Shown here one piece after another: positions 1-64,000 of a stretch of 64,000 nucleotides of DNA. The stretch is taken from positions 35,652,001 to 35,716,000 of the forward strand of contig OZ249436.1 in NCBI GenBank assembly GCA_965235115.1, written 5' to 3'. Position 1 is the first letter of the stretch; each line of letters opens with the position of its first letter. The position numbers and the translations under genes were made by a program. This DNA is from Laetmonice hystrix. Its lineage: Eukaryota. A model generated the notes under the pieces. That model ran no database searches, was not told where the DNA came from, and worked only from the letters and a program-made list of their open reading frames with translations.

Positions 1-572
1 AATCTTATACTAATATAGACCTAGCCTATAGTTGTACCGTACAGATAATCCATACCTCTAGATCATCCCATGGACATCCTTTCTACAGATATATTTGAAA
101 ACATTCCCAAAGCTGATGTTAAAGAATTTTGCGATATTCAACTGTCCCAAAACGTGTTCCCCTTTTGATCCAACTATTGACTTTGAATATTCTCAGGTCC
201 GTTCCATCCTGCCATCCTGCCCAGAGGCGGATCCAAGGGGCAGAGGGCCGGCGACAGAAATACACTGCAGTCTATATAATAATATCTAAGGCAGTGGGGG
301 TGGTGGCCCTTTCAAGTTAAAGTGATCTGTACTTTAAGAATACCTTTCTTCAATAGATGCAATTCTTGGCAACAATCGGCCGGCCGGCTATGCTTGGCCG
401 CGGTGGACAAAAATCAAGAATGCAAGTCACCGAAAACATAAAATCATGAATTCGCGATTTTTTATTTTAAGGCCAATCATAACGGTGAAATGCCTAAATG
501 ATCGGCCGGCCGGCAAGGCCAGTGGACCAAGCCCATAATAAGATGGATGAACGGCTCGCGGCGCTTCCTTAG

Positions 573-1223
573 CCCTTGTAAGGGCACGTCCAGGGAGTTG
601 CTTTGTAGGGCACAAGGGTTTTTTTTGGACCCCACATTTTAGGTTATCAAAACTTGCAAAATTTAAACAGACAAATAATTTAAAACATATTTTTTTATTT
701 GAACTAAACATTCTAAAGGCTTACCTGTAGGTACTAAAAACTCCTAACCAAAAATCATCTTAACACTTTTCGAACTTTGACAAAATCTGGATGGACAGTA
801 GAAACTCCAAAAATACCCCATGTGCCCTTACAAGCACCTATACCAGAAGAAGCTTCATCAAATGCTTCATAGTTACACGCATTTACTGAATACTGTTATA
901 CATGCAGATGAGGAGACTTTGGCCCAAAGTCAGCAGGTGGCATTTAACCGTCTAGAGTAAGAGACATCTTGTGGAAAAGGGCGTTTTCAAAGCTTGGGGT
1001 CCAAAAAGACCCCTGGTACCCAGCAACAGCTTTTTCATGAAACTAAGAAGCATGCCAGCCGACTCTGTCGACATGACAATAAAATCTTTAAATGAATATG
1101 TTAAAAATCAACTAGGAAACGATATCATAGAAGTGCAGAATTCAAATTTCAGTGTTAATGAAAACATTTTCAAAAATACCGGCTTGGGGTCCAAAAATAC
1201 CCCACGTGCCCTTAATACAAGGG
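573..1223. mobile_element. piggyBac-like MITE
   Basis: CCCTTGTA..AGGGCACGT / ACGTGCCCTTA..TACAAGGG inverted ends; TTAA on right, TTAG on left. Confidence 0.5.
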
Positions 1224-2828
1224 TTAAGCAGGGCCGTATCTAGCGGAGGGGGAGCTCTCCTCCACAAGTAGATCTAATCGTAATCATGATGACAAAGTGC
1301 CCTTTTTAGGAGCAGGTGCCTGAAGGTCTGCCGCCCAAGCAATTTTAGGCTGCGTACTGCCTTGCTAAGTTCCTGTTCAGGATATTTCCCGAACAAAATA
1401 CCGCCCTGCATGTCACATCTCATCAACAAAATGGCAAAAGAAAATGGATCACATAGGCCCCAGCGAAGTTTGATAATAATTCAGAAATGCCTTTTGACAT
1501 GAAATTAGGAATAACCTCTAACTGGATAAACAATGTATAGTAATTAGGATAATGCCTTACCGTAAGACTCGCAGGAACTTGTGTCACACGGCCAGCTTTT
1601 TGACACGACGACGTTTTGAATGCGTGTGCTTTGGTCGAGCGACGCGTTGGTTGTGGCCGCTCGCCCATACGGTAAGTCAATGTACGCATCTCATTTTGTG
1701 ACGTGCTAGGCCTGTTGGAGGCTGAACACCGACTTCCAACGATTGGTAGTTGGTCCAATGACGTAGGTCTGATCATTTCATGCAGTATTACATAAGACCA
1801 ATTAATTGATCATTTCCGAGGACAAAGAGAATCGTTAAAACGGAGCTAGGCTTGGTCAATAATTGGCAATAACATTAGGTATGTGTGTCCGGAACAAGGT
1901 ATGGATGTATATAAGATAGGAAGAATGAAAGCTGAGGTGGCGAAAAGTCATATTATTGAAGAATGGAACAGGAGAGAGCATGAGGAAGATATAAGAAAGA
2001 GTGTACAAATAAGGGAATTGTGTGAGCAGATAGTATGGATGAATGGATCTTAGAAAGACAAGAAATCTGTGACATGGTTGTGACTTAATCAAATTGTTTG
2101 TTAAAACAACTAATAATTTAGGCCAACCAATTGATAGTTTTTCAACCAGTCCGTTTTAGAGTGTAATGTAAATATTACAGTAAAGGTAAGCAAACGGGGT
2201 AGTCAAATTACTGTAAAACTTCAAATTACTCTAAATTTTCTACATTGAAGATGCTGTATCATTTATACAATTGCTCTGGTGTACAAAATGCTTTATTGCA
2301 GAATGTACACAATAAGGAACGCTATTGCAGTAAATGCCAAATTACTGTATAATTTACAGTATGAAGGTGCTGCGTTATATAGAGTTAATCTATTTTACAG
2401 CATCCTTAATGTAAAAATTACAGTAAAAGTATAATAAACGGGGTAAACGTCAAATTACTGTAAAATTTACAGTATAGTTCTTTAGAAATTACAACATTTT
2501 TTGACAGTCTAGGCCTAGTGAGCAGTAGGTGTGTACACACGGGTGATAGATACATAACACAACATTTATCGGACACTAGGCCCATGTCTTACGTATGGTA
2601 AGGAGTAGTAACATGTGGGCTTCAATGTTATAAAAGAAATCTTGAGTTACCAGTTTGCTGTGTTGAAATTTAATCTCTTGGATATACTACGCGTATATAC
2701 ACAAACAGCATGGCGGGCAGTGGTGTGCGCAGGGGTGTGTGTGTGTGTGTGGGGGGGGGGGGGTCCGGGGTCTCTGTAACCCCTCCCCCAATCCAAAATC
2801 AAGTATAGGCCTATAGAGCTTGCATTAA

Positions 2829-3327
2829 AGGAAATATGTCGAGGGCGGTATCGACTGAAATCTTCAGTTTTCTGCTTACCTGCATGCTCACCACCGACGT
2901 ACTTTATGGCACTGATTGTTTTTCATATTGATTCTGTTAACATACTACGAGTAGACAGCTTTGAAATTCTCCCTAGTGTAGACAAATGACTAAAACTAGC
3001 TGCCGTGTCCGCAAAGTGCGACGAATCCGCCATTTTGGCCCCCTTTGGCTGCCGCGAACCGTTTAAACGGGTCCCATGATCACGTGACTCTCGCTGTGAT
3101 TACTCGAGATGTAAACACGCGCCATTGCTGCCGATCGTGTGAAAAGGGTGCAAAACACAGCCGGCGATCATTTTCAGTTACCGCATTAAGAATTGGCGAT
3201 TTTTTTTTTTACAAAATACCGGCCAAAGCTACATAAACAGAACCTTTGGGGCATATCGGAGAACCGCAATGCAGACATATTTTTGCTGAAACACGACGTA
3301 TTATTTGGAATCCGTGACATATTACCT
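2829..3327. mobile_element. Kolobok-like MITE
   Basis: TIR AGGAAATATGTC / GACATATTACCT, TTAA on both sides. Confidence 0.65.
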
Positions 3328-3748
3328 TTAAGGTACACGACCAGCCCCCCCCCCCCCCCAGCATTGTTCCCCCGACCCAGGTGGAACCCCCTTCAACAAA
3401 TTAAGCGCACGGCCCTAAGGCGTCTGATATAGGGGGTGGTCCATCAAAAGAGAGGGAGGGGGGCAAAATTTATTTTAAGAAAAAGGGAAATTATTTTTAT
3501 ATCTGCATGCATGTTCCAAAACAAATTTATAAGCCTATATTGTCGTTATCGACGCAGTTGGACATTTAGGTTATATGCCTACTGATGAGTCCTAATAACC
3601 TAACGGAAATGAGGTATTCCTAAATAGGTAAAATGGCACGCGATATCTCTAGAGGTAATATAATTAGGCATGTAGGCTGACAGCCAACCTTTCCATCTCT
3701 TCTCCCTGTCGTTGCCGGTCTTCCGGTAGCGCTATAATAGCCTATACA

Positions 3749-3905
3749 GAGTGAGGTCTTTTCAACAGCCCCAGCTGATCTGAATGAACTTCAGCAAAGA
3801 ATAACTGATGAAGTCAATGTGGTACGACAGGACAGGACAGGACAGGACAGGGAGCTCATCAGACGTGCTGTGAGGGACATGTTGAGGCGAGCACAAGACA
3901 GATAG
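3749..3905 (+). pseudogene. Tc1/mariner transposase C-terminal remnant
   Basis: SEVFSTAPADLNELQQRITDEV...ELIRRAVRDMLRRAQ resembles the helices after the final catalytic residue; interrupted by a (GACAG)n expansion. Confidence 0.55.
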
Positions 3906-4204
3906 GAACATTGCAGAATAAATCCGTTGAATGTCAATATTCAATATTCAACTGTGAATAAAATTAAATGTTAAAGGAATGCTTCTTCTTTGTCCTTTGT
4001 CCTGTTTTGACCTATTTATCTGAAATTTGTACCACAACCCCCAAATAACCAGCTGAATCTATCAGTAAATGTGACCCAATGCGTCATTCATAGGGAAGAG
4101 CATAGATGTAATAGAGTTAATGCGCCCTCTCCCATGTGGGTGCTCTCATGGGGCTGCAACTTTGGCCAGTGATTTAACGGTCGGTAGAACCTACCAACCG
4201 TTAA

Positions 4205-5002
4205 ATCACCGTTGAGGAATACCGAAATCCATAATTTATAAATGTACCTATATCACCATTGAGAAATAGCAAAATCCATATATAATTACCGAAATTACCC
4301 TTGAGAAATACTGAAATCCAGTCTATATTATAATTATAAATACCGAAATCACCATTGAGAAAATACGAAATCTACTTTGAATTCCGAAATTACCCCCAGA
4401 GAAATACAGAAATCACCCGAGACAAATAACAAAATCCAATCTAAATACCGAAATCACAACAGAAATCCAATCTAATTACCGAAATCACCATTGAGAAATA
4501 TCGAAATCCCTCCTAAATACCAAAATCACCCCCAGAGAAATACAGAAATCACTCCAGACAATTACCGACTGTCTGGGGTGATTTTGGTATTTAAGTAATT
4601 AGATTGGACTTTGGTATTTGTCTCGAGTGATTTTGGTATTTCTCTGCATGGGGGTGATTTCGGTATTTAGAGTGGAGTTCGGTACTTCTCAATGGTGATT
4701 TCGGTAATTTAGACTGGATTTGGATATTAATTTTGTCTTGGGTGATTTCGGTATTTCTCAACGGTCATTTCGGTATTTCAGTATTTCTCAATGGCGATTT
4801 CGGTAATTAGATTGGATTTCGGTATTTGTCTTTTTATAGATTGAATTTAGGTATTTCTCACTTCGTGATTTCGGTATTTAGATTGGATTTCGATATTGGA
4901 GTGATTTCAGTATTTAGATTGGATTTCGGTATTTCTCTGTAGTGATTTCGGTATTTAGACTGGATTTCGGTATTTCTCTAGGCTGATTTCGGTGATTTCA
5001 GT
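4205..5002. repeat. Foldback array of ACCGAAATC-containing short repeats
   Basis: Forward ACCGAAATC units to ~4570, then reverse GATTTCGGT units to ~5000; related array at 19361-19478. Confidence 0.75.
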
Positions 5003-5029
5003 AAATAGACAGACCACTACATAGATGCC

Positions 5030-5490
5030 TTTTTCCTCCTTGGTCTTGGGCCCCCAAAATCGCCTGCGTGCCTAATTTGGAACTATCATCAAGGTTGCTC
5101 CTACTTTTCCAGAAATTCAAGAAATGAGCCCTCCTTCGAGCGTGTTTAACACGTCATAAGTCATTGACGTGACGTCATATGACGTAATCAATCAATAGCT
5201 GATCATTTTAGTGGATGATCAATGTTCCCTGCAAGTTTCATGACGATATCGTCATAGATAACCGAGATACGGCCATAGTCTAACTACCGGAATAATCAGA
5301 AGAAGAAGAAGAAGAAGAAGAAGAAGAAGAAGAAGAAGAAGAAGAAGAAGAAGAAGCAGAAGCAGAAGCAGAAGAAGAAGAAGAAGAAGAAGAAGAAGAA
5401 GAAGAAGAAGAAGAAGAAGAAGAAGAAGAAGCAGAAGAAGAAGAAGAAGAAATCCCATTTCCCCCTTCGGGGGGGGGATGGGATAATCAT
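5030..5490 (+). mobile_element. Helentron-associated non-autonomous element (HINE/DINE-like) 3' part with (GAA)n microsatellite
   Basis: (GAA)n 5298-5451 immediately followed by the terminal hairpin ATCCCAT..CCCCCTTCGGGGG..ATGGGAT; 5' boundary uncertain. Confidence 0.55.
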
Positions 5491-6388
5491 TACTAGTCTT
5501 GTTTCATAGAAAGTTACAAATTCCCTCACTCCGATCGAAACATCACATAAACTATAATTTCGAGAAAGTGACATGGTAAGGCAATCTTCATATACAGTGT
5601 CCTGTCGGTCATTATATACTAAGCCTCCACGACGGGGCGTCTTGCATGCCAATGGCTTTTACATTACAAAGGAGAACACTGGCCTATCCGCGACTGCGGA
5701 AGATCACCAAAGGACCGAACAGGATCAGACACCTTCACTGTGACATGTATGACCTTAGAACATTGGCCACCTTTACCCTGCTCAAAGAAGAGCATGCAAG
5801 ATTGCGTGCAGGCATCAGCGTCCTTGCTTATAAAATGAAAGGACACCAGTTGGCATGTTTTTTCATCCTTACAGAATCAGTCCTATGTAATTATTTTCAG
5901 CACCAGGCCTATCTCCTGTGTCATGTCGGATTTTCAAAGGGGCGGAAAGTAGCGGTGTGCAGGTCAGGTTATGTACAACGGTGTTAAATGAGGCTCATTA
6001 GGGCAATGCGTAAAAAGTAGAAACGTTTGAGAAAGACTAAATAATGTTGATACTGCGAGAGCTGGGCAGAGGTTAGACCATCATCTGTACCTCAATACAA
6101 AGCAACAGACAGGGTCCGGTTTTTTTTAATTACGAGAGAAAGAAAACAATCAAATATCTCTGAATCATAACTCCAAGACTATATTGCATAAAAATATTAT
6201 TACCATACATTTGAAAATTATCACAGATCACCATTTAGGCATACTGTACCTCGCTACCAATCGCGGGGTCATTTCCGAGAAAAAACTTCGTGGTCATTTT
6301 CCTCCCAATATCCGAAAAGGTGTTTATAGAGTCAGGAGTTTTCCTCAGGTTGATGAATACGCATTACGCACGACGCACTACGCATTAA

Positions 6389-7435
6389 GCTAGGCATCCA
6401 TAGGTCCGTATATGCGTATGCGTAATGCGTATGCGTCATGTTGAAATCCACGCAGGTGTGTCCGTAGTGCGTATTTCTAGCATCCATAGATGCGTAAAAA
6501 AAATAGTGGTACGTACGCGTATATATAATTTTTTTTATACAAAATTATCAAAATTTCAGTTTCCAGGGAAAAAAGGTAGGCCTAGTATAGGCCTAGGGCC
6601 TATAGATTTAGGCCTATATGGATCTGTTGAAAGTACGAAAATGAAAACTTTGTTGAGAGGGGTGTGAGGCTGACTAGGCCTACCCCTAGCATGCGGCCCA
6701 TAGATGTGACGGGGGGGGGGGGCGGCAGGGCTAATATTAGTAGCCTAGGCCTACTATAGGTCTAATAACTCTTGGCCGCGGCTCTACGATGCAGAGGCGT
6801 AGGAAGCACTTTAAAAGTGGGGGCCAACAAGGCCATGCGCAGAATTTTTCGAGGGGGGATTAGAGTTTGGCGGGGGGGGACTGGCCGAGCGCCGAAGGCG
6901 CGAAGCCATGCTAGGGGAGTCCGGAGGCATGCCCCCCGAAAAATTTTGAAATTTATAATGTAATTTGGTGCATCTTAGAGCACAAAATAAGGTCTGAAAT
7001 GTGAGAAAATACCCTCCTTCTGCATAGACTCCCATAGACTTCCAATGGCAAAAGTCAAGGGGAGGGAAAAGGTGGGGGGGGGCATTTCAAATTGGGGGCC
7101 ATGGCCCCCCTGCCCCCTTTTCCTACGCCCCTGCGATGTGAAGTAGGCCTAGGCCTAGATAGGCCCTATTCGGACTCCTCCCAGGGCCCACAATCTGTCA
7201 TTCATTCCGGGAAAACACCACGTTTCTTACGTCATAGAATATGGAATTCCCCCTGCGTATGCGTAAAAAAAAGGGTCAGGAGGCAATCGCTTGCGTAGTG
7301 CGTAAAACCTTACGCTTCACGCATACGCACTACGTATCTATGGATGCATGTCAATTGAAATCCATTGTGACCTTTTAATTACGCATTACGCTTACGCATT
7401 ACGCATACGCATATACGGATCTATGGATGCCTAGC
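6389..7435. mobile_element. TTAA-flanked MITE with TGCGTA-rich TIRs
   Basis: GCTAGGCATCCATAGGTCCGTATATGCGTATGCGTAATGCGT / near-perfect reverse complement at 7395-7435; TTAA on both sides. Confidence 0.75.
6792..7133. mobile_element. hAT-like MITE with 5-bp TSD, nested in the previous element
   Basis: CAGAGGCGTAGGAA / TTCCTACGCCCCTG, TSD CGATG at 6787-6791 and 7134-7138. Confidence 0.75.
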
Positions 7436-7772
7436 TTAACGCAACAGGCCCATACTACGTACACATGGATTCCTGGCTTTATGATTTTTTGCGGAGGCTT
7501 CAAGGGAGATGTAGGTTCATATATTTTCTCAAAATTCATTTGCAGCACTATTACCATTACCCCCATCCCTTTCACGGCATCCAATAGTTTTAGCGTTATT
7601 ATCCTGGATCCAGTCTTCATTTGAACTTTCTCGGATGTCATGCGTGGGTCATTCCCACTTTTTATCCGATATATAATTCGACAGGTTTACTTTAGTATCA
7701 CTTCTACAACTTGACCTTGCTGCCAATAACTTTGTCTGGGTGTGAATGGGGTGTAAAGAGGAATCGGAATCC

Positions 7773-7857
7773 TTCAGTAGTACCTGGGTAAGTGGACACT
7801 TCAGTAGTACCTGGGTAAGTGGACACTTCAGTAGTACCTGCATGGGTAAGTGGACAT
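7773..7857. repeat. 27-bp tandem repeat x3
   Basis: TTCAGTAGTACCTGGGTAAGTGGACAC. Confidence 0.85.
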
Positions 7858-8922
7858 TCCAGGAAGAAAGGAGGGGGTTTCCGGATATTCCAGGAAGGAA
7901 GGGTGTTTACAGGAAATTCCTGGAAGGTATGACGTCAGAGGATCAAAGGTCGGGATCATTGTGGTTTGAAACGAGGTGACTAGGTCAGAAGAGGCTTATA
8001 TCCTATTTTTAATGACTAATAAGGATCCATCCCCGTGGGTCACCAGGTGCGATATGAATTGAGGACAGAGGGTTGTAAGTCACCCCAAACCCCTTCCTGG
8101 GGTCGATGATGTGCGGAGGAGGAGGAAGAAGAGGATTCTAATCCTGAATAGATCTATAAAAGGCTGATCTGTGCATAAGCTGGATCAATTGACATCTAGA
8201 CTCCCATCAAGCACATGATGTCATTGACACACGCGACTGGACACGCCATTTTGTTAACATGGCCCAGGGGAAACTGCAGGAAGGTCCGGATGCTCACGGG
8301 GTTGGGAAAGTAAAATGCCATGCTGATGACGAGGAGGGGAAAAAGGAAACCCCACCCATAGAATTGGTGACACCCACACAACAGGCGATGGAGATGGCAC
8401 GTTCAAAGCTATAGAAAAAAGAAAACAGGCTGCCGAGAAAAGAAGAACAAAACAAAAAGGAAGAAATAACAAAAACAATGTCCTGGGAGATGGCATTTTC
8501 AATTGTATTTATATGAAATAAAACGTATTTTAATCGGGCTATCCACATAAGCGATTTTACCCCCAGAACGACTTCGTAAGTAGCATCGAACCGACGACAT
8601 AGCGTCAGTCGCCCTGCATGGTGGACATGCTAAGCGCTAATGAAACAATGGCTAAGGGTTAGCACTATTTTGGGGACGCGAAAGTTTGTAGTATGTAGCC
8701 AAAGGCCGTGATATTCTAAGCAAGTTAAAAAATATTTGAACACAATTGGTGCTCAAATAGTTAAGATAGGCCTATAAGCACTTCAGTGCCGGAGCCTGCT
8801 TAGAACCTGCTCCGCTGGTGATGGCGGCCATAGCTCTCTGCTTGGGCTAATCTCTTGGCCTAATCTCACTTTGCTCCAACCACTGCTCTCCAGTTTGGGA
8901 GGAACGAAAAACTGACGCACCT

Positions 8923-9163
8923 ATGGAATACCGGCGACGATATGCGAGATGCGGGACAGTGTGTTTCGGTTAGGGTAAAGGTTAGGCCTAGGGTTAGTGT
9001 TAGTTTTCACTTTAGGGAAAGTTTAGCCCCCAAATTAGGCTATTGTTAAATAGGCACGTGGATCGTGATGTCGGTGTCAATAAGAAACATTCTATGTGCT
9101 AAATTGACACTGTTCGGTTCCATGTCGCTTCTCGCATCTCGCATGTCGTCGCCGGTATTCCAT
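8923..9163. mobile_element. MITE with 8-bp TSD and internal TTAGGG-like repeats
   Basis: TIR ATGGAATACCGGCGACGA.ATGCGAGATGCG; TSD ACGCACCT at 8915-8922 and 9170-9177. Confidence 0.75.
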
Positions 9164-10251
9164 AGGCCTACGCACCTGTTGCGTTGAGCGATACCATGCT
9201 ACATATGGTCTATGAGCGAACGTTGACAGCTTATTTATATAAGCAAAATTTGTTAGAACATAGACGAAAACTACCGATCATAGTAAAGAGGATTGGCTAG
9301 GAATTAAACCTACCGATGTCAGGGGATATATCAGGGTGGACACGGATCTCGGCAAGCTCCAGCCGTGGGTTTCAGCCGCCTGCATTCGTCATGTTGACGG
9401 CACCCGCAGGGCGACTGGGCCGGGCCCTGACCGTTGCTTCGACCGAGAGCGGTTGCTGACAGTGTTAGACTCTTGTGGTCACTTCAGCACAGACCTGTTT
9501 TAGTTGTGACTGTGACTGTGGGACTGACCCCCGTTGATTTTGCCGACCCGCCCCGGCTGCCTTTACTTTAGTCTAGTCTAGCCTAGCCCCTGCATACAAT
9601 AGATTAGCCCCGAAACGTCACTTCCGGCCAGCCCAATAGCAACAAATGGCTGCGCCGCTGAAGCCAGTGATTTTGACACGGTTGTCATGTTCAACATATG
9701 ACTTCTTGGAATGGGGGGATATTTATTTCCAACCACTACTCTGAAAGGTGAGTGCATTTTGAGGCCTTGCAGCTGTCCAAATGTGATTTTTGACTGGTCT
9801 TCTCCTTTAACTTCATAACGTACAGAGATCATAACTCTATAGGCCTATAGGCTATCATTCAGCGGCGTAATCCCCTACATAAAGAATGCATCTTTAAACT
9901 AGCAAAATTTGAAATATACGATTGTAGGCTAGTCCTACTACCATATTTAATAACAAACTTTTGCCAGATAAATAATTTTTTTTTGCAGTACTTTACATTT
10001 TCTTCTGCCGTTGTGATAAAGCACCCATAGAATATATTTTCATGTTTCCTGCACTATTAGAAATCCTACCCCCCTCCGCCCTCCCACAGACAAACAGTAC
10101 ATTTAATCATGTGCCTTGGAGACTTTCAACTTTAGTTTGTGGGCCCTTTTTTCTTTATTTGTGATGGGCCCTTTTGCCATTCGCCCCCCCCCCCCCCCAT
10201 CCTGGTATAATTTAGAACCATCCTTCTGAGGGGAGAAATGGGGGAAGTTAA

Positions 10252-10777
10252 AGGGAGTCGTAAATTTCATTTTTTCGATTTATGGCAGTCTTAGAAACAT
10301 ATGATTCCCATACCTTGGACTCCCAGTAACATCATGTGAGACTGTTATGGCCCAGCGACCAGTATTTAGTCAGGAAAATATGCCAAATCTCTCGCAAATA
10401 CGTAGCTCAGAATTAGCGAACGGCCCACAGGATATTTTAGTTGGCCGCGGTCGGGCGATGATCACGCGTGATCACGTGACTTCCGAGTGTGGAAGGGAAT
10501 CTCCCTCTAGTCTAGCATTGTCCTAAATACCGCATGTACACCCGGAAGTCACGTGATCACGCGTCATCATCGCCCGACCGCGGCCAACTCAAATATCCTG
10601 TGGGCCGCTCGCTAATTCTGAGCTACGTATTTGCGAGAGATTTGGCATATTTTCCTTACTAAATACTGGTCGCTGGGCCATAACAGTCTCACATGATGTT
10701 ACTGGGAGTCCAAGGTATGCGAATCATATGTTTCTAAGACTGCCATAAATCGAAAAAAATGAATTTTACGACTCCCT
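10252..10777. mobile_element. Palindromic Kolobok-like MITE (~230-bp arms)
   Basis: AGGGAGTCGTAAA.TTCAT termini, TTAA TSD, near-perfect arms around a ~60-bp spacer. Confidence 0.85.
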
Positions 10778-10957
10778 TTAATGCATGGCAGTAGGTATAG
10801 TGATATCCCAGAATGGGGCAGAATGGGGCCATCTGGGGCAAAATGGGGTGGGGGTACCCCGTATTGCCCCGAAGGCCATATTCCCAATAACTGGATGACT
10901 GCACGCACACGTCTGTGTCGGCTATACGTGCTGGCGGTGATCAGCCAGTTAGTACAC

Positions 10958-11087
10958 CAATCTAATTAAAATTAGATCTTAGTTATTTCGCATGCGCTCG
11001 AGGTAGGCCCTATGGAGCGCAGGCAGCACTGACACAGCCGAGAGAGACGCGGAATAGGCCTACCAAGATCTAATTTTAATTAGATTG
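10958..11087. mobile_element. MULE-like MITE, copy 1 (short form)
   Basis: TIR CAATCTAATTAAAATTAGATCTT; 10-bp TSD GTTAGTACAC. Confidence 0.8.
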
Positions 11088-11428
11088 GTTAGTACACTAT
11101 AGCGTTTGAAAACAATATAGATTCGGTGAATCCCCCTTGGTGAGACAGTTACGTATGACAACCAGCCCTGATATTTTAAGAAAAAAAATCGAAAAATCGA
11201 TGACAACACTCGCTGTGCAACTTCCGGATTAACTCAAATTGTACAAACTAGATGGCAGCATAAATTGCGTGAGTTATGACAATATTCCGTTTTGCCCATT
11301 CATGATCCCGTTTTGCTCCAGGTTCCTAGATAGATCTATCCGTTCTAACGCGTTAAGCCTAAACTTAAGTAAGATCTTAAGATTGTAGGAACCAGGCCCA
11401 GATGTAGGCCCCTAGTCCGCGTTGTAGT

Positions 11429-11722
11429 CAATCTAATTAAAATTAGATCTTAGTTATTTCGCATGCGCTACATACTAGGATCTAACGGCATCCCGTATGG
11501 GGTCACCTCAGGCTGACCTTTGACCCAGATTCAAGTGTACCGTTGAAAATGCCTACGAGCGCACACCGAAGATTTCGTAGGCGGCTCGCTGATTGGCTGA
11601 ATCCCGAGGTCAACCTGAGGTGACCCCTAATGGGATGTCCTTAGATCTAGGTATGGAGCGCAGCCAGCACCGACACAGCCGAGAGAGACGCGGAATACCA
11701 AGATCTAATTTTAATTAGATTG
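11429..11722. mobile_element. MULE-like MITE, copy 2 (with internal palindrome)
   Basis: same TIR; 9-bp TSD CGTTGTAGT. Confidence 0.8.
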
Positions 11723-11977
11723 CGTTGTAGTAGGCCTATTTCGTAATTCCACCACAAAATATAGGCAGTCAAGTAGGCCTATCACCCTAAACTTAACAAT
11801 CCACCACAGTTTTAAACAACATTCGTCTTTATAGATCGACAAGGCCATATAATCACCCCACCCTCTTTTGGCGGGTTTCTGTGAGGGACCAGATGATGAC
11901 GTCAATTTTGCCAACACCTGCGCTCAGTATGTTGATAGGCTACACTTCACATAGGGAGCTACCCTCCCCCCCCCCCC

Positions 11978-13415
<1,438 letters not shown>

Positions 13416-13468
13416 GGCGCCAAGACTAGGACCAGGAGGTGCCATCAAGATTGACTAGTCCTGCTAAG

Positions 13469-13635
13469 ATGAAGCTGGGTGACACGTTTCCGACGGACCA
13501 CAGCTTTTCTGAGGCATTTGACCAGTACAAGCAGGGTCAGAATGCTGTTTATCGCATATACGCCTCAGAAACTGTGAAGACGTATCTACAAAAACACTCA
13601 GGAAGACAAGACATACGGATCCCAGAGGGGATAAG
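13469..13635 (+). pseudogene. Putative MULE/ZSWIM3-type transposase N-terminal exon fragment
   Basis: MKLGDTFPTDHSFSEAFDQYKQGQNAVYRIYASETV resembles the FAR1/ZSWIM3 N-terminal pattern; ends at ag|gttagt donor; no downstream exon found. Confidence 0.4.
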
Positions 13636-14546
13636 GTTAGTTCATTTCTACATTATTCGACATGATTAACGGTAACTCAGAGCTAGTTTAAAATCATTTT
13701 GCCATGATTGCAAAGGGCTGCAACAAAGCCAGACATTAGCTTTTACAGATGTGATTATGATATCGCCTTATGATATTTATGTACCGGGTACCATAAATAT
13801 TATCGACCCTGTCTAAAACCCTACCCCTATTTCCGTTTTGGTCGTCATCCACCCAAAGTACTTTGGCAGTAGACACTCCGTATATAAAAAGTTGGGATCT
13901 CTGTCATAGGCCCCACGTCCAGGACGGTCTTCGCTATCCACAATATCGGGATTTTGGATGGCATTACACTGGGTGAGGTCAAATATGAGAGTAACTATAC
14001 GCCTGGATTATCCAGGTGTTATATCAGGAAAAAGCGTTAACCTGGACCTTTAACACTAGGCTCCAGTTAACATTTTGACAACACCTTGTTAATACAGGAC
14101 CAGGTCAAATTTCCGATTTATAGAACACTTTCTTAATACCTAGCGTTAACACCCATTTAACTTTTAGATTTGACCTTAGCAGCCACAATATTTGTTGATG
14201 TGCCCAATGTCAATAATGTGTTAATTAACGATACTATCGTTAATTAGCGATAGATCAGTTATAGCGAAGACTTAATCCGCACCGTTTTTATCCGCGCTAA
14301 TAAGTTCCATTTAAGGCGTCAATTACGCTTAATTTCGCATGTTAACGCCCGTTTTACGAGTTATGCAATGGTTTAGCGCGTTTACGTTTACGTTCATTAA
14401 CGTGTTTGACACCTTAACGAGCGCACAAACTTAGTTATGAAACGGACCCGTTTTACATAATATTAGGTCATTATTGCAATGTTTGTATGCATATCTGGTA
14501 TTGTAATTCGCTACTGGAACTCGTTCATAGAAAAGAGAACACTTCA

Positions 14547-16916
14547 GGGTCATTCCATACCAAGTCACCCAGGGCCTCCCAGTTCAAATCATAGATTTTG
14601 ATGAAATTTTACTCATAAAAACGTCGATCCAATTCATGGGGCCATGCAAAATTTTATTTCTGTACTCCAAATAGTTTTCGAGATATGAATTTTTAAGTTG
14701 GTCACCCCTTGGACCCTTTCCAGACTTAAGTTTCGCTTATTTTTGTGCCGATTTTGAGGACCTATAACACCACAATTATAAGAGTGAGCATTCCCATATT
14801 TCATTAACTTACTATCCGTGGTGGGTATATGCTAAATACAAGACAACAGGTTCTTCCTGGGAATATTTTTTCTGTACGAGTGGTGCCAAAATGGCGTTTT
14901 GGCCAATTTTTACCTAAAATATTTAGCTGCGCTACAGGTTTTTTTCCATTTGAAAAGGCATATTTTCTTTAATTTTTCATAGATCTTCACAAAACTTTCA
15001 GGGAATGCTTACTGGCCATATTCCTATATAATCATAGTCCAAAATGGTTCACTTATGCTAAAAAGTCCTAGTTCTTCGACCTTAAGCATAATGATATCCG
15101 ACTTTTTGGAGGAGATGGATATTTCTGAAAGTTTAAAGTGCTCTAGAAAAGTGAGTTTTTAATATTTTTATTTTAAATTTGGCACATGGATAGTCTATGG
15201 AGAGGTCCTTTAGGAAAATACATTACAAGTTTCGAACTTGGATTAGACTTTTAATGAAGTCCTATCAAAAATGGCAAAAAATGAAAAATATGGTATCGGG
15301 CCCCACATAGAAAAAATTGTCACACAAAAGAGATTGAGAGCACAGTCTCCAAACTTTTTTCAAATAATAAGGACATATATGTGTACAGTTGACAAGGAAA
15401 TCAGTAATGTGTTAACTTTCCTTCCAGTCTTTAATGTATGATGAATACAGCCATCTTTTTGACATTCGCAGGTGGGTCATTCCATGTTGAACCAATGGCA
15501 AAAAAGTTGATGTCTCCGAATTTCTTTAAATTTTAACCACATATTTGACAGCTATATTTGGCCACTTCTGCAAAATTGCTAAGCATTTAGATAAAAATTG
15601 TGTCTCTGGGGCCTCCAAATAATATGAGGTAGAGGGTTGTCGACAAAAGCGCACCACTAATTCTGAGTAGGTTTTGAAATACCTGTAACTTTAAGGCTTT
15701 TACATCTAGAAGGCTGAAATTTGCTCTGCTTACAGACAGTTTGGTGTAGAATAAGCCCACAAAAGATTGAAGAGATATATGAAAGGATCTTGGCAGCATA
15801 ATTGTCTGAAAATGGGAAGAAAATAAGTTTTACTAATTCTGGTTGCTCAATAATTTTTTTCGTGCAAATGCTTAGCAATTTTGCAGAGGTGGCCAAATAT
15901 GGCTGTCAAATATGTGGTTAAAATTTAAAGAAATTCGGAGACATCAACTTTTTTGCCATTGGTTCAACATGGAATGACCCACCTGCGAATGTGAAAAAAA
16001 TGGCTGTATTCATCATACATTAAAGACTGGAAAGAAAGCTAGCACATTACTCATTTTTTTGTCAACTGTACACATGTATGTCCTTGTTATTTAAAAAAAG
16101 TTTGGAGACTGTACTCTCAATCCCTTTTGTGTGACAATTTTTTATATGTGGGGCCCGATACCATATTTTTCATTTTTTGCCATTTTTGATAGGACTTCAT
16201 TAAAAATCTAATCCAAGTTCGAAACTTGTAATGTATTTTCCTAAAGGACCTCTCCATAGACTATCCATGTGCCAAATTTAAAATAAAAATATTAAAAACT
16301 CACTTTTCTAGAGCACTTTAAACTTACAGAAATATCCATCTCCTCCAAAAAGTCGGATATCATTATGCTTAAGGTCGAAGAACTAGGACTTTTTAGCATA
16401 AGTGAACCATTTTGGACTATGACTATATCGGAATATGGCCAGTAAGCATTCCCTGAAAGTTTTGTGAAGATCTATAAAGAATTAAAGAAAATATGCCTTT
16501 TCAAATGGAAAAAACCCTGTTGCGCAGCTAAATATTTTAGGTAAAAATTGGCCAAAACGCCATTTTGGCACCACTCGTACAGAATAAATATTCCCAGGAT
16601 GAACCTGTTGTCTTGTATTTTGCAAATACCCACCACGGATAGTAAGTTAATGAAATATGGGAATGCTCACTCTTATAATTGTGCTGTTATAGGTCCTCAA
16701 AATCGGCACAAAAATAAGCGAAACTTAAGTCTGAAAAGGGTCCAAGGGGTGACCAATTTAAAAATTCATATCTCGAAAACTATTTGGAGTACAAAAATAA
16801 AATTTTGCATGGCCCCATGAATTGGATCAAAGTTTTTATGAGTAAAATTTCATCAAAATCTATGATTTGAACTGGGAAAATTTCCTGTTTCTGGGTGATT
16901 TGGTATGGAATGACCC
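14547..16916. mobile_element. Large foldback non-autonomous DNA transposon (Sola2-like), ~1.04-kb arms
   Basis: GGGTCATTCCATACCAA termini, 4-bp TSD TTCA (14543-14546, 16917-16920), arms ~14547-15588 and ~15866-16916. Confidence 0.85.
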
Positions 16917-17165
16917 TTCAGTCTTCACTGTTTAAGGGCCATCGAAGTATTTCTACACCAAAAACAAGTAATATGACTACCTTCATCTGTTGGCATTGTA
17001 TAAATATCGTGTGCTTCTTGAAAGTATTCAAAATAAATGTAAAAAAAATCCGTCACTTACGTTCACTACATGGTTGTGAAATGTATACATCCCATTTGAG
17101 TATCTTCTTGAAATTTTCACAGTATAGATGCCCCTCGCCTATACCTTTCATTTCCACTCCCTCAA

Positions 17166-17427
17166 GGGGCCTCGGGTGGCCGAGTGGTCTAAGGTGTCGG
17201 CTCCATCATGACACCTAGGACCATCGCCTCACACCGCTGCGACCCGGGTTCGATTCCCGGCCTGGGCTGCATGTGTGAAAGGTTTGTCAGTCAGTTCCTT
17301 CCCGAAGGTCGGTGGTTTCCTCCGGGTACTCCGGTTTCCTCCACCAAGAAAAACTGACTTTCATCTTCACCGCCGTGATATGACCCTGGCTGTTGCAAGG
17401 CGTAAAACCCCAAATACCCACCCACCC
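17166..17427 (+). mobile_element. tRNA-derived SINE with V-domain-like core
   Basis: A box TGGCCGAGTGG, B box GGTTCGATTCC, core GGTTTCCTCCGGGTACTCCGGTTTCCTCCAC, (ACCC)n tail, 13-bp TSD TCCACTCCCTCAA. Confidence 0.88.
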
Positions 17428-17588
17428 TCCACTCCCTCAATGTAGGCCTACTGTTTGCATGGGTACTAGGCCAGCCAGTACCATGTTGGGACTTCTCACT
17501 GTACTGTTTGGCCTCCCCTACTGTTTGGCCTCACTGTACTGTTTGGCCTCACTGTACTGATCTGTCAAATCGACTTCAAAAGTATTAA

Positions 17589-17928
17589 AGGTGCTATTCG
17601 TGAACAAAAATTCAATTTTTTTATTTTTAATTTTGTTGACGTTTATGTGATCCCACCTATCATGGAAATAGATTCACAACAAAGGAAATCAAAATTTTCC
17701 ATGGATAACGGCACAAATGGGGCTCTCTCAGAAGGCCTGTGGAGACCCTGACACGCCCCACCATAGGAAATGGCTCTATCTCGGTGCGCACCGAGATAGG
17801 TTTCAAATGCTGCACACAAACTAATAGAAGGTTTATCAGGCCAATGGTATCGGTAGAAATTGTTTCTAGTACTATGTGCACAATGTATGATAGGAGAAAT
17901 GCCATTCTGTGCGAGACGAATAGCACCT
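17589..17928. mobile_element. Kolobok-like MITE family B, copy 1
   Basis: TIR AGGTGCTATTCGT, TTAA TSD; near-identical inverted copy at 36209-36550. Confidence 0.85.
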
Positions 17929-19584
17929 TTAAAAAAAGTCCAAAACACCGGGCACCGAGTTGGTAAGTAGCACAAATGACAACCCTTGAATATGTAGACA
18001 TAGTAATATTTGTGTGGAAATGCTGTAAAAAAAGGTGTAAATTGACATGCGGAAGTGGCAGGTCTGACAGTCTGCTCGTTTCAGCAGCAAAATCACGTGA
18101 ATTTGTGCCGAACGAACATGGTAGGCTATGGAACCGCATAACGTACGAGACGTTAAATATCACGTAACTACATATAGGATATCAAGAAAGATGTCATTGG
18201 TTGTATACGGGTGTGTATATAGGGCCTACATTAACGAGTAGAAGGGGAAAATGATCATCGTGGTCATCACAGTAACAGAATATAACCTTTTATTTGATTG
18301 TTTAATCAGTTTGACCTTGCGCTTAATACATAACCGCAAAACCGCAATGCGGTCGCCCAAGATAAAGTCTTTCTCGCAGTCAACACCACTGCCATCAAAA
18401 AAACATGTGGCACCGTTGTCGTTGATGGTTTGGAGACGGGTAACATTACCGGCTAGATGCCATGTCTCTTCAAACATAGGCCAAAAGAAAAGTTTCGTTT
18501 CTTGTCCTTTCATATAAAAAAAAATTGGTGCGGTGACGCGGTTTTCTTCATCTTTCTTTTTTTGGGGATGCAACCAGACAACGGCCGGTTCTTCGAATGC
18601 AATGGGTACATGAGGAAATCTTGAAGAAAAAACTCATGCAATGATGTTCAATGTTTTCATTAAAGAATGGGTAAAACTCACATAAAAAGCAATAAGACTA
18701 ACAGAAAAACGCCAACGCCAAACCGTTAACAGGTTGGCACAGTCAAGGTGCCCTAAGACCATCAGATCAAGACAGAATCCACTAGGCAAAACTTTGACTA
18801 TGATTTCGCGCGTATAGATAGACTGCAGAACTGAACAATGCGAGAACTTGCACAGGAGTACGCAGCCTCAGGATTCTGCAGTACCATGCACAAGGAGCGG
18901 TGAAGGCATCTTTGCGGAAGAACATGTACTACCTATAAAATTTCCTGATTGTCGATAGAAAAATACCAACTGTAAAAGTTATTTACCGTGGAACCCAAAC
19001 TTTCCTATTGTTAAATAGTCTCTGAAATATTAGGGACGGATCGAGGTTCTCAGGAAAGGTATGCTCAAATTAAGGAAGGATTTCTTAAATTGAAGCGTAA
19101 TATTTTACCCTAACTTTTTCGATAAAAAGCTTTTTTTCTTGGTACTATGATAAACAATATGGAGTTAATTTTTATTAAAAAGGGTACAGTAGTGCAACCA
19201 GCCAGGTCTACGTACATACATAGAAAACGATAAAAGAACCAATTCATTGGGCAGATGGGTCAACTGTAGGTGTTTTGACCCAGGCCTATAGCTATAGACC
19301 TCGGTGTTTTGTAGGCCTATGAAATTCGGTTGGTCAGCGTTCATACCGGGTCTGTCTATTTACCGAAATCACCCCAGGGACATACCGAAATCCAACCTAC
19401 ATACCGAAATCACCGCTGAGAAACACCGAAATCCAACCTAAATACCGAAATCACCGCTGAGAAATACCGAAATCCAACAATTTTATGTCGTTGAATACGT
19501 TTATGTTTCTGTTTTCTAGTTTTTAACCGACATGGTTAAAATAAAAATATTTAAATATTCAAAAATCTTCATTGTACGGCAGTT

Positions 19585-22274
19585 GGGTCATTCCATGTCA
19601 AATCGACCAGGGGCTCCCGGGTGACCATCTCCAATTTTTTTCTTATTTGGCATGTAGTTAGATCTATATATCTGATATATTTCTGAAATTCTTCTTCCAA
19701 ATTCCCAACGGTTCCCATGTTATACCCCCATGAGTTTGGGTGGGGGTACCCCTGAAAAAAACGCTTCTTTTTCTGAGCCGTTTTTAGAGGGCTACCATTC
19801 AGAAATTATAAGAGCTGGCAACTTGTATTTTTGTCCACTGAAACATTAATATGTAGAGACGAGGAAAAAGTAATAACATTTTATTTCTGTGCTTATTCCT
19901 TGGAGCACCATGCCCCCCAAAATAGAAAAAACACATCTTGTAACTTCTTGATCTTTGGCGATTTGATTTATGGCTATATGAGGTGCATGTAGACACCAAA
20001 ATAATCTTCCAAAAATAGACACAGGTGGCGCCACTAGTGGCCAAAGTTAGCCGATCGCTAAATATGACCCATTTTGAGGGACCATTTTGCCTATGTTGCC
20101 AAGGTGGAAGAGCATTGTGATATTTTTTCCTTGATAAAGCACACTTTGGACATTAATGAAAACTAAGTCCCTAATCCTTTCCATACTTCCTTCCCTGTCA
20201 AATAATTTTTCAAATAATATCCATTTTAGTAAAGTTCACGCTGTGACGAGATATGAGGTACATTGTTTTTTATATCATTAAATTTTTATTATTTGCCACA
20301 GAATTCTTGTAAATAGCTTAAACTGTTGGTCTTTTGAAGATTTTTGTATTTAAATTAATTAATTAATTAATTATAAATAAATTTATAATTTATTTTTATA
20401 TTTTATTTTATATTATTATATTTTATGATTTTAAGTTATTAAATCAATAATTTAATTAATTAAGTAAATTAATTAATTAAAATAAATTTATAAATTTATT
20501 TATAATTAATTAATTAACTAATTTAAAGACAAAAATCTACAAAAGACCAACAGTTTAGGATATACTCCCCCCAAGAATATAAATACTCCAATCTCCCCCC
20601 GAGAATATGAATACTCCAATCTCCCCCCGAGAATATAAATACTCCAATCTCCCCCCATAAAATTTTTATTATTTGCCACAGAATTCTTGTAAATAGCTTA
20701 AACTGTTGGTCTTTTGAAGATTTTTGTATTTAAATTAATTATTAAAGGGGCATGCTATGAAACACGTTTTTGAGGATTTCTGGCAATTATCCAACATGAC
20801 CGTGTACTAGGGATCCAAGTAAATAATCCTACCACAGCATTTTGTCCTCCGACGTGTTTTCGCTGCGTATGCAGCACAAGTAGGTTCTATACGACCAAAC
20901 CTATAGATTTCTCCCGATGGCACATCTCCCGCCATAATTTGGCGGACAACCCCCCATCAACCCGTGTAATCGCGTACTGCGTCACATCCTGCATGTGCAC
21001 TGTCTGCATGTGCTTAGTCGCGTGCTTTGCTTAGTTGTAAACAATTCAGCAGTGGCACTCGATCGCCCGGCATCAGAAATAAATATTTTACGAAATCGGC
21101 AGAGAAGCGGGCAAGGGAGCTTAATAAACTTCGATTTCTCACGCAAAATGAAACTGATAAGTCTGTCTTTGTTTACTAAGCAATTTTAATGAAGGATCTC
21201 TTTATAAAAACAGCAAAAGTTCTATGAAATACCGATTTTTAACGTTTCCTCATAATATGCCCCTTTAAAGTAATTAATTAATCATAAATAAATTTATAAT
21301 TTATTTTTATATTTTATTGTATATTATTATATTTTATGATTTTAAGTTATTAAATCAATAATTTAATTAATGAAGTAAATTGATTAATTAAAATAAATTT
21401 ATAAATTTATTTATAATTAATTAATTAACTAATTAATTTAAAGACAAAAATCTACAAAAGACCAACAGTTTAGGATATTTACCACTTTCAAGAATTCTGT
21501 GGCAAATAATAAAAATTTTATGATATAAAAACAACGTACCTCGTATCTCGTCACAGCGTGAATTTTACTAAAATGGATATTATTTGAAAAATTATTTGAC
21601 AGGGAAGGAAGTATGGAAGGGATTAGGGACTTAGTTTTCTTTAATGTCCAAAATGTGCTTTATCAAGGAAAAAATATCACAATGCTCTTCCACCTTGGCA
21701 ACATAGGCAAAATGGCCCCTCAAAATGGGTCATATTTAGCGATCGGCCAACTTTGGCCACTAGTGGCGCCACCTGTGTCTATTTTTGGAAGATTATTTTG
21801 GTGTCTACATGCACCTCATATAGCCATAAATCAAATCGCCAAAGATCAAGAAGTTACAAGAAATAACCTTCTCATGAAAAATGTTTGAATATTGAATTTT
21901 TTTTTCTCCGATGTGTTTTTTTCTATTTTGGGGGGCATGGTGCTCCAAGGAATAAGCGTAGAAATAAAATGTTATTGCTTTTTCCTCGTCTCTACATATT
22001 GAAGTTTCAGTGGGAGAAAATACAAGTTGCCAGCTCTTACAGTTTCTGAATGGTAGCCCTCTAAAAATGGCTCAGAATTAAACGTGCTTTGTTCAGGGGT
22101 ACCCCCACCCTCGCTTATCGGGGTGTAACTCGGAGACCGTTGGGTATTTTGGAGCAAAATTTTAGGATTGTACTGCAAATACACAGGTCTAACGGCATGC
22201 CAAATTTGAAAAAAATCGAAGATGGTCCCCCGGGAAGATTTTCCAAAATTGGTCGATTTGACATGGAATGACCC
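19585..22274. mobile_element. Large foldback non-autonomous DNA transposon (Sola2-like), second family
   Basis: GGGTCATTCCATGTCAAATCGACCA termini, 4-bp TSD AGTT; long inverted arms; AT-rich duplicated centre. Confidence 0.85.
20746..21264. mobile_element. Kolobok-like MITE family A, nested in the foldback element
   Basis: AGGGGCAT..ATGA TIR, TTAA TSD; other copies at 32084-32614, 28101-28510, 24564-24672. Confidence 0.85.
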
Positions 22275-22322
22275 AGTTCCATTTGGAAGAACATTGAGCC
22301 AAATGCTGCCATTAATATAAAG

Positions 22323-23296
22323 TTACCTTCCACTCGCTGTGACATACTTAGGAGGTTTACTGGGCACTAATGGCTCGTTCAAGTCCTGTAACAAACCCTC
22401 AACAATACGGTCATGCTCAGACAGTGCATGCTTCTTCTTCTTTTTTGGTGCAGAAATTCTACGAATGCCGGAAACACTGACGTTGGAAGAGTCTATGTCA
22501 TTTTCTAGTTCTGAATCCTCTGACCATTGTGACACATGACTTTTGGCTGAATTTGCTCGATCACCTTTCTCAAGAAAATGACCAGATGTAGTGACAGTTG
22601 TGACAGCAGTGTGTGGCTCGTCTCTGCCCTCTTCAGACCGGTCTGACGTTTGACTAGTGGCTGCTCGACCTCTGTCGTACGCGGACTGACCAGAATCATC
22701 AACTTCCAGTGAAGCTACTCCCGAGTCTCTACTGGTTGACGAGGATTCACGGTAATCTGCGCCCGACGACCCCAAAACACATCTCCTGTCACTTAAGGAT
22801 TTGTTCTTTTTCTTTTTCTTTTTCTGAAATTGTTTCATTTCCTTGGCTATATTCTTCATGTCGGAGATGTCTGTATGAGGTGGCTGGGTGGCGGCCCACC
22901 GTTCAGTAGCCGTTGGCTGATCCATCGCTGAAGTGTGTTGGTCCACTGACCACTGGTCATAGTCTGTGTACTCGCTCAACGACACAGGCCCACCGTGACG
23001 GTCATCTGGAGATAGTTTGTTACAGTGCCGGTTGGCACTGCCAGACCTGCAGCTGCTGGCACTCCCTGTCCGTGACTTGCACGTTCTCAGTGCCTCTATT
23101 GTTTCATCCCTTTGTTTGAGCTTCATTTCCAAGTCTACGATTCTGTTCTCCTGTTCTGACACACGACCAGAGAGTTCTAGAACGAGGGCAGTTCGATCAT
23201 TGGTAGAATTGGCTGATTGGTCTGGTACTGGTCCGACGTCAGGCTCGGCTTGACCGGGTGACTCTACCCTGGTTACTGTCATACTTTTCAGTTTCT
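22323..23296 (-). CDS. CCDC192-like coding exon 5 (coiled coil plus long Ser-rich tail with poly-Lys tracts)
   Basis: ttttttcag| acceptor; contains the longest ORF in the window (319 aa). Confidence 0.85.
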
Positions 23297-26200
23297 CTGA
23301 AAAAATGTGAAAGAAAATATTTGTATTGTAATTTTTTATGGACCAGTTCGACTTCGAAATGTTGCAAAACTTTAGGAACAGAGAGCTGTCTCATTGAACA
23401 ATAATAAAACAAAAATATATGAATACATAAATAATTGAGTGAATGAATCGGTGAAGGAATGAATGAGTGGATGAATGAATGATTAACCACCACAATATTA
23501 CCATGGCCGTGAGTTGATCTGATGCTATTAACGGGAAGGACCGCCTTTTTTGGTCGACCATCCCCAAGGTAACTGTAAACAACACTGCCGTGAAATGACC
23601 AAAATAAGCAAGTCCAACTTTCATCAAAATCGACTTAAGTGTAAATTTGGATTCAGGGAAGTAAGTCCTATCTATCAATGGGTGTATTTCTGCTAAACAT
23701 CCTTCTATGAAGCTATCAGTCACATGACAGAAGCAAGCATGTCCACCCAAATGCACTGTAGAGACAACTTGTTTATGTCCATTTCTCGAAACTTGAACTT
23801 TTGAACTTGCTTCCTTTTGTCATTTCACGGCAGAACAGGTGACATGGCGAGAGGCGGTAGTAGCTACTCGCGGTGTCTAAGGTGTCATGTATGTATACGA
23901 TGGATAACAACAATAAGGCAGGAGGTGGGGTAAAACACAAAAGAAACCGGAGCAGGGCGAGACGGGGCGCGAATGTCCGGTCACGTGACACCCTGGCAAC
24001 GCCTGCATGGGTCTGGTGAATACAAACGCCGTTGCCCCCTCGCTTCATTCAAATACATAGCACTTGATAATGGTGACGAACTTTGGTGTTAATTACTGCA
24101 AGATCTGTCCTCATACGTGAAAAAAGCGGTAGACTTGGTTTATCACTTTCCCAAGCAACTCAATGTCACCGGAGTGGAGAGCTAAATGGCCCAGTTTATT
24201 TAGATCTAGGCTAATAGGAAGGGTTTTAACATGGCAAAGAACTGAAAGCCGCGGAACACTGTGTTCGTCACATTTTCTTACTGACGTCTATACCCACGTT
24301 TGCAGTGAGGAATCTGTGGAATGTTGCAGGCCTTGTTCATTTTATGAGATGGTTTAGGTCTAATTTTTGATTTAGGTCTTTGTTTTTATCGCAGATTAAG
24401 GGTATAGGAGTCTAGTTTATGACTATATCTGCCGTTAAGAGTAGGCAACAGCTTTAAATTCCCCCTCTTCTTTCTTTCTTACTCTTACAGAGCCATATAG
24501 CCTAGCCTAGGCCTTCTTATAACATCTAAAATTAAAAGAAAACTTCTATTGTCTGGATATTAAAGGGGCATATTATGAGGAAACGTGAAAAATCTGTATT
24601 TCAAAGAACTTTTGCTGTTTTTATAAAGAGATCCTTCATTAAAATTGCTTGGTAAACAAAGAGAGACTTATCTACTAGTAAGCTAGTACCTAATTTAGAA
24701 AAATAGAGGAGTATGTTACATTTTTGTCTCATTGGTAACAAGATATTTCTCACCTATTAGTGTATCATTCTCCTCCTTTAATTTGGAAACTTCATCATTT
24801 GACTCAAAAACACGAAGAGAAGATTCGTGCTTTGCCTCAGCCAGCTGGGAGTGAACGTGTCTCAACTTCTTCTTGTATTTCGTTTTCTATGATTAAATAC
24901 AGTAAAGATTAAAAAATAGATTAAAATAAAAAGAGATATAGGTTCATATCTTTTCAGGTTAAATATTGTAAAGAACCCCATGAACTGCATGACTGTTTTA
25001 TTGAAATCGGATTTTTTATAAATCACAGAAATAAAAAAAAGAGAGTAGATCTTACAAATTTATGTATACTTTTATGGATCACTTTCCTACCAATGATCAA
25101 ACCCAATGTAATATTGTATTAGGATAATGAACTGAATATACATGTATGTATAACTGAGTATAACACTATAAGAGGAGAATGTCAAAATACCAGTTTAGTA
25201 ATCTCGTCCTGGATGAGCTTCGTTTCCTTCTCCAGTTTCTGGATGTACTGGTCCTTGGCAGCTACGGTTTTAGTACACTGGGTAGGAGCAGCAGCAATGC
25301 TTCTCCTGTGCTGCTCCTCCAGCTGTTCCTCAACCGCCTGCAGCTGCTCAGCAAGGTCCATGTTCTCGCTCTCCAGGGTCCCCATCTTCAATCAATCAAC
25401 CCATTTCACTGTCAGACATATGAAATGGCCACCAACCAGACGGTCTCCATGGTATGCCAGAAGTGATTTTGGAAATGACTAGCTGGGGCGGTCTTACTCT
25501 TACTAACGATGATCCCAGGAAAATCCCACCAAAGTCCCCAGACCAGGGATATCCCTGTTGTGAGGTATCTTACTAAAAAGTCCCTCGATTGAAACAGTGT
25601 TAGGGAGATGCCCCCGATTTGAGCCTAACAACATGATGAAAATAAAAATGATTTTATTTTCATAACGGTATTAAGCAGAAAATTTGAACATCACTTTTGA
25701 ACAAATGTCATGACATTCTGTATGAATCTTGTTATCAACTGATGGTTGACAATATGAGGTAGACATTGATGTTGACTAATACATAGGAAAAGAGGTTAGT
25801 CCTGAAATACACTCTGCTGTTGAAAACATTACAGGAATAGCTGTGTAACGGAATTATGAGTAACGGAATTACATGTAAACGTATCTTGATCACTGTCTTG
25901 ATGTACAATTCACCAAAAACCCAATTTAAGAAACTAATTGCCAAATCGCAAGGGCCCTGAACACAACTGAATATTAAAACAACAAATTCTATGGCTTACT
26001 GCAGTTTACCTGATTTTCCAGTTCAGTTACTCGTGACTGAAGCTTAAAAATAATCTGTCTGCTCTCCGCCAGCTGGCTCTTATAACTGTAAACAGGATCA
26101 TCTCCCGCTGGCTCAGACCGGGCACGACCCGCCGTAGGCAGACTGCATGATGTGGGCCGGACAAGTCTGTGTGACATTATAATAAATGGAATGAACCCTT

Positions 26201-27603
26201 GTTAAATACAACAGAGTTTCAGTTTACCTAAATGTAAAATATGATTTACAGTTCATCGGTTGCAGCATCATTGTTCACTATGGGTTTAACCCCTTAAGGA
26301 TGGGTGATGCCTTGAGGCATTCCCGGGCAGTGGTCGAGGCATTTCTAGGCTGGGACCGCATGATGTGCGTCAGAGCCCATTGTGTATAGAGCGCTAGCGC
26401 AGTGCCGTGACGTAACGTCACAATTGAGTGCTCAAATCCCTACTTTTGTCTAAAATATGGATAATTTTTCTGGAGATGACAGTGATTGGGACCATGTGAG
26501 GCAATCCGTTATCACATGTGGCCTGCCAGAATGCCCCTGCCCACATGCACTCAATTGTTATGTCATCACTAGTGCACGACGGCAATGGGCCCGTCTCGAA
26601 AGGGTTACTTAAAAACAATTTTCAGTGTGTGGCCCCAGATCTCAGCACGAGGACCTTGACGTGTTGTTCCTTCTCATTCCTTGTGCTGTGATCTGGGGCC
26701 CTGCCCTTTTTGCCCCAAATTTTCCAGGAAATGACCCAGCTGTCGTCACACCCCTCGAAGAACAGGGCTGCCAAGTCTCCCGCATTTGGCGGATGACACC
26801 AGCATTTAAACCCAATCACTCGCTCACCCGCCCGCAGGTCACTTCTCGGCAAAAAATCACCTGCATCATTGCACCATTTTATGGTAAATTTTAAAAATTT
26901 TTCCAGGGGAGCATGCCCCCGGGCCCCCATAGCATTGCTTTTCACGCCGTTGGCGCTCGCCATCACCCACAAGCCTTTCACAAAAACTTGGCAGCCCTGA
27001 AAGAAGCAGTTCAGTCATTAACATACAATTCATACAACATAACATACAATTACAAACATAGCTTCACTAATTATAGGCCTACACGGCTATAGCATAGCCT
27101 AGATCTACTCATTTTTAATTAATTTTAACACTGACGGCGTGTCTTAGAGAAACCCCGAGCAATTATGTTGGCCTATACCTCTAAAACTCTCATTCAAGAG
27201 CATGAGCTTTAATTACTAGATCTCTATGAGTAATGCAAACAATCATGAATTGCTTTTCTGTGCCCCCCTTTTGCTTTAGTGAAACCTGGATCCGCCAGTG
27301 ACATATCTACATACTCGATACTGTGATACATAAGTTGATCAATCTAGATCTACAGCATCAATTTCAGTTACTAATACTATTTTGGCGCTACACCGGGCCT
27401 CACCTGTCAGGTCCGCAAATAGGAGTCTGTGAAGGTTGCCGGCTGAGAGTGCCAATAGGACTAGGAGGGACCTCACCCCCGGCGTTAGTCGAGATCCACG
27501 ATGTTGTTTTCATCGACGTCGGAGCCGAGAGTGCGCCATTTTTTCTAGGGCTGGGCGTGTCACGGAGTATTGGTTTTATATTACTGCTTGTCCCTGATCC
27601 CAT
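22323..27603 (-). CDS. CCDC192: Coiled-coil protein, CCDC192-like (~552 aa, 5 coding exons)
   Basis: Exons 27404-27603, 26010-26166, 25191-25385, 24754-24886, 22323-23296, GT-AG and phase-consistent (1659 nt). Starts MGSGTS. Segments TVAAKDQYIQKLEKE, KTKYKKKLRHVHSQLA and DRTALVLELSGRVSEQENRIVDLEMKL resemble recalled vertebrate CCDC192. The gene is well supported; the symbol needs BLAST. The stop overlaps a possible donor (ag|gtaact). Confidence 0.75.
24564..24672. mobile_element. Kolobok-like MITE family A fragment
   Basis: reverse-oriented end of the family A sequence after TTAA. Confidence 0.7.
24754..24886 (-). CDS. CCDC192-like coding exon 4
   Basis: atag| acceptor, g|gtgaga donor; KTKYKKKLRH...EENDTLI. 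Confidence 0.8.
25191..25385 (-). CDS. CCDC192-like coding exon 3 (coiled coil)
   Basis: aag| acceptor, |gtattt donor, heptad-rich. Confidence 0.8.
26010..26166 (-). CDS. CCDC192-like coding exon 2
   Basis: cacag| acceptor, cag|gtaaac donor. Confidence 0.8.
26763..26999. mobile_element. hAT-like MITE
   Basis: CAGGGCTGCCAAGT / ACTTGGCAGCCCTG; imperfect 6-bp flank duplication GAAGAA/AAAGAA. Confidence 0.65.
27404..27603 (-). CDS. CCDC192-like coding exon 1
   Basis: ATG at 27603, ag|gtgagg donor, phase 2. Confidence 0.75.
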
Positions 27604-27699
27604 AATAATTTACTGCACACAGAATCCCTAAAAACCGTTTAAGTTACCACAGAACGCATTATTTACTTCGAGGACGACAGCTATCGGGCACCTGCCGGA

Positions 27700-27745
27700 A
27701 TCATGGTATGGCGTCCATGACGTCATGGCAACCAAACAACTTCCG
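27700..27745 (-). promoter_or_regulatory. Candidate CCDC192-like promoter motifs: CRE palindrome overlapping an RFX X-box half-site, plus ETS site
   Basis: TGACGTCA 27718-27725, CATGGCAAC 27724-27732, ACTTCCG nearby; CpG-rich; putative 79-nt 5'UTR intron 27613-27691. Confidence 0.4.
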
Positions 27746-28100
27746 TTCCTTCAGCGGCGAAGGTGCGGCGAAGGTAGGCCTAGACCTCTTTGGGTAGACT
27801 CGACGAGTAGCGGCGAGCGACCTCTAGCGAGAAAAAGGGTCTGGTGATCGAGACTACGGCGAAGGGTGCCTTCAGATGATGCCTTCTAGCTCAAACCTTC
27901 TTGTTTATTTAGAAGATAAAAGACACATGTAAGAAAGTATATCTATAAAATATGTAACACTAAATAATGTTTGTAACCATTAAATTAATATAAAACAAAA
28001 CATCACGACTTCCGGGATGTCTACGAAAACGTCAGGTGGCGCCACCGGACCAGCGTTTGGGTTGTGGACTTGGAAAGTTCTGTGTCCCCGACTCCATTAA

Positions 28101-28510
28101 AGGGGCATGCCATAAAACACGTTTTTGAGGATTGCCGGCAATTATCCAACGTGACCGTGTACTAGGGATCCTAGTAAATAATCCTACCACAGCATTTTGT
28201 CCTCGGACGTGTTTTCGCTGCGTACGCAGCACAAGTAGGTTCTATACGACCAAACCTCGATAGATTTCTCCCGATAGCACATCTCCCGCCATAATTTGGT
28301 AGACAACCTCCCATCAACCCGTGTAATTGCATACTGTGTCACATCCTGTGTGTGAACTCTCTGCATGTGCTTAGTCACGTGCTTTGCTTAGTTGTAAACA
28401 ATTCAGCAGTGGCACTTGAACGCCCGGCATCAGAATGCCACCCAAAAAATATTTTACGAAATCGGCAGAGAAGCGGGTAAGGGAGCTTAATAAACTTCAA
28501 TTTCTCACGT
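28101..28510. mobile_element. Kolobok-like MITE family A, truncated copy
   Basis: homologous to the first ~400 bp of 20746-21264, begins after TTAA. Confidence 0.8.
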
Positions 28511-29701
28511 AAACACGTATTGTTTAACATAAATAGGCCTAGAGGCCTAGGTTATGATAGACTCTAGGCCTATTTAGAAAAAACGATCTGGCGAATAATA
28601 AAGATAGGCCTAGATGACCTTTCTTATGTAGGCCCTATAGGCCTACCTATAGATCTAGGCCTAGGCCTATACTTATAGCCTAGCCTACACACCATCGACA
28701 TCAGTTCGGTTTTCCTCGTTTTTGTTTTTTCACCGTGAGCAGGGTGAGCTGAGCTGAGCAAGGTTGAGCCACACTTGAAATGCTATGCCACATGCAAACA
28801 TCGTAGGCTACGTGGTACAGGGAGGGCAGACCTGGCTAAAGTTCTGCATGACCGTAGGCCTATACAAGAACGTAGGCCTACTGGTTAAATAGGACTTCTC
28901 GAGATTAACCCAATCCGTGGATTTAGGCTACACCTATTCCCAGTCGGCAGAACGTCCGAATTTTCTAGTCCTTTCTCCTTTTTGGAGAATGGCCCTTATT
29001 CCGCTGGCCAAGCACAGAACATGACTACTAGGCCTACAATCTAGGCTAGACAGGCCGGTAGCCAGCCTTCCAGGTGGGGGGGGGGGGGGTCTGGACTTCG
29101 ATGGGCGGAACAAGGTAGGGCCTAGGCCCTATGGTTGGGCAGTCTAGGACAGGGCCATAGCTAGAAATTTCTGAGTTGGGGGGGGGGGCAGTCATGGGTG
29201 GATCTAGGAGAAGGCGAAGGCTCCAAGACATTAGCGGGGGGTCTGGGGGCCCTCCCCCAGAAAAAATTGGAAATTACAGGGCCAAATACGCGTTTTCCTG
29301 GCATCTGGAAAATAAATCCAAGGTTTTCCAGAGCCTATCCAGCACTAAAGGGTGAAACAAAATCTTAGGGATGGGCAACTGGGGGGGGGGGGGGGGGTAA
29401 GTTAAACCATTCTTGGGATTAACTTGCATACGGCCATAATATTAAATGTGCATTCATCAAATGTTATTGGGTCTTCTCAAAACTTCAAAATAGGCCTATC
29501 GGGGCACCTTGTTTTACCAGTAGGCCTATAACTCCAGAATCACTAAAATATGATAAAATCTGGCGAACAGTCGCTATGACTAGGCACTCTAAAAGGTTTA
29601 TTTATTTCACAATTATTACAACTTAGTGAATCAATTTTACATTCACAGACAAATGTGTTCTTTCGTTTACAATGGGAGACTCTATCACAGATCTGTGACT
29701 T

Positions 29702-30020
29702 CCGCTTGGCGGCAGCACTATCGCCCCGGGCCACCTTTGCTACACATTAGTATGACCATAGACATGTTCTATGGTATGACCATAGATGACGTTAGATATG
29801 ACGAAATGCCAATCTGTAGAAGTTCCGTAGTGATATTTGTTATGAAATATTGTGGTGCGTTTATGAGCTCTTCAACATGTGGAGCCTATGGCGTTATTAG
29901 CCTATTTTTCATGACAAATAGTCTAAACGCATCCTGCCAGATTAGCATTTTGTTGTCCTATCTAACGTCATGCTAATGTGTCGCCAAGAAGACCGGGGCG
30001 ACAGTGCTGCCGCCACGTGG
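29702..30020. mobile_element. Unclassified MITE
   Basis: inverted ends GGCGGCAGCACT.TCGCCCCGG; no clear TSD. Confidence 0.5.
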
Positions 30021-32083
30021 GTATTCCATAGATGTGTTGTCACTACACATCTATGGTCATTCCCCATTGCGCATACCATCGCATGGGTCTCGAGACCCCC
30101 CATTTCCTTCCATAGAAGAAAGTCTTACATTTTAAGTGCTCGCCAGTGTTTCCCCTGAATAACTTTGTGTGTGTGTGTGTAGCCCATGAACGTGAACACA
30201 CTCATTATGACATTTATGTAGCCACTGGGGTGTGTTTCTCAGCCTGTCGTTAGCTTGTCGTATCTTTAACACCAATCGCACGACAGGGTAACGATGGTTG
30301 TGAAACGCACCCATTGGTAAAATTCAACACTCAAAAAATGACCTAAGTTTTCCTCTAAGGGCACCAGTAGGCCTACGTACTGCTGTAGCCTTTTTTCCAG
30401 CTTACTTTTCTTAATATGGAATGATAATCCGCTTGAGATTATTAACAGTAGGCCTAACCCCTACCATCAATTAAGAACATTATAAACAGTCTCCATCTTA
30501 CTGATATGCTTAAAGTTAAACCATTAATTCTCACCCTCGTTCCAAAGATAACATTTCATAGTGACCCCAAGGTGTTTAGACCATTAGGCCTACACTGTTG
30601 TATATTTAATGGACTATCATTTTTACAGTACACGGTTCACTTAGCGGTGTGACGAATAACGAGTAATGCTCTAAATTTTCCTGGCAACCTTGCACATAAA
30701 ATCTGCAATAATTAAAATTTAGAAAAAAAAGTAAAATTTCCTTTTTTTTCCATAAACGTACATACCCTATAAGTTTACAAAAACGACTCAAACTTTAGGC
30801 AAAAATTCATTCTTCATTCTCCTCTTTAACAGCTACACAAATCGGCCCTGCCCATTGGATCCCAATAGAACCCAATACATGTATCCCCAAAATATGTTGA
30901 AACAAAAACTACAAAACTGAACGGATAAATAAATGTATTTGGTCTAGTCTATTCAACAACAAAACCTTACCTTTTAGCTACAACAAATAATACTTATATT
31001 TTATATGCCGTTTTCTTCATGGGCCTACGTCTAGCAAATAATTCATACGTATCTCCGGTAAAAGACAAATAAATCGAGATACCCAATGTAGTTGGTGTCA
31101 GATACCAAAAAGTCTACAGCGTAAACGATATGCATCACCACCGGCGACGGTGTCAACACGATTCAAAATATTATCGGCACTTGGCGTCGTCGGCACCGTC
31201 ACCTCCCTAAGTTATCATGGCACCGTTATCATGGCACCGTCACCTCCCTAAGTTATCGCATCGTTAGATCCTGTGTTATGAAGGCCCATTTTCCATAAGT
31301 TATCACGCCTACCGTGGTCTAGCGGTGTATATAGTTCAATATTCAACATGTGCATTTATACATACGTGTATAATATTCTGTGTGTATATATAGCTATCCA
31401 TTTTCAGATCTTAGTCTGGTCCCAGCTTCACATGGCTGCATACTGTACTGATAGTTTAATTTGTATATAGTTCTGTGAATGTCAATAACACAAACTGTGT
31501 AAGGCAATACCAGGCAATAGCGAACTGCATGCTACTGGCACACATTCCGAGGCCTTGATCTCAGCTTCTGGACGCTGCCCGTTAGGTCAGGCATATCAGG
31601 GTAGTTTTAAGTCTGTTGCATACCTATATCACATGCGAAAACCTGTAACACAGACAGCGAGTTGTGACTCTTCATGGTAGATTTTTAAATATCAAAAACA
31701 GTGAACAAGGTTATCTGCCTGTCTCTCTTTTCTTAAACATCATCATTCACCCACTCTCTCATCTAGTAGGTAGAAAACAGTCTTCGACTCCTTCACCGTG
31801 TATCCACCAGTTTAAATGGCCAATCATACAAGCTTTGTACTGCAAACCCTAACTCGAAATTCCAAAGCGTTTTGAACACACCGGCATATAACACAAGACT
31901 TGCCATCGTTGCCCACACTATACTCTCATCCTCATTTAATCCACACAGGTGGATGCTCGAACATCAATTTGTTTTTAAAGTTCATATTACAAGCCTTACG
32001 TTTGCACACCGACCGTTATATCCTGTAATGGTTAAAACTATACCTTTAAAAACACGAATACCATGTAAACCCACGATTTTTAA

Positions 32084-32614
32084 AGGGGCATGCTATGAAA
32101 CACGTTTTTTTAGATTTCCGGCAATTATCCAACATGATCATGTACTAGGGATCCAAGCAAATAATCCTACCACAGCATTTTGTCCTCCGACGTGTTTTCG
32201 CTGCGTATGCAGCACAAGTAGATTCTATACGACCAAACCTATAGATTTCTCCCGATAGCACATCTCCCGCCATAATTTGCTATAGACAACCTCCCATCAA
32301 CCCGTGTAATTGCATACTGTGTCACATCCAGCGTCTGCACTCTCTGCATGTGATTAGTCACGTGCTTCGTTTAGTTGTGAACAATTCAGCAGTTGCACTC
32401 GATTGTCCGGCATCAGAATGCCACCCAAAAAATATTTTACGAAATCGGCAGAAAAGCGGGCAAGGGAGCTTCATAAACTTCGATTTGTCACGCAAAATGA
32501 AACTGATAACTGATGTCTTTGTTTACCAAGCAATATTAATGAAGAATCTCTTGATGAAAACAGCAAAAGTTCTTTGAAATACCGATTTCTCACGTTTCCT
32601 CATAATATGCCCCT
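32084..32614. mobile_element. Kolobok-like MITE family A, full copy
   Basis: TIRs and TTAA TSD intact. Confidence 0.85.
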
Positions 32615-33681
32615 TTAAGGCAGTGTTTAATATCATTTCATATATTCAGATCTATTAACGCAGCACCACTTCAAAGTACGTGTATAAGCTGGTGTTGGTT
32701 TGCCAGCAATGCCTGCCTAGAGATTCTTGGCTCTAATTTCCCTTATATATTGCGCCTTGCACTGAAAAAAATTATGGACACATATTGAGTCCATGTTTGT
32801 AAAGTTGTCAGCATGACACGCAATCTGTATACGAGTTTCCATGCCACACCACACCACACCACACTTGGCAGTGGATTGTTATCATTACACCGAGTGTCAA
32901 GCGTTCCACCCGATACCTACAAATTATCTCCACTCCTGCTGCTGCCAGTCTAATTACAATCAGAAAGCTTTTGGAGAAAATTCTGAGATAGAGACCGATA
33001 TGAGCGAATTGTTGACATCTACGTCCTATATTCTTAGCTTGAGATTAGAACGACCTGACATCATGTTACCGGCCAGCAGTCGTTGTAGAAGACCATTACA
33101 AACTGTATCTTAATAAGGCTTCGATCACAGCATTCTAATGTTTAACAGACTTGCAACATACCGTACTAGATTCTTGTCTTAGAATACACGCGATGGATGA
33201 AGTGTGGGGGGGGGGATCTGGAGTATTTTGTGCATTCATCAGATACCTTCCGTCCTTGTATCAGGTTAACTGACCACATTCGGCATACCGGTAACTCACT
33301 GATAACAGCAATAGGTGGCCATACTGCTAGAAATTACACATTTTCCATGACAACGCTATCGGTACGTGAGTTGTTCTAAACACATTCATTCTATTTCTCA
33401 TTCAAGTCATTTCAGCAAAAACAGAAGAGATATGTAGTTACTGCCAGAGAATTTGATTACCATGACGACAACTAATATGAAAAGATCGACTCTTGTTCCC
33501 ATATATTACAATACATTTGAAATGAAAACAAGAAAAAAATGGCACACTTTTAAAGTAAATTATCACATATGATTATGTTAATAAAGTATTTTTAGTTGGC
33601 ATTCTTGAGCACTGTTAAGGACGATTATACTTTTTCATTTTGCATAATGCAGTCATGCATATGTGTACATATAGCCATATA

Positions 33682-34524
33682 TCGGGTGGATAAAAAAACG
33701 CCCCGAAATTCAAACTTTAATATCTCAGAAACTATGCATTATAATTCAATCAAATTTCTCTTATCACTTCATGATATTATCTCTGGTATGTTAAAGTTTC
33801 AGCTCAATAGCTTTGTTATTAATCCCGTGGCGCTAAAAACAAAAATACTTGTCCAAAAGAGCAATGCCGGAATTAAGTCAAATAATATCATGCAGCTGCC
33901 AGGTGTCCAATTTGACACCTGTTTGATGCACCGCATTGTACCTTGGGTAAAAAAATTTCAATATTTAGTTTTTGCATGTTTCACAATATGTATAATGTTG
34001 TGGACCACTAGATATAATAAATTATGTGCTATTCCTAGTACTTCTAGAGAAAACCAGATGTTTAATGTGCCAAACCCTACAGAGAAACTGCAACATTAGG
34101 ACGATATGACTGTAACCGGAAGTTCAAGGGAAATCGTATCATTATCACATTTAGCAACACTTTCAGAACTTTGCGTCACTCCTTTCAATCAAGTGTCACA
34201 TGCCAAGTGTCGTCTTGGAAATGGGGTCAATGGGTCATGTAGTCTGGATGCATTGTAGATGATGCTGGACGTCCGATTGACCACCTACTCTAGTGTGAGA
34301 CCGGGGACTCTGGGTGCAATTACAAACCGCTTTAGCCCGGCATTGCGCTTTTGGACAATGATTTTTAGCACCACGGAATTAATATCCAAGCTATTGAGTT
34401 GTAACATCAACAACTAAGAGACAACATCATGAAGTGATATTAAGAAAAATTTCATTGAATTACAATCATTACTTCTTGAAATATTGAAGTTCGAAGTTCG
34501 GGGCGTTTTTTTTTATCCACCCGA
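33682..34524. mobile_element. Tc1/mariner-type MITE
   Basis: TIR TCGGGTGGATAAAAAAACGCCCCGAA in a TA-repeat context; longer degenerate arms. Confidence 0.7.
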
Positions 34525-35018
34525 ATATATAAAGAGGGTGGAATGCAGAGTGGCAAGTTCAAACAGCCTGTCTAGCATCCTCACGTGTTAATTTTCTACA
34601 CAATGATGTCCTATAAAATACCAAAGAAAAGCACCTCAGAAAATGATGTCCACTATCATAAAGCCGGAAAGATAAGTAAATAAATCTTAAATAAATCAAA
34701 AACTCAAACTTCCTAATTAATTTACTTCTCTTCCAACAACAAATTAATTGTTCTTATTTCTTTAACAGCAACATTTGTTTTACTATGACCTTTACAAAAT
34801 CGTGTGCATCCTCATGCTAATATGTACCATTTCAAGTGTTTTTAAAAATAAGAGCTGAAGATATTCTTCACAAAATGCATTATTTTTAAAAGCAGCTAAG
34901 CATGTTGGCACCATATATCACTTTTACAAAACTTGAAACATGACAAGTTGGAGAAACAATGTGTCCCAAATGACTTCTGTTTGCCGTGTCGGTGACTATC
35001 ACAAATACGGACGCCTTC

Positions 35019-35154
35019 CTAGGAGTAGTACGTGAGGACACTCTCTTGGTTACCTCGGAGCAGTAGGATGGGTGGCATGCCGCGGGTTAATGTCTCCAGC
35101 CAAGCCATGTATAGTCCAGCGGGACACAGGCCCTTCTTGGGCATCGGTAATGTC
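35019..35154 (-). CDS. SLC12A2: SLC12A2-like last coding exon (TLPMPKKG...YMAWLETL...[12 protein letters not shown])
   Basis: canonical NKCC C-terminus, TAG stop. Confidence 0.96.
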
Positions 35155-37867
35155 CTACCATGGAAAAAATAAAAACAGGCTACAGTAATGTGAACACTCA
35201 ACTTTTTTCTCCCCATTTTTTTTATAACCAAATACGACACAGGTATGTTCCGTCTATAACACGACACTCCATGAACCTTGATTTTGTAAGCATCACCAGA
35301 TCTAGTTTACATCCACATCACCAGATCTATTTTTACATCCACCATGACGGGCAGAATACGCCTTGTTATGAGGCTTCACTTACATGACGATCAGGCTAGC
35401 ATCCTTGGAATGAGTCATCATCAGTTCCCGCAGTCTTAGGTGCCGATTTGTCTGTTAATGATGATAACACTTCAGATGTAGTGCAGTGTTACCTGTACCC
35501 TTTACTGATCGGTCTCACACAGGATAAAAGTGATCTCACCTAGCTATAGCTTAAAGGGATATATCTGCAATGGTTTATTATCAAATCACTGTCCTTCATG
35601 TATTTAACATTTACGCCGAGCAGTAACCTTAGACTTCAGCTGCTGGTAATTACCTATCATGACATACTTCATTCAAATTAACATACGTACCTTATCTTTC
35701 TGAGAAATCAGATCATTGTCGCAAACCTTCCAGGGATGTGTTTCCTCCGTCTCTCCCTTCTGTCTCATCCAACTCTTTATCATGGCATCAAATTCTCGCT
35801 TACTGCAAGTGAACAATACATATCTTTCATAAAGGGCACCCGTAAGGTTCATACAAAACAACTTGTAAGTCATTGTCAACATATATATATAGTCTGAGAA
35901 TAGGTGGATTAATATGGTAACTGTTTCAGATATGGCACTGAATTCAGATTAATTTAATTGACAACAATTATGCATGGGTACATGTCCCCCCCCCCCCCCC
36001 CCCCCACCTTGTTTTCCTGCAGACGTTAGAGAAGAGTGAATAGGCGACGACTAACCTTTCACCACTAGGTTTCTTTCCAATATCGGGCAGAACGGTCATG
36101 GAGGAGTACTCTATACGGAACTTACTCAGCAGTGTGGCCATGCTGTAACACAAAACATAGTATATTATGAGTATATTATTATGAGGGAACTTACGAACTC
36201 ATCCTTAAAGGTGCTATTCGTCTCGCACAGAATGGCATTTCTCCTATCATACATTGTGCACATAGTACTAGAAAAAATTCCTACCGATACCATTGGCCTG
36301 ATAAACCTTCTATTAGTTTGTGTGCAGCATTTCAAACCTATCTCGGTGTGCACCGAGATAGAGCCATTTCCTATGGTGGGGCGTGTCAGGGTCTCCACAG
36401 GCCTTCTGAGAGAGCCCCATTTGTGCCGTTATCCATGAAAAATTTTGATTTCCTTTGTTGTGAATCTATTTCCATGATAGGTGGGATCACATAAACGTCA
36501 ACAAAATTAAAAATAAAAAAATTGAACTTTTTTTTCCACGAACAGCACCTTTAAAGATAAACCGGCGTCATGGGCCAAAAATTAACAACAATACCAAAGT
36601 GCTAATTTTCGGTGTATAGCATAGTCATAGTATACACTTTTAAAAAAAACATTAAAAATGATAGGTCACCGAACAAAAACCTGTCATTTTTTATGGTTTA
36701 TTTGAAAGCTTATACTATGACTATGCTATACACACAAAAAAATTCAACTTTGGTATTTGGTATTTTTTTAAAAAAACGCCAGTTTAATCCAATAGGAAAT
36801 ATTATTAGTACCGTTTTCTGCCACTAGATGTAGTGACCGTCCCACGCCGGTTTATCTTTAAAAGGACGAAAAATAAGGGGGGGGGGTGAAAGCTTACTGT
36901 CTCTGGTCCCTGTCTAGTTCGCCCTTCTTGGAGCCGGCAGTGAAGACTCGTAGTTTGCAGTTCTGCCAGTATGATTTAGTTGACAAGATGTATGGGATCA
37001 GCAGGGTAAGGCCTACAAGTAAACCCAGCATGAATATCAATGTTTGGAATCAGCAGGGTAAGGTCTACAAGTAAACCCAGCATGAATCTCAATGCTTGGG
37101 ATCAGCAGGGTAAGGTTTACAAGTAAACCCAGCATGAATCTCAATGTTTGGGATCAGCAGGGTAAGGCCTACAAGTAAACCCAGCATGAATCTCAATGTT
37201 TCTCATGTTGGCGGGTGATGCCGACTTCATGATACTATTTTTAAATCAATGATCTTACCGTATATTGAATATGGTAATATTTTTAATGGTACATGTAATG
37301 AAACATATAAACATAAGTTACAGGTTATACAAAATAGTGGGCTTAAAATTGCACTCAATAGAAATATTTTATGGAACACAGTAGATTTACATATTGAAGC
37401 TAAGCTACTTCCTTGCAAATATCGAAGATTAATCATGTTACAGAAAATTACTTTTAACGAATTTATTGACAATACAGCATTAGTGGATCAAAGGGAAGTG
37501 GTAACCAGAGCTCATGATGGTATACTACTCCAGGTGCCTAAACCTCATAGCGAACTCTTTAAAAAATCAAATTGCTACTATAAATCAATAATATGGAATA
37601 ATCTACCTGTTTATATTAGACTTATCACTAACATTGACGAATTTAAATCAGAAATTAAGAAATATTATATCAGGATGTTCTTCATGGATAATAATCGGGA
37701 TAGCCATCATTGGTAATAAGTGAAAAGATGTGACAATGTATTTGCACTATTTATACTGTTATGATTAAATGAATCACTGGATCTGTACAAAATTATGTAA
37801 CATAGGGCAGGGACCTGCATTTGTGACGGCAATTAGTCGAGCAGGACTCCCTGGGTAAATATGATCA

Positions 37868-37902
<35 letters not shown>

Positions 37903-40900
37903 ATACAACTTATTCTACCAACTGTGTCATAGTGACATCTGTAAGAACGACATATTGTTGAGTTTGATTTACCTAACATCTATGCCATCATGTTCGGGAT
38001 GCTTTAAATTGCTATAAATACGCAACGTAGACCTTGAAAATTGCGATTGTTATTAGTGACTAGGACATTTTGTTTAAATGCCCGTGTAACGACTTTTTAA
38101 CTTGTATCTAGTTCGTGTAGCAGTTACCTCCGTCATCAAAAAGCCACCACACGTCAATAGTACCCTTCTTCTGTTTGCGGTTGAACCTGTTGATGTTCTT
38201 GATGAGATCCTTGTTAATGTGTTTTGACTGCGGGTGTACCTGGACCTCTGGTGCGACGTCGTCGACCAACTCTTCGGGTGGAGTGGTGAGAGGAGACTGG
38301 TCGTCACCAAGACTCACTGACAAACAACCGAGCAACGGCAAATGTTGAAAATTCAGGCCACCATTATTACTGGGTGGACAGGCAGTTGTAATTATGAAAC
38401 ACTATCACCTCACTTATCGGTATCACTTGCCGTATGCACCTGAAACTACTTGAAGACCTCCTTTGGGAACATCTGACAAAACTGTTTCCTTTGCAGTGAC
38501 AGTAGGTAATATTTCGGAAGAGAGCCTCATACGATTAAAATACAGTACTTTGAATAGGTAGGTTGAACTTAGTTTGATAGTTTGAATAAAACCTGCCATA
38601 GGTGGTCTTCAAAACAATGTGCTGATATAAAGGTGCTAGCCCAGCAGTCCACAATAAGTATCATATAGAGTGGTCTACTACATACACACACGCATACACA
38701 CTTTCCATGAATAATTGTAATCATGCAGTTAATCACTATACTAGAAGTGTGATTGAAAATTCTTAAATAACTACAGCTATAAATTTGTTCAACACTACAA
38801 CCTATAGCAGAAATGGGCAGCTCCAGGAACTTTTCTACAAAAGACAAAACTTCTTAAATTATTCAGGTGCAGTCTTAGCGGCGACTGCCCTATAACGAGT
38901 CTAACTGCTAGACTGAAGGTTCTTCCTGCTGATACATGACATGTATCAGGTAATGTTCCTGGAACAACCCGTTGTCCCATCTTGATAAGTGACATGCTGC
39001 AAAGGGTCATGTCTGGTTTTTTTTTCCTTGGAGAAACCTGCAAGAGTGGGCATATTGTGCAGCTACCTCATGCATCACTCAGCAGAAATGATACGTGGCA
39101 AACTAACAACAATTTTACATTCATGTCGAAAGAGAAGAACAGCAATGAATGTACAGGACGCGATTATTTATAAAAGGTCATGACAGATTAAGAAGGAGCA
39201 GAGTCTAGTAAACAAAAAAGTTTCTTGTATAGAGCACCGCAGCATCCGACGACGATATCGACCTTTCGCATGTCAATATTTCCTGATGCAAAAATCATCC
39301 AGAACCAAAGGTGTGCTTTCCTACAGGAAACGCCTGTGGAAAGTAGGTAATAAATTAGGTTAAATTCAAAATAATTATTTCTTGGTGGTCGGGCCGGTGC
39401 TGTGCTGCTAAATCAATTCTGAATGTCATACATTTACCCGTATTTTTGACATCATCATAAGCTACCTGACTCAGCAATTATGAGCCTCAGGAATACCGCT
39501 TCAATTTCCAATGAAAGAATTGTTCTGCTTGCAGTCTGTTCACAACGCTAACAGAAATTAAACATTTTGCAAATATGATTCTGTAAAATTTAATTCATAA
39601 TACACTGTTTCAATCAAAAGGTTTATCACGTATTGGTTCAGGAAAAGAACGACGAATGCAATTACAAACGCACAAACTAATCGTTAGCATATAAAGAGCA
39701 TTACGAAATACGTCTGGATTGAGAACAGAAAGCGGGTCAGAAGCAGCAGTGAGTGGTAGTCTGTGTGTAGGCTACACGTCCGGCATGCTCTACCCAGACA
39801 CAACTCATGACGTTACGTAGTTCGCCAGTAGGAAAGTTGGTCTCACTGACCCGCCGACCTCAAGGCCAGCCACGGCAGGCTCCACAGGAAAGCTACAATT
39901 GACGCCAACACAGCCATTGTCAACTAGCATCGACGTACAGCATTTCATTTCAAATAACCCGCCAAACACATCATTCTGTCAGTAACCCCCAACCAAATGA
40001 AACGGGGATAGCATTCAGTATTCTCTTTCTTTTAATAGGATCGGGGGATGATGATGGGTTGAATGGAAAGAAGCAAGGTACTCCAAAGTTTCCATTCTGT
40101 CGTCATTTGCCTATTGTATGATCGACAATGGCTGCGTAATCCAACGAAATATTTGGTCCACGGTTAGAGGTGTAGGCCTAACGTTACTGGGCATTCTTAT
40201 CCACGCTCAGGCACATTTTAATGCCTGTGTACCAGAATCTTGGGACTACCTATAACCCATTGCTTTTTTCTCATTACACTCAACCCTAGTCGATGAGGTG
40301 TCATCACACGGGTTCTCTTGTACGGAAATATCTATAAATTTTAGGTTAAAATTTTAGGTACCTTGGTCAGTGGGGGACGGCACAAAAGCTATCTGGAAGG
40401 CCGCGTAAGCCTGATAAGGGACGGGAAAGGATGGGGCTCAATACACGACATAAAAGTTTAAGATCCCCCACCCCGTAATATGTTAGTAGAAAGGATTGAT
40501 TGGCCATGTGTGTTACGCTTTGAGAGTTCTGCCACTGGAGGAAGTCCGCGGGATGGGTGATTGTTTGCGTGCATGGACAGTATTTGTGAATTCCATGCCC
40601 AAAAGTGATTTAATAGTGAAAATTTCTGAATGTCTTTTATGTGTTGGAACATTAACTCTGGTTCTAATGACCACAGCCTCAGAGTCAGTGGAAATCCAAC
40701 CATGGGAGTTGCGAGGGGCGTCGTCTTCTGTGTAGCGCATGCACAATGACATAATGCCTATAATATAGAACCTGAATATCCGCTGCGGAACTTTGACTCC
40801 GGGAAAACTTTCAAAGTAGCACACCTGTGTGTGAGGAGCGACTAAATGATTCACCAAATGGTAACCCTCACAGAGATCTAGCGGGGCAATTAGGGTGTGT

Positions 40901-43900
40901 ATGCGGATGATCTCAGATTACGCACGTATCACGCCCACATAAATACAATAACTCAACTGTGTACACAGACTGGTGACAGGACGCAAGGTACTCAGCGACT
41001 GACAACTGTCAATGCCAAACACCTGACATTCGGAGACAATTACTTTCATTAACAGCCACAACAGCCGACGATATTACACATTGTCTTGGCCAAGCTAGCG
41101 GCAGCAGACAGCAAACAGCAGCAGACCAGGCGGACGTCCCGCCACGGACATTTGACACAGCACGCGGAGGTGGGGGGGTAACAACGGTCAAATAAAAAGA
41201 AGGGGAAACATGACGGGAACCAGCAGAAGGGAAAAGACAGAATGAGAGAAAGATAATCATCGTCACTGTATTCAAACCCTTGAACGGAAAATGATGACTT
41301 TGCTGATAACAGCCACACATAAATCAAACGGTCTGTTACTTGGTCATCGACACAAGTCAACATAAGTCTGCCAACAGTCAGTGTGATCTAAGATTGAGAT
41401 TGAAATACAATGTATGACCTGTCTACCTCTACCATGATAAACCCAGAATTAATGAGGTTGGTCTGCTAAATTGGGGAGGTTCAAGTAAAAAGAAGACTTC
41501 TTACTTGATGACTCAGAGAGTGAAATGTGAGTGGTCTGCTAACGAGCTGGTAAAAAATGACGGTGTCAATCAATGACCCTGTCCATCATTGTGACATGGA
41601 CATCACTACTGAGGTTAGTGGGGTGGGACTGGGGTGAATCTTGGTTAATGAAGGTGACTGATGATTGGGCCAAGGACAAGGGAGTCCATGATGAGTGGTG
41701 AAAGAACGCGTACCTACAGTGATTCACTTCCACTTCTCCCTACTTTTGTATTTTGTTAAATTAGGCAAGTTTTGTGTTAGTGCTGATTAATTGATTTGTG
41801 CCCTCACGATACGAAGGTGTAACTGCTGATGTGCTGAACAAAACACGTTAATCAATGAATTATGATTATTTGTTTCAGAAAAACACATTACATATGGAGT
41901 TTTGCACACATGGAAAATGTTAATTAAACATCAACAACAACGTTTCTTTGTACCATCGAAATGTGTAATTTGATGGGATGTACTATAGACATGTATATAA
42001 ATGTCTTTGCCTTGCCCAAGCGAATCAGATGGCTGTGTGTATGCAGTATTGTCAAATCCCATGTTTTCCATGTATTTGCAACCATACACCTAGGAGATTG
42101 TAAAATGAAACAACATAAATAAGTAACTAAAAAAATTCTTCCAGAAAAGATTAATTCGTAACTTGAATTTAGGAATAAAATTCTCGCAATTTTCAAAACG
42201 AAAACCGAACGTAAAATAATGTTTGTCAGAAAGAATACTGCACTAACACGAGGAAAGCATTAGCTCAAGCCTCATAAAGCAGAGAACACAAAGGTACACT
42301 CCACGAAGGCACTTCCAGCAACACAAGACCATAGCCTAAATGGATTTAAACAATACACTCTTCGGCAAAATACCATCAGCCATTGACAATAAGGTCTGCA
42401 TGTTTTGCCAGCAAACGAGCTTGTGCGAGGCGTTTTACCTGGCGTGGTTACAGTGGCGGGTGAGCTGGCTGAATGGCAGGACGAGCGCCTTTCTATGTCG
42501 AGGGGGCTTTCACCTGACAAAAGTTCCGCCTTTTTGTCTTGTTTAGGCACTACAGAGAAGGTATACGAATTAATGAAGTCTATGGGCCTACTTCATCTTT
42601 TAACAAAAGAATAAATGAATTTGATCATCACAACTGCTTGAGCTTTGTGGTCAAGTGATATCAAGAAACACGACAAAATAATAACAAACAATTATCTGTA
42701 CTGTGTATAACGCCAAAGAAATAACAAAATCGCATTTTAAACTTCTAGCTCACAATAATTCCAGGTGGTCCATTACACACAATTAATTCTTCACGTTACC
42801 TCGCTATTCAAATCAACGCTTAAAGTCATTTACTTTAGCCTATACGGTAGCTTGATAACTATAAACCTCAACTCTTTTTTGTTTGTTCCACGCCACATCA
42901 ATAATGGTGTTGTATGGGTAAATTCATAGAAAGAGCCTGCACATGCTGTAACTTGTAGATTTTGCCTAAGTCTGTCTAAGTCCAGACACAGATTACAATA
43001 TAAAGGACAATACGATGGAAACACTTGACACTAGGATAACAAGTCGTCAAAAATATCAACATTGGCTACATGTCGACTTCAAAATAGGTGAGGTGACAAC
43101 TTAAGTCGAATTTCGACAATTCCTGCAATAAACTGCAGCCACAAAGCTGGCAGCATTTAACAAAAATACATGACACTGCTGTACACGGCATCGTTTACCT
43201 TCCACTAAACACAAACCATGCATTCCATGTTTACGTCCAAACCACCACCATTATTCCATCACAAAAGCAATCAACTCGCTTAACGGGAGGATGAATAGTG
43301 GTCGAGGGGAGGGGATGACAAAGGTTTCAGAATTTAAACATGGAGGATTTTGTCCCTGCCCTACTTAAAAGTCAGTCAGTAATGTACTCTCTGGACCACA
43401 GGTACGCAAGGAGGACAAAATAATTGTGGGATTGACACTCAGCAAAATTTGGTTTGCCTACTGATTATTTGTAATAAAACAGACCTTCTCCTGCATGGTT
43501 TATGAAGCCATATATTAGGTTTTAAGGTAAAAGAAGCCAAAACCCTGGACAGCATTTTAAAAATCGCACAAATTCTCTTCGTTCTCATTCATGATCATAT
43601 ACATTAATAGAAAGAAAGCAATAACAAATATTAAATCAATACAAGTAATTTAAAATAACAGTGCAAATTTAAATCAATCTGTAATATTGAAATGACATAT
43701 TGAGATAGGGAGAGAGACGCTGATATAAGTAAGACTTGTGAGAGGTGATCTGGGCCTGGTTCACAAAGCCAAGTCAATTTTAATTAATGTCTACTCCATT
43801 TTAACCAATCAGATTCAAGTAAAATTGACTTCAAGTTAATCAAATTTGACTTGACTTTGCTTGTGAACTGGGCTCTGAGAGAGCACTGGGCATAGCCTGC

Positions 43901-46900
43901 AGGAGATCGGTACAGATGATGACATGAAACCGCTTAGATTTCATTTAAATTTTTCATTCATTATTAGTTATTTCAGATACCAATTTATTATTTTTTTTTT
44001 AAAGTTTCAATGGCATGAAAAACTATACAGACAAACACAATTTTATAGCCCTAACAGCTCTCTGAAAGACATTTACTTATACTCTTCACCATGTAAGGAA
44101 TTTTTCGCCATACGTGTGTCTGCTTAAAGGCATTTTCATTGCCCAACAACAGTGCAGACTTAAATCAATTTGTAATATTGAATATTGTAATGAGATGTAA
44201 GATGGGGAGAGGCTGAGATTAGTAAAAGAGAGGTTGAGATTACTAAGAGTTGCGAGAGGTGAACTGAGAGAGGAACGGCCAGGGCCCACAGTAGATTGGG
44301 ACAGATGAGCGACAGACTGGTGGATAAACCAGAACACCGAAAACGTACGCCTCTCTGAGCATGTTCCCATGAGATTGAAGGAGATATTGTGCTGTACTAA
44401 CATCCAGGTTCATACTGTCTTAGATTTCATTTTCATTCATTCCTAGTTATTTTAGATACATAATAACATGTAAAGATCACCTGCGAAGGACTGCAGTACA
44501 TAACAATCGTTTTTTCTCTTTTCAAACATTCTACGGCATGAAAAACTACACATGTACCCACAAAGACAATTTCATAGCCCTCTGACTTCTCTGTGAGGAA
44601 TTACTCTTTACCATGTACGTAATTCTTGGCCATACATATATGTGTAGTTTAAAACATTTTCACTGCCTCTAAATTCTCTGTGAGGCTTAGAATTCTACCC
44701 TGTACCATGTAAGAAATGTTTTGCCAACCTACCTTCTTCAATCTGAGCAACTGACTGAGAAATGTGTGAGTAATCAAGTCCTTCTTTCAGTCGTAGAATT
44801 CCAACGCCATACCGCAAATCAAACGCATCACTGTCACACAAAGCGCAATGTGTTACTTGGTGGTGCAGCACAGGATTTACCGTATTAAAGAATAAAATTC
44901 AGGGACTTCAAAACAAAGCTGGACGACAAACTGTTACCATGCTCAGGATAAAGGTGAAACTGGATTAATTAAAGGGGGCAAAAATTTGTGGCAAATGAAT
45001 ACTTACTGAATCAGGCTGAAGTATTCCACAACTTCTTTGTGGTCTATGTTTTGCCAATCCGTTTTAAAGCCCAGAATAAGTGTATTTGGCCGAAGTTTGC
45101 CGGTTCCAACACACTAAAAAGTGTCAAGTAGAATGGTATAGAATACATAATATTACATGTACAGGTGCAGGTGCTAGTATCAGGAGCTAAAAGAAGGTGG
45201 TCGCCTTGTCCTACCTTTATAATCTACGACTTACGCCTCTGCACATTAAGTTGCCCAAATATTCGTACTAAATGACATGTCAAAAGTATTACTGGTTCAT
45301 AATGTGATGCAAAGATGAAATGCTTACGTCTACACATGGTTTAAACAGCAACGTTTCCTCAAATTTGAGATATGTTACTACCTTATACAGAGTGTGTGCC
45401 TACACAACCTACCTGGAGTAAAGCTTGTGCGCCAAGCCTGAAGTTTGGTGCAGCCACAACATTATAGAAAGACTTAACCTTGTGCTTGTGCAACCATTCT
45501 GTGCCATTCTTGCTAGTTTTACGAAGATCCTTTTTATTTTCTTCATCCATATCTTCCTACAAAGGGATAAACAGATGGTTAATTCGTGTATACTCAGTAC
45601 TTCTTATCCCCTTTAGCAGGGAACCCATTGCATTGTTGGTTTGGCTTTAAAAACTGGTTGTAGTTCGTAGTGAGCTTCAAATGGCACCAAGTTTGTCCAA
45701 CTATTATGTGATTTTACCCTTTACATAAGGTTTCTTACCTTAATGACATGTCCACAAACCATGAGACTGATATTTTTTGTGATGTTTGATGCAAAGTAGA
45801 CCAAGGACGGCCGATCACTTGGGAACCCGGTCAAGACTAGAACCTGAGGTCTATAGGAAAAAAACTTTATATGCACTCAAATTTCTCCTGTCACCTACGA
45901 TTTTACTGAGGTTAAATGACATACTTGCAGGGGGGTCCATTTCTGCTTGAATTATGTTTAAAACAAATATAGCAGAGAACTACTGGCACGTAAACCAACC
46001 TAAAGTTCTTGACATGTTCCATGACTGAGACCAACTTGATGGTAGACTGTAGGGCATTGCGGTACACATGGGCCTGGGTGGACGAACCCCAGTTGATATC
46101 TGGAATGAATACAAAGGTCCTCAGAGATCTTTTGGAAATCCTCATAATGAATGAAATTCTGAGCACAATTTTCCATAATGCTACTGGTTATTTATTTCAT
46201 CTTGTACTTACCTGGCTTTCTGTAGTGTACATAAACGTAGAGTGCCGCAACTATGGCAAAGGTTAGAAGTGCAGTCCACCAGTTAATGACAAACATGATG
46301 CCCAAACAGAGTACAGCTCCCAGCAGGCTCATCCACATGGAATAGTACCTGAAGGCTGGCCGCCAACCTGCAAACACCCAAACCAATACAATGCCCAATA
46401 CTTAAAGTAGCATTATCAATATAAGGACACTTGCCTGAATCATTACGATACAATTGCTACACTTGAGACTGAAAAAGATTCAGTTTTCCATTTCCAAGCA
46501 AAATTGTTCCAAACTACGGGAGAGTATAAAAATTACACTGTATTAACAGTTTGAGACAGACAACTAAATGAAAACAGGTTCGATATTCCAGTCTTACCTG
46601 GTGATTTGGCTAAGGATGCATCAAAACATGAATAATTGATGAGCGTGTACGACATCAGGAAGAAATTGGAGATCAGAGGGGCTATAGTGTTTAGATCACC
46701 TGCAAATTAATAGCCCTTTATAAACAATGTTAGCATCACGTAAATTAATTACCATTCAGGCTAATTCAAAACGCTAAAGTCAATGGAACGGTGATTCAGG
46801 TTTCACATAAAACTCCAATGATCATCTTTGAAAGTGATTTAAAACTCAGTGAACCTGACTGACCTATGCCTATACAGGCTGCTCCAATGAAGAAGGCCAG

Positions 46901-49900
46901 TAGGTACGCTCTGCGTGGCTCTTCTCCTTTCCCATAACCTTTGGCAAAAACATGGATACCTGGGAAAATTCTATCCTTGCATACGGCCTGAAAGTCAAGG
47001 AACATTATATGAAACTGTAATTTTACAGGTCATGGACAGGTAAGTGAATGCTTGGAGTCTTGTGAGTTTTTATGGGCAAATTAGGGCATCTCACATTCTT
47101 ATTAAACCTGTTCAAAAATTTCCTTTGACTGCTTAAAATACACAGGAGCTTTCTTTTATACTGACTGGTTCATACGCTGCCGTTGTGCCCAGTATGACAA
47201 TCTGAAACGATTGTAGTGCCCCCTAGTGGCTATTTCATGAACTACGTCCTGTCAATGCTTCCACTAGGTGGCCGTGCTGTAGCCGAAGACAAATACGAGA
47301 GCCGATCACCACAACCCACCTGAAAGACTTTTGGAGCAGACACTAGACTGGCAAGAGCTGATGACAGTGTTGCTGACACGATTCCAGCAATGATGAGTGG
47401 GCCAAAGCCTGAAACCATCTGCATCACCTGGCCAGTAGAAACACCAATATAGACGAAACTAGGGAACAGGCCTTCTCATTCGGAGATTATAACAATATCC
47501 CCTAAGCATAGCTCGATACAGCAATCAAGTAATCACAACTTATTTTCCAACTTGATAAAACAACCCCCTACTGGGGTATATAGTTATGTCACTGTTTTTA
47601 CACAGGTAGACATGCATTCCTGAGCACCCATCCAAATTCCCAAACCTATTATTTTTCAGCACTAATAAGTAATATATTTTTTATAAACTCTATCCCACAC
47701 CTTGCACAGAGCATCCATAATTTACTCATACACATACTTTATAATTGTACCACAAATCACACTAACCAAGTGCCCTTAATTACCTGCATGTCATTCTGGA
47801 GGCCGTACTTGCAGTTTCCAACCTGACAGGTGCCAGCGACCAAGCCGCCCCCATCGCCGCCTGCTGCGCCGTCCGGTTCTGTGCCATTGACGGTGGCATT
47901 CACGATGAGTCGGATCAGGTCTGTACCGTTACTGAGTGCCGATCCATTCACCAGAGCTCCAGCGGCCACCATTCCCGGAGCGTCTCGCAGCACGCAGGAT
48001 CCGGACAGCCACGCCATCAGGATGTAGGTGATGGTGCTGATCAGGATGGCCAACAGTGTGCCCTTGGGGATCGCCTTCTGGGCATCCTGCCAACGCCACA
48101 CAACAAACGAACATAAGAGAAGTCAGAAATACCCCGATTTGTCATTTCGTCGATGCTAAACAAGTCCCAGTGATGTGTTTTATTTTACATCTACTCTGAC
48201 AATTTTTCAGCAGCGAAACTTTGGTTTTCAAATGAACGTCTAAAAACAAGCACGTTATCGAAAGTCAAACGTATTTTATAAGGTGCGGTGTAAGGATTAC
48301 AACAAAAACGTTGAATTTGTACAAGAACTGTTTACTTTAAAACATCTTTCAGTATCACCAACAATGAACTCACGAAATGGGATATATTGTACAAACAGAA
48401 CACAAGAGCAATGATTTCTTTTTAATGTAAAGAAATTCAGTTGTGATACCTATACAGGACATCTATCATAGAATATTCATGATCTAGGTAGGGGGCCATT
48501 GATTGAGATCGTGTCAGGAGCAGCAGGATAGGGCAGTGGGCCATTTTAGACCTCAACACAGATTCCTGTCTGTCATCACCTTCTGCTCATTCACTTGCGT
48601 CAATCAGCAAACGGTTCCGGCGTAAGGCAGAGAGAGAGAGGGTCACAGGAGGTAGATGACAATACCAAACCGGGGGTACATGTAGACCCATACAATCGTA
48701 TAGCTTATGCCAATCACACAATTTTCAACAGTGCATAGAACTGGCCAGTCACACTGAGTGCCATATTGTTACCCTGCATACCACAGGCGAATCTGGACTT
48801 TGGAAGAACTTTGCCATAACTCCTTCAAACTCCCTCTTAAAGTGTTTAAACGAGATATCAACATTTGTCAATGCCATTATTTGCCAGCTACTTTTTAATT
48901 ATAAAGCACTCTGAATGGTGCCAACAGGCATGATTTATACCATGAACCCAAGTTTGACGTAAAGCCGCCGTTAAATATCGATTCTCCGGTTTGTATTAGC
49001 TACAGACGCAAATATTTCTCCTAAGATCAAGATAATTTTCCGTGACTAAAGATTAATGGCATCACAAGTGGTGCTATCTTTCTGACCGAGGACCCTCTAG
49101 GAACTTATTGACATAATTAACTTGAAATTTCGAAACATTTTGCAGTAGTCTGCCTGCTAGAAGCAGGGCCTGTATCAAACCTGAAGACAACTGACAAATC
49201 TAAACACACTCTGATCGAATACTTGACGTATGATTCACATATATGTATAGCACATTGTTTGTCACAAGACATTCAGCAGGCAGAAGTACTTGCCCAGGGT
49301 CCAAGGATGGAGTTTGGATGCTGACAAATAAATTTTTGCTGTGATTCGATGCGTGAAGAATCGCTTAAATAGTGAAGTGTTTACCAACAAAATTCGGTTT
49401 CCATTTTTTTGAACTTTCCCAAAATTTAAAGACTTTATACAGAATCGCCTGCCGTGCTCATTTGATTGAACATTGTAGGTTTCTCCCCCTTTTTTCCTAA
49501 AAAAAAACAAAATCCACACTCAAAAGTCCTTCTTTATTTGATGAGTACGTGAAGTATAGTGTGTTTGTGGCACTGACGTAGACCGCATTCGGCACCAGAA
49601 ACGATAACTACAACACAGAGCATCAAGCTGACTGGTGTTACAGTTGTTAGACCGTACGGAAAGGTGCAATCCTTTATTACCTGCAGATCGCCGGATATGT
49701 TGGCACCAGCCAGGATTCCCGTCGCTGCAGGGAAGAATATGGAGAAGACCGAGAAAAATCCATTCCCGTCACGGAAGTCCGGCTTCAGGTTTTGTATAAA
49801 AACCTCCTCTGAAACATTCAATAACCACTTTCACCAGAAATTCACTTCAGTCATAACTTATAGCAGAACACTTACCAGGCAGCTCTTTTAGACTGTTCCA

Positions 49901-52433
49901 TAACCCACTAAAATATGCATGTAATGGCTGAATTGGGTGAGATAAACTTTAGAAGGCAGGCGAAAACAGGCCTTAAAACTTCCAATTCATACAAAAAACA
50001 AGATTTACCAAGAATAGCAACTGACCTCGATAGCCAACAAATCCTTGAGACCTTTTAGTCTCGGACGGGGGGATGAAGGTACCAATAATGAAGTCAGCTA
50101 TAGCTACAAGCAGGATCCCCAGCAAGACAATTTGTGCCTGCAAAACATGACGTTACAACGTTAGCGTTCACCGACCAGGTGCTTCACAAACATCGCTATC
50201 TCGGTAAATGAGACATTACAAATAACTTTATCATAGATGTGAATTATTCTAACTAGTATCATTAAATTAATGCACCTTTACTCTCCCAAATGCTCTGAAG
50301 ATAGGTGCTTGCATTACTGTACGTACTAGACGACCCCAAGCACTCGGTGCACTCATAGACAAAAAGAATGCCTCTCATGTGGCATCCATTAAATAAGTCT
50401 TGCCAATGACAACTTGGGTGAAAAAAGCCCTATTGTAGCGGCTCTAGTAGCGCCTGGATCATTTCCAGCCATCCACTTGTTACTGAATCAGTGATACCCT
50501 GTTCTCACCCAATGTAGTACGTGCAAGCCTAGCCGGCTCAGATCTGGTGCGTGCACCATAACACCTTACAACTAACAAAAAACCATGCACTCAGTGTTAC
50601 TCTCAGCACAAACCGGTACCTTTTTAATGATTCAGAGTACATAAACCTTTTTTTAGTCTTGCTTTTGAAAAGAATTCCTCCCTGTCTGTATCTCCGTATC
50701 CGGCACAATGCGACCGGGCTACCCTCAAGTGCCTCCCATTCCATCCATACCAATATGACAGGCTCACTCACCCGCGCCTCCCATTCCATACCAATGATAG
50801 CGATTCCCAGTAGTAACACCACAGTCACCATTCCTATGATTCGCACATCGTTGATCTCATCAACCATCAACATGTTATATTCCTGAAACACAAAATCACA
50901 CGATACCGTACATTGTGCTGCTTCTAGGAATTTTTTAAAAGGGGCCAGATCCCCCACTGACTTTCAAAAGATTCGACCATCAGAATTTTTTTTTGGGGGG
51001 GGGGCCAAGTTTGATGAATCAATTTCAACTGACTGCATGAATCACAGAAAACAAACAGAAACTGCTTCTAACAATATTCCGTAACTTTTTAGCAGAGCAC
51101 TGTTCCCTAAACTTAGTCTTGGCTTTATTGAATCATTAATACTGCTATAGACCAACCAATGGCCAAAGTTCCGGTCTATATCAGAGCACAGCTTATTATA
51201 TAGAAAAAGAATAAGGCACTGTCCTTAATGTCCACTCACCTTTAGAATGTCTCTTATTGTTTCTGCAAACCCTACTACATACATGGCGACAGCGACTGCA
51301 TTTGCTACTGAAAAGATGAGCCCTATGGCCCCACCAAACTCTGGCCCCAGACTCCGAGATATCATGAAGTAGGCACCCCCTGTCGTGGGAAAAAACAGAC
51401 TTGACAAAAAATAGGCTACACCTGTCTGATGATCAGTACAGTATACTGGTATTTGGATCTCTCTAGAAATCCTCTCTACAAATCAGATGATGATCAGATG
51501 ACAAATAACACTGTACATTAAACTAAAAGTAATCATAACACAGTACTATCTAATCTTGCTGAAAGAAATATTCCCTGAAGGAATGCATCCCTGAGTACAT
51601 ATTGGTGTTTCTGATTAACAAGAAAACAGGTACCAAGCTTTTTCAGCTAAACTCAAGTTGGTTCTGTGAAACGGATGACCTCCTATTATCCACAGCCCCC
51701 ACTAAAGAAACCTATTTTGTAGGAAAGTGTTTGAGGTGGTCACGATATTGCTTGCAGTAGACAAAACCGTTGAAGGTTTTGAGATGGGTGTTTGACCTCT
51801 CACCTCCCTTCACCTCGCCGTTTGTACAGATGGCCGACATGGACAGTGCCGTGATCGTAGTGACGACGGCTGACACCAGGATGATCGCAGCCGACAGTGC
51901 CATACCGGCCTGGCCCACCACCCACGACAGTCTCAGGAACAGCATCACACCCCAGATGTTCAGCAAACATCGTACCTGTAATAACCAATCAACAACCAGT
52001 ATCAGTTCTACACCAGTCTCTCATTCAAACGTATGCCCGAGCCAAGACAGTGATTCCCTTTCAAGAATAGGAAAGATATGTGTCCCCAGTCTGATGTACA
52101 AGTTAAGGTCAGATTGTATTTAAACAAAATGCATCTAATTAATGTCTTAGGAGCCGCGCTCAATCATATAATTACTTCTCTTAAATGATGATAATCAAAA
52201 GTAAATGACTCCGAATCTAAATAATTTCTTTCCAAAAGGAAATTTATCACTATAAATCCTCAAATTGAAGACGAAATCTACCATTCAGAAGAATTTGTCA
52301 ACCTTACCAGCACTCCTTTCACCCAGCCGAACTTAGGCCCCAGCTGGCTGCCCTTGCCCTCTTCCACCACCTCTGTACCTTTGGTGGCCACATGACCATT
52401 CTCCGCCTCCACCAGCGGGTTCTCCTCATCCTC
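35019..52433 (-). CDS. SLC12A2: Na-K-2Cl cotransporter, NKCC1/SLC12A2-like (multi-exon; N-terminal exon not located)
   Basis: Exons 52308-52433, 51804-51975, 51240-51379, 50772-50882, 50026-50137, 49681-49808, 47784-48086, 47320-47427, 46864-46987, 46598-46699, 46212-46367, 46000-46099, 45739-45850, 45413-45556, 45007-45113, 44733-44830, (42439-42549), 38128-38316, 36898-37012, 36056-36142, 35691-35802, 35384-35451, 35019-35154. All GT-AG and phase-consistent, ~986 aa. Cation-chloride cotransporter motifs: [94 protein letters not shown]. Symbol denotes NKCC-subfamily homology, not proven 1:1 orthology. Confidence 0.95.
35384..35451 (-). CDS. SLC12A2: SLC12A2-like exon ([22 protein letters not shown])
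   Basis: GT-AG, 68 nt. Confidence 0.93.
35691..35802 (-). CDS. SLC12A2: SLC12A2-like exon ([11 protein letters not shown]...[15 protein letters not shown])
   Basis: GT-AG, 112 nt. Confidence 0.92.
36056..36142 (-). CDS. SLC12A2: SLC12A2-like exon ([13 protein letters not shown]...KKPSGE)
   Basis: GT-AG, 87 nt. Confidence 0.93.
36209..36550. mobile_element. Kolobok-like MITE family B, copy 2 (SLC12 intron)
   Basis: TTAA TSD, inverted relative to 17589-17928. Confidence 0.85.
36555..36857. mobile_element. Kolobok-like MITE family C
   Basis: TIR AGATAAACCGGCGT, TTAA on both sides; the left TTAA is shared with family B copy 2. Confidence 0.8.
36898..37012 (-). CDS. SLC12A2: SLC12A2-like exon ([23 protein letters not shown]...DRDQR)
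   Basis: GT-AG, 115 nt. Confidence 0.93.
36994..37201. repeat. 52-bp tandem repeat x4 spanning an SLC12 splice acceptor
   Basis: GGGATCAGCAGGGTAAGGCCTACAAGTAAACCCAGCATGAATCTCAATGTTT. Confidence 0.9.
37236..37900 (+). mobile_element. 5'-truncated LINE (CR1/L2 group) 3' end, antisense within an SLC12 intron
   Basis: ORF 37249-37716 ILPYIEYG...KLQVIQN.GLKI...WNNLP..IR.....FKSEIK matches the post-RT C-terminus; AATAAA and ~30-nt poly(A) to 37900; possible TSD ATGATAC. Confidence 0.85.
38128..38316 (-). CDS. SLC12A2: SLC12A2-like exon (...[17 protein letters not shown])
   Basis: conserved motif, GT-AG, 189 nt. Confidence 0.92.
42439..42549 (-). CDS. SLC12A2: Probable SLC12A2-like variable-region exon ([15 protein letters not shown]...ATVTTP), possibly a cassette exon
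   Basis: tctctgtag| acceptor, cag|gtaaaa donor, 111 nt, phase 1-1 matching both flanking exons, no stop, Ser/Pro-rich. Confidence 0.65.
43753..43874. mobile_element. Harbinger-like MITE
   Basis: GGCCTGGTTCACAAAGC / GCTTGTGAACTGGGCT, CTG TSD. Confidence 0.65.
44733..44830 (-). CDS. SLC12A2: SLC12A2-like exon ([21 protein letters not shown]...)
   Basis: GT-AG, 98 nt. Confidence 0.92.
45007..45113 (-). CDS. SLC12A2: SLC12A2-like exon ([20 protein letters not shown]...)
   Basis: GT-AG, 107 nt. Confidence 0.93.
45413..45556 (-). CDS. SLC12A2: SLC12A2-like exon (EDMDEENKK...[11 protein letters not shown]...GAQALLQ)
   Basis: GT-AG, 144 nt. Confidence 0.92.
45739..45850 (-). CDS. SLC12A2: SLC12A2-like exon ([17 protein letters not shown]...LMVCGHVIK)
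   Basis: GT-AG, 112 nt. Confidence 0.93.
46000..46099 (-). CDS. SLC12A2: SLC12A2-like exon (INWGSSTQA...EHVKNF)
   Basis: GT-AG, 100 nt. Confidence 0.95.
46212..46367 (-). CDS. SLC12A2: SLC12A2-like exon ([11 protein letters not shown]...YVHYRKP)
   Basis: TM11-12, GT-AG, 156 nt. Confidence 0.95.
46598..46699 (-). CDS. SLC12A2: SLC12A2-like exon ([33 protein letters not shown])
   Basis: TM10 motif, GT-AG, 102 nt. Confidence 0.95.
46864..46987 (-). CDS. SLC12A2: SLC12A2-like exon ([10 protein letters not shown]...[15 protein letters not shown])
   Basis: GT-AG, 124 nt. Confidence 0.95.
47320..47427 (-). CDS. SLC12A2: SLC12A2-like exon ([15 protein letters not shown]...SAPKVFQ)
   Basis: TM8 motif, GT-AG, 108 nt. 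Confidence 0.95.
47784..48086 (-). CDS. SLC12A2: SLC12A2-like exon ([14 protein letters not shown]...[10 protein letters not shown])
   Basis: TM7 and extracellular loop, GT-AG, 303 nt. Confidence 0.95.
49681..49808 (-). CDS. SLC12A2: SLC12A2-like exon (...[26 protein letters not shown])
   Basis: TM6 motif, GT-AG, 128 nt. Confidence 0.95.
50026..50137 (-). CDS. SLC12A2: SLC12A2-like exon ([21 protein letters not shown]...GFVGYR)
   Basis: GT-AG, 112 nt, not in ORF track. Confidence 0.92.
50772..50882 (-). CDS. SLC12A2: SLC12A2-like exon ([17 protein letters not shown]...GMEWEAR)
   Basis: conserved motif, GT-AG, 111 nt. Confidence 0.95.
51240..51379 (-). CDS. SLC12A2: SLC12A2-like exon ([16 protein letters not shown]...DILK)
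   Basis: conserved motif, GT-AG, 140 nt. Confidence 0.95.
51804..51975 (-). CDS. SLC12A2: SLC12A2-like exon ([18 protein letters not shown]...TNGEVKG)
   Basis: TM1-2 motifs, GT-AG, 172 nt. Confidence 0.95.
52308..52433 (-). CDS. SLC12A2: SLC12A2-like exon (EDEENPLVE...KFGWVKGVL)
   Basis: cag| acceptor, |gtaagg donor, 126 nt. Confidence 0.9.
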
Positions 52434-52448
52434 CTGGCGACAGAGACG

Positions 52449-52890
52449 TGCACATCAATGTCCTATACACACGTTCACAACATCAATGTCCTATACAAAC
52501 GTTCACAACATCAATGTCCTATACAAACGTTCACAACATCAATGTCCTATACACACGTTCACAACATCAATGTCCTATACACACGTCCACAACGTCAATG
52601 TCCTATACATGTACTCACGTTCACAACATCAATGTCCTATACACACGTTCACAACATCAATGGCCTATACAAACGTTCACAACATCAATGTCCTCTACAA
52701 ACGTTCACAACATCAATGTTCTATACACACGTTCACAACATCAATGTTCTATACACACGTTCACAACATCAATGTCCTATAGACACGTTCACATCATCAA
52801 TGTCCTATACAAACGTTCACAAAATCAATGTCCTATACACACGTTCACAACATCAATGTCCTATACACACGTTCACAACATCAATGTCCA
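52449..52890. repeat. 28-bp minisatellite, ~16 copies
   Basis: unit CACAACATCAATGTCCTATACACACGTT; explains ORFs 52392-53015. Confidence 0.92.
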
Positions 52891-54951
52891 GTAAAAATCC
52901 ACAATACAGGTTCCCTAGAAAATACACAACCTTTATGTCCCATACAAAATTTGCGCAACATCAATGTCCCAAACTACTTTTGGGAGGGGGGGGGGGGGTT
53001 TATGGTTACAAGTGAATACTACCATTAATGGGGGCTGCCCTTCTAATATTACTGCTGTGTGTATGGTAATTTTACAAGAATTAATCTTAATGCAAAAAAA
53101 AAACACATTCAGCTATCTATCTATCTTTCTATTATGCAACATCTAATTGGAATTACATTTATGTTTTTTACAAAGTATCAGTTTCTGAAAAGACAACAAG
53201 TAGACACCCTAAAAATTTATATTGACTTTAGAAAAATTCATCAGTTCTAATAGATAAGCATCTGTCCAGAACTACACAACATATTTATGACTTTTATTCA
53301 AATATTGATCAAACTTGTTCATGCCTCTATGTGGCCCGAATTGAGGAGTCTTATAAAGATTATAATCTTTCACCTCCTACTTAACCATTTTATCTCTCAA
53401 TAACAATGTCACATAAAGCTGCAGTTCTCTCATCAGTACCAAGCAACCTTCAGTCGGTAACTATGCAGAGTCAACCTCATATTATCACTCACAGATGGAA
53501 GCACGGTCGACCGCCAAATACTGCAGGACGGTATCATAGTTACCGGTACATGTACTGTAATTAGTCCGCAGTTCTGCTCTACAAAGAATGGCGCCGTTAC
53601 TGGGCTGGAGAGATTAGCATCTGGGTCAATGGCTATTCCATTAAAAAGAAATTACGGGATCCAGCGAGTTGTTGAACAGACCCGAGGTTAAAAATGTATG
53701 CAGAGAAAGCCAGAACCACAGGTTAGATGACATGTACTCAACTGTAGACCTGTGTGATATGGCTAGATCCGGTAAAGGCCACTGCCTGTGGCCGTGACTG
53801 TCTCTCTTACCCTAATTAGTGGCAGCCACGGCACCAGGGAGTGGTATATATACCGGATCTAGCCATGTCACATTTATATCATAATTATCATCTAACTATT
53901 TATTTTTTAAGCAAGCTTTTAGGAAATCAGCGATTGTGATACTAATTTTGCAATCCTTCTGAAGATTCAGATTGGTGTTTGTCTAAAAGCCAAAACGGTG
54001 TATTTCTGTCTGGTGGGCATCTTTGGGTCCAATGTACAGATAAGTTCTCTGCTAGACTGTGTCTGAGTGGTCCATAATATTTCGGTCACATCACAGTAGT
54101 TGAAAGATGCTAATATTTAAAACATCAGAGTTCTCTATGTCCTGCTGTCGATCACAACATGAATCACGCCACTGCAGTAGCCGGCCCAGTTGACATAACT
54201 ATCCAAAATGATGTTCAACATGCTCGTTGTGGCGTTAAATGCAATTAGTCAATTACAAATTAGGTTTGTACAACTCTAATGGCGAGTGACATTTAGGATG
54301 TCCTTGACATGTTTACTCCCTCCCTCGTCATGACCTTAGCATGCTGCACTCATGCAGAGTCCAAATCATATTATGTGTAACTGTATACAAAATGGGCCCT
54401 CATGGGTCGCGTCCTTTCGTTTTGAATCTATCCGAAGGTTGCAATACGTGTCAGACCTATTTTTCATCAAACGCCTACATAATACGTAATGCCTCATTCC
54501 TAAATGTCTAGGAAAGCTCCAAATAATGACATTCTGATGCAATTAAATAGGATGACAAATAGGATTAATAATACTCATGCGTTCTCCGACGCTGTCAGAT
54601 GGTTGCTATGACAATGCAATTAAAGGTATACACATGTCCTGACAAGGCTGGGAAAGTGATGGCGCAGTGACTGGTACCGTGGTCACCATCACATATTACC
54701 TGCCAAAACGGGATCTGGTGAAAATAAAATCCTCACCATTTGAGGAGGGTCTAAATACTTGGGAGTGTTATTCAAATGCAAAGTATCGAGCTACGTTTTC
54801 TAAATCATATTCATGCATGTTTTTTAGGACTGAAAGAGGGGAAAAATAGAAATACATCGACTTCAGTATAATTGTACTGGTAGTGATCGTGAGGCTTTAA
54901 ATTTATTTAAAAAAATGAAGGATCACTTTTGTATCTGCTATTCTTCCTCGG

Positions 54952-55118
54952 CAGTAGCGTACCAAGGGGGGGTGCTTGGGGTGCTCAAGCACCCCCCTCA
55001 ATTTGCCCATTTTTTCCGGCGCTTGTTGATAGGCATAGCCCCCTCCCAATTTGCAGCGCCTACGATGTTGGTTATAAATTTTCAGCACCCCCGTGTCCAG
55101 TTTCTGGGTACGCCACTG
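54952..55118. mobile_element. hAT-like MITE with 5-bp TSD
   Basis: CAGTAGCGTACC / GGTACGCCACTG, TSD CTCGG. Confidence 0.75.
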
Positions 55119-58100
55119 CTCGGCACGGGCTAAATGGAAACTCGGGTCTCTTCTATACTCCACATTCCTTCAGTTCTTATACCGCTGTCATTTTGGTGAG
55201 CGGTGACTGCCTGGAGGACTTTCCTCAATTACTTCTGACATATATATATACAACGTATTGATACTTAAAGTAGTCAGGGCTATAGCAGATTGAAACTGTG
55301 CAACAACCCGCATCTGCCCATAGGTGAAGGGTTCAGATATGAGTAGACCGTGGATTAAAAAAAAACTTTGATCATATCTCATTTGGATGAGGTTGCGTTG
55401 ATATAAAAGACATTGTGGCACCAGAAATAACCTACATGGAATGATTACATTAAAACGGTAAGGTTTCAGCCATTGTTCTCACAACAAGTACCCCTACCGC
55501 TGCCCCCATTGACTGCAGACAGTCTTGTACAATTGTAACCTTTCAGTTGGCTGCTGGCTTCCACCGATTCCCATTCCGCTCCATGCTCACGAACCAGTCT
55601 GACCTTAACTTGTCTTTCACAGCCATGCTATTACCGTAATGCAACAGTCACCAGACAACAACTGTATAGCCAATGATTGATCTTTTATTTCAAGCACAAA
55701 CAACATTATTCACTATCATCACTATCTGCGACTTTAACATTGTCATTATGTAACAATGGTAGGAGCTTATTCAGGAACTGGTCGTTTGGGCACACTGATC
55801 AATGCACTTATTTGCGGTAGGTTATATGTCAAATAGGTGCACTGTATTATATATTTATAATAATAAGACTGACATCATATTTCCCCATCTGGATAGACAT
55901 AGTTATGCATGTACTCTCCCATGACATTGCTGACCGAACTCATATTTCATAAATGAGCTTATTTCAAATCTGTATTGCCATCAGAACCTAATGATCGGGG
56001 GTTCTGGGCTAAATATATAGTTTAAGAACTGGTTAAAATTCTCGTTATTTCGTAGATCTATGTTGCGTATAGATCACATTTGGTCAGAATTCTTTTTACT
56101 CTCCAGCCAATCCTAGCCTGCTAAAGGATTCCTAACTGATTAAAACCTACAGTACCAGCGTGACTGGCAACAAGATCTCCTCATGTAATAATAGCACGAT
56201 AGCGTGACATTCCAATATGTACTCTGACATTACTTTCCTGGTAGAAGCAACGATTGTCTTTTCCGCTCGTTCTCTCACACCCATTCTTGGAATGGAGGTG
56301 ACTGTTGCCTCAGTGATATTTTAATATTTCTGCTGACACGAGAATCTTTAGGAATCACTCCCCAAGCAGAGGTCGTTCATCCCGTTGTGCACTCCGTGGA
56401 GCAAACCCTCTGCATCATGCTTCATGGGAGACTGCTTTAGGAATATGTGAAACAGTTTACGAGTTAGCGAGGGACCAGTGGCAGAGTCCATGTCTGGCCA
56501 ACCCTTTCCGTCGCATCACGTTCCTACGTCTACATCCAAGCTGAACAGGCTGTTGAGTACCTTTCGCATGGCTGGGCAGGGCGTATGTCCTCTGCCGTTT
56601 TGGCCTGGTGGTGGAGACCTGTCATGTCGATTCCACCTGCCCCTAACTACCCTGCGGCCCCGACCCCAGCCGGCCAAACATCGGCCCGACGTGCAAACCT
56701 TCACTGACACGCGCCCAATCCAACTCCTCTCAAACGTCAACACTCAACATTAACCCTGCAACACCAGCCTTACTTCTACTAAATCGTTTTCAGTCTTAGA
56801 AAATGCTGGAATCATTGAATGAATAACACCAGCCTTCTACTAAATCGTTTTCAGGCTCAGAAAATGTTGGAACCATTGAATGAATAACACCAGCCTTCTA
56901 CTAAAGCCAGACATTACTCCAGATTTCATAAGCCATTTGCTTCTTATCCCCAATTACATTATCAACACTACGTAGCCTGTATTTCTCTAATAAAACAGTT
57001 GATTAATTGAATAAAACTACCTTGTGAAAACAAAAAGGAAACTGGTTCGGGCCGGTTCTGACATGGTGGTGGTAGAGGATATGAGCCTCCCGGACTACAA
57101 TTTAAACAGGCTAAAAGTTAGATCCTGAATGACTGTGCCCTACCCATTTGGCTCATGCATGACCTGTGTGCCCTTTCCCCGATGTCAAATACTCGGTCAG
57201 GTTTGGATCAGGGCGAGGGCTTAGACAAAAAAGGGCAGGATTTGTCTCGCCTTTCCATCTTCCTCCATTATCTTTTGTGTTTTCTCACGCGGGTTCCATA
57301 CGTTCATAATACAACATAATACGTTCCCACGTGGTTATGATAATATTACAACATATATGAGACAGAGTGACCTTTCTTTTAGCAGAGAATGCAGAGCATA
57401 AAATCGATCTTCACATTATTTTCATGAAAAGCTCTGGACTTTAACCCAGTCTTTCCAGATCTCTGATCAAATATCAAAGTTCCCGTAATCTCACAGACAC
57501 TTAGTCAAGTTGAAATATGTGTACAGAACTATCAGGGCATGTGGGGCTGTTCGACCTCCTATTTCCACTTGGTTGAAGGTCAACAATGGCGTCAATATGA
57601 CAGAATCAATCTTCGTTATAGGCCCTCCACTGCGTAGAAACTCCACCGTCTTAAGGGTAAGAAAACCTGAGGTGGTGCCAACAATGCAGGCCAACCTTTT
57701 TTCGCCGTCGCTACTCTTGAGGTCACCTCACCACTGCCTCGCTGAGATCTGTTACCAACTCACTTATTTTACACCGTAGCTAAAGTTTCTAGCGTCCACC
57801 TTGGGATTTTCCTATGGCTAAAAAATGTAGGGGGGGCCTAACTGTTTTTCCTTAGAGGCAAGTAAAAGTAAGATCAAATACCCGATAAGCCACTCATCAC
57901 CCATGGCCGGATCATAAATACCAATCAATGTTTACAAAATGACAGATCGCTGGCGGTGCTCGCCACCCGGGTTTGATTGATCCCAGATAAACGGTCAATA
58001 TTGCCCATCATTTTAGCAGATCTAATCTTTCACTCAATCCCCGGATCTGATTGACACTAATTCCTGTCTGCAGAGTCGGCAGTTTCCATGCTCTCCCTCC

Positions 58101-58669
58101 TCCGGCAGGGACCAAGGCTTAGAATGATCTTCTGTCCTACCACTGGCTGTAAGAGAAGGCAAAGGGTGCGAGTATTGGTGCAGGGAAGTGGTGTAGTGTC
58201 GAATTGCAGAACCATCCGCATGGCATAGGGAAGTTTGCATCTTTACAGTACTCTGTCTATTTGGCTCTCTCCTGTGCTCCGCAACTGGGTTGCCAAGGCT
58301 TTCAGTTTGGTATGTCCAGACCTGTCTGCCTGCGAGGAGCATCTTTTTCGAAAAGATTAGGGGGTTTTCCCTGTGGCGGGGTTCTTTCTCAATTATCTCC
58401 ACCCTCCTCCTGGGACTTGGAGGTGACTGAACAAGTTTGCAAGTTTTTATTTTTGTCGTGAATATGGCTGAAATACTGCAGACATGTCGTAAAACCACCA
58501 ATTCACTCACTCAGAGGCCATGCAATACGCCAGACTTCTCTTGGCTACAAGTGATGCCGATAGTGGTCCCATAAGGGTGGTGCAGAGGGTACTTAACTCT
58601 CCCCCCACCTCCCGAAACGTCTCAAAATGTACGCAAGGTCTGACCTTCCAAATCCGAGTGAGAGAACTG

Positions 58670-59374
58670 GGCCCAGTTGCAAATGAACTTGCGTGCTGTC
58701 GTAAAGTTACGTATGGAAATGGGTTGCACCAACCATATCCGACGACATGTCGTAACTGGACATGTTCTATTTCCCTAATAGTTACAGATAGGCTTTTCAG
58801 GTCAAGCCATCGCAATGTGGAAAATCATGCGACAATCAAAACAGAAATTAATGAGAATGCCTCTCCGTATTAGGGAATGGGATGTTTCATTAACAATTGA
58901 AAATATGTACGGGAAATATGGATTACCCATAATATGTGTGTATTTTATATTATAAAATTTCACGTCGTTATGGTTGTGGACATACTTACTGACGTATTAG
59001 GGTGGTCAATATAAGGTGTCATTAGCCAGGGTAAGAAGGGGTAACCAGAATCACCCAGCAAAACTCCATTTGGAGTCTTTGGTAAGTCATGTTCGAAAGG
59101 TGGCACAAATCTAGAGATTTTGGGGACATTATACAAAACTAATTTGTACGACACTACTGGTTTAAACTGCAGTATTTGGCGTCTAATTCCACTCCCTAAC
59201 TGGCACTCCCCTCGGCCGTTGAGTCTCTTGGTACATTAAGTGATGTCGTAAGTGACGGACTTTAGTACATGCGTAAGAGTTTTTGGTGCAACGGGAGTTA
59301 CGACATGTCTTAGGGCTGTACTAAGTAGCGTATCTTATGATAAGCACTTGCGACACCTTTGGTGCAACCGGGCC
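58670..59374 (-). mobile_element. Internally deleted PIF/Harbinger transposon
   Basis: TIR GGCCCAGTTGCA / TGCAACCGGGCC, CTG TSD; transposase motif GVLLGDSGYPFLPWLMTPY (~59010-59070); possible Myb/SANT remnant RWLDLKS (~58795-58812). Confidence 0.8.
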
Positions 59375-62276
59375 CTGACCAGTGTATTACAACGTCAAAT
59401 AGGTTATCATGCCCTTGGTGCCCCCCCCCCCCGATTCCTTACCACCCGGTAAGGTTGACCTTAGCTGACCCTGCTCCACTGGTCCAGGGCAGCAGTGGGC
59501 GGGGCTGCACTGAGCTAATCTTCACACTGGCACAGGGATAACTATGGTCGGGGCTTGTCGGTGCCGGTCTTTAAAAGTGATGTTACTTTTCTCGGACTGT
59601 CATTAAAGAATCCCATAGTTCAGAACGTATAACGTTCTTCTATGGGTAATATTATACCCCGGTATACTACAGCACCGAATGACTGACCGAGAGCCTGGAC
59701 AGATTTATCTTAAGATCATGATCATTACCTGATTTTACAATTAATATTAAGTACTCGGGGATCATTACTTTCTAGAATTCATTTTCTTAAATTAAAAACT
59801 TGGCGAAAATGGAGAAAATCTGAAAATTTAGACTGAATGCTTATCCTGACAATTGTACCCCGTGTGGATTCCGACACGGTCCCTAGTTCATATCAGTTAA
59901 GGATATACAGAAATAACCGGAAAGAGTTACAACTAATATTAGAAGGGGCAGAAATTGGAAGTTTCAGGCAGTGCTGTTTAATCACTGAAAGATCCACTTG
60001 CGAGAGACATCTCTCTAACGATAGGAAAAGATAATGAACAAGGGCAATTTTTATTTCCATGCACTTTCCTAGGAAGAACGAGCATAATATCAGATGGCAC
60101 GCCTACCAATGAAGGCAATTAGTCACTTTTAATTTCCCCCCTCTGGCATTCAATCCAAGAACAACTCGGGGTCAGGTTAGGTAATGCGGTTATCAGCACT
60201 ATTAGAGAAAATTGGTTCAAATGACTAATCAAGAGACGTTTCTGTTCACCTTCACACTTGTTAACTGGTTAAGACGGTTATATTTGTGACACGCATTCCA
60301 TGATACGTAACTTAGTTCTTGTAACCTAAACATAGAATTCAATATTTCCTTCTTTTTCTTCGGATGTAGGGGCAATAAAATGCAATGAGAATGAGAGCGC
60401 GATCATCAATGGCTCGCCTGACAATGAAATACCCCATAAGATTTCATACCGATTTAGATGTTATGACGAGTTCAAGGACACATTTCCAGCCATCTTTGGA
60501 CACCACGTGTCTCTCTTTAAATTTAAAAAAAAATGGATTAAACATGGGAAAATACAAAATTGTTACGATTAAATTAATATGTTGAATAAATAAGGCTACT
60601 CTTTTATTAGATGATTGTTGAACAATCTATTTTGAGGAGAAGGAAAGGTGGGTGGGACTTTGGTAGCAGGAAGAAAGGTTCACTTCGTCATAGAACAATC
60701 ATTGAATGACAACTGAGAACGCGTAGTGAGCAATTCTACCCTTACAATACTTGAGATGCTGTGAAGTCACACATAACCTGACATTGATTCTGGTTCTTAA
60801 AGGAAGAAGCTTCAAAATAAACACTGTCTTGCAAATCTAGATTTCCTGCACAATCAATACCAGGTTAGACCTTATGACCACTGCCACTGCACCGTTCAGT
60901 TTTACGGCCCAATACAACAATCAAGTATGACTACAGTACCTGAACTGGTGGCGATCATTCTGCAATGTTGTGCATTCAGAGCGAATCTTAAACTTCTCTT
61001 ACTGAAGATCGGATATCATCATTAAACATAACATTGAACATCAATTAGTCAAAAAGATGAATTAATCGCTTTCCCCAAAAAAAGATCAAGTAAGAACAAC
61101 GCAAAGATACACTATGAATTATCATCTGTTTTAAATGAAAACACGGTAAAGCTGATTCTAAAACTGTCTTTGACAAACGTCATCCCACAAGTAATGATTG
61201 TGATAGAAACTGAAAGAAGGAGGACAGCTGTTTGACCTTACAGTCTAATTACACACTTGAACACAACCAGGAACAAGAACGTCAGATTTTGGTCTTTGTC
61301 AGGGCGTTTGTTACTTTCTTATTAAATATCATTAGTATTATTCTGAAACAAAAGTTGATGACACTGCAAGTTGCAACTGTGGTTTGAATAAATACTGCAT
61401 TTAGACAGGTTCCTCAAACTCTTAACGAATCCAAATTTGCAAGGCAACGAATACCTGCCTGTTTAACCTTTGGGTAAGGTGGGAGGATGAGAAAACCACA
61501 ATTCACCTAAAAAAAATACAACATCTGAACTTAGATATATTGCGGCTTGATTAATTTATGAAATAAGATTACGAGTCCCACAGAGGTAATCGGGTATTAT
61601 GAAGGCAATGCAAACTTCAAGTTAGATGCATAGTGACATCACCAAAACTGTCATTGGGACGTCAGTTCAAAGTCTTACAAGGTTGCTTACGTTGGTAATG
61701 TAATGTGATCTAACATCTAAGGTAATGGTTTTGTTAAATCCACAAAGTCCAAACATCTCTGTGCAACATCCGATATTTTTCTGGTCTTTGATGTCAACAA
61801 AACGGACAGTGCTGACGGTTGTATCAATTTCCTGGAGTTGGAATCATTAATTAGTAATATTCCATGGTACTGCTAATTAGCTTCTGAGCACGTCTTGCCA
61901 AGGCTTCTCATCATTATTTAACATTCTGCCAGTAGATAGGACAGACTGGTTAGTAATGACACAAACACACACATTAAATTGGTGTTCCTGACTGCTGTCC
62001 AGACCCCTCATCTGATTAACAAATTATCATGCTGCCCGTTTTAAAAGTAGAAATTTCTCCCAAATCTTTCAACGAAATTAGGCATAGACATAGAAAATAG
62101 GCAAGAGTTTGGAAAATGGGGGTGGGGGAGCTCCCCCGAATCCGCCACTTGGTACTTTGCACTGTGGTTCACTTCCGACAAACATCAGTATAACTAACCA
62201 ACTATTGCAAGAGTTAACCGTTTCTGCCAACAGGTAAGTTCACTATCAGAATGCCGCTGTGTTTATTCGTCCTTAA

Positions 62277-62864
62277 AGCCTCAGTCACACCGGATCGTAC
62301 GATTTCTGGATCGTCTGATTGGTGGTGAATTGGCCTAGGTACGACCAATCAGCAATGTTTGCTACGATCTCCATTTGCAGTCGCATACTCAATCGTGGCG
62401 ACATGCAACCAGTCGGGACAGACCACCACCAGTTGCACAACCAATCGTGCGACTGCTTGACCTGCGATCATGCAAGACAGGTGGTACGACTATTATAAGA
62501 CCTGTCTGCCACCTCTTACAACTTGGAATCGCAGGTCTGCAGAAGTTTTGAACATGACTCTCGACCTTGCTGCGACTAATTTTGCTCTGGCGACCAGTCA
62601 CGTTCTCTGTGACCAGTCACACGCTCTTTCTACGAGTTGCCTGTGATTTCAACATTTTTCGGTCGCAGCTAGGTCTTAACCCGGTCGCAGGCCCAGTGTG
62701 ACTGGGGCTGGACATGACCATTGACCTTGCTGCGACTGATTTTGCTCTGGCAATCACCCACGACCTCTGCGACCAGTCGCACACTCTTTCTATGATTTGT
62801 CTGCGATTCCAACATTTTACGGTCACAGCTAGGTGTTGGTCGCAGGCCCGGTGTGACTGGGGCT
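62277..62864. mobile_element. Harbinger-like MITE with internal GTCGCA/TGCGAC repeats
   Basis: AGCCTCAGTCACACCGG / CCGGTGTGACTGGGGCT, flanked by TAA/TTA. Confidence 0.65.
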
Positions 62865-63279
62865 TTAGGCATCAGCTGAACTGGAGGGTAAACCAGAATA
62901 CATGGAGACAATAATCAACATGCAGCAAGTAAGTGACTAACTTCTTCATGCAAGGTACCAATGTGTGTCAATCTCAGAGGAGAGCTCAGGCTAAAGGCTG
63001 AAACCACCGAGACCACCACGGACATCACCCGCACACCAACAGAATCGGCCCTCTGATGGTGTGACCGTGTCCAGGGTATCGATCCCAGGTCATAATCAAT
63101 AATCAATGTCAAACTGAATGCATGCAACGGTTCACTGAGACCAACGTCTGCGGCACCAAGGGGTTCACATGGTGTCGCCTTGATAAAATCCATTTCGGGT
63201 ATTTTTCCTTGCGAAATTTGCAGACAAAATAGGATCTATATCTTCAATTGAACTGAAAAAGACAACTGCCTTTTTTCTG

Positions 63280-63990
63280 GTCATATCACAGTACTCCCCT
63301 ATATCAATCTGCACCCGACACATCACAGTACTCCCCTCTATCGATTTGCACCCCTGACACATATCACAGTACTTCCCTCTACCATTCGCCCCAAAAAATC
63401 GAAAATCTCTAGGAAACCCTGCCTCTATAAATCTACCCTGCCACCAGCACATATCATACTACTCCCCTCTATAAATCTACACGACCACCAGCACATATAT
63501 ACTACTCCCCTCTATAAATCTACACGACCACCAGCACATATACTACTCCCCTCTATAAATCTACACGACCACCAGCACATCATACTACTCCCCTCTATAA
63601 ATCTACCCTGCCACCTGCACACGTCATACTACTCCCTTCTATAAATCTACACGACCACCAGCACATCATACTACTCCCCTCTATAAATCTACACGACCAC
63701 CAGCACATATCATACTACTCCCCTCTATAAATCTACACGACCACCAGCACATATCATACTACTCCCCTCTATAAATCTACACTGCCACCTGCACACGTCA
63801 TACTACTCCCCTCTATAAATCTACCCTGCCACCTGCACACGTCATACTACTCCCCTCTATAAATCTACCCTGCCACCTGCACACGTCATACTACTCCCCT
63901 CTATAAATCTACCCTGCCACCTGCACATATCACACTAATCATCTACAATTTACACCACTGGAACATATCACACTCCTCTCTGTCAATCTA
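63280..63990. repeat. ~44-bp minisatellite
   Basis: unit ATCATACTACTCCCCTCTATAAATCTACACGACCACCAGCACAT, homogeneous over 63420-63930, degenerate flanks. Confidence 0.9.
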
Positions 63991-64000
63991 CATCACTGGC

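Follow-up and report, generated by a model that had tools for sequence, protein, structure and literature searches.

TA-bounded GGCC words in Laetmonice hystrix DNA, probably the excision footprints of a cut-and-paste transposon

Results

Features of the locus

The window analysed here is a 64,000-nucleotide (64 kb) stretch of Laetmonice hystrix contig OZ249436.1, animal DNA with many small inverted-repeat elements. The minus strand carries exons of an SLC12 transporter gene from roughly 35.0 to 52.0 kb. Three further stretches, at 27404-27603 (minus strand), 25123-25482 and 22326-23390 (minus strand), probably belong to one gene, which opens with MGSG and includes a 355-codon open frame whose coiled-coil match is weak. 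No family was assigned to it; a search of the ESM Atlas with the 317-residue frame 22326-23276 returned nothing at ≥0.9. Large fold-back elements occupy 14531-16933 and 19584-22275; each has arms roughly 1 kb long, and their ends are related and begin with GGGTCATTCCA. Elements flanked by TTAA whose ends are AGG or AAGG, which we take to be Kolobok-like, are found at 10249-10780, 17586-17931, 20743-21267 and 32081-32617. By summed contig depth, very high-copy repeats lie at 9586-9812 (about 380,000-410,000) and 10494-10720 (220,000-270,000), compared with 33-78 in unique bins. The first of these had looked like a promoter by eye, an impression that we rejected because its very high depth marks it as a repeat.

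The features that concern us are TA-bounded words with a GGCC-type middle, called scar words or scars below, together with the elements that carry them (no strand is assigned unless stated):

6577-7168: scar cluster from word counts, with serial scars sharing a TA (6588, 6741, 7144)
8767-8774: TAGGCCTA scar in a high-copy repeat, six bases absent from other copies
8922-9164: IS3EU-like non-autonomous element with TA...TA ends, read with a 6-bp duplication at 8916-8921 and 9171-9176
8983-8990: TAGGCCTA in a TTAGGG-like run, by insertion or two substitutions
9163-9170: TAGGCCTA scar on the terminal TA of the IS3EU-like element, between the element end and the duplication
9840-9854: adjacent TAGGCCTA and TAGGCTA, from the word count
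10958-11087: MITE copy 1, with a 10-bp target duplication at 10948-10957 and 11088-11097
11004-11012: TAGGCCCTA in MITE copy 1, plain TA in copy 2; the shared left flank is only about 3 bases
11055-11062: TAGGCCTA scar in the right arm of MITE copy 1, a 6-base gap relative to copy 2
11429-11722: MITE copy 2, with a 9-bp target duplication at 11420-11428 and 11723-11731 and a plain TA at 11696-11697
11731-11781: two further TAGGCCTA (11731 and 11774), from the word count
27074-30592: densest scar field, with 16 of the 35 TAGGCCTA
27404-27603, minus strand: candidate first coding exon, starting MGSGTSS and ending at a GT donor
11 sites, e.g. 8149, 11331, 24201, 27100, 27345 and 28650: TAGATCTA, from the window word count

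A TA-bounded word and its length series are in excess

The first-pass annotation had proposed that the palindrome TAGGCCTA, in which GGCC stands between two TA dinucleotides, is enriched here, and had named a Markov background as the check that could overturn this. The excess withstood that check. The word occurs 35 times in 64 kb; 100 shuffles gave a mean of 0.60 and never more than 3, Markov expectations are 1.05 and 1.52 at orders 2 and 3, and the word is the commonest of the 256 palindromic 8-mers of the window. What the annotation had overlooked were its shorter and longer sister words: TAGGCTA/TAGCCTA was observed 23 times (6.45 expected), the nine-letter pair TAGGCCCTA/TAGGGCCTA, with a five-letter middle, seven times (0.54 expected) and TAGGCCCCTA once (0.14 expected). 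Excess scar words amount to about 0.9 per kb across the 64 kb. No excess was seen in the window for TAGCTA (9 versus 9.9 expected) or TAGGTA (30 versus 32.3), nor for TAGGGCCCTA and TAGGCGCCTA in the window and metagenome word counts. One-mismatch neighbours of TAGGCCTA number 28 where 19.6 are expected, barely above chance, so the words are young, with most copies still intact, and not an old set in decay.

Canonical CAG-type words are also above chance in the window (TACAGTA/TACTGTA, 21 versus 11.1; TACATGTA, 8 versus 1.9). The word TAGATCTA occurs 11 times (0.95 expected), many copies lying beside GGCC scars; the metagenome loci described below hold two copies with 2.6 expected, and no shorter sister word is enriched. 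It is possibly a second, lineage-specific scar. The pair TATAAATA/TATTTATA occurs 13 times in the window (5.9 expected). At 9232-9239 the window reads TATTTATA, and repeat copies in public contigs skip six bases at 9232 (4, 4 and 5 contigs), so this site is another type of TA-bounded six-base insertion.

Scar-free copies identify the word as an insertion

The annotation had cited two copies of one MITE as evidence that a TA had become TAGGCCTA. This comparison holds: a clean six-base gap separates 11055-11062 in copy 1 from the TA at 11696-11697 in copy 2, with unchanged flanks. The short form is the one matched by the left arm of the MITE itself; it is thus the older, and the long form is derived by insertion. 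Copy 1 is presumably Mutator-like, judged by the length of its 10-bp duplication, and summed contig depth reaches 12,000-37,000 in the bin 10948-11174, compared with 33-78 in the unique bins of 5500-6180. Copy 2 holds a nested palindromic insert near 11470-11660, which some contig joints skip. The longer word at 11004-11012 is suggestive of a further before/after site.

In the second example, TAGGCCTA lies at the junction between an element end and its target duplication. The element has the ends TATGG...CCATA (8922-9164), is 243 bases long and is non-coding. As the scar at 9163-9170 parts the element end from the duplication, it arose after the element, and public contigs contain a paralogous empty site without it; in one public contig another copy of the element ends in CCATA and continues with unrelated sequence. 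The insertion claimed at this junction is therefore upheld. The 8-bp duplication claimed with it is likely mistaken: 8-bp and 6-bp readings fit the letters equally, and the scar sits on a TA either way, and the duplication is probably better read as the 6 bp of an IS3EU-like element. TA...TA ends with a 6-bp target duplication are the pattern described for IS3EU (PMC10045372, in excerpt). The suggestion that GGCCTA is ancestral and the short forms are deletions runs against the insertion polarity of both examples.

The third example is ambiguous. The word is present at 8983-8990 in the TTAGGG-like run; its GGCCTA is two substitutions away from GGGTTA, the 6-base unit of the surrounding run, so two substitutions suffice, and no copy without GGCCTA was seen among the contig matches listed. 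Similar runs decaying into TAGGCCTA occur in metagenome loci L049 and L101.

We compared public contigs over 5500-12300, in three runs that represent one sample, possibly the source of the window itself. The site at 8767 is an additional before/after site: its six bases are absent in 3, 7 and 7 contigs of the three runs, counting scar-free contigs only; in two of the runs, 36 and 26 contigs cease to match at 8768 and continue with the sequence beyond the scar. Neither 11055 nor 8983 is among the public-contig indel sites listed. One contig record over 9784-10118, a span that includes the scars at 9840 and 9848, in which gap positions are not given, has nine gap letters and a net five fewer letters. 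A single public contig crosses both the 11731 and 11774 scars without difference. Three before/after sites with unchanged flanks (11055, 9163 and 8767) were thus found, with polarity for two. A scar-free partner inside the window exists for one of 65 scar words (the control gave one weak match in 250), so for most of them we infer their status as scars.

The same contigs, from one sample, contain empty and scar forms in paralogues and no full form. No site polymorphic between alleles was resolved, and the earlier description of the responsible element as very active is not supported as a statement of present activity.

Scars avoid a flanking T and cluster

The TA sites that carry TAGGCCTA differ in context from their neighbours: a T flanks the TA at 5 of 70 flank positions, compared with 863 of 2876 (30%) for the remaining TA sites in those regions (Fisher p = 7e-6). 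The seven-letter words (13% of 46 positions) and the nine-letter words (0 of 14) lean the same way. Scars are also clustered, 18 of 34 pairs of neighbouring TAGGCCTA lying within 200 bases (mean 3.7, maximum 11, in 10,000 draws of TA sites), and, as a raw count, 7 of the 65 scar words have a TA in common with the following one. Beyond 31 kb, where 51% of the TA sites lie, there is one of the 35 TAGGCCTA, and the SLC12 gene body likewise holds one. The densest field lies 0.9-1.5 kb upstream of the candidate first exon at 27404-27603 (minus strand), and within 28501-29150 scars contribute about 100 of 650 bases (about 15%). A link between this field and a promoter is suggested by that one predicted gene start.

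The same series recurs in metagenome contigs

A pattern search with the three words returned at least 120 metagenome loci and 17 viral loci. Flanks were available for 80 of these 120 and lacking for 40; after removal of 12 tandem-repeat loci (by eye), four loci with GC content outside 0.36-0.51 and L075, 63 were kept. Counted with the seed match and 300 bases on each side removed (242,798 bases), these loci, which were chosen for the word and so prove that such DNA exists rather than how frequent it is, contain TAGGCCTA 126 times versus 2.46 expected. TAGGCTA/TAGCCTA occurs 87 times (22.9 expected), the nine-letter pair 14 times (1.03) and TAGGCCCCTA/TAGGGGCCTA, with the middles GGCCCC/GGGGCC, four times (0.22). 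A copy of TAGGCCTA outside the seed is present in 50 of the 63. A looser set of 74 loci with a 100-base mask gave 161 versus 3.29. The flanking T is rare here too (36 of 252, p = 1e-8), and before/after pairs exist among the loci (L016/L120 and L030/L053). In the 14 viral loci that remained of the 17 once three duplicates had been removed, selected by the same pattern, TAGGCCTA occurs three times with 1.85 expected.

The metagenome loci encode domains of animal type (7tm_1, SOCS box, SRCR, reverse transcriptase); related hosts may be the source of many of these loci. BLAST of the window against the 63 loci gave no match at E 1e-5. Several scar words coexist in these loci, including TACCGGTA (11 versus 1.67) and TACATGTA (28 versus 5.5). 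As general background, words of the GGCC series are common in the non-coding DNA of echinoderms and fish.

Search for a parent element

The annotation had seen no parent element in the window, and our search agrees: no TA-flanked GG...CC element with inverted ends of its own was found in the window or in the 120 metagenome loci, and Pfam scans of 150 of 236 window frames and 70 of 175 locus frames detected no DDE transposase. No site offered a trio of full, empty and scar forms. The interval 6391-7433 (TA, GGC...GCC, TA) was rejected as parent: its inverted repeat extends outside the TA and unique contigs start only at 7455, so it represents inner bases of a larger element. Among 11 permissive TA-GG...CC-TA pairs, eight match at 17 or fewer of 20 bases, and in the three best (19-20 of 20) the inverted repeat extends further outward; all were set aside. 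No animal TA-duplicating family with GG ends appears in the pogo table (first 30 of 99 GGG places and five of five GGC places) or in part 4 of 6 of the DD37E/MS table. A sub-threshold ZSWIM3_N match at 13430-13666, beside a 50-bp tandem array (12326-13514), is possibly a relic of a Mutator-like transposase.

Discussion

Excision footprints as the best explanation

We consider it likely that the words were left behind by the excision of a cut-and-paste transposon that targets TA and has GG...CC ends, acting as Tc1/mariner elements do when they leave footprints. The first of the two origins offered by the annotation, this reading fits the insertion polarity, a middle that is constant and not derived from the flanks, the length series, the target bias and the serial scars. 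Such an element would enter at a TA and duplicate it; on exit, staggered cuts a few bases inside the ends would leave short tails on both flanks, which end-joining would close as TA, terminal bases, TA. With ends that begin GG and finish CC, the commonest seal would be GGCC, and GGC/GCC, GGCCC/GGGCC and the rare GGCCCC/GGGGCC would be slipped or trimmed seals.

Three tail structures may be envisaged. Four-base GGCC tails would anneal perfectly, and slips would yield the observed set; ends made of a G run, cut for the most part two bases in, would give nearly the same set; three-base GGC tails would account for the first three classes, but their six-letter form should be GGCGCC. The GGCGCC middle was found in none of the 63 metagenome loci, while the GGCCCC type was found four times there and once in the window, a small count. 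Self-complementary GGCC tails or G-run ends match the series better than three-base GGC tails do.

Several properties of Tc1/mariner footprints recur here: a net insertion that leaves a TA on both sides, unchanged flanks, and a fixed middle with minor length variants. Tc1/mariner excision leaves 3' tails, and its footprints at a former TA consist of the first or last 2-4 element bases, fixed, between two TA, such as TACAGTA/TACTGTA for Sleeping Beauty (PMC6943129, PMC5224488, both in excerpt). As far as the excerpts go, a main product with shorter and longer variants and a preference for a purine before the TA are shared as well, whereas the Tc1/mariner middle is derived from CAG and ours is GGCC or GGC. 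Again within those excerpts, excision assays contrast with the natural, dense field found here (about 0.9 excess words per kb), for which no parent was found. We infer that a transposon once passed through every site, and likewise the end sequence and the family of that transposon; as neither parent nor transposase was found in the window or the loci and no animal family matched in the table parts covered, the likeness to Tc1/mariner is one of working rather than of established membership.

Minos leaves a footprint of six bases (four terminal bases plus TA), and the net six-base insertion at TA is alike; unlike the case of Minos, GGCC tails, being palindromic, would pair without mismatch and leave a single word rather than two mirror words. 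In Trichoplax, a TA-bounded ACAGT motif is in large non-coding excess near gene starts, a likeness to our series; the word is another one and, in the excerpt available, is called a microsatellite without a footprint reading (PMC2871265).

Alternative explanations

Footprints from outside the IS630-Tc1-mariner group, or in another register, are a minor possibility. For example, an AGG...CCT element might insert between T and A without duplication and leave three bases per end. The before/after pairs fix the net six bases and not the register, and the window contains many TTAA elements with AGG ends (10249-10780, 17586-17931, 20743-21267). Ends that often start with GG are found in PIF/Harbinger and Zator, the latter making 3-bp duplications at its targets, unlike the T-avoiding TA here. 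ISL2EU ends usually start with GG too, but its target is A|AT|T, with duplication of the AT, and that of Harbinger TWA (PMC4482050, in excerpt). A TTAA or TWA target requires a T before or an A after the TA, the very context that scars avoid (5 of 70 versus 30%), and we rejected a PIF/Harbinger footprint on this ground. An ISL2EU footprint was rejected since the before/after pairs show a TA site rather than A|AT|T.

It is improbable that TAGGCCTA is an old or selected motif, such as a protein-binding site or a slippage-expanded unit, with the short forms produced by deletion between TA copies. The strong clustering (18 of 34 versus 3.7), the cluster upstream of a candidate gene start and the TTAGGG-like runs that decay into the word all speak for it, as does the regulatory role proposed for the comparable Trichoplax motif (PMC2871265, in excerpt). 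Against it stand the insertion polarity at the MITE and the IS3EU-like element, the position of scars inside unrelated repeats and at an element end, and the youth of the words indicated by their one-mismatch neighbours (28 versus 19.6).

The second origin offered by the annotation, hairpin opening or host repair that stamps GGCC into TA breaks without any transposon, we regard as very improbable. It would account for the missing parent and for the recurrence of the word in loci unrelated in sequence to the window. Hairpin-type footprints (hAT, CACTA, RAG-like) copy flanking bases inverted at the junction; here, at positions 1-4, complementary pairs on the two sides of the scar are as frequent as chance predicts (10 of 35 versus 10.4, and 101 of 356 versus 108.3), and flanks are unchanged in the before/after pairs, which leaves hairpin opening without the expected mark. 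The middle stays constant while the flanks differ, and we know of no untemplated additions that form one fixed word. A sequencing or assembly artefact is practically negligible: the three contig runs are one sample, possibly the window's source, but a public contig crosses two scars unchanged, and the series and its flank bias recur across many separate metagenome assemblies.

Meaning of the scars

The footprint mechanism itself is already known. For the GGCC series we found no published description in the literature searched, whose coverage left out most subscription journals and Repbase/Dfam. Among the matches listed for papers with TAGGCCTA, none is on scars by title or abstract, and the sole co-match for footprint and transposition concerns R2 retrotransposons; a paper on the trout RAG 3' region reportedly contains all three words.

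More speculatively, and with considerable doubt, the scars could stem from an uncatalogued TA-targeting transposase lineage, present in several animal groups, whose self-complementary GGCC ends re-anneal perfectly. Each scar doubles the TA target, so this element would return to the same stretches, open ones near gene starts, and its scars would rank among the main sources of small insertions in regulatory DNA, locally about 15% of bases.

Returning to excision footprints in general, these are textbook matter in laboratory assays and seldom tallied as a natural class of mutation. Scars of the kind described here would mislead motif searches for regulatory sites. They would also record past transposon traffic that left no element behind, and they predict how the ends should read in an element that has yet to be assigned to a family.
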